Source of the DNA: Chara braunii
Lineage: Eukaryota > Plantae > Charophyceae
Length of the DNA stretch: 63,940 nt
Assembly: GCA_003427395.1 (NCBI GenBank)
Contig: BFEA01000042.1
Location: 1,988,048-2,051,987, forward strand
Direction: 5' to 3'
The notes under the pieces: generated by a model
What the model saw: only the letters and a program-made list of their open reading frames with translations
What the model was told of the DNA's origin: nothing
Databases searched by the model: none
Made by a program: the position numbers and the translations under genes
In this document: one piece after another, positions 1 through 63,940 of the stretch
Numbering within the stretch: position 1 is the stretch's first letter
How the letters are laid out: every line of letters starts with the position of its first letter

Positions 1-45
1 TTTGCTTTTTTTTTTTTTTTTTTGTGGCCTGCAGGGCATTTGCCG

Positions 46-969
46 ATGACGATGGCCATGTCGGAGTTGATTATCCTGGGTGATTGGCTTGAGCGCATGG
101 CATACCCTTTTCCCCCATGCGCGCTGGGTGTCTCCAGCAGTGGAAACTCCACTTTTATTGACGGTGCGACAAGAGACGAGATGGAGTGTAATCCTTAGAT
201 GAAGGTCCCCCCGTTCACTGATGCTCCCCCGGACTCGTGGGAAGAGCATGAATGGGACAAAATGCTCAGGGAGTGTCCGTGGGCGGACGACTACAAGTTC
301 GCTAACATGTGCGAGTGTGGGAGTTTCATTCCCGTGCCTAGAGTTGTGTTGGGTTCAGTTCGGTGCCGTTGCTTGAGTGCAAAGCTGAATATTCATCGTC
401 ATCAAAATGTGTTGGCCTGCAGTGTCGTGACTGCTTCGCCGCGCACATGGTCCCGTGCGCTGAAACACGAGTTGCTTGCCTGTGCACGACATTCTGAGTT
501 CCTCGATCAGTACCCATTGCGCTCTCCAGGGCTGTTGCCTTGAGCAGCTTCCTACTGCTGCGTTAGATTGTGTCTCGGAAAGTTATTCTTATCTAGGGTC
601 CTTTGCGTCACGTGTTCGAATCGGGATAGGACCTTGACTGACGCTGTGGTCTACGTGTCCAGGAATGAGTTGCACCTCGGGAGAGACAGGATCGGTTTGG
701 TCACAATAGAATACGAAGGGACATGGGATTTGGTAATCGAGGGTAAGGCGGACGATGTGGATGCTTGGCGTGAGGTTGAAGCTCAAGCGTCCTCTATACG
801 GGATGCTATAGGCACGTCTCTGGCCGGAAGGACCAGGTTCGTTCGCATGAAATATATTTCTATGTTCGCGGAAGATGCTTCAGTCGATGCACCGCAGTGT
901 CTTACGTTTAGGTCGCCTGTTCGAACTTTGAATGAACGCATGTACACACCGGCCTGTCGTCATCGGTAG
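46..969 (+). pseudogene. Unknown TE-associated protein, paralog 1 (in-frame stops at 196-198 and 541-543)
   Basis: The frame 46-969 is continuous across two stops. It aligns with 1310-2293 (PFPPCA, CPWA..YKFANM, S.PRTW, FL.QYPLR.PG, DAVV.VSRNEL, FVRMKY.S.F.E). A polyT..CAG acceptor-like site lies at 1-34. Confidence 0.65.
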
Positions 970-1309
970 AAGTGAAAGTTCCGAACGGATGTTACACGCC
1001 GATTTCCTTATACATTACACACATGAGCTCATGGTGTGCGCACCTATCTCTCCATCTAAGTGCGAGTTCACTCGCACTTGCTGTGTGCACCCCGAGCATT
1101 CCACTTCAGTGGTGTGACCACATGACTCTCCATCTAACTGCGAGTTCACTCGCACTTGTGCCCTGAACCCCGAGCAATCCGCTTGAGTGAATGTCTTGAC
1201 GACTGTGTGTGGGCGTGGCCACGACAGTTCCCGTTCGCCAACTATGTTCAAGAGTGTCAACGTGCCCATGTGTATCGTTTGGTATGTGCGCGTGGTGTGT
1301 AGGGTGCGT

Positions 1310-2293
1310 AATGGAGGTGACCTTCTCGACACCACGAATCATGGAGTCGATCTTCTCGACACCACAAACCATGAGTCCCGAGACGCACATTCGCTTGGCA
1401 GAACCATTTCCTCCTTGCGCGAGATCCGTGCGGTATTTTAACGTGTAACTATGATCCACAGAGCGACCGCAGAGGACTTCCACGAGGACCCGTGGATGAC
1501 CGTCGTCTCGTGCATGGACGGGCATATTGACGGTTGGTGCGATGGGAATCGGGCCACGATGGAGAGTCGCTGCCCTTGGGCAAGCCAGTACAAGTTCGCC
1601 AACATGTTGGAGTTCGGGAACCTCATCCCGCTGTCTGACGCTGTCCTCGTGCGTAGAGCACTGGGCTGCATTAACTGCCATTTCAACCGCCTCGAGTGCC
1701 ACTACGTCAGGTCGTCGCCACGAACTTGGGGAGGCTCACGGAAACAAGAGTTGGTGGACTGCGCTCGTCACTGCTCATTCTTGGAGCAGTACCCACTCCG
1801 GTGCCCCGGGAATTCGCCACAAGTTGTGTCATACTGTTGTGTGCGATTGACTGTGTCCGGGTCTGCTTTCGCCAGAGTTCTATGTGTCGCTGCTTCGAAA
1901 AAGAGCAGGAAACTCGTCGATGCAGTTGTGCTTGTATCACGCAACGAGCTGGTAATTGAGGGGTCCAAATTTGTGCCGACGCGGGGGCCTGCGCGTGTAG
2001 ATGGGTGGCGAGATTTGGTGATAGCAGGGCGGGTCCAAAACTTTTCGTTGTCGCGTGAGGTTGAGGAGAAAGTGTCTGACATACGAGACTATATAGGGAA
2101 TTCCTTAGCACGACCGGGAGTGTTTGTCAGGATGAAATACATGTCCGTCTTTTCGGAGAGTGCATTAGTTGACGAACCGCAGATCCGCGTGTACGAATCA
2201 TCAATGAATGTTTTGTATGGCTTCGGTACACGACCTCGTCCACGGGGAACCCCGAATGTCACTGGATCTGGACGAGTGGTCAGACTTAAGTGA
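1310..2293 (+). pseudogene. Unknown TE-associated protein, paralog 2 (frameshift near 1445)
   Basis: ORF 1451..2293 plus the upstream frame 1209..1448 (LAEPFPPCARSV) is homologous to paralog 1. Confidence 0.65.
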
Positions 2294-2509
2294 GAGTTCA
2301 CTCGCACTTTGCTTAAGTGAGAGTTCACTCACACTTTGCTTAAGTGAGAGTTCACTCGCACGTAAGTGAGAGTTCACTCGCACTTTGATTAAGTGAGGAG
2401 CTTGTCGATATATAGTGCGGGGCGTGACGATTGAGTGTTGGCCCCACCAGGGGACTTATCATTGGCCAACTTTATTTACGTCGTCGCGCAGGAGTGATGG
2501 AGAGCCTCT

Positions 2510-3155
2510 GGCGCAGGGATGGAGGTTGCCCGGTGGTCGAGAGAGATCGCGCAGTGGTGGAGTGAGATGGTGAGTGATCACTCAGCGATGGAGGAAGATC
2601 GTGCGGCGATGGAGAAAGAAATCGCGCAGCGCTGCGGTGGGATAACACTGGCCAGGGCTTCGATAGCGATGGCCAGCGCTACGGTGGAGAGCGATGGCGC
2701 ACCGGTGGAGAGCGATGGCGCAGCGATGGAACGCGTTACAACGCAGCGATAGCGATAGGGATGGCAGCAATGGAACAGCAATAGCGATGACGCATCGGTG
2801 GAGAGCGATGGCGCAACGATGGAACAACGATAGCGATGGCAGCGATAGCAATGGCGCACCGATTGAGAGATGGCGCAGCGATGGAACCAACGTTGCGATG
2901 GTAGCGATAACGATGGCGCAGCGATGGAACCAGCGTTGCGATAGCGCAGCGATGACCAGCGCTGTGATGAGAGCGATGACGATTGTCAGCGCTGCGATGG
3001 TCAAGCGAGCGCGACGGCTGCGCTCGGGGATATAGCTTTGCGTCGTGATGGCGATGAGCTAAGCGCATCGATGGCGATGGTGCATGGCGAGCGTTGGTGA
3101 TGGCGATGAGCTAAGCGCATCGATGGCGATGGTGCATGGCTAAGCGCATCGATAT
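2510..3155. repeat. Degenerate GCGAT(G)-rich low-complexity repeat
   Basis: Dozens of GCGATG/GCGATA words, plus a ~51-bp duplication at 3045-3150. Confidence 0.8.
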
Positions 3156-4316
3156 CCAGCGTCGTTGACATTTGCAAAATGTCTGAATGACAGCGACACC
3201 GAAACTTATAGATTTCCAGTGTTTTTGACCTTGGCGCACAACGAATCGCCGCACCTCGGCAGGAAATAATCCGTCGCCTGGCCTCGGCGCGCAACGAACC
3301 GCCTCGGCGCACAACGAATCGCTGCACCTTATAGATTCTTGCGCTTGACCTCGTGCATCGGATCATGCCGACTCGGATCGACGGTCCAGATTAGAACTGC
3401 AAAAATGACATTGCCTGCCCCTTGTTTTCGGGAACAGTCACATCATTGCACGCCGGAGTTGACGGAGATCTTGGGGCCACTAGCACATCAGTGGCTCCGT
3501 TCATCTGCTCGGTTGAAAATTGTTGATCGACGGCTGACAATTTCTGGTACCCCTTGCCGTTTATAGGTCCTTGCATTTTATGGGTCCTTGGGTGCGATAT
3601 GCAAATCGATTCGGCCCCACTTGATGGCGTTTTATGGACCGAGGGGTGCGATATGCGAATCTATTCGGCCCCACCTTGATCCCGACGCGAGGCCTGTTGC
3701 AGCAAAGTATAAAAGGCGTTGCAGCCCTCGAGTTATCCCTTTTGTTGTCGCTCCACAGATCAAGTCGCGCTATCGCTTCCGAGCGCGTTCTGATATTTGG
3801 TCTTCAGCCCCCACCACCTTCCGCCATAGCCCGCTCACTCTTCGCTCTTCGCTCCGTCCGCAGTTGCCACATTGTGTTCGGTTCGCTCTTCCCTCTTCGC
3901 TCTTCGCTCTTCCTCGCTCGATATCCCTCCACCATAGCTGGTTCGGTGGTCGCACATCCATATCCGCCCGACGTTGGTCGCTCGCTCAACGCACGACGAA
4001 GGTAAAATTATATAACTTGAGTTGTCCTATTCTGTGTCCGATGTCCCAACAGATTCCCAGATGCCCTGTCTCTACCTGCAGGATATAACATCGCAGCCGC
4101 GTTCTGTTGAACCCCGAATCAATTCCCGATTTTATTGTTTCGCCAGTGGACGTGTTCTGATGTCTTTTCTCCACCCTCCACCTCCGTCCGCCATAGCCGA
4201 TCCTCGTTCCGCAGCTCAATTACCTTTCGCCATAGCCACGATAACGTTTATATAAAGCTGCTCGATCCCATTCGCAACTTGTACTGCGCATGGAGAACCC
4301 CGAATCAATATCTAGT

Positions 4317-4570
4317 TTCTACACTGAACACCAAATCAATTTCCGATTTTCGCTCACCTGTCCCTTGTGAGGTTGCCGACCTGATATCTATATATATATA
4401 GATATAGATATAGATACATATATATAGAGAGAGAGAGATATTGCTACACTGAACACCGAATCAATTCCCGATTTTCGCTCACCTGTCGCTTGTGAGGTCG
4501 CCGACCTGATATCTATATCTATATATATAGATATAGATATACATACATATATATAGAGAGAGAGATATTG
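4317..4570. repeat. ~127-bp tandem duplication with (TA)n/(GA)n tracts
   Basis: CTACACTGAACACC.AATCAATT.CCGATTTTCGCTCACCTGTC occurs at ~4319 and ~4444. Confidence 0.8.
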
Positions 4571-6899
4571 CGAGTCAGTTCCCAGTTTGCGACGTACATT
4601 GTTTGAGGAGTGACAACTGCGAGTTAATTCGCAGCTTTCCCAAGGTTAGACACATATTTCATTAAAGGCAGTTCTTTATTTCCACAAATGCGAGTCAGTT
4701 CGCACTTTTTGAGCAACACTGCTGGAGGAGTTGATAACCCTTTCCGTGCAGCTTTCAGGTCTTCAGTTCCACAATTCCGAGTTAGTTCGTACTTTCCCCT
4801 TGTACTTCGGGTTACAATTGTTGTCCTGTCACCAGAACTGCGAGTTAGTTCGCACTTGTCGACACCCTTCGCACTTGTCAATAAACCACATCTTACTTGT
4901 TTCGTGCGTCTTTCAGGTCTTCAGTTCCACAATTCCGAGTTAGTTCGCACTTTCCCTTAGTACTGTGGGTTGCCATTTGTTGTCTTGTCTACAGAACTGC
5001 GAGTTAGTTTGTACTTGTCGACACCCTTCGCACTTATCGATAAACCACATCTTACTCGTTTCGAGGGCAGCGAGTCGGGTCGCAATTTTTCCGAAGAGTT
5101 GTCGTCTTCCCTCCGAACTCACTCTGCCAGCCACCCAATTGTTTTGTGTTCGTTTGCATTTCAAACACCAATATCATTCTTTGGTTTCCTTCAGCCCATA
5201 ACTGCACGTCGGCTCCCCCTTGTCGATACCCATGCGGTACTTGTTGTAGACGACTTCATTCCCAAAACTCCGAGTTAGTTCGCACTTTCCTGAAGATAAA
5301 TCACCTTTACCTCGATTCGACGACAGCGAGCTCGTTCGCACTCTCTCCGTGGAGCTGTTGTTTTCCTTCCGAACTCACTCTACCAGAGGACTGCTGTCTT
5401 TCCTATCCTTCACCCGATTGTTGTGACTTCGTATGCATTTCGAACACCCATCTCTTACGTCTTTTTCGTCCTCCATTTCGTTAAGTCCGAGTTAGTTCGC
5501 ACTTCGCTTCTGTAGTGGTCCGAGGTTGGGCGTATTAGTCATCCAAGTTGGTTAGAGGTTGGGCATGTTAGTCAACAGGTGGGAGTACAATGGCGTCCGC
5601 AAATAACACATCCACAAGCGTTGGACCATCTTCCCCCGGGGAGAGACGACCTCTTCAGCAATCTACTCCTCAGTATATGCACGCATTGGGAGCACAATGG
5701 TTTTTGGACTTTGTTGTTCAGGGGGACCTTTTTGGGCCAGCTGTTTTCATGCGACCCACTTGCATTCCAGACGCTGGGGGAGCGGTCAACGTTCTTCCTC
5801 TCGGTACCATCGTCTCGTGCGCCAAGACTCCTGGAGGTTTGCTCAAGCTGCACACTAACGGCTTGTACGACGAGTGCAGACTGCCTCTCAAAGGTGTTAA
5901 GGGTGTGCTGGTGACCATCAAGAGTTTTGTAGGGTACGGCTCGAACATGACGTTGTGCTCTCACTTCAAAGGCCTTTATGATGACGGCAACAAGTGTTTT
6001 CCATCGCCAGAGCAATATCTCGATCTCACGATGATTGTCCCGAAAGAACGTCCGGTTCTTCCGCGAGAACATGTTTTTAGGCTGCTACCACCCCATGAGG
6101 GGTCGTCCGACTTGGCTCAAGAAACTCCAGGGACGGCAGTGGGGCACGAGAGTGCGATTCACGACGCTGGGGGTCGGGTCAAGGGGTTCGTGCGCAGCTT
6201 TCGCACGCAGGTCGGCCCGGATGCGCCTGGGAACACGTCAGACTTGCATTCTCAGGGTACAGGGACTCAACGGGTCGGTGCTCCGAAACTCCTCAAGGTC
6301 CACTGCGGCGGCGACATGTATTTGCTTCAAGATGAGACGAGAAGAGAATCCGGCAGATCAGGGCAAGATGTCGGAGGGAATGAGGCTGAAGGCATAGGCG
6401 CTGTCCGCGAAAGCTCTGGCGGGGAGCCGACTCCTTCGGAGAAGAAGCGCGAGCGACAGAGGATGGTGAGAGAGGAGGTGGCGGAGGGAACCCTCCGCAT
6501 GAAGAGGATGAGAGGAAAATTGGAGGCGGTGATGGGCGGGGATGGAGGTGACGTCGGAGAACGTGCCTCGGGAAAGAGGCCGTTGAAGGAAGAGGGTGAG
6601 ATGACAAGTAAGAAAGCAAGGAGGCCCGGCGGTTTGACCATCCGCGAAGGACAAGCCATGGGTGGAGGAGATTCGGCTAATCCAGGCGTTGCGGCCGCGA
6701 GAGAACCTTCAGGGAAATCGAAACGGAAAGTGGCAGTTGAAGAAGGCGATGGCCAGAAGAAACCTCGAAGGCGGAAGACTGCTGAGGCGGCGAGCGGTGG
6801 CGAACAGCCTCTCGGTGAGGAGTGCGACGAAGCGGCAGCGTTCTGGCTCGAATACGAGCGGAACGATGGCGGTGAAATCGTGGAGAAGGAGCTCCCCGT

Positions 6900-7330
6900 C
6901 CAGCTACTCATCGACCCCAGGAAGGTCTGCGACATCCCGCCTTGGGAAAGATATTACAACCACCGCAGTCTAAATCGCGAAACTGTGGACAGCATGAAGG
7001 ATGCGATGCTGAGTCAATTCCGCGAGAAAAAGGGGAAGATCTGGACGAAAATCCCTTTGGTTCTGGCACCCATCTACAAGCCGGTGACGCGTAGGCCGGA
7101 GAAAGCAGACAGGGTTCACAAAGATGTCTTCAAGCCAGAGGACAAGGAGAAGTACTACTATTACCATGTTAACGGACAACACACCGTGGCTGCTGTGAAG
7201 GAGTTGGAGGGTGAGCCAATATTCGATTTGTGGAAGATGCACTCGTGGCCGGCGAGAGTAGTGTGGTTCTCTGACCGAGATTTCGCGGGGTATAGGCAGG
7301 TCAGTCTCAACGAGAACACGAGACACAAGA
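6900..7330 (+). CDS. ParB/Sulfiredoxin (DGQHR-like) domain
   Basis: NHRSLNRETVDSMKDAM..IPLVL..YYHVNGQHTVAAVKEL..WPARVV..SLNEN follows the ParB pattern R.l....v..l / Pi.v / y.v.dG.HR..A / l..N, with R replaced by T in the GQHR box. Confidence 0.6.
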
Positions 7331-8479
7331 TGTCTTAGCAGCGATCGCAGAAGGCCACGTTCTTGGACATGCGGGAGGCATGGGAGAATGAAGGAAGGTC
7401 GGTGGCCATTTAAGGGAACCCTTCTGGCCAGGAGGCCGAAAAACGAGCGTTCTTCAAATTCCAAAAGCTGCTTTGGGAAAGATTCCGAACGAAGCTCACT
7501 TGACGTTGGCAAAAAAAGATTTGTCGCTCGTCGACAAGGAGTATGTCGCTGTCGTTGGCAATGCATTGAGGCAATGGATGCCGCTCGTGACGGCCGGTGA
7601 TGACGTTTTTCGCAAAGCCATGGAGTTCTACGCGAAATGGGCGGAGGGGAAGTTGTTGGGCGGCGAAGACAAGACACCATTGTCGAGGTCGGGCAAATAC
7701 ATGCCAGACAAATCTCCGGGTCTGCAAGCAATTCCGAAAATTAGCTTGAAAGGGGCGGCTGGTGAAATGAAGATGGGGTGGCTGGTCCGGGTCCCGCCTC
7801 CTCCGACCAAAAAGAAAACTCAAGCGGACGACAAGTTTTTCGTGGTCGTGAAGGAGCCAGACATGTTTTGTTAGCAGTGTCTCGCCGACATGACCCATGT
7901 CGAGAAATTATCGATCCTCGACGACATTCTCGCACTAAGGGGAGTGTTCGTGCAATCCGCGGGCGGGCATCTGAAGCGTCAGCATAAACTTGAAATTAAA
8001 GACATAGTCGCGACGAGGAAAGTGGACCGTGTGATGCTCCGTATGTTCCACTACATCTTGTTCCTTGAAACGGAGGAGGACGAACGTGTTTGGCGCTACG
8101 GGAGCCTTTTTTTCCGGACCGAGGGGTGGCTTCTGGAGGAGTTCGGGCCGTTGGGCCTCACGAAACATGGGTGGGTCGAAGTGCAAAAGCATTTCCAGGG
8201 AGCGGTGGAGTACGTGAACACTTGCAAACGTACTCTTCCGCACGAGGAGTCCCTCGACGACGTGAAGAGATTGTGGGATGATGACAGGTTCCCTAAATCT
8301 TTCGAAAAGTCTGTCCGTTCCATCTTGCGACGGACAGAAGAAGAAGTTCGAGACACGATCAGGGTCAGCGGGGATGTAAGGCACATCAAATGGCCCGGCC
8401 TCAACGGGGTGACCAACCTTATTCCTTTCGCTTTCCCGCCTTCCCAAACTCACAGTCATGTCATTGCGATCCGTGAGGT

Positions 8480-9200
8480 TGTGCGACATTATGTGTGCAA
8501 CCTGTACGTCCTCAATTTGTGTGATCCCACACTCCTCACAGACTGGCGAGAAGATGATTTCGCCAATTTGCAAGGCGTTCTCCAAACACTTTCGCCAACG
8601 CACTGGGCACTTGTGATTTTTTTCCCCTCTCGTTGGGAGCTTAGTTTCTTGAAAGGCATGGCCAGGCTTAGCGTCCATCACGTCGGAACAGGGAAGTGGG
8701 TGCGCAATGCATAAAAGAAGGTCACTGTCCGGGAAGGCAATATGCTAGTTGAGGAGTGGGACCGCCTGTACGTGATTTTTAATGGCGAGAAGCTGGAAGA
8801 CAACAAATTCGCAGTCTACCCGGCCAGTAGCCCGACAAAGGCTTCCCGTGCTCATGGTCCAAGTCCGGCCAAACACACGGTGGCGGTCCGCTCGAAAGCT
8901 GTCTGTTCGTCAGACCCATCACGACAGGCTGTGGCGTGTTTCGATGTGCCGGAAGAGGAAAGGTTCTCTCGTAGCATGTGGGAGGACGGCGGCGTGACAA
9001 GTGTTAGTGGAGCTGCTTACGGGGAGATGGAGCGGAACCCGTCCCGTCTACTTGGTCTACTCGAAAACTTTTGCAAAGTTGGGCAAACTGTTTTTTTCTT
9101 TGGGAAGGCCCATGCGTCTGTCGTGTGGGAACTCCTGCGCACCGGTCGGAACGTTGTCGCGTTGGAGAAGGACGCGAAGATGATCGATGACCTTCACAAG
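8480..9200 (+). CDS. Degenerate beta-class N4C/N6A DNA methyltransferase-fold domain
   Basis: The order CNLYVLNLCDP / HWALVIFF / GKWVR / EWDRLYVIF / ERNPSRLLGLLENFCKVGQTVFFFGKAHASVVWELLRTGRNVVALEKD mirrors DlivtDPPY..KP..Ll..li...pGd.VlDpFxGxGtt..aa...gR..ig.E.d. The canonical DPPY and FxGxG motifs are absent. Confidence 0.5.
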
Positions 9201-12200
9201 TTCGTGAAGACACGCGTTGCAGACACTCGCAATGCTTGCGAGTTTGTCCAGACCACCGGCGAACGAAACTGGGATCCCAAACATGACATGTATTGGAAAT
9301 TGTCGGGGAACAGGACGGAGGTTTGGGACTTCCTTTTCCAACCCCGACCGCCTGGTCCGACCGACCTCGAATACAGTCGACGGAGAAACCTCGTGTTCGG
9401 TGTGCTCAATGGGTACCACGATGCACCCAGGGAGTCTGTCTCGCATTTCCTGAGAAGGCTGGAGCACGTTTACTTCACGCTGGCCGAACCGCTCACCCTC
9501 GAAAACTACTAGTCACAGTTTGACGAGGAGGACCATTTCGACGCTGAAGACAGGGAGGAGCTGAGCGACTCCGAAACCTTCGATTTCGAGTCCATGCCAC
9601 TTCCTCGAGGGGTTGGAAAGGTTGGTGATGAAGAGGAAGGTGGCCCTCGGAGATATAGCACGTCCCCTGCCGGTTTGAAGCGTGTGTTTCGGGGTGAACC
9701 AGTCGACAACCAATCGTCTGATGACGGGGACGAAGAGAGAGACTATGATCACGAACCTTGTGACAGGCTCCCTGAGGACCACGACACCGAGAAGAATGAC
9801 AGACTCTTCTTCTTCGGCAAGCATCACCGGTTCATGGTGGAGGATGTCTGGGGACACAACGTCGTCTGGCACCCGAGGATATTCCAACCTGCTGTGAAGA
9901 ATGGAATGTGGGTCATAGCAATGAAGGAGGCCGATGGCAAGTGGAGTGGACTGAAGAGACAGGGAACGGGTGCATTTAAAAGAACGGCGAGACATGCTCT
10001 GGTGGAGCATTTGAGTCTTATGAACCCCGAGAGGAACGATCCGTACGTCGCTGCGTATGCAGTACAAAAGCTAAATGAGTTGTACGCCAACAACATGTTG
10101 GAGTTTCGACCGCCTTTCTACACACTCGAAACAGCACCGTCTCGTGGCATTGACTGGCGCATGCCGCAACCTCCGTCGGGCGGTCAGCATCTGGGAGGGG
10201 GTGGAGGAGGAGACGAAGGAGACGGCGGAGGTGGCGGAGGAGACGGCTCACAGTTTGTCGGAAAGGGGACGGGCGAGACATCGTCGGTAGAGAAGGCGTC
10301 TGACGGAAAGGGGTCAGGCGGAAACGACTCGGGCGGAAAGGGGTCGGGCGGGAAGCGGTCGGGCGGGAAGGGGTGGGGCTAAAAGGGGTCGGGCAGGAAG
10401 GGGTCAGGCGGAAAGCGTAGAACGTCCGGGAGTCCCAAGTATATGGAAACTGACCCCCACTGCGTAGGGAGTCGAGATTCCGACATGCGAGACGAGGTCA
10501 CCCTGAGGTCTGATCAAGTGCCAGTAGATTCGCACTTGTCTGCGAGGACTTTGTTTCCCGTTGCCGACGAGAGTCCATCCCGCCGTGCGCAGTAGAGGTC
10601 TCCTGTGCTCAACACCTTGCTCCTGAAAGAGGGCGCGTCTTCGTTTTGCCTGGAGGGCGGGATGCCTGCATTGCGAAGGAGCGAAGGTGTGACCTTCGGT
10701 TCCCTCGTCTCGGGCGACCGCCACAAACTCCGAATACATTCGGATTTGCTGACGTCGCCCTCCGCCATAAGTGCTCCTCACGCAACAGTTCCGCGGGGCC
10801 AAGAAAATGTGATGTCCTGCCCCCCGCATCTTCTGTTGGACACAGGGTTACCCTGCTCGCCTCGTTCTCATGTGTTGAGACTCGAGACTGGCGGTCTCGC
10901 GACGTGCTGAAGGGGGCCGCTGCAGGAGTGTTGGAGACCGGGGGTGGCGAGTACGAACGTCGTACTCTTGGGGAAGAGGAGTGCTCTCCGGGAACGTGTG
11001 CTGTACATCGGGAAGAGGAGACTCAACGCTGGCAGTCTCGCAAAGTGTTGGAGACCGGGGGTAGCGAGTGTGAATGCCATGCTTCAGAGGGTGCATCCGT
11101 GGATACTAACAGCGAGAGTGCAAGAGCTCTAGGGGAAACGCATGCTCTACGGGGGGGAGAGGAGTCACGAAGGATGCCGGCTCGGGAAGACGTGAAGGGG
11201 CTCCACGCACGAGCGCTGGTGATTGGGATGTCCGAAGAGGTTCTGCACAGTCGGTCGGCTATGGCCACGACGCGAGAGGGTGTCCTTAAGGGAGGTCAGT
11301 GGACGTTCGTGCAAGCTCCCGTTCTTGGTGACGATGAAGACGAAAAAGAACCCGCGGTGGAAGCTCGGGTTCATGGCGATGAGAAAGGCGGAGAACCCGA
11401 CTATCGGCATCCAGACGGATCCACAGCGGAAAAATGGTGATTCGTCGCCCACCCGTTGCGGTGAAGAACAGGGTGGTCAAGCGTCTGTCCTAAGCACCGC
11501 TCGGGGAGTGGTGCTTCATGAAGCCATAGAGTTGGATGATGACTCGGCTGCCACCGAGCTGGTTAGCGACTCAGGCGTGGCCGAGATGCAGAACGTCGAA
11601 TCCTCCGTGGAAGGCGGTGAGGTGGCTGTCAGCATCAAGATGGATCGAGAGCGGAAATATCATGATTCTCCGTCCACCCGTTGCGGTGCTGAACAGGGTG
11701 ATCGAGCATCTGTCCTCAGTACCGGTCGGGAAATGGTGCTTCATGAAGCCATCGACTTGCCAAGCGACTCAGCTGCCACCGAGTTGGTTAGCGACACAGC
11801 CGTGGCCGAGGTGCAGAACCTCGAATCGTCCGTGGACGTTGGCGCAGTGGCTCGACAGGAGGGCGAGTTCCCTCAAAAGGCTCCTGAGCACGGTAAGATT
11901 TGTGAATAGGAACACTCGCATACCTGTCACTAGCCAGCTCTGTGTTCGTCCAAATTGATGTCATGGGCTAATGTACCTTTTACCACTTGTTAAAAAAAAG
12001 TTTGTGGGCTGTGGGTTGTTTTCCATGTTCTACAGGTGTGAGGTTGTCAATGTCCCTGCCCATGAAGCCTGCAAAAGCCGTGAGCGAGAAGTGTCTTTCA
12101 GGGAGGTCATTGGCCGCTTTACCGAAGAAGTCGTCAAGTGTAGGGTTGTTTAAAAGGGTCCAGATGCCTCGCCTTTCCCAGAGAGCTGTCAGGGTTCTGA

Positions 12201-12436
12201 AGGCTTGTGGAATAGATAAGGAGGAAGGTTTGCGGAAACATTTGGCTGCGTCCATTTAAAGCGTTACTGCTTTGTCTGATGGGTCTGATGACGATGCCAA
12301 ACGAGGTGTCTTGAAAGACCCGCGTCCTAAGTACATCGCCAAGGACACATTCAACAGTCGGGGATACAACTTTTCTGGGAAAAGGGCAGACGATTCATAG
12401 CCATTTCGCCCCGGTGATTTTGACCACTCATCACAC

Positions 12437-13193
12437 TTGTTCGTGGGTGTTTGTGCAGTTGGGGCTACATCATATTTTCGCGTTCCATTACCTGCTGAGG
12501 AGCTTAGCGCTACGGACTTGAGAATGTTGCGAAACGTTTGTGGAGATTTCAGCAACGGCCACGAGGTGGTATCCTCGGTTCGCAAAGGGGTCAGTTTAAT
12601 TCCGTTGAGCAGAAAAAGTCTTCAAACTCTTGTTCAAGGGGAATGGCTTTCCGACGAGGTGGTGGAGTCGTACTTGGCCTTGCTTGCCAATGCTGCGTTG
12701 TCTGGGTGTCCCTCTCTTTACATTTTCAGTCCCTTTTTCTATACCAAGCTCGTCCGTGGCGGCTATCGACATGATAGGGTTGCGAGATGGACAAAAGATG
12801 TGGATATCGTACGAGATGATCTTGATTCCTGTCCATAAACATGGAGTGCATTGGACCCTATTGTATCTCCGAGAACAACGGCTGGAGTATTACGACTCCC
12901 TCGTACAAGACGATGACGGTTTTTCTTCCGATGTGATTGCGAACTTCACGCAATACCTCCGTGACAAAGCAGTTTGTCATTATGGTAAAAAAACGAAAGT
13001 GGATCTCCAGGAGCCCAAGGTGGTTGTTCGTGGTGTCCCTCAACAATTGGACGGGTCGAGCTGCGGTGTTTTCATGCCCACCTTTGCTTCATTTTTTGCA
13101 CGCGCCTGTCCGTCACCATTTCCGATAGCCCAAAGCGACATTCCAAACATCCGGTTGAGGATTGCGGTGGACATACTCCAAGGCGCTAAATGA
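12437..13193 (+). pseudogene. Ulp1/SENP-family (peptidase C48) SUMO protease, frameshifted near 12810
   Basis: GEWLSDEVVESY, FSPFFYTKL, RWTKDVDI, LIPVHKHGVHW, EYYDSL and PQQLDGSSCGVF show the His-Asp-Cys triad and oxyanion Gln. Confidence 0.9.
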
Positions 13194-14799
13194 TACCACT
13201 GTTGTTAAAATACACGTAGTTTTTTTTTCGAAATGTCCTAAGCAAAAGTGCGAATTTATTCTCACTTGATCTACCAGTCGGCCGGTTCGAGCTGTGCTGT
13301 TGTTTTGATGAGGTACCAGATTGCAGTGGACGTTCTGGTCAAGTAAACGCTTAGGTGTCGATGTGAATATCCCAGCCTCGTGCTGTAGCAATTTTTTAAG
13401 GGTTCTTCATTTCGCGGAACCTGTCATCTTTGCTCGTACGCCTTTCGGCAACGCCGTGCTGCCTTTGTTTGTTTTCGGGTTCTTCTCATTGCTTGCCGCG
13501 CAACATCAACTAGAGGGTTGTAGCGGACGCTTACGTGAAGTACAATCTTAGATGCCGATGTAAATATCCCAGCCACGTGGTGCAGTATCTTTTAAGTAGA
13601 CGCTTAGATATGGGATGTGAATATCCCGCCTTTCAGACCGCGGCAGCACCGTGCTGCGTTTGTTCGTTTCGAGGTTGTGCTGCTCTGTTACTCATGGGAC
13701 GTCTTCGGCCTCTTGTAAACATTTTGCACTCATGCTCTTAATGAAAGATATCGACGATTTATTATTGGTCGCCAAATTGTTTCCTGCTTATCTCTTTCAT
13801 TCGCGAGACTTTGTGGTGTGAAAGCCCCTCTCCCCCGCCCCACCCCGACCACCCAGCTTTCATATGCTTTGGTTCGCCCTTGTTCTGCGTGTGCCGCCCC
13901 GTTTTACGGTTCACCCCCTCTGCTTGTCTCCACTGAATGTTGTCTGTTGGTTTCTTATGATAGTTGCGAACTTGTTCTCCATTCAGAAACCAATTGTCGC
14001 CAGAATGTATGTGTGCTTGAAATTGTTTTACGGATTCAGCGGTGCACTAAATCATTACCAATTTTGTTGTCCCTGGAATACATCTCGTGCTCTCCACGGA
14101 ATGCTGGTGGTTGTTTTCGTATGAGAAATGCGAACATATTCGTACTTTGGATGCTGTACATTTGTGATTGAACTGTTGGTTCCATATGAGAAATGCGAAC
14201 ATATTCGCACTTTGGGTCCATGTACTTTGTGATTTTTGGAAAGCCTCCGTGCACTTTGCAATGTGGGATTGTATGATATTTTGCGTTCAATGATTTTTTG
14301 AAACGTCTCTGTGTGCTTTGCAATTTGCCATTGAATGAATTTTTTGCATTGAATGGTTTCTGGAAACTGTTAGTGTGTTGTGAGACTTCACCTTTGAAAA
14401 AACACTAGGCAACTTGAGATGTTTTCACCTCGATGTTTGCGATGTCTCTGTGTGCTTTGCAATTTGACTTGAGATGTTTTCATCTCGATGTTTGCGATGA
14501 CAAGAGATACTTGTATGAATGGATATGAATCTTCTACACAGAAAGATTTGATGGCGTTTTCAACCTGGAATATACAAATGACGAGCCAATGTCCATATTA
14601 AATCGTCGCGCTGATGGATTGCACAACTGCTTCTCCATCAAAGAGCGAGTTCAATCGCACTTCTGGTGTGAGCCCTGAGCAATTCCCTCGCACTTTGCTT
14701 CACGTTGAAGAGGGGATCGAACGCACCGCCGGTAAGCACCTGCACATCACAAAACAAGAGCACGTCCCAATTGGAACATCGTCGGGTTTTTGCGATGTC

Positions 14800-15880
14800 G
14801 ACTCCCACATGATGACTACACTGAACAGCGGTAGGATGACCGCTCTGCCTCTCCGATGTGGATCTAACGGTGGATTACGTCAAATCTGCTCTCATAGATC
14901 CGCGTCAGGGATGGGGGACGGGATCCGACCACAGTTTGCTTGTAAGGCATCATATGATGTGTCGATATAACCGACATCCAGAACTGCTTGGTGAGCATCT
15001 AGTGCTACGCCAATAAGTTCCAAGCACGACAGCAAAGTCCCCTAAGAGTGTTCTTTGCCGGGTCCTCACCTCATCGACTCTCAAGAGGACTACAACCAAC
15101 AGCGGTAGGATGGCAGGTCCGCCTATCCGATGTGGATCTCACGATGGAGTGCGAAACTCTGTCCTCAAATATTCACACCGAGTAGAAGGTCCTGCAAGCA
15201 GCAACTGCTTGCTTGTAAGGCATCTTATGATGTGTCGATATGACCGACATCCAGAACTGCTTAGTGAGCATCTAGTGCTACGCCAATATGTTCCAAACAC
15301 GGTAGCAAAGTCCCCTAACAATGTTCTTTGCCGGGTCCTCACCTCGTCGACTCCCTCAAGATGACTACAGCTGACAGCGGTAGGATGGCAAGTCCACCTA
15401 TCCGATGTGGATCTCACGGTGGAGTGCGAAACTCTGCTCTCAAAGATCCACACCGGGTAGAAGGTCCTGCAAGCAGCCGTTGCTCGCTTGTAAGGCATCT
15501 TATAATTTGTCGATATAACCGACATCCATAACTGCTTGGTGAACATCTAATGCTACGCCGAAAAGTTCCAAAAACACGGCAGCAAACTCCCCTAAGAGTT
15601 TTTTTTGCCGGGTCCTCACGTCATCGACTCCCTCAAGATGACTACAGCTAACAGCGGTAGGATGGCAAGTCCACCTATCCGATGTGGATCTCACGGTGGA
15701 GTGCGAAACTCTGCTCTCAAAGATCTATACCGGGTAGAAGGTCCTGCAAGCAGCCGCTGCTTGCTTGTAAGGCATCTTATGATGTGTCGATATAACCGAT
15801 ATCCAGAACTGCTTGATGAGCATCTAGTGCTACGCCAATATGTTATGAACACGACAGCAAGGTCCCCTAAGAATGCTTTT
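14800..15880. repeat. ~275-277 bp tandem repeat, 4 copies
   Basis: The unit start (A)TGACTACA..ACAGCGGTAGGATG recurs at 14812, 15086, 15361 and 15638. Confidence 0.9.
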
Positions 15881-16040
15881 AGCACTGGAGTCCTCTGACC
15901 GCCGACTGTTTGGCACTTCGTGAAGGTTGACACTTCTTGAAGGTGGTCGGCCACTTCTTAAAGGTGGTCAGTCACCAAACAGATCACGACCTGACATCAA
16001 CCTCGATAACTGCGAATTGACTCGTTGTTCAACTAGACTC

Positions 16041-16111
<71 letters not shown>

Positions 16112-16204
16112 NNNNNNNNNNNNNNNNNNNNNNNNNNNNNNNNNNNNNNNNNNNNNNNNNNNNNNNNNNNATATGCTCTTACGTTCTTGCGAACGCCTCT
16201 AATC

Positions 16205-16242
16205 CTGTCTCTTATACACATCTAGATGTGTATAAGAGACAG
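16205..16242. other. Nextera mate-pair junction adapter (two inverted Tn5 mosaic ends), an assembly artefact
   Basis: Exact CTGTCTCTTATACACATCT+AGATGTGTATAAGAGACAG, next to an N gap. Confidence 0.98.
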
Positions 16243-18242
16243 GTGTACCCCAGCGCAGCTCGGCTATGGCTGCCTGCTCCTTTCTGCCTCCGCTCGCCAC
16301 CGTTGTCGGCGCGAATACCCTTACAAGGGTATCCGCCCTGGTTTTTTGCAAGTGACAGAAAATAAGTTCAATTGAAGTTTGAAAACACCGCACGAGCCGT
16401 GGGAGCTGTTGACTGAGAGGTTGGTTGTAGTGTCCGAGAATAGAGGGTGTGTGGGCGCGCAGGTTTGAGGCGCGCATGTTTGTTCCCTCTTTGATTGCGA
16501 TGGAAGGCTTGACGTGGATTCCGGCCAGCGTGATTCATTATAACAGGTGTTTGCCTTGATTAAGCCGATTAACCTAGGAGGGACGCTCCATTCTATGCTT
16601 CCGTTTGGTACGATGGAGGGGTTTAGTGAGCCAGCGCGGACTTTAGTCGAATCCAGATGATGGGCCCTGATGGACGCGGCTAAGTAAGGGATAGTCGCGG
16701 CACGGTCGGTAGGCCTGCGCGGACTTGTCGAGGGTTGCGGGGGTAGGTGTAGGCGGAGAAGATAGTGTAGGGGGCCTCGCAGCCCTGGACGGCCGCGCTA
16801 TACTATTTTATATAGAATCTTGGGCTTGCTAGTACCAAGCTTGGGCTTAGCCCTATTGGTTATGGTATTAGACTGACACGGCGGAGGTTTGGGAATCGTG
16901 GCCGGTGGACTGCAGCAGGGGAGTGGTGGAAAGTTACGAAGAAATCAAGGGGTTGAGGGCCCGATGAGCCATCCCTTTTGGTTTTGCAAGAGGATGCGAC
17001 CCCGGGCCCGACCCGTGATACTGGCGAGGTGCCAGTAGTTCCCTTGTTTTCCCGGGACCCGCCCTATTTTTATTTATTTTCCTGCCTATTTTATTTTATT
17101 TTTATTTGATTTTTTAGTTTTTTAGTTTTTTATTTTTATTTTTACTTTTTTTGTTATTGCCGGTCCCGTTCCATGCTGGGACTTGGCACCGTGTTCGTAT
17201 TAAGAGAGAGATGAAGGGCCGATGGCAAAAGGGCAGACCAACGACCGGAGTATAAATCAAGGAGCAGCACCCAGTCACCCGCTGATTCCTATGAAAGCCA
17301 TGCGGAAGCGCTATCTCAGCGCATTGTGCAAAGAGGCCAGCAGTGCGGGCGCTAAGGCTACAAGCAGTTAGGAGTGACGAACAGCAGGCAATGGGAGAAA
17401 AGATCCGGACGGGATCCTGCGCAGCATGCATGCGCAGTAGGGAAGGAAGCAGCGGGCGTGGGTCTGACGGGCAATAGCAAAAAGGGGTAGGGTGTAGGGA
17501 CCGACGGGCGATGGGGTGGAGCCGCTAAGACTGCCAGATGCCAGTGCGGCGGTAGGAAAAGTGACGGGCAAAGAGAGAGAGAGAGAGAAAGAATGGTGAA
17601 GGGACTGACCAGGCAGGGCAGCGCTGAGCAACATCGGGTGGACCGGGCGGCCTGGTGCAGCGAAGGAGAGTTACGGGAGGAAACGCACAGAAGGTGAGTG
17701 GATAGTGAACGAACCTGTACTAGGAAAGGGACCAGGTGCGTGCACTTTTGGAGAATAGGCATGGCGGGTTGCGGATTTGGGCGCAGTCGGAAAGATGGAG
17801 CACGACCGATTCTTTATGGAATCGGGCAAGAGAANAACCAAAATGGNGGTTTATTGACCGCGNGAATCCNAGTNTGAACTTAGTTTTAGTGGTAGGTTGT
17901 TAGATTAGGAGGTTAGTAGAGAAGATAGTGCGCGGAGCTATGGCTGAAGGTGGGAAGGTGAGGGAAGAAAAAGTGTGAATCTTCCCCGTTTCTTGATGAA
18001 AAGGGGCGGGGAAAGATTCGTAACGGGGTTTTTTTGGGATCACGAACCCGATTCTGGAGTTAGGTCTAGTTATGAGTTAGTAAAATAGGTGGTAGAAAAG
18101 AAAGGCACTGCGGGAGAGCTATGGCAGAAAATTTGAAGGGCAAAATTTTACTCGACCCTCATTGAAACCAAGCGGGAGAAAGTATGGGATGACGATTTTT
18201 TTTACACCTATGAGTCAGACTATGAGGTGAGTCTTGAGAGAG

Positions 18243-18278
<36 letters not shown>

Positions 18279-18897
18279 CCTTACGTTGTATTCAGGGGAA
18301 GAAGGTAGCACTGATGTTCAAAGCACTTGAGGCATAAAGAGAGACATCAAGTTCACACTTATTGTCGGAGTGGTTGAGTGCCTGGCAAATTGCAGACAAT
18401 CTTTTCCTTCGTTGAAGCCCAAAACGCAGGAAAAAAAAAAAAAAAAAAAAAAAAAAAACCATAGCTATTGAGGCTGTGATTTGCTGATAAGTTGGGGTAC
18501 AGATCAGGTCAGAATTTGGGGGTCGCTCCAGTACTCAACATTCGACACGAATGTGGACTGTTCTCTGGACCAGATACCTTCCAACCGATGAAACATTTTG
18601 GACATCTGTTCAGAACCCAGCGGAGAGAAGCCAGGAGCTAGGTGACTCAGAGGATCAGAAGGTAGTAGATATAGGCTAACTTAGGCAGGGGTGAGGGGTG
18701 GTACATCCTTCCCTACGGAAGTAATCAATGCCGTCCACTCGGGCCTCTCAGCCATAATGGGGAGGAGCGTGCGTGAGTCATTCATGTTTTCCATATTGAC
18801 TTGCCGGGGGAATAGGAACCGGACTGTTGCTCCCCAGAATGGCAGGAGCCAGAACCGAGAGGTTCTGCTTTNNNNNNNNNNNNNNNNNNNNNNNNNN

Positions 18898-19182
18898 GTG
18901 TTGGTAGCGGCGAGCGAACCGGGAATAGCCCAGACTGAAAAATCCGGGGGCTCTGTTGCCCCCTGGATTGTAGTATTGAGAGGCAACCTCTGCAGGGCCG
19001 TGTGCAGGTTCCCTGGAAGGGGACGCCGAAGAGAGTGACAGCCCCGTCGACCGCCGGACCCTGCTGCACAACGAGGTGTTGTCGAAGAGTTGATCTCAGG
19101 TCGGGCGGGAGCACCGGCCCAATTCAAGCATATAACTAAGCGGAGGGAGAGAGACCAACGAGGATTCCCTTGGTTACAGCGA
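18898..19182 (+). pseudogene. Two degenerate, out-of-order fragments of the 25S/28S rRNA 5' end
   Basis: GCGGCGAGCGAACCGGGAATAGCCCAG..CCCTGGAAGGGGACGCC..GAGAGTGACAGCCCCGTC is followed by a restart at 19091, GATCTCAGGTCGGGCGGGA..AAGCATATAACTAAGCGGAGG..GGATTCCCT. Confidence 0.85.
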
Positions 19183-20942
19183 CCTCCTTTGATGGTCAGG
19201 TTTGGAAATTTGGTGGGGAACGTCAACGCATTTTTGCCTTTCTTGGACAAGCGAGTTGAGGGTTGCACTGGGCGAGGGGAGTCTGTTACAGCGGCAGTGG
19301 TGGCGTCTACTGCAAACTGTTGTGGGCATTACTGATACGAGCTGCTGTAGTTTTGCCGTGAACAGTCGGGTGACTACGGGAAAGGCTGTGCAGAAGTACG
19401 GCACGAAGACTGTGGTGCAGTGGACCGTGGGCAGAGGACAAAAGACTGCGACGGTCGATCCTGTTACAGAGATGCTACAGGCTGTGTAAACGGCGAAGGG
19501 GCCACATAACTGTGGGGGACGCTGCAGATAGGAGTAAGGCTCGAGACTTATATGCTACTTGATGTATTGCCTCGTTCTGTGTTTGAGATATAGAGTGCCC
19601 CGTCTGTGCTCTGGCGCTGCCTCGCTACCTGGTTCCCGCCGGTCTGAGTGAGAGCTCTTGCGAATTGCTGCCGTTGCTGGGAGTGGTGTGCTACCATCGC
19701 TAAACGCAGAAAACGGCCATTTGCGCCCGGATTCCTGTCGCAGCAAATTGTCTGCAGCAGTTGCTGCTAGACACTACTTTGGGCTGCATCTTTGATGAGG
19801 AGTGGGGAGTGAGCCAAAGGGTTGGAGAACTTACTTGTTGGCCGGTGTGTTGCTCGGCCGGGTGATGAAGAGTAGTGAGCACAAACTAGGAAGGGACAGG
19901 GCTGATGCAGACTGTGTGGATTGTGTAAGCTGCTGCAGACTGTGTAAGCCGCGAAATCCGTGCAAACTGTGTTAACTGTGTTGTCCGTGTATCCTGTTAC
20001 AGGCTGGGTAAACTGAGAAGGGCTACAGACAGTGTAACTGTGGAACTGTGTGAGCTCTGTAGGTTGAGCAAAAGGGCAGTAGACTGTGTAACTACATATT
20101 GCTGTGGAACTATGAACGACAGACTTTTTGTTGTTGAATTACTACTGCTGCTACTGGCCGTTGTTGTGCGCCACTGTGTGTTGTTGCGGAATTATTTGTT
20201 GGGCACTGCTGTTGCGTCAAGGGGGCAGAGTGTGAACTGCTGCTACACCTAAAGACCATTACACGCTGTCAGAGCGGCCGTGACCGGGCGAAGTTTGGAG
20301 AGGGGATCAGGTTGTACAGGGAAGGCAAGTCAATGCTGCGAGTTGAAAAGTCGGCAGGAGTTGGACCTTGGCAATTTGATCCGGAGATTTGTTCAAGCTG
20401 TTACTTTTGGCCGCCATTGCGGGGCCCTGAGGAGCATCAAGGTATCAAGGCCCTCTCCTGCTAGTCTGAGAGCACCTCTCTTGGATCTGAGGGACTCAAA
20501 CTTTCTCCATCTGCCTTTCTAAGTCTAAGTCTAGTCTAATCTGCTTCTGAGAGGAAGGCGGCAGGCGGGATTGCAACCCGTAATCCGTGCCAAGGCCTTT
20601 GTGGGAGGTACGCCCCACCGATTGAGGGAGCTCTGCCGGAACTCAGGAGGAGTCCTGGAGGCAGGGAACTGACAGGTAACCATTGCGTTTCCCTCTATAA
20701 ACCCAGTTATAACCCATATCTATATTTCCCATTGCATCGCCTGACTGAATATATGGTGTGAAGCCCTATCCTATTTTTGGTTTGACTTTCAGGACACTGA
20801 ACCAGATTAAGTAAAGGAATGTTTGTCAAAGTTCAGTTTCAACTTTAGTTGCCTGTGTGAAATCAGACTTGTAAATGAAACTACATCTGGGAAAGGCAGG
20901 GTGGAGGACTGATTTGCATGATGGTTGACAGGGTCGTTAGGG

Positions 20943-21890
20943 CTGGGAGGTCCTCATAAGTTTGGGGAGGCCCAGTGCTTTGTTTATTTTGATCTACACG
21001 GAGCATCCGACGCGTCCCATAAGTTTGGGTGGTCTGATTGCTTTGGTGGCTGGGATGTCCCCATAAGTTTGGGGAGACCCAGTGCTATGAGTTTTGCCTG
21101 AGGGATCAGACACGTCCCATAAGTTTGGGTGGTCTGATTGCTTTGACTTGTTAGGGCTGTTTGTGATTGACTTTTCAGGAGTCAAGCACGTCCCATAAGT
21201 TTGGGTGGCTTGACTGCCTTGTTTATTTTTGGTGTTTTACCTTGTTTTTTTGGCATTGAACGAGGAGGTCTGAGCGAGTACCGTAAGTTTGGGTGGCTCA
21301 GCTTCTTCCTGCTGGGGATCGAGAGAAATGAACCTGACTAAGGACAAGGCACGTCCCATAAGTGTGGGTGGCCTTGGCCCATGCCACGCACATACAAACT
21401 AGAGAGAAAGTGAAACAGGTGAAGAGCCAGGCACGTCCCATAAGTTTGGGTGGTCTGACTCAAAGTCTTGCACATGCTGGAACCCAAAGGTTATAACTTG
21501 GCTATATCATATTACTATTCTATTAGGAACGATCTAATCAGATCGTCCCATAAGTTTGGGTGCTCTGACTGTAGCCTATCACAATGTGAAGAGAGTACAA
21601 CTAAGAATAAAATTTGTGGTAGTCTGGGGCAGGCTGAACTTAAGTTAGTTCAGTTATATGCAGCCTTAAAATGGAAAAGGGGAAGACAATTATATATAAT
21701 CTGGTTATTTTAAACAGTTAGGGCGACTACAGTGGTCTAGTCATATGCCCAAAGAAGAGAGAAGTAGTCGTGCCCTCTGTCCGTGTATATTCATTGGCAA
21801 GTCAGGTTCGTCCCATAAGTTTGGGTGTCCTGACTCTCTGCCTGGCTAAGTAAGGTTCGTCCCATAAGTTTGGGTGGTCTGACCTTATGC
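20943..21890 (+). repeat. Array of 11 covarying hairpins with a CCCA-TAAGTT-TGGG apex
   Basis: Copies at ~20943, 21006, 21050, 21106, 21180, 21270, 21345, 21428, 21537, 21800 and 21851. Lower stems differ but pair, e.g. GTCAAGC/GCTTGAC, CTGAGC/GCTCAG, CAAGGC/GCCTTG. Confidence 0.9.
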
Positions 21891-22164
21891 CTTATGTAAG
21901 CAGGGTAAACGGTTTAAATCATGAAAAACTATGAGCTATTGGCTGTTCAGATGAATTGGGATGGTGAAAGTACTTACCTTTGTGGTTTGGCTTGCATGTG
22001 CCTGAGTGAGATCACTACCTAATATGAGTTTCAGTTTCATAGGTAGTTGCTTTAGATGCTCGCCACGTTCTGGAGCGATAAGAGTTAGTTTCAATTCCTG
22101 CATTTTCTGTAGTATTTTTTCTTTACTTAGGTCAATTCCCGCATTTTCTGAAATCTTTTCTTAT

Positions 22165-22730
22165 ACTTGGCTTTGTATAAATCTTGGCAAGCTGCTTTCT
22201 CTACGGGAAGCGATGCCGAAATTTTTAAAAAATCCGAGGAGTTAGTTAAATTTTGACTTGTCAAAAGTTCAGTTTTGTTTTGTCTCATATATGACTTAGT
22301 TAAAATCTGGGAAGTCTCCTTTTCTAAAGGGAGTGCTGCCCAAATTTTTGCTAATTCAGAGAGTTAGACAAAATAGAACTTTGCGAAGTCAAAGTTACTT
22401 TCAAACTCTGAACTTAGTTTTGTATAAATTTTGGAAAGACACTTTTCTAGAGGGAGTGCTGCCGAAATTTCTACAAAATTAAGGAGCTAGTTAAATTTTG
22501 CCTAAAGTTGAACTCAGACTGTTTTTGGAGTTCATACGTGACTTAGTTAAAATCTGGGAAGTCTCCTTTTCTGAAGGGAATGCTGCCCAAATTTTTGCTA
22601 ATTCAGGAAGTTAGACAAAATTTAATTTTCCAGCGTTAAAAATTTCCTTCTGATTTCATATTTGGGTTTATATAAATTCTGAGAGGGCACTTTTCCTACG
22701 GGAAGCGCTGCCGAAATTCCCCTGTTTTCA
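22165..22730 (+). repeat. Five alternating ~123-bp units, each a long hairpin containing GCTGCC(G/C)AAATTT
   Basis: Example: TTTGTATAAATTTTGG..CACTTTTC-TAGA-GGGAGTG..CCGAAATTTCTACAAA at 22420-22478. Confidence 0.8.
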
Positions 22731-24974
22731 GTGGAATTAGGTTATTTTCGACAGGTGGCGCTAGAGAGTGTTATATGGAGGTGTGCTATGGAGGTTTATC
22801 CCCCATATGCTGATGATTTTAACCTGGGCATTTGACCTATCTTGTGTTACAGGTCCTTTGGTTTGTCTGATTCAAGGTCAGGACTAGATTCAGCTTGATC
22901 CCTTGAGGATCATTATCTGTTATCACTGATAACAGGTTGGTTGCCGATTCGTCGGTTTACGACTCAATTCTAGCTTACCCTCCACACCCATCCTAAAAGG
23001 TTTTAGCCCTGGTGATTTTCTTTGTTTCGTTATGGTTTCACTCGGACTTTTATTGAATGACCATTTAACAAAGGTACTCAGTAATTTTATTAAGGTTGGT
23101 TGGACAGGAGGTTTGGGGCTTGCATGGCTAAAGTGAGGGGTATGAGTGTTGAAGATGGTTGGGGTTGACTCCGTGTAGTGCGTGGGCGGTTGATTGACTC
23201 GTTGGTGTGATTCGCAGGTATGTGCTATGAATCAGGTTTTGGATGAGGTTGTCTGGGATCACATGTATACGTATGGTTGTGATGGACCCCCCATGAGACT
23301 GTGAGAAGTGATCGTCACATACTTCCCCCTGTTATATATATGTATATATGGGTATACTTGGGATGAATATTTGCATTGGCTAAGGGGTCCCGTATTAAAA
23401 GTCTGCTCAGGGGTTAAGACTAAGAGGCGTAGGGAAGACCCTTCCCTTTCATTTGTTTTACTTCTTAAAGGATTTTCTTGATCGGACGTTAGTCCTGGGC
23501 CGGGATTCGAGGTCCTTGTTGAGGACATCCCAAGCCCTAGGCTTTGCAGAAAAGGGGTTTTCCCTCGCACAGAGCCTATTTGCCTTGCCTATCGAGACTC
23601 TCAGACCAAAGGCCGGAGGTCTCGCGGCGGCTGCCCGACTATTCCTTCAGCCGTGCAATGTCGGGAAGGATTAGATCCTCACGACACCTCGAGTCTGACA
23701 CTTGAGTATCATAAGCAGTACCCGGATCCACGAGTGACCGCTTGACTATGGGCACTACATAGTACGCCATCGTTGCGACTGCATGCGTACGCCTGCATTG
23801 CGGGTTGGTATGAGATAGGTCCTCAGCTGCGCGACTTAATACTAAAATCCCGCGCGCGACGTCCTACCGCCCTAGTGTGTAAAAAGTTATGGGACTACAA
23901 GGGGACTGACACATATGGGCGAATGTTTGAAATTGTTATAGGCCGCTAACGCCGCGCGAAAAAGGGAGGGTATCCCAGGGCTATGATTTTGTTTACTAAG
24001 CGGGGAGCCTTCGGCCTATTCCTTATCGTTTGCTCTTTGGAGTTTTCATAGTTGGACGTTATAGTCCGTGGCAGCCGTCAAAGTCAAACCCCTTGATGTT
24101 CGACTGCCACGACAGCTCAAAGCTGTCTACTCAACCCCTTTGCACAGGGTGCAGAAGAGGGAGTGGTCTTCAACCGTGCATGGCGGTTGTCTAGCGTCAA
24201 GAGATTAACCCTCAAGGCGCGTGTCAGCCGACACTTGAGTGTCGAATGCGACCCTCGCGATTAACGGGGACCGCGTGAGTTTGGGTACCACATGACCCGC
24301 CATCATTTTGACCACTTGCGTACGTTTTGCATAGCAAATCGATATGAGTCTGCCCTACGTCCGCCAGGATTTAAATTAAGTCTCGCACATGACACCTATC
24401 CGATTTCCATATCGGGAAGTTATGGGGCGGCTACCGAGGGGCTAGGAGCATTGTCGCGTTGTTTATATTGTGTTGCTTCGTATTTGTGTGTGTAGGTTTT
24501 ATTGTTGTGTTCGTAAAGTGGTATGCGCGTGGTGTGTGGGATGCGTCCTAGTCGACCGACGACGAGCCGCGCTTGGGACTTCAGCCCCCCATGATGCCGG
24601 TTCGCGTATGGGTCCGATAGAGGCGTATTCCTGCGCGTATCCCCTATGCTACAGCGAATGAGAAACGCCCTCGGCTGGTCCACCTCTGCGATTGCAACTG
24701 ATTAGCTTTCGTACTGTGGACTGGTATCTCGGCGGGGATACGCCCACCGAAGGAAGGTGACAGCTCCCGTAAGGTGTAGGTAAGCTGTGCCTCGCGTAGG
24801 CCCTATCCTGTCGTAGGGGCTCGCGAGAGGTATGGCTGGCGCACTCGGCCGGAGCGTCTTATGGAAGCTCCATGTATATTCGTGACGAAGGATTGTTAAC
24901 CAACTCCTGCGTGACGTGGCGGGGAGGGTCTCGCGCTGCCCTGGTGCGGTGCCGGACCGACGTGCACGACACCG

Positions 24975-25355
24975 TTCCTAAGAACCCGTCGTTGCAATCT
25001 CATATAATGTCTGATACCCGAAACTTTTTGCTAAAACGGGTCGACAACGGGTATGTCATGGGTGATTGAATCCAGTTGCAATCTCAATTTATGCGGCCCG
25101 GCTAGCGAACCGGCACACAAACCGACGCACCACGAACATAGTATTAAAAATAAAACGTGTACATACACACACGAAACAACAGAAAACAACATAACAACAG
25201 CGGCCTCCGCTCGCCACCATCCCTAAGAACCCGCCGTTGCAATCTCATATAATGTCCGATGCCCGAACCTTTTTGCTGAAAGGGGTCGACAATGGCCATG
25301 GGTGATCGAATCCAGTTGCAATCACATATAATGCGGCCCGGCTCACAAACCGGTG
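24975..25355. repeat. ~135-bp direct duplication
   Basis: CCTAAGAACCCG.CGTTGCAATCTCATATAATGTC..GCGGCCCGGCT occurs at ~24976 and ~25222. Confidence 0.85.
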
Positions 25356-25819
25356 CACTGGGGGGAGGGGGCTGAAGTACGTATCCTGCTCACTACGAAC
25401 TATGCAGTGCCCATAATCAAGCGCACAATTTGCGTGTTGATGGGCCCGGAGCACTCGAACAAACCTGGAGTTTATTTTGAGTTGTCGAGCGAAGGCCGCT
25501 CCAAAAGGCTACCGTGAAGATAGCCTACAAGGGAGAACTTCGAACACCGTTGGTGTGTTAGGGTGGTTGAGGTTGGGTGGGGTGTGTGTGTGTGCGTGTG
25601 TGTGTGATGGGTCCAGTACTCCAAGCGCTGGCAGTTGACCCATATCACTGCCCACTTAGCAACACTTATTAATGATTGTTTCGATTTATTCTTATTTATG
25701 TCGCTCCAACATGAATTCCGGCTTTGTTACAAAAAGTGAACAATCAAAAGGTTCACTTTTAACGAAATGTGTATTTGCCACAATTGGCAGGAGACAAAGA
25801 CACAGTTGGTGCCAACTTA

Positions 25820-28550
25820 CCTATTTTGACATTGTCATTCGAAGACTCTGACAGGTTTCTAGCAAAGGGACCAGTTCCTTATATGTCTCCTCCAGGAAAT
25901 CCTCTGAATGGCCAGGGAATTTTAGTATGAGATTTTTGAGTAGCCATTCTGCTACATTTTGGACATCTGATGCTTGGGCTCCTGGCTGTGCCCGTGATGG
26001 GTCAGTATTGGTGTTTCTTTGTGGAGGAGGTGCGCCTGGGACTGGGTCCAGTTCCATCGGTTGTAGCCCAAGACATCTTTCAATGGATCAAGGTCTATTG
26101 GTTCCGGTTCTTGTTTGTTGCTTGACCCATTTGACGCGCTCGAAGAAGCTTCCAGGACATGTTTTCTTCTACCATCAGTGTTTTTAGTCTCCTTGTCTTG
26201 TTGATGTTTTTGACTTTGTTTCTTTATTTGTTCCGCTGCTATGCTTTGTATTCTTTCTTCCTCTTCCCCCTCTTCTTTGCTCAGGGGGCTGAAACGATTA
26301 CCTGTCGGGATGTATGAAGTTGTCGTTGGCCCAATCTGACCCTTCTATTTGTTTTGGATGACTCATTTGGTTGTTTACCCTTATTTCCATTCCCTTGCCT
26401 CCGAACTTTATCTCCAACAGGAGGTGGGGATTGGTTTTTGGGAAGTTGGTAAGACCGAACTTGTCGATCAGGACCGTGTTGTAATTGTTAATTCGGGTTT
26501 TTATTCTGATGGTGGTCTTTGTGACTGGCGAGGGTCACGCCCTGCTTTCCCAGATCCATCTTATGGGCTGACCGGTTGAAGAGAGGTCCTCCACATACAC
26601 CCACCTGTTGAAGCCTGGTGTACTAGGCAACCATCTATTTGCTCGGAGAGGGTCTCTTTTCAACATATTTTTCGTACTTACTTTCTTTTTGTGTAGCATC
26701 GTGTTCGGGTTCGGTGAGCGAACCCGAACGTTCGGGACCGAACACGAACGAGCGCCGAAACTGTCCGAACGCGAATATAACAATATTAAAAAAAAAAAAA
26801 AAAACGTTCTCCAAAAAATCTGAAAAAATATATGTTATGTAAAATAATAATACAAACAACTTTTGCCTTGGAGGTATGGTCAAATTCGTAACCAAACTCG
26901 AGTTAAAAATGAAAAACCAATTTTTTATTTATTTATTTTTTAATATGTTTGGCCAAACACGTTCGGGTGGCGTTCGACAAAACACCCGAACATATTCGGA
27001 CGTTCGAAAAAGCTCCGAGCATGTTCAGTGTGCTACACAACTTTCTTTTGAGGGTGTAGTGGACAGGTTGCTTAAGTGCAAAGATGTCCATATGCCCGAC
27101 ACTTATAGCACCAAGGTCTAACTTGTGTGTTGTGTGGATCCGATAAAACCTTTCCCCCATTTTAAATAAAATGATGTCGTCTAGGGAGAAGGGCTGGTCC
27201 TTGGGGAGGTCTAGTGCCAACATCACGTAGTCGTCCTTTTAGCCACATATGTTGGTAGTGGGTCAATGAAATCAACTATCTTATATTGTTGTCCGAAGTC
27301 ATGAATGAAAACTGCTTGTATCTCCTGTATCTCTATCGAGATGTATCTTAGTTCAACCCAGTAGTAGTCCCTCATCAATTGGTCTCTTCTTTCTTCTGGG
27401 CCTATCCTTTTTGGCAGCCAAGGATAGATACAGATATCGGACTGGTTCAACTGAAGTTTTCGCCAACTGTCCATTTTGCCTTTGTCCTATTCAAAAGACT
27501 AAGAATAGTGAAGACAGTCAGCGACATCGGTTGAATCAGGAAAAATTCTTGGACAGCCTCCGGATTGTCTTTTATCGTTTCTAGTATTTTACACAACCAT
27601 TTGATTTTGTCATTGACTGTTCTATATGCACTATCATCATAGAAGATCCAATTACTCTCGTGCTTAGTCTACTACTTTTTGTTCTAACTTGTCTACCGGA
27701 TATGATTTCATCATCATTTTTTTTCCTCCTTGGTCCACTACTTTTTATTCCGAAGGTAGAAGAAAAAGTGAGAGGAAATATGCATGTGCAAGTGATAGAT
27801 TCCTGAGAGGTACTTTGAGTTTTTCTGTAGGTAAACCCGATTCACTGACCGATGGTCTCAATAATATTATGGTTAGAGACTTACCTTCGAGACACTCCCT
27901 GACTCTCTTTGCCCATGATCATGGCAGGATGGTTGTCCTGTGAATTGTGCGGATTGGGTGGTCTGCTGGGATCATTGCGAAGAATCAGTTATGTCTCGTG
28001 TTCTTTTGTTTGCCTCTGACAATCTTTCTTCCTCCATCAGGACCCCTCCGTCCCCCTCACTCATTGTCATTTTCTGTGCAGGTGGTTCTTCAGATTCTGA
28101 TGATAATTGTTTCTCCTGCCCCTGCGTTGTTGTTGTTGTCACACTGTGTGTTTGAAAGGAGTGATAGATTTGTGAGAGGGGGAATGGTTGGGGGGAATGG
28201 GGAGAGGGGAGAAAAGGCGGTCCAACCATATTCGTTTGTTCCCCATCCCTCATTCCCAATCCATAAGGGTTATCATTCAGTGGGTTGTGTGTTGTTTGAA
28301 CCTGCATTGCTGCTGCAGTTCCCCCAGTTGTTGTTTTCGGTCAAATTTTCATATTCCTTGAGGTTGGGGATACTGGTCGTGCGTATGGGCAGGACCCAGC
28401 TGTTTGAACACATTGTGACGCATTGCACTCTGGTAGGAAAGGAGGGACCCTGCTCCTTTCGCCTTTCCATACCACGGCCTCATTTTGAAGGCAGTAACTC
28501 GTTCATAAATAATATGACGAGATTCTTAGGATGAAGTTATTTTGTGTTAT
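25820..28550 (-). mobile_element. Decayed L1-type LINE ORF1 region
   Basis: The minus strand near 27060-27117 reads PWCYKCRAYGHLCT*ATCP (CCHC knuckle) after a broken ORF and before a disordered tail. A pyrimidine-rich putative leader lies at 28600-29200. Confidence 0.55.
26690..27039. mobile_element. MITE (TIR TGTGTAGCA..TGCTACACA, 8-10 bp TSD ACTTTCTTTT)
   Basis: The flanks 26680-26689 and 27040-27049 are identical, and there are multiple CCGAAC/GTTCGG subterminal motifs. Confidence 0.85.
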
Positions 28551-31500
28551 GGCTTTCATATTCTAATTTCTTTCCTAATAATATTGTTGTGAATATGTAA
28601 TCTCGTAATGGTGAAGATTGGTGGAAAGGGAAGAAGGTAAGGCGGGGGAGGGGGGGGGATAGCGAGTGGGAAGAGGAGAGGAATCAGAGAGAGTGAGGTA
28701 GAGGAAGGAAGGGGTGAGGTGTCGATAATTTGCGTGGAGGTGGGTGGGAGCAGTGGGATGGAGCAGGGAAAAAATGTGTGATAGAGGAGGTTTGCGGAAC
28801 TTAGAAAAAGGTCAGGGGGAGCAAAAGACAATGTAAAGGAGGGAGGGTGAAGGTAATAGGAATAAAATGAAAATGAGGGGGAGGAGGGGTAGAGGTAAGT
28901 CCAGATGTAACGAGGGACAATGGGGGGGGGGGGGGGGGGGGAGAATAGGGAGAATGAGAATATGGTAGTTGAATTTTGTTGCTTGTGAAGATTGAAGACG
29001 CGCTTGGGAGATAATGATGAAAGGTAGGTACTACCTAGCTTTTAATTTATTATTGCTATGGACCTATGTATAAATAATATAAATATATTTAATTGTTCTG
29101 CTTTGGAACTTGGTTTCTTTGGCGTTGACTTGTGTACCCACTCAGGGGTGTTAAGGAGGGTAAGGTAGGGAAAGAAGGAAGAGGTTGAAAAAGAAGAAAA
29201 CACACCTATATTGCTGCTTTATATCCCGATTTGTATCTTGATGAAAATCCGATTGTATCTGTGATCCAACTATGCATCCACTCTTTGTCAATGGTTGAAC
29301 GATCCTCTGTCTTGAATGTATCTTTCCTCCTTTTTATCCTTATCCTCCTCTCCTTCCTTTCTCCTTCTTATCCTCCCTTATATTATGAGAGCGCTAATAT
29401 CCATACCAGCGATTATCATTCAATCTTACCATACGGAAACCGTTCAAGTCTGACAAGACCCTCCGCCTCATAATCCGCACGTCGGAATTTGCCCACAGTG
29501 ACCTGAAACTTGTCCTCTTTGGTAGAATAGTTATGTGCTTAGATGCTTCTCTCCTTTGCTGTGTATTGAAATCTTAATGATCGTGTCATTGTCCACCTTC
29601 CACTCTTCGTTTTCCTTTTGGTTGACTTCGTTGATCTCCCTCAGTGTTGAATAGCGTCAACCCTCCTACAGTCTCACACAGTACAGGCTTCGTTAAGACA
29701 AACGAGAAAGGTCGCGAAGTACTTCTTTTCGTTTTTGTGTAGTCTTGATGATCGTCCTCCACCATCCACACTTAGATATCCTTCAATGCTGACTACTCTA
29801 ACCTCTTTGATATGCGTCAACACTCCTATATGCTACCTCTGTCTACTCATCTTTACGACTTGTCGCCTACTCTGACGCATAAGCTCTCTGTGTGGACTGT
29901 GCCATCATCCTTTAACCACATTGTAGTCTAGCCAGTAACGTCAGTATTTGCCCACATTGACCTAATCTGGACCAGCTAGCATATCGAATCTTAATAACCG
30001 TGTCGGCGTCCACTACTCTCACTTCATTTCCTTGCTGTTTACTTCACTGATCTCCTTTCGGTGTTGACCAGCATCTATCCTCCTAGGTCGCACACGGTAC
30101 TAGCTTTGTTGTGACCCAAGAGAAAAGTCGCAAGATGCTTCGCGAAATCGAGTATCATCTATTGACGAGGCCGTCCTGAGTCATTTCCAACAGCCACGTC
30201 AACCTATAACATGGTTAGAGTTAGCGCCCTTTCCAATTGTGTGTGTGATAAGCGACAAAGTCTTCCCTTCTCTCTAGATTTGGTATGATCAATTGAAATT
30301 CTTGATGGTCGTGTCGTCCCACACCATCCACACTTCGATATCCTTAAGGCTGACTTCGTTGTTCTTCTTTGGTGTTGACCTGCGTCAACACTCCAATGGT
30401 CGCACACAACACTATCGTCGCTGTGACCAAGGAGACAAGTCGTGAAATCTTGAAGCACCTGTTGATAAGGCGAGACCGTCTCAGATCAACTGAATCAGCC
30501 ACGTTAGTCTGTGACGTGGCCAGAGCTAGCACCCTATTCAATCTCGTGTGCGTTAAGCAACAACAACCTACTCGGTCTGACCAATGTACTATTTTTTAGT
30601 TTTTGAATTTTAACTCGAGTCTGGTTGGGAATTTTGATATGACTCCCATGTAAAATTTGTTTGTATTATTATTCTGCATAAAATATGCGTCCTCCCTGCG
30701 TATGTGTACCATACGTTACCTAGGTGTACATAGTGTACAAAAGGATTCACTGAAGACAGTAGCCATGAGGGTAGCTCGCACTGGGACTTTCTTAACTGAA
30801 AATTTAAAATTGAATTGAAAACTCTAAATACAAAGTAGTTGAAGTTTACATATCACAGTGAAACCACGTTGCACCAGCATGGGAGTACCGTGCTACAAAC
30901 CTTCTCCTCTTACTGCTCAGTCAGAGGGGGAGCATCCACTCTCATCTACCTTTATACCCAAAAAGATAACTCGCTCACCCGGTATCGTATCGCATGACAT
31001 TCGTGTACCGTGAAAAATGAAAATTTTTGGAAACCACGTTTTTCAGGTCAGACTTACTGCTACTGTTCTCACTTTCCTGCTGAGAGTTGTGGTCCTTAAG
31101 AATATTTGCAAAAACATTTTTTAACATAGATCCAGTGACGGGTTAAAAAATGTCATATTTTATCGAGTACCGATATAATGCGATATTCGGCCGCTATGCC
31201 AGAGTCTATCACCTGGTCGCATGTGATATTAGCTAAGGACAAATTTATCTTCACACAGTCTCCGGATTTTGTGTTAAGAGATACTGGACTCAGTTTCCAA
31301 TAGGTGTGGCTCACTGGCTCCCCACTTATAGATGAAGCAGCCGGGTAGGCAAGGCCTCAATCTCGGTGGTTCTCTTACCACTACCGGGATAGAGGCCTTG
31401 CACAAGGGCCTCTCAATCAGCACCTCTTCCTACCCCACTAGGTGTACCCGTCCCACCTGACCTCTTTCTCCTGGTAGGCCCACCCAGTCCCCTTCCTCCA

Positions 31501-34355
31501 ACCTCGGTCGTTTCTCCAGAATGGTATACCATGCTATGGGAAAACTCTCAATCATGTTTTCTAACATCGTCTGAGTTTGATGACAATACCTTAACCACCC
31601 TCTCATTTCGTCCGCGCTCTTCCAGTCCTTTGTATTTGGGACCAAAAATCTCCCACGCGCGGCACCCATGCTTTACCCAACCCTTCCATGGGGAGTCCGA
31701 AATGCATCTTACCGTTCCGTGGGAGTCCGTGACTCACCTATTTCCAAACAAAGGTTGTCTATAGACCTCCTCCCACCTGTTTGGTGTTGGCCTGCAGGGG
31801 ATTGGGAATTTTCTCCATGTCCTCAAGAAGAGCAACCAAAACTCTTCCACCGGATCTCCATTTCTGTATTTCCTCGGGATCTTTCAATATCTGTCCTCTA
31901 TCCAGATCATCCAGTTGACCTTGGGGGGGGTATCCAGGGCCAGGACTTCTAGATATGCCATGGCCATGGGGCCCAGGGGGAGGAGGGAGAGAAATCATGC
32001 CTGAGTCCACCGTAGACTCAGAGCCTGAAATTTGGTAGTGGGATCAATAATCCCCATCCCACCTCCAGCTTTGGGTTGGATTACCGAATCTCACGCTACT
32101 CAGCTTATCGCATGCATTATTCCGTTGTTTCCCCTCCACATAAAAGTTGCCAGTTGTTGTTTGAGGGCTCTCAACCCTTGCTTGCTCAAAGGCCACAACA
32201 CCGACGTGTACCGTGTTGATGCCAACACAACGTTGTTAATAACAAGGGCCCGTCCAAGAATCGACGTGTGTTTGTTGACCCATCCTGACAACTTGCCTTG
32301 CGTCGAAGCTTTTATCCAGTCATTGTTGGTAACCAGCTTGCCTCTCGCCATCACTGATGCTCCTAGAAACCGCAAGGGGGCCTTCGAAGGCAGCCACATG
32401 ATGCACGGATTTTCCGGGGGCCTCGCCCTCTGGTGGTGCAGCCACCACCCCGCCATGTTTTGTCGCAAGTTGACGGCCATGTTGGACAACCCACAAACGT
32501 GGTCCATTAGGTTTTGGATTTCTTCTATGTTGCGGGCGCTTGCTTCCATCAGAATATTGAGGTCGTCCGCGAAGAGAGAGCGGACTAGAACTGCCTCTTC
32601 CGGGAGCCCTGCGATCGTGATATACGTGATATTTTTATTTTCCCTCAAATTTGCCGACAAGGCCTCCATTATCACAACGAATAGGAAGGGGGCTATGGGG
32701 TCCCCTTGTCTGACCGATCGATGTAGGGTGAATTGTGGGGCCATTGAGCCATTTACCTGAACGCTGGTGGTAGCATTAGTGTGCAAGATGTTGATCCAAC
32801 GCCGGGACAACGGGTCAATGTTAATTTTTCTAAGCATTTGTTTAAAAAGAGTCAGTCGACATGGTCATAAGCCTTTTCAAAGTCAATGAAAATAATAGCA
32901 GCATTGGATCTGCCCCTTTGTATCAGTTTAAACACCTCGTTAACCAACATGATATTCTCTTAAATATTCCTGTTGGCCATAAAACCGGTTTCGACAGGGT
33001 GAATGATGTTCTCTAAGAGTGCCATTATTTTGTCTGCCAAGGTTTTTTAGAGCATTTTGTAGACCACGGTGAGAAGGGTGATGAATCTATAATTTTAAAT
33101 GTTAAGTTAGTCACATTTTTTGTGCAGCAGAGTCAAGACTCGTCTCCCCACTGCCTCTCCAAAACCACCGGCTTCCCACATATCTTGGTAAAAGTTTCAT
33201 AAGTCTGGTTAAGTTCATAGTCGTAATAGTCGTATTATCACAAAGCCAAACATCGAAGATGTTCAAACTTGCAAAGTATACAACATCATTGAATGTTTTT
33301 GTTTCAAAAAGATAGGAAGAATACAAGTTGGAGTGCGTCGCCGACGCGTTTCGATGGACACCGCCATCTCATTTGGGGGTTTCCCACCACCTCCCCCACA
33401 CTAGTCAAGCTCCCCTTCCAACCCTCTCTCGTCCTTCGCTGCAATAGGTCTCCGGAGACCATAAGCAGACTCGGTCGTTAGTCCTGACAATACAACACAC
33501 AATAAATGCTAATATAGTCTAAACTACCGGGTCACAAACCGCAAACCAAAAACACTTACTACGGGTCCACACCGCTTGGTCCCATGCCTGGTTCCGAACC
33601 GCGCCCGGCTACTCACAGAAAACGAAAAAAGTAAAAATGGAAATCCTGGCACAGTGCCAAGCGATCCGGGTACGACACTCACAAAAGAAACTGAAACGGG
33701 TCATGCTGGTTGGTCACCGCCAAGGCCTCCCTTGGTCATAAGCCGGGCCTGACTGCCTACTTCACAAGCCAACATAGAAACGACGAACTAGAAGAATGAC
33801 TGAAACGGTTCCGTCGCGGTGACGTGCTATCAAGGTACCCTATGTCCTAATAGCCGATCAAAGTCAAGTAACTGGACATTACTCCGACCACCTGACACCA
33901 ATCAATTAAGCAAAGAGAATGAAAGGTTAAAGCATAGTGACGTGCTGTCGAGGTACCCCTGTCCTAATATCCTAATAGCCAAACAAAACCAAAAGCTCTG
34001 TAATACTCCGACTCTGTCTGACACACAATCCAATCACGCAACACAATAGACAAATCGTAGTGGCGACTACAAAAATGGGCAAAGCAATGTCTACGCCCAA
34101 CTGTGTATCTTATCCTACTGCTGCACAAAACGCACAGTATATTGCCATATCTCGCCACGCCTCACCGCGAAGTGCTTCAGTACGCGATGGATTTTTTTTC
34201 TCGGAAAGTCCTTCTTCGCTAGCTCTCGTTTCAAAGTCAGAACCCGCTGAGGTATCTCAGACCGGATCGTGGTATTCCGGTCAATTTGATGCAGATATCC
34301 ACTAACCACGACGCTCTTTTGCCTTTTGCATCCCCAAGAAAGGAAGGATTGTCCA

Positions 34356-37209
34356 CTATGGACCTTCAGGGGTTCGTCCGTCCAAACACAATCCTCGTTT
34401 TTTGACGTCTGAACTGTCGGTCCGCTTCGAAGTTAAGGCGTCGGGATAACAGGACTCGAAATCAGATAACTGTCGGTCTGCTAGCTCTTGCTTCCTGGTA
34501 ACAGTGACGAACATGACATCATCAACAAGGCGATGACCAAACACGCTGCGGGCATGTCTACCCAGGCTACGAAGAAACAAAAACTCTGAGTATGCACACA
34601 AAATCCCGGCCAAGGGGCGGCTCGTTGTTTTCCCCATCGGGATCCCAACCACCTGCTACAGCAACACACCGGTAGCAAAGGTATACGTGTGTTTCAACTC
34701 CAATTCGACGAAGGCCATCATCTCAGTGAGGTTCAATTTGCGCCAGTGGTCCGCGTCAGTAGTCACCCTGAAGGAGGCATCTCGCCCCCTCGTGTTGACC
34801 CAAATGAAGGTCCTCTCCTTTGATAGGTGGAAAGTGATGATCCACTCAACGGCCCGCAAGATGTCGCTATGTGGAGGGCGACTGAACATTTCCTTTATGT
34901 CGAAGGAGTGAGAAGTCACATTGTATCCTTGCCCCAAACGTACAATCCTCTTGTTGGTATCGTGAAGACGTCGTGGCAACAATGATATCGATGGTCGGTG
35001 GAAGTGCCAACCTCGTGGAACTGTCGCGAGCAAATGAAATAGGGTTTTAGAAACCAATCTACCCATTTTAACCATTGGTTCATTAAACGTCGGGCAGATC
35101 GGTCTGTACCGACCCAAGTCCTTGTGCTTGGGTACGATATACGCCGATCCGAATCTCCCCGACTTCTCCCATTTGAAAAAATTCCCCTGTCCCGCAGCCG
35201 TCATATCCTCTCTAATCTCCCGCAGAGTCACTTCTTCGGATGCCCCTATGATCTTGTACCCTGGATTCAACACAAATGTATTTATCATCCCATCGTAAAA
35301 CACCGCGGGACACATTACGAGGGTCTCTCCAGGGTTCCGATCAAGTGGAGTAAGAATTAATCCTTCAAATAATTTTTTCACCTCGAGGACATGGTGCTCA
35401 TATAGACACGATACAAGTGGTTCGGCCTGTGAGAAACACTCACGCAGGGTGTCGATCGACACCAAGGGTGGTTTCTAACGAACCGCTATTTCTTTCTGGA
35501 GACTAACTACTCTGTCGTTCTTCAACACACGTGGTATATTCTTCGCATTGTGTAACAACGGGTGGATACCTTCAAACTGACTTAAGCAAAAGCGAACGTG
35601 GCCCTCCTCACGCGGATAGGGCAAACCTGCACAACTACAGGTGAGCACACACCTATTCGCAAATGTACGGTGGTTGTGTACTATCTCCGCTATGGACGGG
35701 TTCTTAACCCATACAATGCGGATTTTCCTCCGATTTTGCTGCAAGTAGCAAGAAGGTAAGTCACACATCATCAAGCAATCGTTCATGAGCTTACGTAAAT
35801 CCGACAACTTAATCCGGTCATTATATTTCACACGAAACACAGGATCAGCCCCCATGCAAATATCGAAACAATCCCGAAAAATTCGGGAGATCAACCGCCA
35901 CAAATACTTCCGAGTTGACTTTCGGAAAAAATCTTTAATCACATTATACAACCTGAGCAACGACTTAACACCCCAACCATATACCTCATTCAGCCTGCAC
36001 GGATTCCGGAGAATCCCAATTAACACTCCCTTCAGATAGTAGCACCTAGATTTCCACTTGCAAATGTGAGCTAAGCGAAAGACACCCCCTCCCTCAAAGA
36101 CAGTTCTGCACTCCTTCAGTCTTCTAACCTCCCGTTCAACAATAACTTTTGTCTCACCGAATATCTTAACAATGCCCTTCCAACCACCGCTCCATACATT
36201 ACCAGGCTCAAATTCACACAAAACGTCGGTGCGCCCTATCGCATGATTCTCGTTTAGTGTGCGGAAAAAGTTAATGCCCCACGGCTCATTCCGATTCTGG
36301 CGCGTTCGAACTGGGACAAAATTAACCTTGCTCACAGACGGCTCATGATTTTTCTCCCTCCGTCCCGACTTACATCTTTTTTCCGGATACCTTGGGAATT
36401 TCGGCGGTGTTAAGATACGGTGACCATTGCTGAATGTACAACTTCTCGAGATTACCTAGGTCCGTCACTTCTAGAACGTCAACAGGAATTAGCACGTACT
36501 TCTCAATACCAAATGTCCAGATCCACCTATCGAAGTGTGACTGCTTCCGTGCTCGACAAACATATTTGTGCTCGCGCCATCTCACTATGGTGCTACGTGT
36601 TGTCTTCCCGACATAGAGAGATTTACAATAGGGTGAAGCCCCTATATATACACAGTTAGATAATCGGAGAAATTCAAGGTCATGCTTATCATATAGTCGC
36701 AGCCAGTTTTTAGTGCACAACAACCATTTCGTCAAAACGGACATATTATATGTTTTGAACGAAATCAAAACTGACTTTTTTTGCCGAAATCCGGTCGGAA
36801 GTTTTTGCTCCTGGTGTTCCGGAGTTTTTACCCCCTATGTATGTGGTCTATGGTTGAGACCAGATACAATTTTTTTTATTTTTTTTTTTTTTTTTTTTTA
36901 ATCTGTTCTCAACCATAGACCACATACATGTAGGGGGTCCGGCGTTTTGGGAACGCCAGAGCCCCAGGAGCAAAAAAATCCGACTGGATTTTGGCAAAAA
37001 AATTCAGTTTTGATTTCGTTCAAAAAATATAATATGTCCGTTTTGACGAAATGGCTGTTGCACTTACTTAACCAACGAATCTGTCCATCCAGCGCCAAGC
37101 TCAGGATCACCAGACATAGCAGCTCCTCCACTCTCTGGTCAAACGCATAGGACTCCCCTCTCAACTCAGTGATGAATTTGCAAAGCTTCCACAGCTTCGG
37201 CGTCTCCAA
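34356..37209 (-). pseudogene. PLE1 ORF2: N-terminal GIY-YIG endonuclease and reverse transcriptase (thumb region missing)
   Basis: CVYIG..LYVGKT..RWREH..LE..YI...LN; YRPICP; FDIKEMF; GIPMG; RLVDD. Confidence 0.9.
36713..37063. mobile_element. Foldback MITE with TTA TSD (PIF/Harbinger-like)
   Basis: It has ~160-bp inverted arms. Removing it and one TTA restores IRWLSK-NWLRL in the PLE1 ORF2 frame. Confidence 0.9.
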
Positions 37210-37215
37210 GGGCTC

Positions 37216-38670
37216 TCAAGCCACCACATCGTCGGATCCAACACCTCGGTCCAAGCCATCCGCCAGGTCCTCCGATTCCTCCACACAAATCACCTCGGCA
37301 CTTTCCTGCGTCGCCGTGCCGAATTTCATCATTGCCCTCACATCGGCGATATCGAGTATCGACTCGATCTTGCCGTTGTAAGGAACACCCTCCTTCTTGC
37401 ATAGTTTCTGAAGTTCAACGGCATCCAGTGTCTTTAATTCGTCGATTATCTTATTCCTGTGTCGCAGACGCTCCAGGGCACCGCGGGTAACAGGAGTAAA
37501 CAACAGTATTAATGGAGAGGCCGCCATAACCATCTTTGGCGTCTTCGGGGTCTTCCGATCTGAAAGCTGAGTCTTCACCGGTGATTTGATAGTGCGTGGA
37601 CGTCCGGGGGTCTTCCGTAATGGCATCACACTCGACGGCCCTCGCGCCTTTGCTCTGGTCATACGAGCCATCAGCCTCACAGGTTTCAGTACGCCATGCT
37701 TCGGTGTTGCTTGGGCCGCTTCTCCATGGGCGGACTCTCGTTAAGCACAACCTCTGGTTCCCGTTTCCGTTTTTCCGAAATCTGCAGTTTTGAGGTGCGA
37801 TCACTCAGCTCATGCGTGACACTCGTGCCTGCGGTGACCGCGGCCACGGGGGATTCATAGGTTGGCTTCACTCTCGTGTTCGGACTCAAGGTTGGAAGCG
37901 TACGTAACCTTCTTCTTTCCTTTTTTGTCACCTGCCGTGTATAGTGGCCCGGATATGCTCTTACGTTCTTGCGAACGCCTCTAATCTTTTCTCCATTAAT
38001 AATAACAAACTCTTTTGTTTGTCTAAATAAGTATACGTTTTTTTTGCTACTTTTTGAACAGGCAGATTACCATAAAAAATAGATAACTTTTTAATCGCTC
38101 ACGGTGTGCAGCCTCTGGAACCTGCTGTCCTCCATCTCGCTAATCCTGATTGTCACCGAGAGGTCTACGTCCTTCTTCATCTGGGCACGTCTCTCCCTTT
38201 CTGCATCCGCTGCTTTCTTCTGTTCTTCGGCACATTTTCGGGCCTTCTCCGCCGCCCGTGCTTCCTTCGCCTCTTGCTTTAATCTCTCGGCCTCCTCCTG
38301 TTCGTCCGCGTCCTTCATCTCACGTTTCTTCCGTGCTTTTTCCTCCTTCAGGTTCTGCTGCTCGACGAAGTCATGCATGGCTGACACGGATTTGCTCAAC
38401 TTCATCACCGTAGCTCAAATCTCTGAGTCCCTCTCCCGTGACTCCCTTCTTCTCCATGGGTCGTATCTTCTTGGAGATCGAGATCCGCGGGAATCCACGG
38501 AAGTCGATGGTCTTGCTGCGTGATGGTGCCTCGGGACTCGATTTGGGCACTGGTTCGCGTAGTGCCGTGGTTCATTACATGAGAAACATGTAGGAGGTTT
38601 GTACCACCTCCGGTCATCCGGACCGCCTCCGCCAGCAGGTCCACCATCGCGCTGATCTGCATTCGCCATC
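37216..38670 (-). pseudogene. PLE1 ORF1: CCHC zinc knuckle, coiled coil, C-terminal SAP/HeH-like helix pair
   Basis: CFSCNEPRHYANQC; an E/K/R-rich coil; LDAVELQKLCKKEGVPY. Confidence 0.75.
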
Positions 38671-38947
38671 TCGACACCTCCCCTCAAAGTTCAATGCGTA
38701 GCCACCCACCACTACTCCACTCCGGCGATTCGTCGCAGTTCAACAGTTAACAGTCAACCGTCACCAGTTGTGTATACACGCTCACTCCACCCGGCTAAAC
38801 TGGACCCCAGCTACATTAACGTGCACAATACGTAATAGTCGTATTATCACAAAGCCAAACATCGAAGACGTTCAAACTTGCAAAGTATACAGCATCATTG
38901 AATGTTTCTGTTTCAAAAATATAGGAAGAATACAAGTTGGAGTGCGT

Positions 38948-38987
38948 CCCTGACACGTTTCGATGGCCACCGCCATCTCATCAGGGG
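38948..38987 (-). ncRNA. Minimal type I hammerhead ribozyme (PLE1 5' repeat; mutated copy at 33338-33379)
   Basis: The minus strand reads CCC-CUGAUGA-GAUGGC-GGUG-GCCAUC-GAAA-CGUG-UC-AGGG. The other copy has GAAA-CGCG-UC-GG but a broken CUGA box. Confidence 0.8.
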
Positions 38988-41049
38988 TTTTCCCCCCACC
39001 TCCCCCACACTAGTCAAGCTCCCCTTCCAACCCTCTCCCGTCGTTCGCTGCAGTAGTCTCCGGAGACCATCAGCAGACCCGGTTGTTAGTCCTGACAATA
39101 GAACACGCAATAAATGCTCATATACTCTAAACTACCGGGTCACAGACTGCACACCAAAAGCACTTACAACGGGTCCACACCGGTTGGTCCCATGCCTGGT
39201 TCCGAACCGGGCCCGACTACTCACAGAAAACGAAAAAAGTAAAAATGGAAATCCTAGCACAGTGTCGAGCTGTCCGGGTACTGCGCTCGCAAAACAAACT
39301 GAAACGGGTCATGGTGGTTGGTCACCGGCAAGGCCTCCCTTGGTCATGAGCCGGGCCTGACTCCTTGCTACACAAGCCAACATAGAAACGCCAAAATAGA
39401 AGAATGAATGAAACGGTTCCGTCGCAGTGACGTGCTATCAAGGTACCCCCTGTCCTAATAGCCGATTAAAGCCTGGTGTCTTTTCTTCCTCCATTTGGAG
39501 AAACGCTGTCCATATTTCATTTTTTAGGAGTGACATTTCCAGGGTCTATCTCTGTTGCGGGGACAATTGTTTGTCCGAGGGCTGAAGAAAATTCTCCAGG
39601 TCCCGCTCCCTATTATATGCTTGCGTGTTCCAGATTTTCGACGAGTAGAGGTGTTTGAAGAATGTCCTCGTGATGAGTGTGCAATGTGCCATATTTGTAG
39701 CTATGACCTCCTCTCCCTTGGCCGGCTTGAAGAGTGTCTCGACTATTGTCCTTCGAGCGCAGGTTGTCGCCATACTGAAAACATGGCTATCCATTGTGGC
39801 TTCTGTGGTGAGTTTAACCGTCTTCCTTCTGACCCTCGCACCCTGTCATCTATATTGTGCAAGCTGCAACATACATTTTTTTAACTGTTGAATAATGTTT
39901 ATATGCTCTTGTGAGTCTGCTTGTTGTTCTATGTCGAGAAGCTCCTTATAAATATCAAGTTCCTGGCAATGTTGTCAGGCTGCCTTTTCCTTAGAAAAGT
40001 CCTTGCATTTTTTGGCAAGGAAAATCAGACCATTAGTAAACCATGTGCAGTGGGATTTAAAGTGGGGCTTTTGTTGCTGCCAATATTGTCACACATCACG
40101 AACGAAATGCAGGAAAAAATGGTCCTTCAACAAGGAGGTCTTTAATTTATAGAAACCATGACCCTGATCGGGCTGCTTTCGCATTGTCAAGATGATTCCA
40201 CAAATCTTGATATCTTGTGATCCAGACCCAGGTATGGGTTACGCGGCAGAATAGCAGCCCATCGTAGCGCGCCTTCCAGGTCCTTTGAAGGAAGGATCAA
40301 GTCGATTTGTGAACCAGACAATCTCATCGGGTCGTTGTTCCTGACATATTTGAGCGTACAATCATTTGGGTGCAGGCGGCAAAAAATATCAAAAAGAGAA
40401 AGGGAATCACACAAGTCTGCTAACATTTGCCCGTCCTCTTCCACAACGAAGGTGGGAGATGCCTGTGGGTTCCGTCTATCCTGCCATCTATTAGGGGCCG
40501 CATAAAAGTCCACTGCAATCACCAGCGGGATCCCCTCTGGTATTTGCAGCCCAAGCCCCTCGAGGAACATTCTTCTCTCGCCTACTGTGTTCGGGGAATG
40601 TATACAAATGATGCAAAGCAACTCTTGTTCCACATCTCTATCATTGAGACCAACTGTCCCTCCTCCTCGTCTGTTGTTTAGTGGGCCGGTTTGATTCTAG
40701 AGTCGGCGGGTATCCATATCGCAACCCCTGCCGAACCCGGTCTGGGAGAATGGGCCCAAAATGCCGGGTGGGGCCACACCATTTTTTTGGCTCTGTGATG
40801 CTCCAGTCTGTCTTCTAAGTTGGTCGCCTGGATGCACACCACATCCGGCCACCGTCTCCCCCCCCCCCCTCAAGCCTGTCTTTTCTCTGGGTTGCACAGG
40901 GCTAGCCGGGCTAGGCCATTCACGTTGATCGATCGCATGTCTAGATTCGCAGCTTGCACACATCGTTGCCAGACTGGGTTCCTGCAATATAGTGTTTCTA
41001 TGTCTTCCATGTTGTTTTTCGACTGTCGTTAACGGCGGGCTAACTGGTA

Positions 41050-41900
41050 TCAGGTAGTGTTTCCTTCAGAAAGAAAGGAAGGCGGTCTATCGTATCAGAG
41101 TGCTAGAAGAGGATAGAGGTTGGATGGCTTACAGACCGATGACACCGATTTCCGACGTACCCCTCGACCCCAGTGAATGGAGGTGGAGCCCAACAAACCA
41201 GGTTGACCTTGCCAATCAAAGAGGAAGGAGGGTCCAAACGAAAGTGGATCTAACCCACCTGAAGGCAAAGACAACGTATAGAATGTTAAGAGCGTAAAAG
41301 AATCTGCGAGACATCGTAGAGGACAGGTGGCAGCGCCAACTCAATGTTGAACGAGGCCTGCTGAGACCGATCAAGTGGTTTGGGGACTACAAGCTGAAGC
41401 CAACAAAGATCTCCTCCCTGGAATGGCGGATAGCCCACCGCTGCCTGCCAACAAATGACTGGCCGATTGACCACACCAGTCTGGAACAGCAAGGGCGGGC
41501 AATGTCGTGCTGTCGAAGATGCCTGCAAAATTTTCCATCTCATAAGCACGAAGAGACACAAGAGCATATTTTCAAGCAATGGCCCTCATCGGTACTACTA
41601 TGGCGCTGGTGGGATAGGGTCTGGCGTCAGGGGGTACCAGACACGCCCTGGCCATGGGACTGGAGGCCCGTGGAGGGCAATCTTGCTGGGACATTACCCT
41701 CATGCCCAGGAGAGCACCTTTATAGAGAACCTCTTCCGCGTTGGTAGGTGATCGGTGCTCTGGGTGATATGGTGGAGGAGATGCATTTTGGAAAGGGAAG
41801 GAACCAAGGCGGAGGAAGGGGAGGTGACTGAGCAGCTTAAACTCTTGATCCAAAGTGAGATCACATCTTAGTGGCAGGCGACCAAGGTGAAATTGGATAG
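41050..41900 (+). mobile_element. LINE ORF2 C-terminal fragment (zf-RVT/CCHC region)
   Basis: WRIAHRCLPTN..CRRC..EETQEHIF..W(C)P, read across frameshifts. Confidence 0.7.
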
Positions 41901-42065
41901 CGTTCCCACGTGGGGAGACGCTGACTGGATCATTTCCCGGTTCGGTGAAGATTGGCTGGGGGGGAGGCGAGAAGGTTGGATGGTGGAGGTGCGGTGGACA
42001 GAAGATGGGCAAAAGAAAAAACAGGGGGATGAGCGGAATGTTTAGGACATACACGAGGGCCTGGC

Positions 42066-42890
42066 TAGGGACTACTGTACGGCATTTCGAGACTGGAAGA
42101 AAATTGGCCCCGAGCAGTGTTGTACCCCTGTTCACCGTTCACAGGGTCTGTGGACGGAAACCAGTCATGGCACGGAGAGCGGGATTGGTTTTTTTTTTTT
42201 TTTTTGCTGGGGGCAAGTTTTTTTTTTTTTTNNNNNNNNNNNNNNNNNNNNNNNNNNNNNNNNNNNNNNNNNNNNNNNNNNNNNNNNNNNNNNNNNNNNN
42301 NNNNNNNNNNNNNNNNNNNNNNNNNNNNNNNNNNNNNNNNNNNNNNNNNNNNNNNNNNNNNNNNNNNNNNNNNNNNNNNNNNNNNNNNNNNNNNNNNNNN
42401 NNNNNNNNNNNNNNNNNNNNNNNNNNNNNNNNNNNNNNNNNNNNNNNNNNNNNNNNNNNNNNNNNNNNNNNNNNNNNNNNNNNNNNNNNNNNNNNNNNNN
42501 NNNNNNNNNNNNNNNNNNNNNNNNNNNNNNNNNNNNNNNNNNNNNNNNNNNNNNNNNNNNNNNNNNNNNNNNNNNNNNNNNNNNNNNNNNNNNNNNNNNN
42601 NNNNNNNNNNNNNNNNNNNNNNNNNNNNNNNNNNNNNNNNNNNNNNNNNNNNNNNNNNNNNNNNNNNNNNNNNNNNNNNNNNNNNNNNNNNNNNNNNNNN
42701 NNNNNNNNNNNNNNNNNNNCCCGCCCCGATCCCGACCGTCCCGGCCTCCACGTGGGCGGAAACCCTGTGAACGGCCGCCGTGAGCGGATGTTCACAGAAT
42801 TCGGCCCCCGTGACCGGCCGGTCACGTTCAAGCGACCGGTGCCGGTCACGTTCACGGGACCGGGACTGGCCCCGAGACCCCACTTAGGCC
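42066..42890. mobile_element. Probable non-autonomous DNA transposon spanning an N gap
   Basis: It starts with TAGGG and has repeated GTTCAC/GTGAAC/CCGG motifs on both sides of the gap. Termini are unresolved. Confidence 0.35.
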
Positions 42891-43311
42891 AACGCAGGAG
42901 TTTGGAGACCGTTTCCCCCGCCGCACCCGCTAACCTTGGTCGAGAGCTTGTGAGGCAGAAACCGAGACCGTGTCCTTTTTTGTTTACTTCTTTTAACTTT
43001 ATCGCTTTTTCCCTACTCCTCTTTACCCCTGTTTTTTCTTTCGGTTTGCTGGTTTGGTCTATTATACCTTCAAGTTGTGATCCGATAGTATGACAACTTG
43101 AAGGAAAGAGGGCTGAGGTACAGGACCCTGCTGGTCCGCCTCAGAGGGTCCCCGTGCGCCTACAAGTCAGAGTAATGGGATGGGTTCTTTGGTAGGAGGT
43201 TAAGAAAGATAAGATGGGTAATGTTGCGGGTTGTTTTGAGTAGTCGGCATCTGTCAGATTGGATGGCAGGAAAATCAAGATGCATGTATATTTCACTTGC
43301 CTTCACTTAGA

Positions 43312-43525
43312 GAGCATGGCGCGTGCGCTGGCCTGCGGGCTGGCTAGTGGGCATGGCACGTGCGCTGGCTTGCGGGTTGGCTAGCGAGCATGACGTGTGC
43401 GCTTGCTTGCGGGCTGGCTAGGGGGCATGGCGCTTGCGCTGGCTTGCGAGCTGGCTAGCGAGCATGGCGCGTGCGCTGGCTTGCGGGCTGGCCAGCGGGC
43501 ATGGCGCGTGGGCTGGCTTGCGGTG
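43312..43525. repeat. ~37-bp minisatellite, about 6 copies
   Basis: Unit GCATGGCGCGTGCGCTGGCTTGCGGGCTGGCTAGCGA/GG. Confidence 0.9.
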
Positions 43526-44470
43526 TCGGCGTGAATACCCTTATAACGATATTCACCCTAGTTTTTGCAAGTGACAACAAATAAGTTTCATTCGAAATTT
43601 GAGTACACTGCACGAGTCGCTGTTGTGTTTTGTTCACGCTGTTTAGATGGTTGACTAGAAGCAAAGAGCCTGAGTGTGTGGACACGCAGTTTTGAGGTGC
43701 GCATGATGATTCTTATTTTGATATTATAGAGTCGACGTTTCCGTCGGTGAAAATTTGATTTTTGATTAAAACTATGAAGGTTGTTCTCCATCTTGAAGTG
43801 ACCAAGGTGCGTGTGCGCTCATACAGAAGACGACATCAGGCAGTAAGTTTGCTTTTGGGCGGTGATTAGAGCATGCGAGAGAGAATAAAACGTGAGCAGG
43901 GACCTCCACGCGGTGGACGCGGGAGGTTAATGGTCGTGGACTGAGTTGACAGGCCGAAGGAGTGATCTTGGAGTAGCGAATATGGGATTCTGCTAGTGCC
44001 AATGCCAGCCTTGGGCATAACACTATTGGTTACGATATTGGATTTTCGAGGTGGAGGCACGAGGATCGAGGGCGGCGACCGGTGGCGATGGAACATCAAA
44101 GCGGCCGAAGATGCCGTGGGGTTGAGGGCCTGGTGGGGCTGACCCCCTTGCTTTTTGTTGGGGCCCCATCCGTGGGCCCGGTCGACATAACTGAAAGGGG
44201 CACCGACAGTCTCCCTTCCCCAAACCACCGGTTCCCGATGCTTGTATTTTTATTTTTACTTTTATTTTTATTTTTCTTTAATTATTTTAGTCGCTGGTCC
44301 TGTTTCAAGGACGCAGCACCAGCATCAATACCGAGGTTGTTTGCACGGCACCAGCCAGCGTGGGCTGAAAGCGCCAGCAGTTGCAATTTCCGCGAAGTGG
44401 CCGTCACTACAGTCGAGGACCTTGACCACACTCCTATTTTGGCCGGCCCATTTGGGTTCCTGCATGTTCG

Positions 44471-45876
44471 GGATGCTAGCGAAATTCCTCTATCCTACCC
44501 GTCTTGAACCGAGGAGTTCGACGTGCATGCGAGTCGGTGGGTGACTAGCCCACGAGGGGGAGGAAGAAACCTGAGTGGCGGGACCCTCTGCGCATGCACC
44601 GTCCGTCGCCCACGATGTGCTGTGAAAGGTTTGAGTGTGAGCATGCCCGGTCGGGCCCCGCAGATGGTGAACTGTGCCTAGGCGCAGCAGGGCGGGGGAC
44701 CGGGGCAGCGGCCGCAGCAGCAACACTGACTGTGAGCAGCTGTGCGCACGAACCCCCTTCTCCACTTGGGTCTTCGGAGTTCTCATTTGTATATTTACTA
44801 CTACCACCAAGCTCTGCACTGGGACCTGCTCCACCTAGGCTCACGCAACAGGCGTCGCAGCAGGCCCAGAGGCGCCGAGGAGGGGCTCTCTGCAGCTGCA
44901 CCATCCGTTGCCCACAGTCTGTTGTGAAGGGTTTGAGTGTGAGCATGCCTGGTCGGGGCTCGAAAGTGGTGAACTATGCGTAGCCAGGGTAGGCCAGGGG
45001 TGCTGTGGAGGAGGCCCGCAGCCATACTGACATGCAAATTATTCGTCAGGCTTTGGTATAAGGGCGAAAGACTGATCTAACTGTCTCGTAGCTGGTTCCG
45101 CCGAAGCTCCCCTCAGAATAGCGGGGGCTGTTGGGCAGCGCAGTCACACAGCTATGAGAGCGAACTCACAATGAGGAGGCTCGCAGCTATACTGAGTTGC
45201 AAACGGCTCGTAGGACCGGGGCATAAAAGTTAAGACTGACCGAGCAGGCCGGGGAGGGGAAGCATGGAACAATGACTGTGGAATGACTGTCGCTTACCAC
45301 ACACACAAAACATGAATGACAAGTATGACAAGATGTATGACACTGGGTGTTGCGGACTAGTGGACTGCTTCATAATGCATCTTATGATGTTACCTCCCTC
45401 ACCCCTCCCCTGACTCACACATTCCACCACATCTACTTCACAGATGATTGATAGCTTACTCACGTACAACTTTAGCCAGTACACATAATACATGACTCGC
45501 TCATACAAAGACGCAATGCCCTGAAACACTGGTAAAGTCTCAGACCTTTGTACATCTTCCTTATAGGTAGAGAATGACAGACAATACATGACGATCAATT
45601 TCAATTAGGAGGACATTATTGCTGAGTTTAAGCGTAGTGGGCTAATTGAAAATACAAGGGGCTGCAAAATTGCACTGGGTCAACAGAGTAGGTGGGGCTC
45701 CAAGAGGGGATGGGTGACAACAGCAGCTCCAAGGGAGTTCGGAACCCGGGGGGTTACAGTAGAATGACCACTGTGCACGTGCATTAACGGACAATGACCA
45801 GAGATTGATACATGTGACATTGTACGGTTTCCAGCAGGTGATTCTCCCCACCAATAGATCGAGCCGTGTCATTTGG

Positions 45877-45907
<31 letters not shown>

Positions 45908-45963
45908 CTGACCAAGCAGCCTAGTAGGAGGTTCCCTCCGAACTATCCTGGAGGATAGCGCAG
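44471..45963 (+). pseudogene. Three staggered degenerate 25S rRNA fragments (44471-44690; 44898-45128; 45174-45247 + 45920-45963)
   Basis: ACCCGTCTTGAA, GAGTGTGAGCATGCC, GATGGTGAACT.TGCC and GGGCGAAAGACT..GTAGCTGGTTCC..CCGAAG..CCCTCAG.ATAGC match conserved LSU sequence 3' of expansion segment D2. Confidence 0.85.
45248..45905 (+). mobile_element. 5'-truncated poly(A) retroposon with 14-bp TSD
   Basis: GACTGACCGAGCAG (45234-45247) and GACTGACCAAGCAG (45906-45919) flank it, with a poly(A) tail at 45877-45905. Confidence 0.85.
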
Positions 45964-47074
45964 CTGTTGAGGCCGAAGGCGGATCTGGACGCGAAGCTGT
46001 GCCTGGTGCAAGCAAAGCAGGGAGGAAAGCAGCTACGGGTGAATGTGGCTATAGCGGAGGTTGAAGATGTATGCCCCCCTCGTTCCTCAGTGAAAATGAG
46101 CTGGAGAAGATGGTAGGCAAGGGTTTTTAGGGCGGGCGAATCTGAATTTGTGTTCAGTTTTAGTAAGGATAGTAGAGTAGGAGTTAGTAAAAAAACGGAG
46201 TGCGTGACGATGGTGGGAGCGCAACTATGGCAGAAGGCGGAATTTCATTATTTCACTCGATTCTTTATAGAATCGAACGACCTAAGATCCGATTCCGGCG
46301 TTTTCGGGCCTCGTGAATCCATCTATGAACTCAGATTGATGAGGTGGGGGGCGAAAATTGCACCAGGAGCAGTAGGAGTTGCGCCCCCACTACGGAAATG
46401 GGAACTTCGGTATTTGGCCATGATCTGGTGAAAAATTCATTTCGATGGAAGTAACGTTGGAGCAGCCGCGAAGATTGGAGACTTGCTCATCCTGACGATG
46501 GAAGTAGCCACCCACTAGCGCTCTGCATGGCTGGAAAATAACGTATCTTTCCATGATCTAAAGAAAGATCCATTCTTATTGCGGATATTTGGAGCGAAAT
46601 CGGCGGGGTGGGTGAGCAGTTCCGTTTGGCCGGGCGCAACTCGTTTACAGAGTCGCCATTGTCATCAAAGGACTTGTGCTACACTTATCTTAACCTTCAT
46701 GGCGATGCTCGCGTGTAGAGAGAGACAGAGAGGGGATAATTGGTAGAAAGAGCCCACGCCAAAACCTTTTCGGTTTTGGCCGCCCAAAGTTCGGCCGTTT
46801 GGTACTACCGGCCCAATCAACTTTTCCATGGGTGAAAGGCGTTCGCGCCGTGTGATTAGTACATCCAATCGTGCAACCTCAGCATAAACAGTAACAACAG
46901 TCATCAATCCACATCACATCGTCCAAGGACAGGAGACCAGAGAGAAATGAAGACAAAAGCAAAGGGAGCGAAGAAGAGGGAGGAAGAGGAGGAAGAGACA
47001 AGAAGAAACACTAGGATGAAAAAAGTTCTCCGGAACGCCACATTGAAAAATTTGAATGAACTACAGACGGCAAT

Positions 47075-47120
47075 GACCCGACTATTTTCGGCCGGCCGCC
47101 ACCGGCGCTCGTCAGGGGTC
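47075..47120 (-). ncRNA. Type I hammerhead ribozyme (PLE2 3' repeat)
   Basis: GACCC-CUGACGA-GCGCCGG..CCGGCC-GAAA-AUAG-UC-GGGUC. Confidence 0.8.
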
Positions 47121-47652
47121 TTCGTCGGTCGTGAGGTGTCTAGCCTATGCAGACGTCACTAATTTATATCCTGTGCTCTGAATAGAAGTCGTAGATTCCA
47201 TCAAGGGACAGTAGAAACGTCTACACAAAGGGCGCAAACTAAAGCCAGAAATCGAACCTCTGACCTGCCACAAAAGAAAAATACCCCGGGACTAGTACCC
47301 GGTACTGGCAACAAAATGTACCCCGGGACTGAAACCCGCAGGTTATAACCGTCGAACAAAAAAACAGGTCCTGGGACCGAAACCCGCGAATCCTCCACCG
47401 CCAGTATACTCCACAAGTCAACTTACTTCGTATGGTCCCATCGAATGAACCCAAAATATATAGGACCCCGGGACTAAAAACCCGCGGGCTGTCCAACAGA
47501 TCTCAAGGGTTCCAAAACCAATTGTCTCATCACGTTCACAATACGTACTATTACTTATCATAGACCTCACGGCAAGCCATTGATAGATGATATACCACTA
47601 CACATTCAGTTACACTGAGAGAAACAGAATACCACGCGTATCAACTTAAACG

Positions 47653-50500
47653 TCACCAATTTGTAAGAATTGGAATCCAATGTTCCCAGCACTGAGCAAA
47701 CTTCCGGGAGAAGTGAATCAGAGACTTATCAAAGTAAAAATCAGGATAACCACGTAACCAAAGTTCATGTTTCAGCATGAAAAAAAAGGGCAACTCGAGA
47801 CCAGGAACAGATGTATACGTTCTGGCCCAATGCAAGAAGGAACAAATGACTGCAAATTTATGTTGTTTACTCGTGAAAGAAGAGAAATCTTGAATGCTTT
47901 GAAAGATTAACGGACGATTGATCTCACCACCCTGGTTCTTGTGCCTTGCCATACACACCACTTTACATGGATCATTTACGATCATCAATCTGCAACCAAT
48001 AAAATCCCAGTCCTATGACACATTCGTCTGCTCTAAAACAAGAGCATCATCATAACATGAACGAAACTCTTCCAAGATCCGGTCAACCATCGTCCGAGAA
48101 GGATGATATGACATATGAAATTTGACAAAGAAAGAAAGGTCATCCACAATTCTGCAACCATGCACCTACAACCGTTGCTTCTTCAACGACGATGGGAAGG
48201 TGTATTCGTTAAAGGCGCAGAGTAGACAAGCCAATGCAGGGCTCGTCGTGCTCCCCATAGGGATGTCCACAGTCTGCCGAAACAGTTTCCCAGAAACCAA
48301 GATGAAGGTGTTGTCCAAATTGTACCGGAAGAACTCAAAAATCTGCGAAAAACGTATCCGAGCCCAACCAGATTCGCCCTTCCCCTTCGTCAGCCTGGCA
48401 ATTCTACCATGCATACGAACCAATACTGCAGAAAAACCTTCGCTAATCCAATATTCCAAAATCCATCTGACGGCAGCCAAGACGGAGCGATGAGGTAGGT
48501 TGGAGAACATCTCTTTGATGTCAAAGGCTCCACCAATCACAAATTCATCTTCCCTCAACATTGAATTAACAGCCTCAATCTTTCCCATAATGTCAGCAGT
48601 ATACTTCATGTTAAAATGCATGCTATCCGGCAATCTCCATAACAGGTGATTAACTGCTCTCGCAACACGTCTACCACCCAAAACGGAACCATCCGAATGT
48701 GACGGGCAAATCGGACGCCATCGAGTTACGTCCTTATGTTTCGCCAAACAATAAGCATTGCCGAATGTGCCATGTTTGTTCCATCTACCAAACTTAGAAA
48801 ACTTCCTTGCTTCATACTGCGCCTTACATACGGCCAACACATCCTTCGCCGAATCAGTAATTGGAACGAAGGAATCATTCCCCGAAAAGAGCTTCCTCAT
48901 ACCATCTCCATACACCACAGGACAACAAATGAAGGTGTCACCAATATTGTGGTCAAGCGGGCAACACACTAGATTACGCAACCGACGCAACTGTTGTTTG
49001 ACTGCACATTTAGAAAAAACGGAATAATCATACACAGCCAATTCATCAGACTTCTTACTGAGAAGACACGAGGTAAAGTGATCATCGTCAGACGGCTCAA
49101 GACGTAACGACGGAAGATAGTGAAAATAATTGAAGGACCCAAGAATTTGTCGTTTGAGCTGAGACACCGGATGCTAATCTTCAGGTCGCAACACATTTTT
49201 AGAATTCTGCATACACCGATGAAAGAAATCAACGGAACTAATTCAAAAAGAAACATGTCCTTCGACACGTGGGAACAATGCATCAGCATCATGGCATTGA
49301 CATGTGTAATCGCCATTCCTAGCTACCTTCCGAAAATTATGCACCAAGTCACCTACCGACTGATTTTTGCATCACACCACCCGCATACGTCTGACCAACA
49401 TATCCATCCATACCGGTTTGACATCCAGTCTTCTAATCAAATGAGCAGTCAACTTCCTAACAACCATCTTACAAAAACGGTCATCATATACTACACGAAC
49501 CACCAACCTCTAACGCACATGCACACCAAACCGCTTGTAGATCACTGTGGAAAGTATGGTACATAATCTGTTGCGGGTGCGTTTCTCTTGAAAGCAATGA
49601 ACAACAGAAAAAAACGAAAACCAGCTCACGAAAATCCCACGAAGTCAACTGTCGTCGTGACGTAGGGTGACTAAGCAACTGAACCAGACAAGGTTTGATC
49701 ATCAGAGATTTATTGCAGAAAGGAACAATCGACTCAAACAGAATAACCGCTTCATCGACCAACCATCCTTTCGAGCTTCTAAACTGGTCTCTATCACCAT
49801 TGTACACAACAATTGAGGACCCATAACACCTTCCAAGGATTTTCCACTTATCTATTAACAATGGTCCACCACAACAGACGACTACCATCCGATCAATCGA
49901 GTTGTCCCGACAATGATTAAGTATTCGAAGAAGACTTGAGAAAGTAACTCCACAGGACGCATGGAAAGTCAACACGCAACTTTGAACAGCACTGGTCAAA
50001 GACAACCCAGATTTCTTCTTCCTCCGCAACCTCTCCCTCTTCCCCAAACGTCTCCGCTTACCTTTCTTAGGTCTATCCTTAGAGTTCAGTGCCGCCGAGA
50101 AGTGACGAATATAGAAACGCTCGGTGTCAGCTAAGTACTCATCCGTACAACCACAGATAGAAATGGCAACGTGTTTTCCCACATCACATCGTCGAAGCCA
50201 ACAATAAAGACGTTCGTTTCTTCTGCCCTTACTGCTCAACGTATCGCTGCATGTCCTGTACACGTGCTCAACCCATCGTGTACCCAAATCTCGAGTAGTA
50301 CTACCTACATATAGATGCCGATACCAGGGAGAAACCAATACATAAACGAGAGGACCTTTAATAACTTCCCCATCAATCCACGACCTCAGAATACAAGATG
50401 AGAGTTTAGATGCCCAAGAAATCAACCCACACAAGATTAAGACGATAACCACCACCCGGAAGAGAGCATCGACCTTCTTGCATCGCAGATTAGAGGTAGA
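47653..50500 (-). pseudogene. PLE2 ORF2: GIY-YIG, RT and thumb
   Basis: LVYVL..LYVGST..RWVEH..TE..YI...LN; WRPICP; FDIKEMF; IPMGSTTSP; RIVDD; DFIG; LRGYP. Confidence 0.9.
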
Positions 50501-50565
50501 AGAATAGCGAAAAAGAACACAAGCATTCGCAATCGACCACAGGCGTGCCGCGCTCGGGAGGGACC

Positions 50566-52030
50566 CTAAGAGTCAGCGAAGTCCCTCCCATCATCCTTAC
50601 CGGCATCTTCGATGTCCTCCGAAATCTCATGTACGGCAGCTCTCTTTTCGAAGGTACGTTCCACTCTTTTCTCGATAATGTCGTTGATTGTCTTGGGTAT
50701 AGTGCTATATTTAATCCCTTCCTTCATACATATTCCCACCAAATCGTCTTTCTTCTTGACAATGTTACCCAATTCCTTCCGTGCTTCTCGAATAAAGATA
50801 TCCCGTTCATTGTCTGGATCCTGTTATTCACGCGCACCGCCTTTCTGCTTCCTACGTGCAGTCTTCATCGTCGATCCTCCTGCTTCATCCAAGCGTTGTT
50901 GGAAAACTGACTTCGGCGGCTCCCGTTCACCATCACGTTTGGCTAGGTCTTCTTTCAATCGAGCATTCTCCTGTTCGGCCTCCCGTCACCAATTCAACTC
51001 CTGCAAACGCAGTTCCTTGAGAGTGTTGACCTCCAGCATGTGCAACTGTGCAAGCTGAGTTGGGTCGACGGTAGGTCTCTCTACACTTGACTTCCGCGGC
51101 GTAGTTGAAGGCATCTTGAGCTGTGATGGTGGGGATGTTGCCAGCCGGCTACGCTTATTGCCAGATCGAAGCGCCTCCCTCTTCCAACTTTCTGCTTCCT
51201 GCATCGCAAGCTCATGCTGTTGTTTAATCATTCTCAAGGATTCCTCCACCGTTTCAACATGTTTGTTGGCCACCGCCGCAGCTTCAAGTTTCATCTTCAT
51301 CTCCTCATGTTCCTGCATCATCTTAGCAAGCAACGCGTCATCCGGAGGTCTACTCGTCGAGGCACTGTCATTCTTAGCTGTTGCGCTTTGCGCCAGCTGT
51401 AACTTCTCAATCTCTTTCAAAAGCTTCTGCATTGTTGGCTCACCATTACCGTTGCTACTCTTCTGAGCTCGAAAACTTTCATACATCGCGTCTAATCTGA
51501 CATTCATCGCATCATGGAGTTCCTTATTGAGAGTTTCCCTTTCCCTTTTCTCAACCAACCGTCGCTCTTCTTCTTCTTTCGCCTTTCTCAATTTCTCTTC
51601 TTCTTCTCTTCATGCTACTTTTTTTGCCACCGCCGCGTCATACCATGCTCTCATCTTCCCAACGCTATCTTCGAGAGTGACGACGCGCTGATTCTGATTG
51701 GCACACCTGGTTCCTTTGGCGTATTGAACTTGATTCCACGACGCGCTGATTCTGATTGGCCCACCCGGTTCCTTTGGCGTATTGACCTTGATTCCCAGAT
51801 ACGGCTCCTACATTCGTCTGAGGAGGAGGTGGAGGAGGAAGAGGAGGAGGAGGAGGAGCGGTAGTCGAAGGATTCGGAAGGGTAAGAATAGGAGCAGCAA
51901 CAGTGTTCGGTACCGCGGTTTTATGAGGCCACCATCGAGCGAAATGATTAGGATCTCCGCAGTTGTAGCACGTGCGTATGCTAGAAGTAGTAGCCATTGT
52001 GGATGCTGCCGACAAAATTACCGAAGCCAC
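50566..52030 (-). pseudogene. PLE2 ORF1: zinc knuckle, poly-Pro, coiled coil, SAP/HeH-like end
   Basis: CYNCGDPNHFARW(C); a coil at 50986-51591; KKDDLVGICMKEGIKY. Confidence 0.75.
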
Positions 52031-52298
52031 TTGTAACGCAGTCTAACCTCTACGACGGTTACTCCGTGTATGGAAGTGATTAGTACATCCAATCGTGCAA
52101 CCTCAGCATAAACAGTAACAATAGTTATCAATACACATCACATCGTCCAAGGACTGGAGACCAGACAAAAATGAAGACAAAAGGAGAGGGAGCGAAGAAG
52201 AGGGAGTAAGAGGAGGAAAAGACAAGAAGAAACACCAGGATGAAAAAAGTTCTCCCGAATGCAGCATCGAAAAATTTGAATGAAGTACAGACGGCAAT

Positions 52299-52344
52299 GA
52301 CCCGACTAGTTTCGGTCGGCCGCCACCGGCGCTCGTCAGGGGTC
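52299..52344 (-). ncRNA. Type I hammerhead ribozyme (PLE2 5' repeat)
   Basis: GACCC-CUGACGA-stem II-GAAA-CUAG-UC-GGGUC, with a palindromic CUAG helix III. Confidence 0.85.
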
Positions 52345-52945
52345 TTCGTCATTCGTGAGGTGTCTAGCCTATGCAGACGTCACTAATTTATATCATGTGC
52401 TCTAAATAGAAGTCGTAGAATCCATCAAGGGACTGTAGAAATGTCTACACAAAGGGCGCGAACTAAAGCCAGAAATCGAACCTCTGACCTGCCACAAAAG
52501 AAAAAATTAATACCCCGGGACGAGGACCCGGTACTGGCAACAAAATGTACCTCGGGACTGAAACCCGCGGGTTATAACCGTCGAACAAAAAAACAGGGCC
52601 CGAGACTGAAACCCGCGAATCCTCCACCGCCAGTGTACTCCACAAGTCAACTTACTTCGTATGGTCCCGTCAAATAAACCGGTAGGGCCCTTCTTTTTCA
52701 AAATCGCGTACGTGGGCCTCATTCCATACTTCAGCTTCACCACTGCCGGCCTCTTTTACATCAAAATGAATATGGCGCTATAACCGCTGTTATGCGCCAG
52801 ATTCATGATCCGGTAGCGCCATTGGAGCGACGCGTGGGCCTGTAGTACCCCACTTGCAAGTCATTGGGCCGGTAGTACCAAACGACTAAATATTGGGCGG
52901 CCAAAACCGAAAAGGTTTTGGCGTGGGCACCTTCTACCGATTATC

Positions 52946-52981
<36 letters not shown>

Positions 52982-53106
52982 NNNNNNNNNNNNNNNNNNN
53001 NNNNNNNNNNNNNNNNNNNNNNNNNNNNNNNNNNNNNNNNNNNNNNNNNNNNNNNNNNNNNNNNNNNNNNNNNNNNNNNNNNNNNNNNNNNNNNNNNNNN
53101 NNNNNN

Positions 53107-53176
<70 letters not shown>

Positions 53177-56100
53177 CGAACCTACCTGGGAAGCTGGTGA
53201 TGCGGCATGAACCAAAAGCCAAGCTACATGTTGAACTGCAGGGCCCGCTAGCGGGCCAATTTGGACGGGCAATCATGCGGGGTAGGAATGAAAGTAAAAT
53301 AAAAAGAAAGCATAATAAGTATCGATGTATCTCTCCGTATTCTTGCGGAAGATTCATTGTGGTTTTTGCTAATTTTCTTTTAGAAATAACATCTCAATCT
53401 CTCTGTGTGCATGGCTGAAAACTGGTGTGGATTGCCTTATTCAGGCGGAAGTTTCATCTCGACTTTGCTCACCCTGACAAAGGAAGCAACCACTCGCTCT
53501 CTCTCGCGCACAGGAGTGGTGTAGCAGTCGTGATCACCATACTGACCGGTCGTCACCATCAAGGCCGCCTCCGCCGTTTGATCGTGGTAACAATCGGGGC
53601 CATCACTATGACCTTCACTCCCCATACTGCTTTTTGCTATGTTCGCCACTATGATCACGTGCGCAATCCCCGTTTGAGTGCAGCTGCTCGTCGTGCCCGC
53701 CGCCCGGTGGTCGTCACCACTAGTTGGATCTGACAGTAAGTGTGACCAGGTACATTAATATGAAGGAGAGGGGAGGACGAGCCTGGCGCAAAGTGGTTAT
53801 GCTGAGGCGGGGACAAGCAAGAATTGGGCGATGTACCTCCTCATATTTTGAGAGAAGGTTTGTTCTCATTCTTGCACGTGTGATGAGTAGTGGGGTGCGG
53901 CCATTGTCGTGCATGCCATTGACGTGATCGTGTTGATCGAAATGTTGCCCATTTAGTTGTGCTCACCATCATTATTATCAGATCAGGTTGTTTATCTTCG
54001 TCGTCATCATTATCGACAGGCTCCATGGTTGTCATCATGGCCAACATTAGCCGGATCAAAGCTGCCCGCTATCGTATCTGCAAGTGTGAAGTGAAGATGG
54101 GAGTTGTGCTAAGTGCTACTACACAAAGGGCTTACAATAGGTGGATGTATCTTCCCATGTTCTAGTGGGCGATTTATCTATTATACGCATTTGGGAAGTA
54201 GGGGAACGAGACTGCTTTTGCCATGATACGGAGGGGATTGCAGTTTGGTGCATCAGGCAAGATACGGTGTATTTCTTCCTGTTCAATTGTTGTGGGTCCC
54301 CACAACGGAACTTAATGTTGTGTCATGCAGCTTGCTGCTATTGGGATTGCAGTGCAGCCTAGCCTGTGCTTTTGTAAACTCGGTTAGTGTTTTTGTGACC
54401 CAACCTGTGTACCTTGAGTAGTTGCCTGTCTTCGCACGTGCCATTGCAGCTTCTGACGGGAGTGAGAATGCGTGCCTAGTCATGGCGGTCGTCTGATTGG
54501 TCGAGATCTGAATGTGCTTTGGTAGCTGCTGCAGCTACCTTGAAGACCGCATATTGCTGATTCTTAAGTTAGATAAATGATTTCACTACCACGGATTGTT
54601 GCGCATTGCTGTACACACAGTACCTTGCGCCTTTGTTGCGTTCGTGATATGCATCGATGATCCTGCTAGGCTGCTGCTATACGCTGCTCCGTTTGTTGTG
54701 TATCGGGGATATGCGTTGTTGTGTCTTAACTTGTCCATTGCTACGCCTTTGTTGTGTGGCGCTGCTGTTTATTACATTTTGACATTGGTTACTACCTCAG
54801 TGACTTTCAGCTACGCACGGTTGCTGTGCGCACAGAGTTATGCTAAGTTTTTGTTGGGACTTGCTCTCGTCTCGAGCGAGAGCGAAGGGCTGTGCACTAT
54901 TCAAACGCACTCGTTTTAGGCTGTGTAACGACTTTCGGATCAGAGGGAACGGTATCACAGCTTGAGAGAGTGATTCAGCACTGCAAAGACTAACTGCAGC
55001 CATTTAGTTCCTCAGGCTTGCGGCTGAGCATGACTGCTGTGCTTCGTTGTGTTTTATTGCATTACACCACGTCTCGCATTGCACTTTGTTGTTGGGCACC
55101 GTCGCTGCATGAACTGTTATAGTCTGGTGTGCTCTATTTGAACGTCAGTGTTCTAGGCTGCGTGGCGGCAGTTTAGGCTGGGGGGAGGCACTATATTGGT
55201 GAGGGGGTGATCAGGCTCTACAAGAGGGTGACTGTTGCGACTTCAAGGATCCTCAGAGGCATTTTGCTCGTCGTGACGGCTTATAGTTTGACCATCTTAC
55301 TATCCGTTTTGGCCGCCATAGTGGGGCCCTAAGGAGTTGAAGATTTCAAGGTCCTCCCTCTTACGCGAGTTTGAGAGCACCCTCCTTGTTTCTGAGAGAC
55401 TCAAAGACCTCTGCTTCCGCCCTTCTTACTCTAAGCCTAATATGAGGTTACGAGAGAAAGGCGGCAGGCGGGACTGCAACCCGTAGGAACGCATCAAGAC
55501 TCTTTGGGGAGTTAGCCCACCGATTGCGAGAGCTCAGCCGGAGCTCGGGCGGGGTTCTGGAGGCAGGGAACACTCAGGTATAATGTTTTTTTTACGTGTG
55601 TGATCCCATCCCTTAAACTACACTATCCTTTGCTACTATGTGCCTGCAGGTATGACTGAGAAAGCTAGCTGTTTTTGTTTGTTTTGAATTCAAGATATGA
55701 TCTGAAAGCTAAAATTCGTAAGTATATATGAAAAACTCAGATTATTTGTATGAATTCAGAAATAATGAATGAGGGAAGGTGGGATGAAGGTACTCTGCTT
55801 GTGTTTGACTGGGTCAACCCAAGGCCGAATCCCTCTAAGTTGAGTGGGTTCAATGCTATGTTTTATTTGTGTTTGTTGGGCTACAATGGTTTGGACAACA
55901 TTGATTGACGACGGACCCAAATTATGAGGAGGTGGCTACAAAGGCGAGGCAACTTAGTCTATTGCATACTTTGTGTCTCTTTCTGGTATTCCTCAATATT
56001 CAGTATGTGGAGCCTCGACTGTCGGTGGTCATTATAATTGTATGTCTATTCACATAACAAATGGTGCGGGAGGGAGGAACTACAGTGTACATCAGGTGTT

Positions 56101-56492
56101 CTCTGGCGCCGGGCCCAGGGTGAAGAGGCTCAGGGGGTTTTTGGCGTCGGCCCAGGGTGAAGCGGTTGCTGACAGACGATGTAAGTATGAATTCAGTATG
56201 GCTTTGGGGAGGGAGAAACTAGTATCTAGCTGTGTACCTGGCACCGGATTCAGGGTGAAGAGGTTCCTCATTTCCTCCACTATCCTGCTAAGTCAATCCC
56301 CTGGTTCCCAGGATAATAAATGCTGGTAGAAACGCTCCATAATCGTCTCTGATGTATCTCCAATTCAGTTTGTATAAGGGACGCTGGACCCGATTCCCAG
56401 CAGGTGATGCTCCCCACCAATGGACGGAGCCTCTCCCAAGGTGTTAGTGGTGTCTGCTCTTATCAGCACCACTAACATTGGTTGGGGTGTAT

Positions 56493-56523
<31 letters not shown>

Positions 56524-56589
56524 GAGGATTGGGCCTATCATAGGTTCGACGGTCCAACCACTTCTTTTTTTTTGGGGTTTCTGAACAGG

Positions 56590-57322
56590 AGGATGAGCGC
56601 CCTAAGCTGGGAAGACTCAGATTCCTAATGTTTATTTTGGGTTGCTGAAAACAAGACTGGGGATATTCTAAGTTGCGTAGTGTCAGTTCTGTGTGTGTTT
56701 TCTTCTGAGGGGGACAACGGCATGAGACTGGCGTACCCCTAAGTTGGGGCAACCTAGCCATAAGCCATGAACTTAAGAGGTAATCCAAAGTATAAAAGTT
56801 GATATACATGTTATATATGCATCTGGCAGGCTGACACCCTAAGTTGGGAGGTTTAGCCAATAAGTCATGTATGGCAAAAACAGAAGGAAAGCAAATGAAG
56901 AATATAATGTGAAGGTAACCTGGGCAGGATGAACGCACCCGTAAGTTGGGGCGGTTCAGTCCTATGCCCATGATCACATAAAAAGGGCTGAAAGTTAGTG
57001 TAAAACTTTTTATTTTCCCTTTTAAACAAAAGGCAGGGTTAGATGTCTCCCTAAGTTGGGTAGGTCTGACTCTCTGCCTAAAAATAAAGTAAGTTGTAAC
57101 GTTTGTAATGAGTATTTATGATTGACAATAATTGAACTGTTGTAATGTAGACTAACTACGTAACCGTTTTAACGCTATGAACGAACGTTCGCGTTCAAAT
57201 CCACGTTTGAACGCGGATTTAAATTCACGTTCAAAATTGAACGCCGTTTTTTTTTTTTTTTTTTTAAAGAGTCTCTCTCTCTCGCGCGCTATGGCTCTCT
57301 CACTCTCTCTCTCTCTCTCTCC

Positions 57323-57372
<50 letters not shown>

Positions 57373-58126
57373 AGCTATGGATCTCTCTCTCTGAGACTTT
57401 CTCTCTCGCTTGCTTTGGTTCTCTCTCTCTCTCTCTCTCTTGTCTCTCTCTCTCTCTCTCTCTCGCTCTCTCTCTCTTCCCCTCTTTCTCCATCAGTGCG
57501 CGTTTGAACGTTGTAGGCCGCCATTTTTTATATTTTTTTTTACGAACCGTGGAATTGATTGACGTGTTCAGTCGCGTTCATTGAACGCGTCGTTATGCGC
57601 GTTCATCCCGTTCAAATATTGAACAGAAAACCCACGTTCAATGAACGTGCGGTTACATAGGAGACTAAGTGTACCCCTAAGTTGGGGCGACTTAGTCATA
57701 CGTCGTATGTAACTTGTTTTAGGCAGATCAAGCGTACCTTAAAGTTAGGGCGGTCTGATCACATTGCCTTATTTATCTTAAACTTTCTAGAATAACTAGG
57801 TGTACCCCTAAGTTGGGGTGGTCTAGCGATATGCCCTTTGTTGTTGATGTTATGCAGGTTGGACGTACCCTTAAGTTGGGGCGGTCTAACCATTCATCGT
57901 TTGTGTTTGTTTAGGCAGGTTAGGCATACCTCTAAGTTCGGGCAATCTAATCCTATGTCATTGGTAAACTTTGTTTAAGGTTGACCAGGCATACCCCTAA
58001 GTTGGGGCAGTTTGGACATAAGTTAGGCATACGTCTAAGTTGGGACAGTCTAGTTGTGCGTATTCTATTTGTTTTGCCTAGGCAGGTCAGGCGTACCCCG
58101 AAGTTGGGGTGGTCTGATCCTATGTC
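56590..58126 (+). repeat. Array of ~14 covarying hairpins with a CCCC-TAAGTT-GGGG apex
   Basis: Copies at ~56590, 56655, 56726, 56829, 56921, 57031, 57663, 57721, 57797, 57857, 57913, 57983, 58021 and 58081. Confidence 0.9.
57156..57660. mobile_element. hAT-like MITE (TIR CTACGTAACCG/CGGTTACATAG; 8-bp TSD tAGACTAA/gAGACTAA)
   Basis: The TIR and TSD are visible, with TGAACG/CGTTCA subterminal motifs and an internal (CT)n tract. Confidence 0.85.
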
Positions 58127-58387
58127 ATAGGAAAAAGGGTTTAATAAGGGTTAAAATAACTAAGAGATTAACGAACTACTTGGCCAAAGCAAACGTGGTA
58201 TTGAGAGAGATGTTGTTTTGGTTTAATTATGAGCGCTCGTTTGGGGAGTCTTTTGATAACTTAGTCGCTTTAGATGCTCGTCGTGTGCTGGAGTTGTAGG
58301 AGTTAGATTAATTCCTGCATTTTTTCGGTTAAATTTATTTTTAGTTCAATTTCAACATTTCAGGAATAAGTTTATCTTATATTTCTG

Positions 58388-58700
58388 GCTTTGTATAAAT
58401 TTTAGGAAGACACTTTTTCTACGGGAAACGCTGCCCAAATTTCTGCAAATCCTGGGAGTTAGTTAAATTTTGTCTTTTACAAATTCAGCTTTTTGTCTGT
58501 ATTCATATATGACTTAGTATAAATCCGGGAAACCTATCTCTCTAAAGGAGATGCTGCCCAAATTTTACTAATTCAGGGAGTTAGACAAAAAAATGGCTTT
58601 GTAAAAACCAGAGTTGATTTTTTTCTTGTATTTAGCTTTGTATAAATTATGAGAATGCACTTGTCCTACGGGAAGCGCTGCCGAAATTTTTTAGAAGAGT
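58388..58700 (+). repeat. Three ~123-bp GCTGCC(G/C)AAATTT hairpin units
   Basis: Homologous to 22165-22730. Confidence 0.8.
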
Positions 58701-59361
58701 TAAGATATTTCAGAACTTGAGAATTTGACAGTCTGCCCTTGTTTAGGGTATACACTACTGAAATTCCTGTTATTTTTAGATAAACATAAGAGACCTTGGA
58801 TTATTTCATGATCATTCAAACATGGTTTGGGCACTGGTCTATGCTGCATAGCAGACCACCTTTGTTCAGATTGATTCAAGGCTTGACTAGCTTCTGACTG
58901 ATCCTACGATGATCGTCTTCTATTATTTTTTGATAACAGGTGGGTTTCCTGATCAACTCTAATTCATTCCCGCTACGCAACCTCAAAGTCTTAGCCCCTG
59001 TGGATTGAAATGTTTCTTTGGGGTTTTTACCTGGACTTTTTTAAATGGTCTGTGTTTTGTTTTGGGAAGGTTGGACAAAGGTTGGGGTCTTCTGTGGGTA
59101 AGGCACAAGGGTGTGAGTGCTGAGAATTGTTAAAGTTGACCCCTTGTAGTGTGTGTTTTGTTGATCTGAAACCGCTGATGTGATTGCAATTGTGGTTCAA
59201 ACTATGACTTTGACTTTCTTGCGATTATATATATATATTTTTTAGGGAAGTCACACTTTGATTGTGAGAAGTGATTGTCTCGTTTCTTCTGACCCTATAT
59301 ATATATATATATACATATATATACATATATATATACATATATATATATACATATATATATA

Positions 59362-60621
59362 CAGGGTTACCTGACCGAACTTTTGGGGGCCCCCGGGCTG
59401 ACCCCCGAACGTTCAGGCGTTCGGGGTCCTCAACAGAAGAATTCCCATGAGAAGTGAGAGTTGAAAAAACATTCCATAAAAAAAACATTCATCATATTTA
59501 TAAATTATCATTTCAATGTTTGTCCAATTCTAAAATTTTCAATTAAATTTGATATGTTCTCGTCTAATATGAGCTTTCTCTTCCAACTACATCTATTTGT
59601 TCAAGATGGAATGAAAGTCTGGACGAGTTTATAAAATGTTTTAATTAGACTTTCATTCTACAACAACAAATATCGTCTAATTTAGATTGGATTAACCTAT
59701 TTATGACTAAAAATCCTTACCTAGAATGAAAGTCTAATTAGAATATTTCATGATTTCATCCAGACTTTCATTCCATCTCTAGCATGCAGTTCAAATCAGA
59801 AGGGATACCACATTCTTGGAAGGAAAGTTTTCAAGTAAGACGAAAAATTTTAAAATTGGAATGAGATTTTTTAAGATGGAATGAAAATTTGAAATTTAAA
59901 ATGTAATTTTACTCTAGAATGATTATTTAATTTTGGGAAATTTTTCTGTTGCCGTTGGCGGGCCGAACACCTCCAGGTTCAGCCCCCGCCAAAAAACAAC
60001 TTGGCGCCTAAAAATAAGTTTTTCTTTCTGAATGTTTTTTTGTGAGTTGTCTATGATGTAGCCTACACGCCTATACATTTTGAAGCCATTCTGCTTAGCC
60101 AAAAAAAACATTAAAAATCGTCAAAGATGGGTGTGTCAAAACGTGCTTGCCCGCTCACTATTTTGTTTTTTTTCAGTTTTCACTTTTTTTTTTTTTACTC
60201 CATATTTCGGGGCCTAAAATTTTTTAATGAGTTGTTGATTATGTAAACTAAATATCTGTAAATTTTCAGGGCATTTATCAATGCCAAAAAATAATTAAAA
60301 ACCGGCAAAGATGGCGATGTCGAAAAGGTGCTGGCACACTCACTCATTTTAATTCTCTTTTTATTTTTTCTTATTTTTATCAGTGTTTATTTTCTGTATT
60401 TGATTTTTAATTCAAATTTGGTAAAGAATTTGAATGTAGTAACCTGGCAAATGTTGTTATGTTTATGTTTCGCCATAACTTTTTTTTTTTGGGATTGTTT
60501 GAAAACGTTTTTTTTTTTTTTTTTTTTTTTTTTNTCCNCNTTCGGCCCGAATGGCCGAACNCCTTCCGAAGGGGTTCCGTATGTTCAGGCGTTCGGCCCG
60601 TCCCGAACGTCGACAACCCTA
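59362..60621. mobile_element. hAT-like non-autonomous element in a (TA)n tract
   Basis: CAGGGTT..AACCCTA termini, CCGAAC/GTTCGG subterminal repeats and an AT-rich interior. Confidence 0.7.
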
Positions 60622-60665
60622 TATATATATACACACACATATATATATATATACATATGTATATA

Positions 60666-61368
60666 TATATCGTCACAAATAGAACTGTCTGGTAAACCGT
60701 AGGCAGAGAGAGAGAAGAGGACAACAAACGAGGGGCTGTGACAAACTGTTTCGTCGGAGTTTCACCGACTCATCAGGAGGCTGAACCCTCAACAGTCTAC
60801 AGAATCCCCTCACTGATTATACTGTAAATGATAATTTACCTTAACCAAAATCAAAGTAGACTATCACTCACCCACACCTTATGGAAAACTCTACAGACTG
60901 GCGGTTCATACCCCATCACAAGCCACCAAAACATCCACGAAACAGAGAAAGGTCTGTCACAGCCAAAAAATACACTGCAGACATGCCGCTGGCACTAGAG
61001 GCACAACATGGCCGCCTAGTAACGGTCCCGACCACTGCCGCTCGACATGAACGGAAAAAACCGTAGCAGGAAGCTAGCGAAGTCGTAGCATATATCGTCA
61101 CAAATAGAACTGCCCGGTAAACCGTAGGCAGAGAGAGAAGAGGACAACAAACGAGGGGTTGTGGCAAACTGTTTCGTCGGAGTTTCACCAACTCAACAGG
61201 AGGCTGAACCCTCAAGTGTCTGCAGAATCCCCTCATTGATTACACTGTAAATGATAATCTACCTTAACCAAAATCAACGTAGACTATCACTCACCCATAC
61301 CAGATGGAAAACTTTATAGACTGTCGGTTCACACCCCATCACAAGCCAGCAAAACATCTACGAAACAA

Positions 61369-61376
<8 letters not shown>
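60666..61376 (-). mobile_element. Retrozyme-like element: ~287-bp direct repeats (60666-60953; 61091-61376) around a 137-bp spacer
   Basis: Direct repeats, each carrying a hammerhead motif, flanked by (TA)n. Confidence 0.75.
60744..60797 (-). ncRNA. Type III hammerhead ribozyme (degenerate copy at 61167-61220)
   Basis: GACUG-UU-GAGG-guucag-CCUC-CUGAUGA-GUCGG-ugaaacu-CCGAC-GAA-ACAGUU. All three helices pair. Confidence 0.88.
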
Positions 61377-61410
<34 letters not shown>

Positions 61411-63665
61411 TTTTCGAGTGTTCGCGCGGTTTATTGCGACCGTGGGTAAGGATCGAGCGCATTTGCATTAAGAGAAAACGAAGATCCTCTTTTGTCTTTT
61501 ACTCTTTAAAGAATTATTATGTTTGGACGTTGTAGTCCGTGGCAGCCGTCAAAGTCAAACCCCTTGATTTATCTTCAAGCCCTAGACGATGGAGCTTGTC
61601 TCTAAGGCCATCGGAGTTGACTGTCACCACTGGCTGAAACCTGTGTACCACCCACTCTCCGCAGGGTGCAGAAGAGGGTGTGGTGATCAACCACCCTGAC
61701 AATTGTCTAGCGTCGAGAGATTAACCCCTCAAGGCGCGTGCCAGCCGACACTTGAGTGTCGAAAGTGACCCTCGAGGTTATCGAGATTCGCGTGATTACT
61801 GGTACTACGTCGTTGCGACTGTGTGCGTATGCTTGCATGGCTAGTCGATATGAGAAAGGTCTAGCGTCTGTGTGATTTTATCTTAAGTCTCACGTGCGAC
61901 GTCTAGCCGATTTTCATGTTATAAGGTTATACGTTGAATACTGAAGAGACTAGGAGAGTTTTTGTATGTGTGTATTTTAATTCTTAGCGTGGTGTAACGC
62001 GTGGTAAGTGGAATGTGTCCTAGTGGACCGACGGCGAGTCGTGCTTGAGACCTCAACCCCCCAATGCGTCGATTTGCATGCGGGTTCGATTTTGGGGCAT
62101 TAACCGCACATACCCCCTATGCTACAGCGAACAAGAAATGCCATCGGTCGGGCCACCTTAATAACTGCATACGAAAAACCTTTGCATGTTGTTCGGTAGC
62201 TCAGCAGAGATACGCCCACCCAAAGGATGGTGACAGCTCCCGCGGGTGGACCTAAGTTGTACCTCGCGTAACCCTATCCTATCGTAGGGGTTCGCGAGAG
62301 GTATGATTGGCGCACTCGGCCAGAGCGGCAAAACACTCTACGACGAAGTCCTGCAAAATCCAGCGTGACACGTCCGGGAGGGTCCCCCTACGGGACCGAT
62401 GCGCTCGGCATCGGGCTGGCTAGCAAGCGTGATGCGTGCGATGGTTTGTGTTGGTTTGCGGTCACATGATTAGGAATAACTTGAAGGTGGGATGTTTTCT
62501 TTATTATTCGAACAATGTTGATGGGGTGACTAGACGGCGAGAAAACCGATATGTAAGTGTTACTTGGTGTTCCCCTGTCTTTTGAAAGCACATTGTTGTC
62601 ATCTTCTTGCTTCGCGCTTCATCGAGTTATGCTGCAGGCTAGCATGCCCTATGGAGGGGAACCTATTTTCGATTGAAAGTAAGGCTTCATGACCAGTCAC
62701 TCATGCTCTTTAGCTCGCATTTTTTTCAAGTGGAGGTAGGTCGGCTAAGGCAAGTAAAGAAGAGGAGCGTATCATCACGAGGAGTGGGAGGAGGATTGGC
62801 AGGAGACTATCACTGCGGTTTTTTAAGAAAGGTCTTACGCCATCTTCATCATCAGCAGCAACATCATCTGTAAGGATTATTATAGGTTCATTATGTTTAT
62901 CATCAGCAACACAAATAATATCGTCATCATCAACAACATTGTGCGATAAATACTTACCAAGGTCATTATCTTCATCATCATAGTGCGGGAACATGGATTA
63001 TTATCATTGTTATCGTCATCATATCATCATCATCATCATATCATCATCATCATCACCATCGTCATCATCATCATTATTCAGGTGCATGGGCATAGGAGGA
63101 GGCCTCTTCATCACGTCTTCCCACTTCATTTCCCCCTTCACATTTCTCTATCAATTCTCTTTTTGTCCTCATGCCTCTCTCTCCTCCTTAAATTTACACC
63201 TTTTTTTTTTCCCCCCTTTCTCGCTTCCTTACTTCGACATGGACACTTTCCCTTGCTCTACTCTAGCCTGGTAGCTACTTCGTTTGTTGGAGTCTCTCAC
63301 TCTAATTCCGAAAGGAAGTTGGGTGAGGGTGATTACAATGGATGGGGTGGTTGGGGTAATGGCGGGAGAAGGGGTAAAACATCACGAGGGAAATGGGGGA
63401 GGGGAGAGGAAGGGGAGGAGCTATGAATTCCCCACGGCCCGCGGTCGCCTCGGGTACGACCGCGGGCCGCGGTCATGACCGTGGCGACCGCGGGCAAAAA
63501 CGGGCCACCACGGCCGCAGGGGGAGGGGTGTGGGGAAGAGGGATGCGGATTGAGGTTCCAGAACCCCGCCCGCACCCCCTTGAACAGAAAAAAAGTCAAA
63601 TTTTTTTTTTTCGGGGGGGTGATTTTTGGTGTGTGAAAGAAAAAATAGAAAAAAATAGAAAAAAA

Positions 63666-63667
<2 letters not shown>

Positions 63668-63732
<65 letters not shown>
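63668..63732. repeat. (GATT)n microsatellite between CCGCGG-rich blocks
   Basis: Direct reading. A (CAT)n-rich tract also occurs at 62840-63080. Confidence 0.95.
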
Positions 63733-63735
<3 letters not shown>

Positions 63736-63940
63736 GGGGGAGGGGTCCTCCCTCCCCTCCCCCCGCACTACGCGCACAGTGCCGCACAAACACACACACT
63801 ATGAAACACCCGCGGATGCGTCCGCGGGGCCGAGCTCGGAGGGGAAACGTATTCACGGCCGCCTCCGCGGCCTACCGGGTCCGCGCCGCGGACCCTATTT
63901 TCCCAGATTTTTCCTGAATTAAATAATAGGCCAAAAAAAA

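Follow-up and report, generated by a model that had tools for sequence, protein, structure and literature searches.

The MS2/PP7 operator and the iron-responsive element share a common plan, in which a bulge (a purine or a single base) lies below a short stem, the loop is fixed in sequence and the stem sequence is free. Larger structured RNA modules that act in cis in RNA transport occur in the non-coding part of mobile elements: the RTE of IAP and the MTE of musD, both from LTR retroelements (described in passages of PMC12786077), and the retroviral CTE and RRE (PMC3342944 for the RRE) are each a single complex fold, and the RRE is multivalent. In plants, the recognition of retroelement RNA for export or packaging is largely unstudied and direct studies of such RNA export are lacking, in the account given by passages of PMC12786077; RNA recognition in the non-coding parasites of plant retroelements is likewise largely unstudied.

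Here we describe an array of hairpins with a UAAGUU loop in a 63,940-nt stretch of Chara braunii DNA (hereafter the window). The array resembles the MS2/PP7 operator and the iron-responsive element in its bulge under a short stem, its fixed loop and its free stem sequence, and differs from them in having another loop, in lacking an Rfam match and in forming tandem arrays naturally within a eukaryotic repeat. Like the RTE, MTE, CTE and RRE, it is a structured RNA module in the non-coding part of a mobile element that is proposed to recruit protein to the unspliced transcript, and multivalency is proposed for it as for the RRE. It would work like these elements or like an MS2 array; unlike the single folds, it consists of 12-16 small, separate hairpins in variable number and matches them neither in sequence nor in Rfam. 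We give roughly even chances to the reading that the array serves a retroelement, probably a non-autonomous one, as a multivalent protein-binding signal in its RNA, for packaging or export. More doubtful is the specific form of this reading, in which a dominant and so far unclassified family of mobile elements in a charophyte alga would carry a natural MS2-style array: twelve or more UAAGUU hairpins, interchangeable with one another, would along with a second hairpin family seed the assembly of a protein encoded by the element onto non-coding RNA several kilobases long. If this is true, the array would found a new RNA family, and no packaging or export code of such kind would have been defined before in the green lineage. 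A small (40-nt), repeated and well-defined hairpin with natural variants would give a direct handle on RNA recognition. The array is also a marker by which an abundant repeat family could be classified, and any new pair of hairpin and protein might find use for tagging RNA; were the array neutral or acting as DNA, the interest would shrink to repeat annotation.

The preliminary description knew of no such motif, and Rfam 15 gave no match to the array at gathering score. The sole Rfam match in the whole window, with the iron-responsive element, histone loop, ribozyme, snoRNA and miRNA families included, was a piece of LSU rRNA, and E-value searches of 20300-23300, 23300-25500 and 52000-59500 returned sub-threshold noise only. 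A literature search, which left most subscription papers and repeat databases outside its scope, found no description of a UAAGUU hairpin array; the family may already carry a repeat-library name. Viral collections (three patterns) and prokaryote genomes (one pattern) yielded 0 matches. We also considered 41 metagenome loci as relatives and rejected them: blastn detected none, the best covariance model score was 17.9 bits, and the loci are CRISPR-like repeats, minisatellites and iteron-like repeats. The hairpin tip of one such CRISPR-like repeat equals the B-type tip (see below) by coincidence.

Anatomy of two related hairpin arrays

The hairpins fall into two arrays, A and B, in which the following features were delimited.

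20943-21890, + strand: array A, 11 full units, loops starting at 20957, 21020, 21064, 21120, 21196, 21284, 21359, 21441, 21551, 21816 and 21865
21629-21659, + strand: twelfth, shortened unit of array A (covariance model, 19.5 bits, rough E-value 0.003)
55816-58125, + strand: array B, 14 curated units and further degenerate ones, broken by insertions, the largest at about 57140-57660

All 11 units that the preliminary description had placed in array A were located there by motif search, curation and a covariance model, and with the shortened unit the array holds 12. The core motif CCCATAAGTTTGGG, with at most two mismatches, matched 17 times in the window, always on the + strand and 11 times at 20953-21874, against 0.47 matches expected by chance from shuffled sequence. 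Array B is a diverged sister of array A and differs from it in register by one base; the covariance model adds a weak B unit at 56524-56563. The curated set used below comprises 25 units, 11 from A and 14 from B.

From the tip, a unit consists of the UAAGUU loop, a 4-bp apex stem, two more pairs and a lower stem of 7-8 bp; stems are 12-14 bp long, and an outer GGCA/UGCC stem is often present. A purine bulge lies below the two extra pairs, and array A has an additional U bulge above them. The asymmetric internal loop that had been described here is better taken as this combination of a purine bulge and two pairs (with the U bulge in A): columns 13-31 read CG in 8, UG in 6, UA in 4 and another combination in 1 of 19 units. 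The loop was rightly called near-invariant, with 146 of 150 positions at consensus over the 25 units and the exact sequence in 21 of them. Mean column identity over the same units is 59%, the fixed parts being the loop and CCC/GGG only. The apex stem covaries between the arrays, its closing pair being A-U in A and C-G in B, and the lower-stem sequences quoted earlier are present in the sequence. The complement of the loop, AACUUA, occurs twice in A and three times in B; we do not propose it as a kissing partner.

In the shortened unit at 21629-21659, the apex stem is absent and a 7-bp lower stem directly closes the UAAGUU loop, so that a unit without the apex stem still keeps the loop in a hairpin, which supports the view of the unit as a binding site. 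Together, the free stem sequence, the fixed bulge and loop, the variable number of units and this unit of stem plus loop only form the pattern of a repeated binding site. We propose that the hairpins on the + strand RNA of the element would act as a multi-site landing pad for a candidate protein, each stem presenting loop and bulge to it, and that the bound protein would pick the element's RNA for export, or for packaging and reverse transcription.

Units are irregularly spaced, at 44-265 nt in A and 38-767 nt in B. The spacers had been taken to be unrelated, but several linkers are related: early A linkers begin with a common U-rich stretch, and TRF detected tandem duplications of 100 bp and 49 bp in the array region. 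The units would have multiplied through tandem duplication, and a variable number is as expected if avidity, and not a single site, counts.

A palindromic motif that alternates with spacers is the trait that the array has in common with CRISPR arrays, and this repeat-spacer look, along with the CCCC-TAAGTT-GGGG tip of the metagenome CRISPR-like repeat, is what speaks for a CRISPR array or relic. The likeness is superficial, and every defining feature tested fails. The window is eukaryotic and transposon-rich, the scanned parts contain no cas match, the repeats vary outside 14 nt, spacing is irregular over 38-767 nt, and several linkers come from duplications; the metagenome loci with the CRISPR-like repeat match the covariance model over the 16-nt tip only (16.8 bits) and have no other common sequence with the window. 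We regard this explanation as practically negligible.

Pairing in the stems across units

We scored pairing on a curated alignment of the 19 of the 25 units that share the standard register (A1, A3, A9, B1, B2 and B4 were excluded for shifted or broken stems). This alignment was used in place of unguided ones: RNAalifold on loop-anchored or gappy alignments recovered just 2-3 pairs because A and B are offset by one base in register. In the lower stem, 99 of 133 cells are Watson-Crick and 118 of 133 are paired. Swapping arms within each array gave means of 71.1 +/- 5.5 Watson-Crick and 103.7 +/- 2.9 paired cells, and 0 of 50,000 swaps reached either observed value. A pair counter found that 86.8% of 266 cells pair in the standard register, compared to only 27-50% in slid registers, and that both sides change in 9 of 14 pairs, with double changes in 41 cells. 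None of 500 shuffles attained its score; of its five measures, two were within the shuffle range (pairs with a double change, 58/500; further pair types, 115/500). At pair 10-33, for instance, GU occurs in 8 units, GC in 6 and AU in 5, with none unpaired.

Because the units are kin, a tree-aware simulation was needed, in which both arms evolve independently on the unit tree, itself built from the same alignment. At 60, 80 and 95% transitions, the simulation produced 58, 63 and 70 Watson-Crick cells versus the 99 observed, a value reached in 0, 0 and 2 of 3,000 runs; for all pairs, the observed count was reached in 0, 3 and 80 of 3,000. These results bear out the earlier claim that stem sequences change in pairs while pairing is kept, as well as its corollary that neutral duplication would not produce such paired changes.

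A neutral by-product might nevertheless arise if an ancestral hairpin was multiplied by tandem duplication and its stems were re-paired via template switching at quasi-palindromes. Tandem duplication is evident here, and a transition bias alone renders many double changes complementary, although even 95% transitions fall short of the observed pairing in the simulation. Palindrome repair should moreover remove any bulge or G-U pair and would not hold the loop constant, whereas bulge and loop survive in two copies that are only 70-75% alike elsewhere. We consider this history improbable, and neutral duplication alone does not account for the stem pairing.

Variants in public reads, among those listed, mostly preserve pairing: at 20954, U-G becomes C-G, and pairing is also kept at 21143, 21214 and 21563. 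Variants at 21106 and 21137, each seen separately and not phased, would together convert U-A to C-G, and the variant at 21027 would disrupt one pair. Together, these data support selection acting on a single strand that folds into hairpins with a loop of fixed sequence; the array is a selected fold and is, as far as searched, undescribed.

Strand, nucleic acid and transcription

At column pairs 10-33 and 13-31, stem changes pass through G-U and not through A-C, with almost no mismatches, which speaks for + strand RNA. Over the 25 units, G-U combinations outnumber A-C by 29 to 10. With RNA energies, the + strand folds better in 20 of 25 units (-12.9 versus -10.0 kcal/mol), whereas DNA energies give weak hairpins that favour neither strand (-4.5 versus -4.3, + better in 14 of 25). 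Folding z-scores are similar on both strands, at -3.2 (+) and -4.7 (-) for A and -3.8 and -4.0 for B. After allowing for the per-base skew of C>T over G>A in reads, the G-U excess has a P of 0.04-0.12; it is not clearly significant, and mutational skew could supply part of it. In array B, one position beside the apex stem is mostly A-C on the + strand and would read G-U on the - strand.

The hairpins could instead form in single-stranded DNA, during rolling circle of the Helitron/HUH type or in the cDNA of a tyrosine-recombinase retroelement, and be bound by a transposase or helper, like IS200/REP or attC hairpins. A bulged stem with a fixed loop is the very form that HUH enzymes and integron recombinases read. 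DIRS elements, which use single-stranded cDNA according to passages of PMC7192593, offer a precedent, and both strands of the array fold well by z-score. Against this, stability under DNA parameters is merely about -4.4 kcal/mol per unit and G-U intermediates are frequent. Neither long terminal inverted repeats nor an internal complementary region were found in the element sequence compared, and Pfam gave no Rep-helicase, YR, helicase or recombinase match in the scanned element sequence. We regard a DNA-borne hairpin as a minor possibility.

Read strand was calibrated on the rRNA piece. The summed bin depth over the array was 17.2:0.8 for + versus - strand RNA in run X8 and 8.1:1.8 in X6, whereas X7, the deepest run, had about 1.9 times more - than + reads. 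The + strand transcription on which the earlier reading depended is thus seen in relatives, whose + strand RNA predominates over the array in two of the three runs with strand information. Expression levels are low, at 1-4x in X6 and X8, and the reads come from relatives at 80-95% identity, with 13 of 602 X8 reads at least 99% alike to the window. Two contigs of 1763 and 1178 nt (X9, X12, runs only guessed to be RNA) run from the upstream block through a shorter array with no GT..AG joint, and because they carry fewer units, the unit number varies between copies. One array-crossing contig continues for about 1.7 kb beyond 20412 on the left, where it does not resemble the window, so that read-through is possible. 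An intron was considered as well, since the homology between A and B stops at a GT donor-like site (about 20675), but it found no support: there was no GT..AG joint among those listed, and reads continue unspliced.

An RNA array with no packaging role might recruit a host factor that shields a long non-coding transcript (by nuclear retention, or against splicing, premature cleavage or silencing), or might yield small RNAs. The loop resembles a 5' splice-site core minus its first G, which 2 of 25 units have, and no spliced joint over the array was found among those listed. Only about five loop bases, however, could pair with U1. Processing into small RNAs, as the preliminary description had also suggested, is disfavoured: the stems are short for Dicer, and no stacked read starts or ends were seen, which is weak evidence as it comes from oligo-dT long-RNA libraries only. 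We judge such a host-directed function unlikely.

The host element and its neighbours

The preliminary description had missed that the array belongs, as one module, to a repeat element that is non-coding, high-copy and at least 5.7 kb long. The window contains two copies, A and B, for which we list the parts outside the arrays.

16290-18230, + strand: candidate further left part, homologous to 43510-46350, which lies in the same strand and order upstream of B
19250-20404, + strand: fast-diverging left part, homologous to about 54200-55306
20405-20678, + strand: non-coding block that is conserved and precedes the array, sharing 75% identity with 55307-55580
22150-22730, + strand: second hairpin family, five 125-bp repeat units predicted to form long rods with C(UACG/UAAA/UAGA/UGAA)G tips
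22850-23220, + strand: conserved middle block, 72% identical to 58859-59185
23420-24520, + strand: unit of roughly 550 bp in two tandem copies that have diverged, with one copy in B at 61460-62000
24500-24950, + strand: right-hand block, the most abundant, conserved and predicted to be folded; B counterpart at 61990-62415
55307-62415, + strand: element copy B, collinear with 20405-24950, with insertions at about 57140-57660 and 59360-61400
58370-58700, + strand: second hairpin family in copy B, three more units

The two copies are collinear, and their conserved blocks (20405-20678, the array, the 125-bp repeats, 22850-23220 and 24000-24950) are 70-75% alike. Comparison of the left flanks scored 181, while the best of 164 control windows reached 125.5; the flanks are thus homologous, which makes the element at least 5.7 kb long, and the pair 16290-18230 and 43510-46350 may extend it to about 9 kb. 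The second hairpin family, with eight units in total, has a folding z-score of -6.1, and at five tip pairs G-U exceeds A-C by 15 to 3 on the + strand. Folds of the other blocks, compared in two sequences only and therefore weak evidence, show G-U-tolerant changes. Summed contig depth in the DNA run X1, which is not a copy number, was 25-70 over 19348-20243 versus 5,300-51,000 in the array bins, and rose to 480,000 at 24500-24947. The family is abundant, with array-bearing relatives numbering roughly hundreds to thousands, and copies A and B themselves look decayed.

A coding function for the conserved blocks was rejected, as they have no codon periodicity and indels break the frame. Pfam searches of 24 ORFs, of all six frames of 12000-39999 and of long ORFs and selected pieces of 40000-63940 gave only RT, Ulp1 and weak matches, and neither Pfam nor searches for protein relatives detected a protein gene in either copy of the element. 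A minus-strand frame from an ATG shared at 20417 and 55319 had no relatives among 7993 scored, and another search returned one spurious bacterial repeat protein; an integrase-like look at 16300-16400 had no Pfam match. In the window, the same searches found no binding protein or autonomous partner. The element would likely be a non-autonomous retroelement, with its partner protein likely supplied in trans by an autonomous element (Gag/ORF1- or Rev-like) or by a host export factor.

LARD elements have a folded internal domain. They are non-autonomous retrotransposons with LTRs of about 5 kb (passages of PMC2851119), and like them the element is a plant repeat of several kilobases that is non-coding and high-copy and varies in its central parts. 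Unlike in LARDs, no paired LTRs were found in it, and combining left ends at 19900-20450 with right ends at 24800-25250 gave no TG..CA ends with shared target duplications, the true left end lying further left; the passages of PMC2851119 on LARDs describe no hairpin array. Two further repeats could be terminal repeats or chance: a 37-bp tandem repeat at 43314-43523 and 62400-62460, whose unit resembles B's right-end sequence, and a 16-bp sequence repeated exactly, in direct orientation, at 16286 and 25203. A diverged inverted relative of the 24280-24600 block adjoins the right end of A at 25056-25430, with a 150-bp duplication.

Chlamys-2_cBra, a Penelope-like element of Chara braunii, combines a zinc knuckle, GIY-YIG and RT (passages of PMC8557442). 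Two neighbouring elements in the window share this layout: their translations show RT, a GIY-YIG-like motif and a zinc knuckle, recognised by eye except for the Pfam RT and a weak zf-CCHC match, and the shared layout makes a charophyte source likely. They lie at 33222-39471 and 46733-52947, with a zinc-knuckle ORF and direct repeats of 600-640 bp; inverted repeats flank the latter, and near 52300 on the - strand a motif resembling a hammerhead was seen by eye but not reported by Rfam. Unlike Chlamys, the array element gave no match to RT or hammerhead, and Rfam, whose sensitivity is limited, also reported no hammerhead in the neighbouring Penelope-like repeat; a non-autonomous Penelope-like derivative may remain compatible with these results. 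In the supplement of PMC8557442, where line breaks could conceal a match, the unit motifs are absent save for two isolated 10-mers.

The window otherwise contains microsatellites, N gaps, LINE and Penelope-like RT fragments and a Ulp1-bearing element. A degenerate 5' piece of LSU rRNA at 18901-19169 (269 nt) is head-to-tail permuted and lacks the upstream spacer, parting from pre-rRNA reads at 19090; we had considered a ribozyme or retrozyme for this 269-nt unit and rejected it in favour of the permuted rRNA piece. Further LSU pieces, partly duplicated, lie at 44577-45135, and all may be template-jump captures by RT. The permuted piece near A fits RNA-templated capture, weakly, and may be a separate insertion. 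A large element at 1-15900, likely a DNA transposon, has unannotated ORFs at 5590-11909, a Ulp1 peptidase at 12630-13193 and tandem repeats of 225 and 277 bp. A sequencing-adapter-like palindrome beside an N gap at 16206-16243, found also near 37600, is an assembly artefact that cuts off the context. Finally, an AT-rich inverted-repeat element family is present at 59360-61400, 26520-27200 and 30560-30700, and its copy in B is inserted within a TA microsatellite.

Follow-up and report, generated by a model that had tools for sequence, protein, structure and literature searches.

Tandem stem-loops with a near-invariant UAAGUU loop in two families of probable giant solo LTRs of Chara braunii

A stretch of 63,940 nucleotides of the Chara braunii genome (contig BFEA01000042.1, here called the window) carries two tandem arrays of small hairpins, located at matching positions in two non-coding elements that align colinearly. 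The locus raises the question of what maintains these hairpins, and in particular whether they act as folded RNA read from the + strand. Little is established about the cis-acting RNA signals by which Ty3/Gypsy elements of plants and algae are exported and packaged. With 12-15 units, a fixed loop and stems that can be exchanged, the array lends itself unusually well to pull-down and mutagenesis; its family has a very high copy number, and the genome is that of a lineage near the origin of land plants.

Element B (43524..62410, + strand), which hosts the array under study, is a non-coding mobile element bounded by TG...CA and containing nested insertions. It is colinear along its length with element A (16304..24971, + strand; 8,668 bp), its homologue from a second family, and the two are 60-75% alike. 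Element A ends in TGTCGG...CACGACA and element B in TGTCGG...CTCGGCA. Element A has the target duplication CCGT on both sides, and element B has GCGG on the left (43520..43523, +), within a 37-bp tandem repeat, and TCGG on the right (62411..62414, +), where that repeat resumes. A 4-bp duplication of the form NCGN is thus present in both elements (CCGT/CCGT and GCGG/TCGG), once with one mismatch. The host element is very abundant in Chara braunii. The depth of aligned DNA falls from 29,653 to 34 past 62418, at the end of element B. A third copy interrupts a different Chara gene, the break falling precisely at the element A terminus. An empty-site paralogue of the element A insertion was also seen near 25209.

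Neither element holds an internal LTR pair or an end-to-end direct repeat. Given the TG...CA ends, the 4-bp NCGN duplications and the lack of an internal LTR pair, both are, as far as sequence can tell, probably solo LTRs of ~6-7 kb, and the terminal repeat carrying the array is probably among the longest retrotransposon LTRs known in plants. Such a length would exceed the reported upper range of ~5 kb, and also the 6 kb ceiling set for LTR-FINDER in PMC6317226, so that families of this kind would be missed. Neither PBS nor PPT nor gag-pol could be located, and no Gag or accessory ORF was linked to either element copy; the 24 loose-end rows listed, out of 1,426, likewise held no PBS or PPT. 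A search for a Penelope-like ORF found nothing. Protein searches from the end frames, tried as a guide to LTR orientation, yielded a further insertion site plus two spurious matches. Coding potential was rejected for the blocks shared by A and B, which frameshifting indels interrupt, and a 223-aa frame on the - strand over array B was rejected as a gene, having no Pfam match and no counterpart in A.

Several non-coding features frame the array. Upstream, a conserved block (55307..55577, +) is 75% identical to 20405-20678 of element A, and conservation drops at a donor-like CAG/GTA (55578; 20676 in A). Donor-like sites conserved in the alignment of A and B number two on the + strand and none on the - strand, in a scan with a rough matrix from general knowledge. 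Downstream lies a putative acceptor, so called by its sequence, TGATAACAG/GT (58931..58941, +), which is common to A (22927-22937). Between them, a second array of ~123-bp repeats (58260..58700, +) has three copies, and five in A; some of these can form stem-loops, a few with C(UACG)G, and a consensus fold is absent on either strand. The most conserved block is terminal (61494..62410, +), with aligned depth of up to 403,000 and 568,000 per bin in two data sets; should the LTR read on the + strand, it is a candidate R-U5.

Array B comprises 15 hairpin units, which bears out the ~14 units plus an outlier at ~55827-55850 counted in the initial annotation. The outlier (55820..55860, +; loop 55836-55841) is at the same position as the first unit of array A (20957). 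A left cluster (56580..57080, +) has six units, with loops starting at 56603, 56669, 56740, 56840, 56942 and 57052, and a right cluster (57657..58128, +) has eight, at 57678, 57741, 57809, 57872, 57933, 57998, 58036 and 58100, spaced by 61-68 bp with one interval of 38. Unit 56669 was picked by eye and fails the automatic unit filter. Two later insertions interrupt the array: one with a poly(A) tail at 56493-56518 (about 55900 to 56518, +, the left edge being approximate), and one with 7-bp inverted ends and a (TC)n tract (57160..57656, no strand assigned). Aligned depth is 38-92 within the latter (57480-57601) versus 6,502 in the adjoining array (57663-57723). As a side observation, positions 56367-56431 of the poly(A)-tailed insertion are 76% like 45802-45865, which likewise precede a poly(A). 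Unit count and spacers differ among aligned contigs, where they appear as joints that go back.

Each unit follows one plan, with a lower stem of ~8 bp, a small asymmetric internal loop, a 4-bp C/G stem and a UAAGUU loop on the + strand that is near-invariant (TAAGTT exactly in 12/15 units). The loop-closing pair is C-G in 11 of the 15 units, versus A-U in 10 of the 12 units of array A (20940..21890, +; units spanning 20957-21865), as had been proposed. It is mixed within array B: unit 57741 closes with T-A, and so does unit 57872 in most aligned contigs too (57878 G>A, among the 40 of 226 differences listed). All the inner stems quoted in the initial annotation are present, namely GACTAAGT/ACTTAGTC at 57663/57690, TGAAC/GTTCA in unit 56942, GGTTGGAC/GTCTAACC with one G-U in unit 57872 and GGTCAGGC/GTCTGATC with two G-U in unit 58100; the outer stems AGGCA/TGCCT and GGGCA/TGCCC, also named there, are whole in only 3 of the 11 long units (57052, 57741 and 56942). 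The motif CCNTAAGTTKGG, with at most one mismatch, has 21 matches in the window, all on the + strand and all inside arrays A and B; chance expectation is 1.93 +/- 1.44, and 21 matches were reached in 0/100 shuffles.

Pairs were counted in the units that share a common register, 11/15 in array B and 8/12 in array A. Across these 19 long units 87.3% of cells are paired, versus 77.3 +/- 1.5 in shuffles (0/500 reach it), and both sides have changed in 33 cells versus 15.8; in array B alone 84.6% are paired versus 80.6 (4/500 reach it). The shuffles ignore the kinship of the units, and their result is therefore not a probability. In the lower stem of array B the two-sided changes are all transitions, which deamination of paired cytosines can mimic. 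Identity among units is 0.94-0.96 in the loop, 0.52-0.65 in the lower stem and 0.27-0.33, the chance level, in the linkers. Pairing is kept although the stem letters vary and the linkers are at chance identity, and the fold is thus under selection: the hairpins, as related units that differ mostly by transitions, have a covarying conserved structure, as expected for a cis-acting RNA element, in agreement with the conserved fold proposed earlier. Among the 40 of 226 differences listed, 12 majority differences fall within units; two restore UAAGUU and two turn a stem A-C into G-C. In array B, no Rfam covariance model matched at its gathering score, and two weak matches were far below it.

The families differ at the apex. 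The change from A-U in A to C-G in B is a true double transversion, and the upper stem and internal loop are 100% identical among the eight long units of array A, so that this part of the proposed family-specific variants of a shared fold holds. Co-evolution with a family-specific protein, the cause then offered, is not supported: the loop (0.95 between A and B) and the lower stem (0.52 between A and B, 0.56 within B) are common to both families, which suits a common reader better. The family-specific closing pair may instead have arisen by drift, followed by homogenisation inside each array.

The claim that G-U pairs point to + strand RNA found weak support. An excess of G-U over A-C exists in the 11 long B units (21:7, p 0.013 against 1:1) and in the long units of A and B together (27:12, p 0.024), and one stem column has five A-U, nine G-U, five G-C and no A-C. 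Without the single best column the ratio drops to 18:12, the lower stems of array A give 5:4, and against the 0.63-0.68 expected from a G+T-rich strand the excess has p 0.13-0.48 (0.13-0.26 in B). In straight register, moreover, the internal loop of array B is A-C on the + strand in 9/11 units and would be G-U on the - strand. Consensus folding yields -13.5 kcal/mol for B and -13.9 for A and B on the + strand, and -2.9 and -0.3 on the - strand. In B the + strand gains -2.5 kcal/mol of free energy over the - strand, the same as in shuffles (-2.4), and strand asymmetry of minimum free energy was dropped as evidence, since 404/520 shuffles favour the + strand too. Per-unit folding z-scores prefer the + strand in only 9/15 B and 8/11 A units, and sliding windows over array A show no strand bias (21/42). 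RNA reads are few (9, 472 and 23 in three runs), run in both directions and come from libraries whose strandedness is not given; these rare reads contain no splice joint. Their direction was also set aside, two runs having mostly the first mate on the - strand and the third mostly on the + strand, as was a tetraloop census that leans to the + strand within the elements but lacked a composition control. The TATAG at 61523 fits either an acceptor on the + strand or a TATA box on the - strand, and so agrees with both orientations of the element.

Our preferred explanation, to which we give slightly better than even chances, is that the array is a tandem stem-loop amplification in a likely giant solo LTR of a CpG-targeting Ty3/Gypsy family and likely a multivalent protein-docking site on + strand RNA. 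The + strand of the LTR would then be transcribed, and the array would belong to an intron-like segment, bounded by the conserved donor at 55578 and the acceptor-like site at 58939, which the replicated RNA would have to keep. Since the loop is what the bound protein would recognise, both families would share that protein, either Gag or a host export factor, and it may license export or packaging of unspliced RNA. A bolder form of this explanation we consider doubtful: that the LTRs of the dominant Chara retrotransposon group surpass in length all those surveyed in plants and contain a natural MS2-like array. In its 12-15 covarying hairpins the fixed UAAGUU loop would attract a single conserved factor, which could be U1 snRNP if the loop mimics a donor that cannot be cleaved, with closing pair and bulge serving as a family address.

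Among the alternatives, an unlikely one that still deserves weight is a double-stranded DNA motif array in U3, either an enhancer or the target of an element-encoded anti-silencing protein, as VANC is in VANDAL, with the palindromic core as the site and the G-T excess as mutational skew. The array does fall in U3, the usual enhancer region of an LTR, if the LTR reads on the + strand; upper stem and loop show sequence conservation, and the G-U excess fits composition. VANC targets are also tandem repeats that differ between related elements (PMC5735166). A DNA site, however, leaves unexplained that the lower stem stays paired as its sequence varies, that loop and internal loop are asymmetric and that both sides of the closing pair change together. 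We see only a slim chance that the units are uncleavable decoys whose loops recruit U1 snRNP, so that an LTR transcript of several kilobases is neither polyadenylated nor spliced prematurely. UAAGU, found in 24/27 units, equals donor positions +2 to +6 lacking the +1 G; a G precedes the loop in only 2/27 units, neither in a Watson-Crick closing pair, and the closing pair is A-U, C-G or U-A, never G-C. In foamy virus, U1 binding suppresses LTR polyadenylation under the control of RNA structure (PMC3694450). Yet the units match the 11-nt donor consensus at only 5-7 positions, and discontinuously; their choice by a UAAGU-type motif makes the count partly circular, and the missing G-C is based on about three independent states.

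Similarly improbable is that the host element is no LTR at all but a non-autonomous Ginger1-like DNA transposon, in which the array would be a transcript relic or a transposase-binding array. Ginger1 terminal inverted repeats measure tens to hundreds of bp, whereas the terminal inverted match here is just 5 bp and no inverted match of at least 40 nt joins the ends; nor was a transposase remnant present in two stop-free frames scanned within the array regions. The lack of a visible LTR pair, PBS and PPT would fit, and Ginger1 does show 4-bp duplications and TG...CA ends (PMC6839031). It is very unlikely that the hairpins serve reverse transcription as single-stranded DNA, aiding strand transfer or protecting the long strong-stop DNA of a giant LTR: G-T wobble suits such DNA too, the LTR may have either orientation and 4/4 units tested fold as DNA on the + strand (z -1.1 to -3.6), but far more weakly than as RNA (-6 to -14 versus -18 to -26 kcal/mol), and a mere folding aid would not need an invariant loop. 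Least probable is that a small inverted repeat multiplied neutrally, through slippage or template switching, and that gene conversion has kept its copies similar. Unit number and spacers do vary among contigs, and non-coding regions of plant Gypsy elements often hold tandem arrays (PMC6317226); the comparison of loop with linker identity largely refutes it, the loop being invariant across families only 60-75% alike while neighbouring linkers are randomised.

The docking array in a giant LTR can be compared with several known systems. Phygy, a non-chromovirus Ty3/Gypsy clade of Physcomitrella, has target duplications that are 100% 4 bp and NCGN (PMC6317226, supplement file 3), a hallmark that elements A and B share together with TG...CA ends; an NCGN preference would extend CpG-targeted Gypsy integration from moss to charophytes. 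A whole Phygy averages 8,628 bp, nearly all coding, whereas one non-coding unit here is 8,668 bp. Phygy is also marked by its RT/RH/INT phylogeny and a tRNA-Trp PBS; neither copy here has a linked internal domain, and A and B are at most candidate members of the clade. Ogre/Tat/Retand elements have expanded non-coding regions with repeat arrays and LTRs of up to ~5 kb (PMC6317226), and rice Retrosat2 has a 3.2 kb LTR, a conserved U5 and many solo LTRs (PMC3485330). The excerpts of both sources describe sequence repeats, without covarying fixed-loop hairpins, whereas the Chara array is inside a putative LTR that is longer (an estimated ~6-7 kb). VANDAL DNA transposons carry family-specific motif arrays in non-coding DNA that arose through tandem repeat formation (PMC5735166); VANC binds DNA motifs that differ by family, in contrast to the common loop and conserved pairing in Chara.

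A paired-motif scan of viral contigs gave 0 loci. In metagenome contigs it gave 25, none homologous, these being simple tandem repeats or CRISPR-like arrays; only 3/25 had short matches of 66-70%, and the hairpin model scored at most 19.7 bits. HIV TAR and RRE, MPMV CTE, IAP RTE and Psi are stem-loops bound by proteins for export or packaging. They have no sequence likeness to the Chara hairpin, whose plan matches the hexaloop, 4-bp stem and 5' bulge of TAR, and where the retroviral RNAs carry one or a few such elements, Chara carries 12-15 units in tandem.

The initial annotation had described about 14 hairpin units plus an outlier in element B (43524-62410), and 15 loop-bearing units were confirmed on the + strand, from 55836 to 58100. 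The loop is exactly TAAGTT in 12 of them and in 11/12 units of array A (20957-21865), carried by the homologous non-coding element A (16304-24971). The proposed C-G loop-closing pair in B, against A-U in A, was likewise borne out (C-G in 11/15 B units; A-T in 10/12 A units). Every quoted stem was found, but just 3 of the 11 long units of B, those in common register, have both arms of the outer stem intact. The core motif has 21 matches in the window against 1.93 expected, all on the + strand and within arrays A and B. A search of the window with a model built from the 19 long units of both families found no third array, and Rfam gave no match to the hairpin array. Array B is interrupted by two later insertions, and its right cluster is a tandem array with a period of ~63 bp.

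The hairpin array is real and selected. Across the 19 long units of A and B, which are mutually related, 87.3% of cells are paired against 77.3% in shuffles, and two-sided changes number 33 against 15.8, values reached by 0/500 shuffles in either case; B alone is weaker (4/500 for pairing, 49/500 for two-sided cells). Lower-stem changes in B are transitions throughout, which paired deamination could mimic. Deamination cannot mimic the A-U to C-G closing change, nor a loop 95% identical between families beside linkers at 27-33%; the fold and loop are therefore under selection. Hairpins of the two families differ at the apex alone (a different closing pair, and an additional base in the internal loop of A), lower-stem identity is 0.52 between families and 0.56 within B, and array B itself holds a U-A closing subtype. 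A loop reader common to both families, combined with apex variants that drift and become homogenised, would account for the family pattern without the suggested co-evolution.

A scan for the paired hairpin motif returned metagenome and environmental contig loci. CRISPR-like repeats of metagenome contigs (L011, L012, L015-L017, L021) carry the same CCCC-TAAGTT-GGGG hairpin, otherwise unrelated to the Chara arrays and therefore convergent. Environmental contigs (L002, L009, L014, L019, L022, L025) hold intergenic tandem arrays in which a ~23-bp palindrome with a CCCTAAGTTTGGG core recurs in as many as 22 copies; these are possibly iteron-like.

The claim that G-U pairs point to + strand RNA held in part: G-U:A-C counts of 21:7 in B and 27:12 overall are significant against 1:1 but not against strand composition. 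Lower stems of array A give 5:4, its internal loops have G-U in 8/8, and the internal loop of array B has A-C in 9/11 (one register). Consensus folding succeeds on + (-13.5 and -13.9 kcal/mol) and fails on - (-2.9 and -0.3 kcal/mol). The preference of single-unit folding energies for + does not exceed that of shuffles. A and B share two conserved donor-like sites on + and none on -; at 62251-62252 the majority of compared contigs (those matched to the window) carry differences making the site resemble A's donor at 24780. The motif at 61523, either a + acceptor or a - TATA box, counts against this donor-site evidence. Three RNA runs yielded 9, 472 and 23 reads, in both directions, with no intron joint among them, and first mates over the terminal block lean + in run X6 and - in run X7. 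RNA of the + strand is thus only the favoured reading.

Blocks at 43512-62384 match 16292-24930 in colinear order, with 61-75% identity, and both elements start with TGTCGG and end with CA. Element A has CCGT on either flank and an empty-site paralogue near 25209, and a third copy disrupts another Chara gene precisely at A's right end. Element B lies inside a 37-bp tandem repeat with flanks GCGG/TCGG, and DNA read depth at its right end falls from 29,653 to 34. No LTR pair, long inverted ends or recognisable coding region was found inside A or B, nor was any PBS, PPT or gag-pol encountered. From the TG...CA ends, the 4-bp NCGN duplication and the lack of an LTR pair, long inverted ends and coding region we infer that both are solo LTRs, an estimated ~6-7 kb once insertions are removed; a Ginger1-like host element, which concerns the host and overlaps other readings, is improbable. 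Summed depth of hairpin bins in DNA run X1 is 998-21,108 against 10-16 for single contigs; this is not copy number, and X1 is possibly the assembly's own source reads, so it marks the region only as highly repeated. Copy B is old: most compared contigs are <95% alike to it and A>G or T>C makes up 36-51% of the difference sites listed.

The terminal block (61494-62410 in B, 24023-24971 in A) contains 45-60 bp segments near-invariant between families and has the highest DNA read depth; within A, part of the block is also present as an old duplication (23669-23814 vs 24203-24348). Element B's TA run received both a TIR element (59362-60620) and a 425-bp direct repeat (60665-61376) and is probably a hotspot for insertion. 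Element B further holds eukaryotic LSU rRNA fragments (44577-45095; Rfam match at 44959-45095) and a nested Penelope-like element (46733-52947, - strand) with a weak GIY-YIG match (49484-50572); this and a second such element (33222-39471, - strand) have direct repeats of 600-640 bp, 91-93% alike. Overall, the window is a nested set of transposable elements. The decayed element at 4300-15900, probably a large DNA transposon, comprises a multi-copy Chara-specific 588-aa ORF (52 matches, 51 of them named relatives, each a CBR_g protein of Chara braunii), an Ulp1 protease ORF (12609-13193) and many GCGAGTTAGTTCGCAC-type repeats. A perfect 40-bp palindrome (16204-16243) adjoining an N gap resembles a Nextera mate-pair junction adaptor and is a probable assembly artefact.

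As to function, we lean slightly towards the array's hairpins acting on + RNA as a multivalent docking site; the array would sit in an intron-like segment whose retention is required, and docking would serve export or packaging of the RNA. The loop sequence UAAGU equals positions +2 to +6 of the donor consensus. That the hairpins are U1 decoys, for which PMC3694450 offers precedent, is improbable. A motif array read as duplex DNA, by analogy with VANC (precedent in PMC5735166), would be unlikely rather than improbable, whereas a role as ssDNA is very improbable and a neutral origin the least probable of all.

We regard the array as a novel form of the structured repeats that occur in the non-coding DNA of retrotransposons, its binder and strand being proposals. 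Searches of literature with few subscription papers (and not the Retand and Ogre repeat papers that PMC6317226 cites) turned up no description of LTR structure in Chara or of a comparable hairpin array. According to PMC6317226 and its supplement file 3, the Phygy clade of Gypsy elements is characterised by 4-bp NCGN duplications, and elements A and B resemble Phygy in carrying 4-bp target duplications of the NCGN kind.
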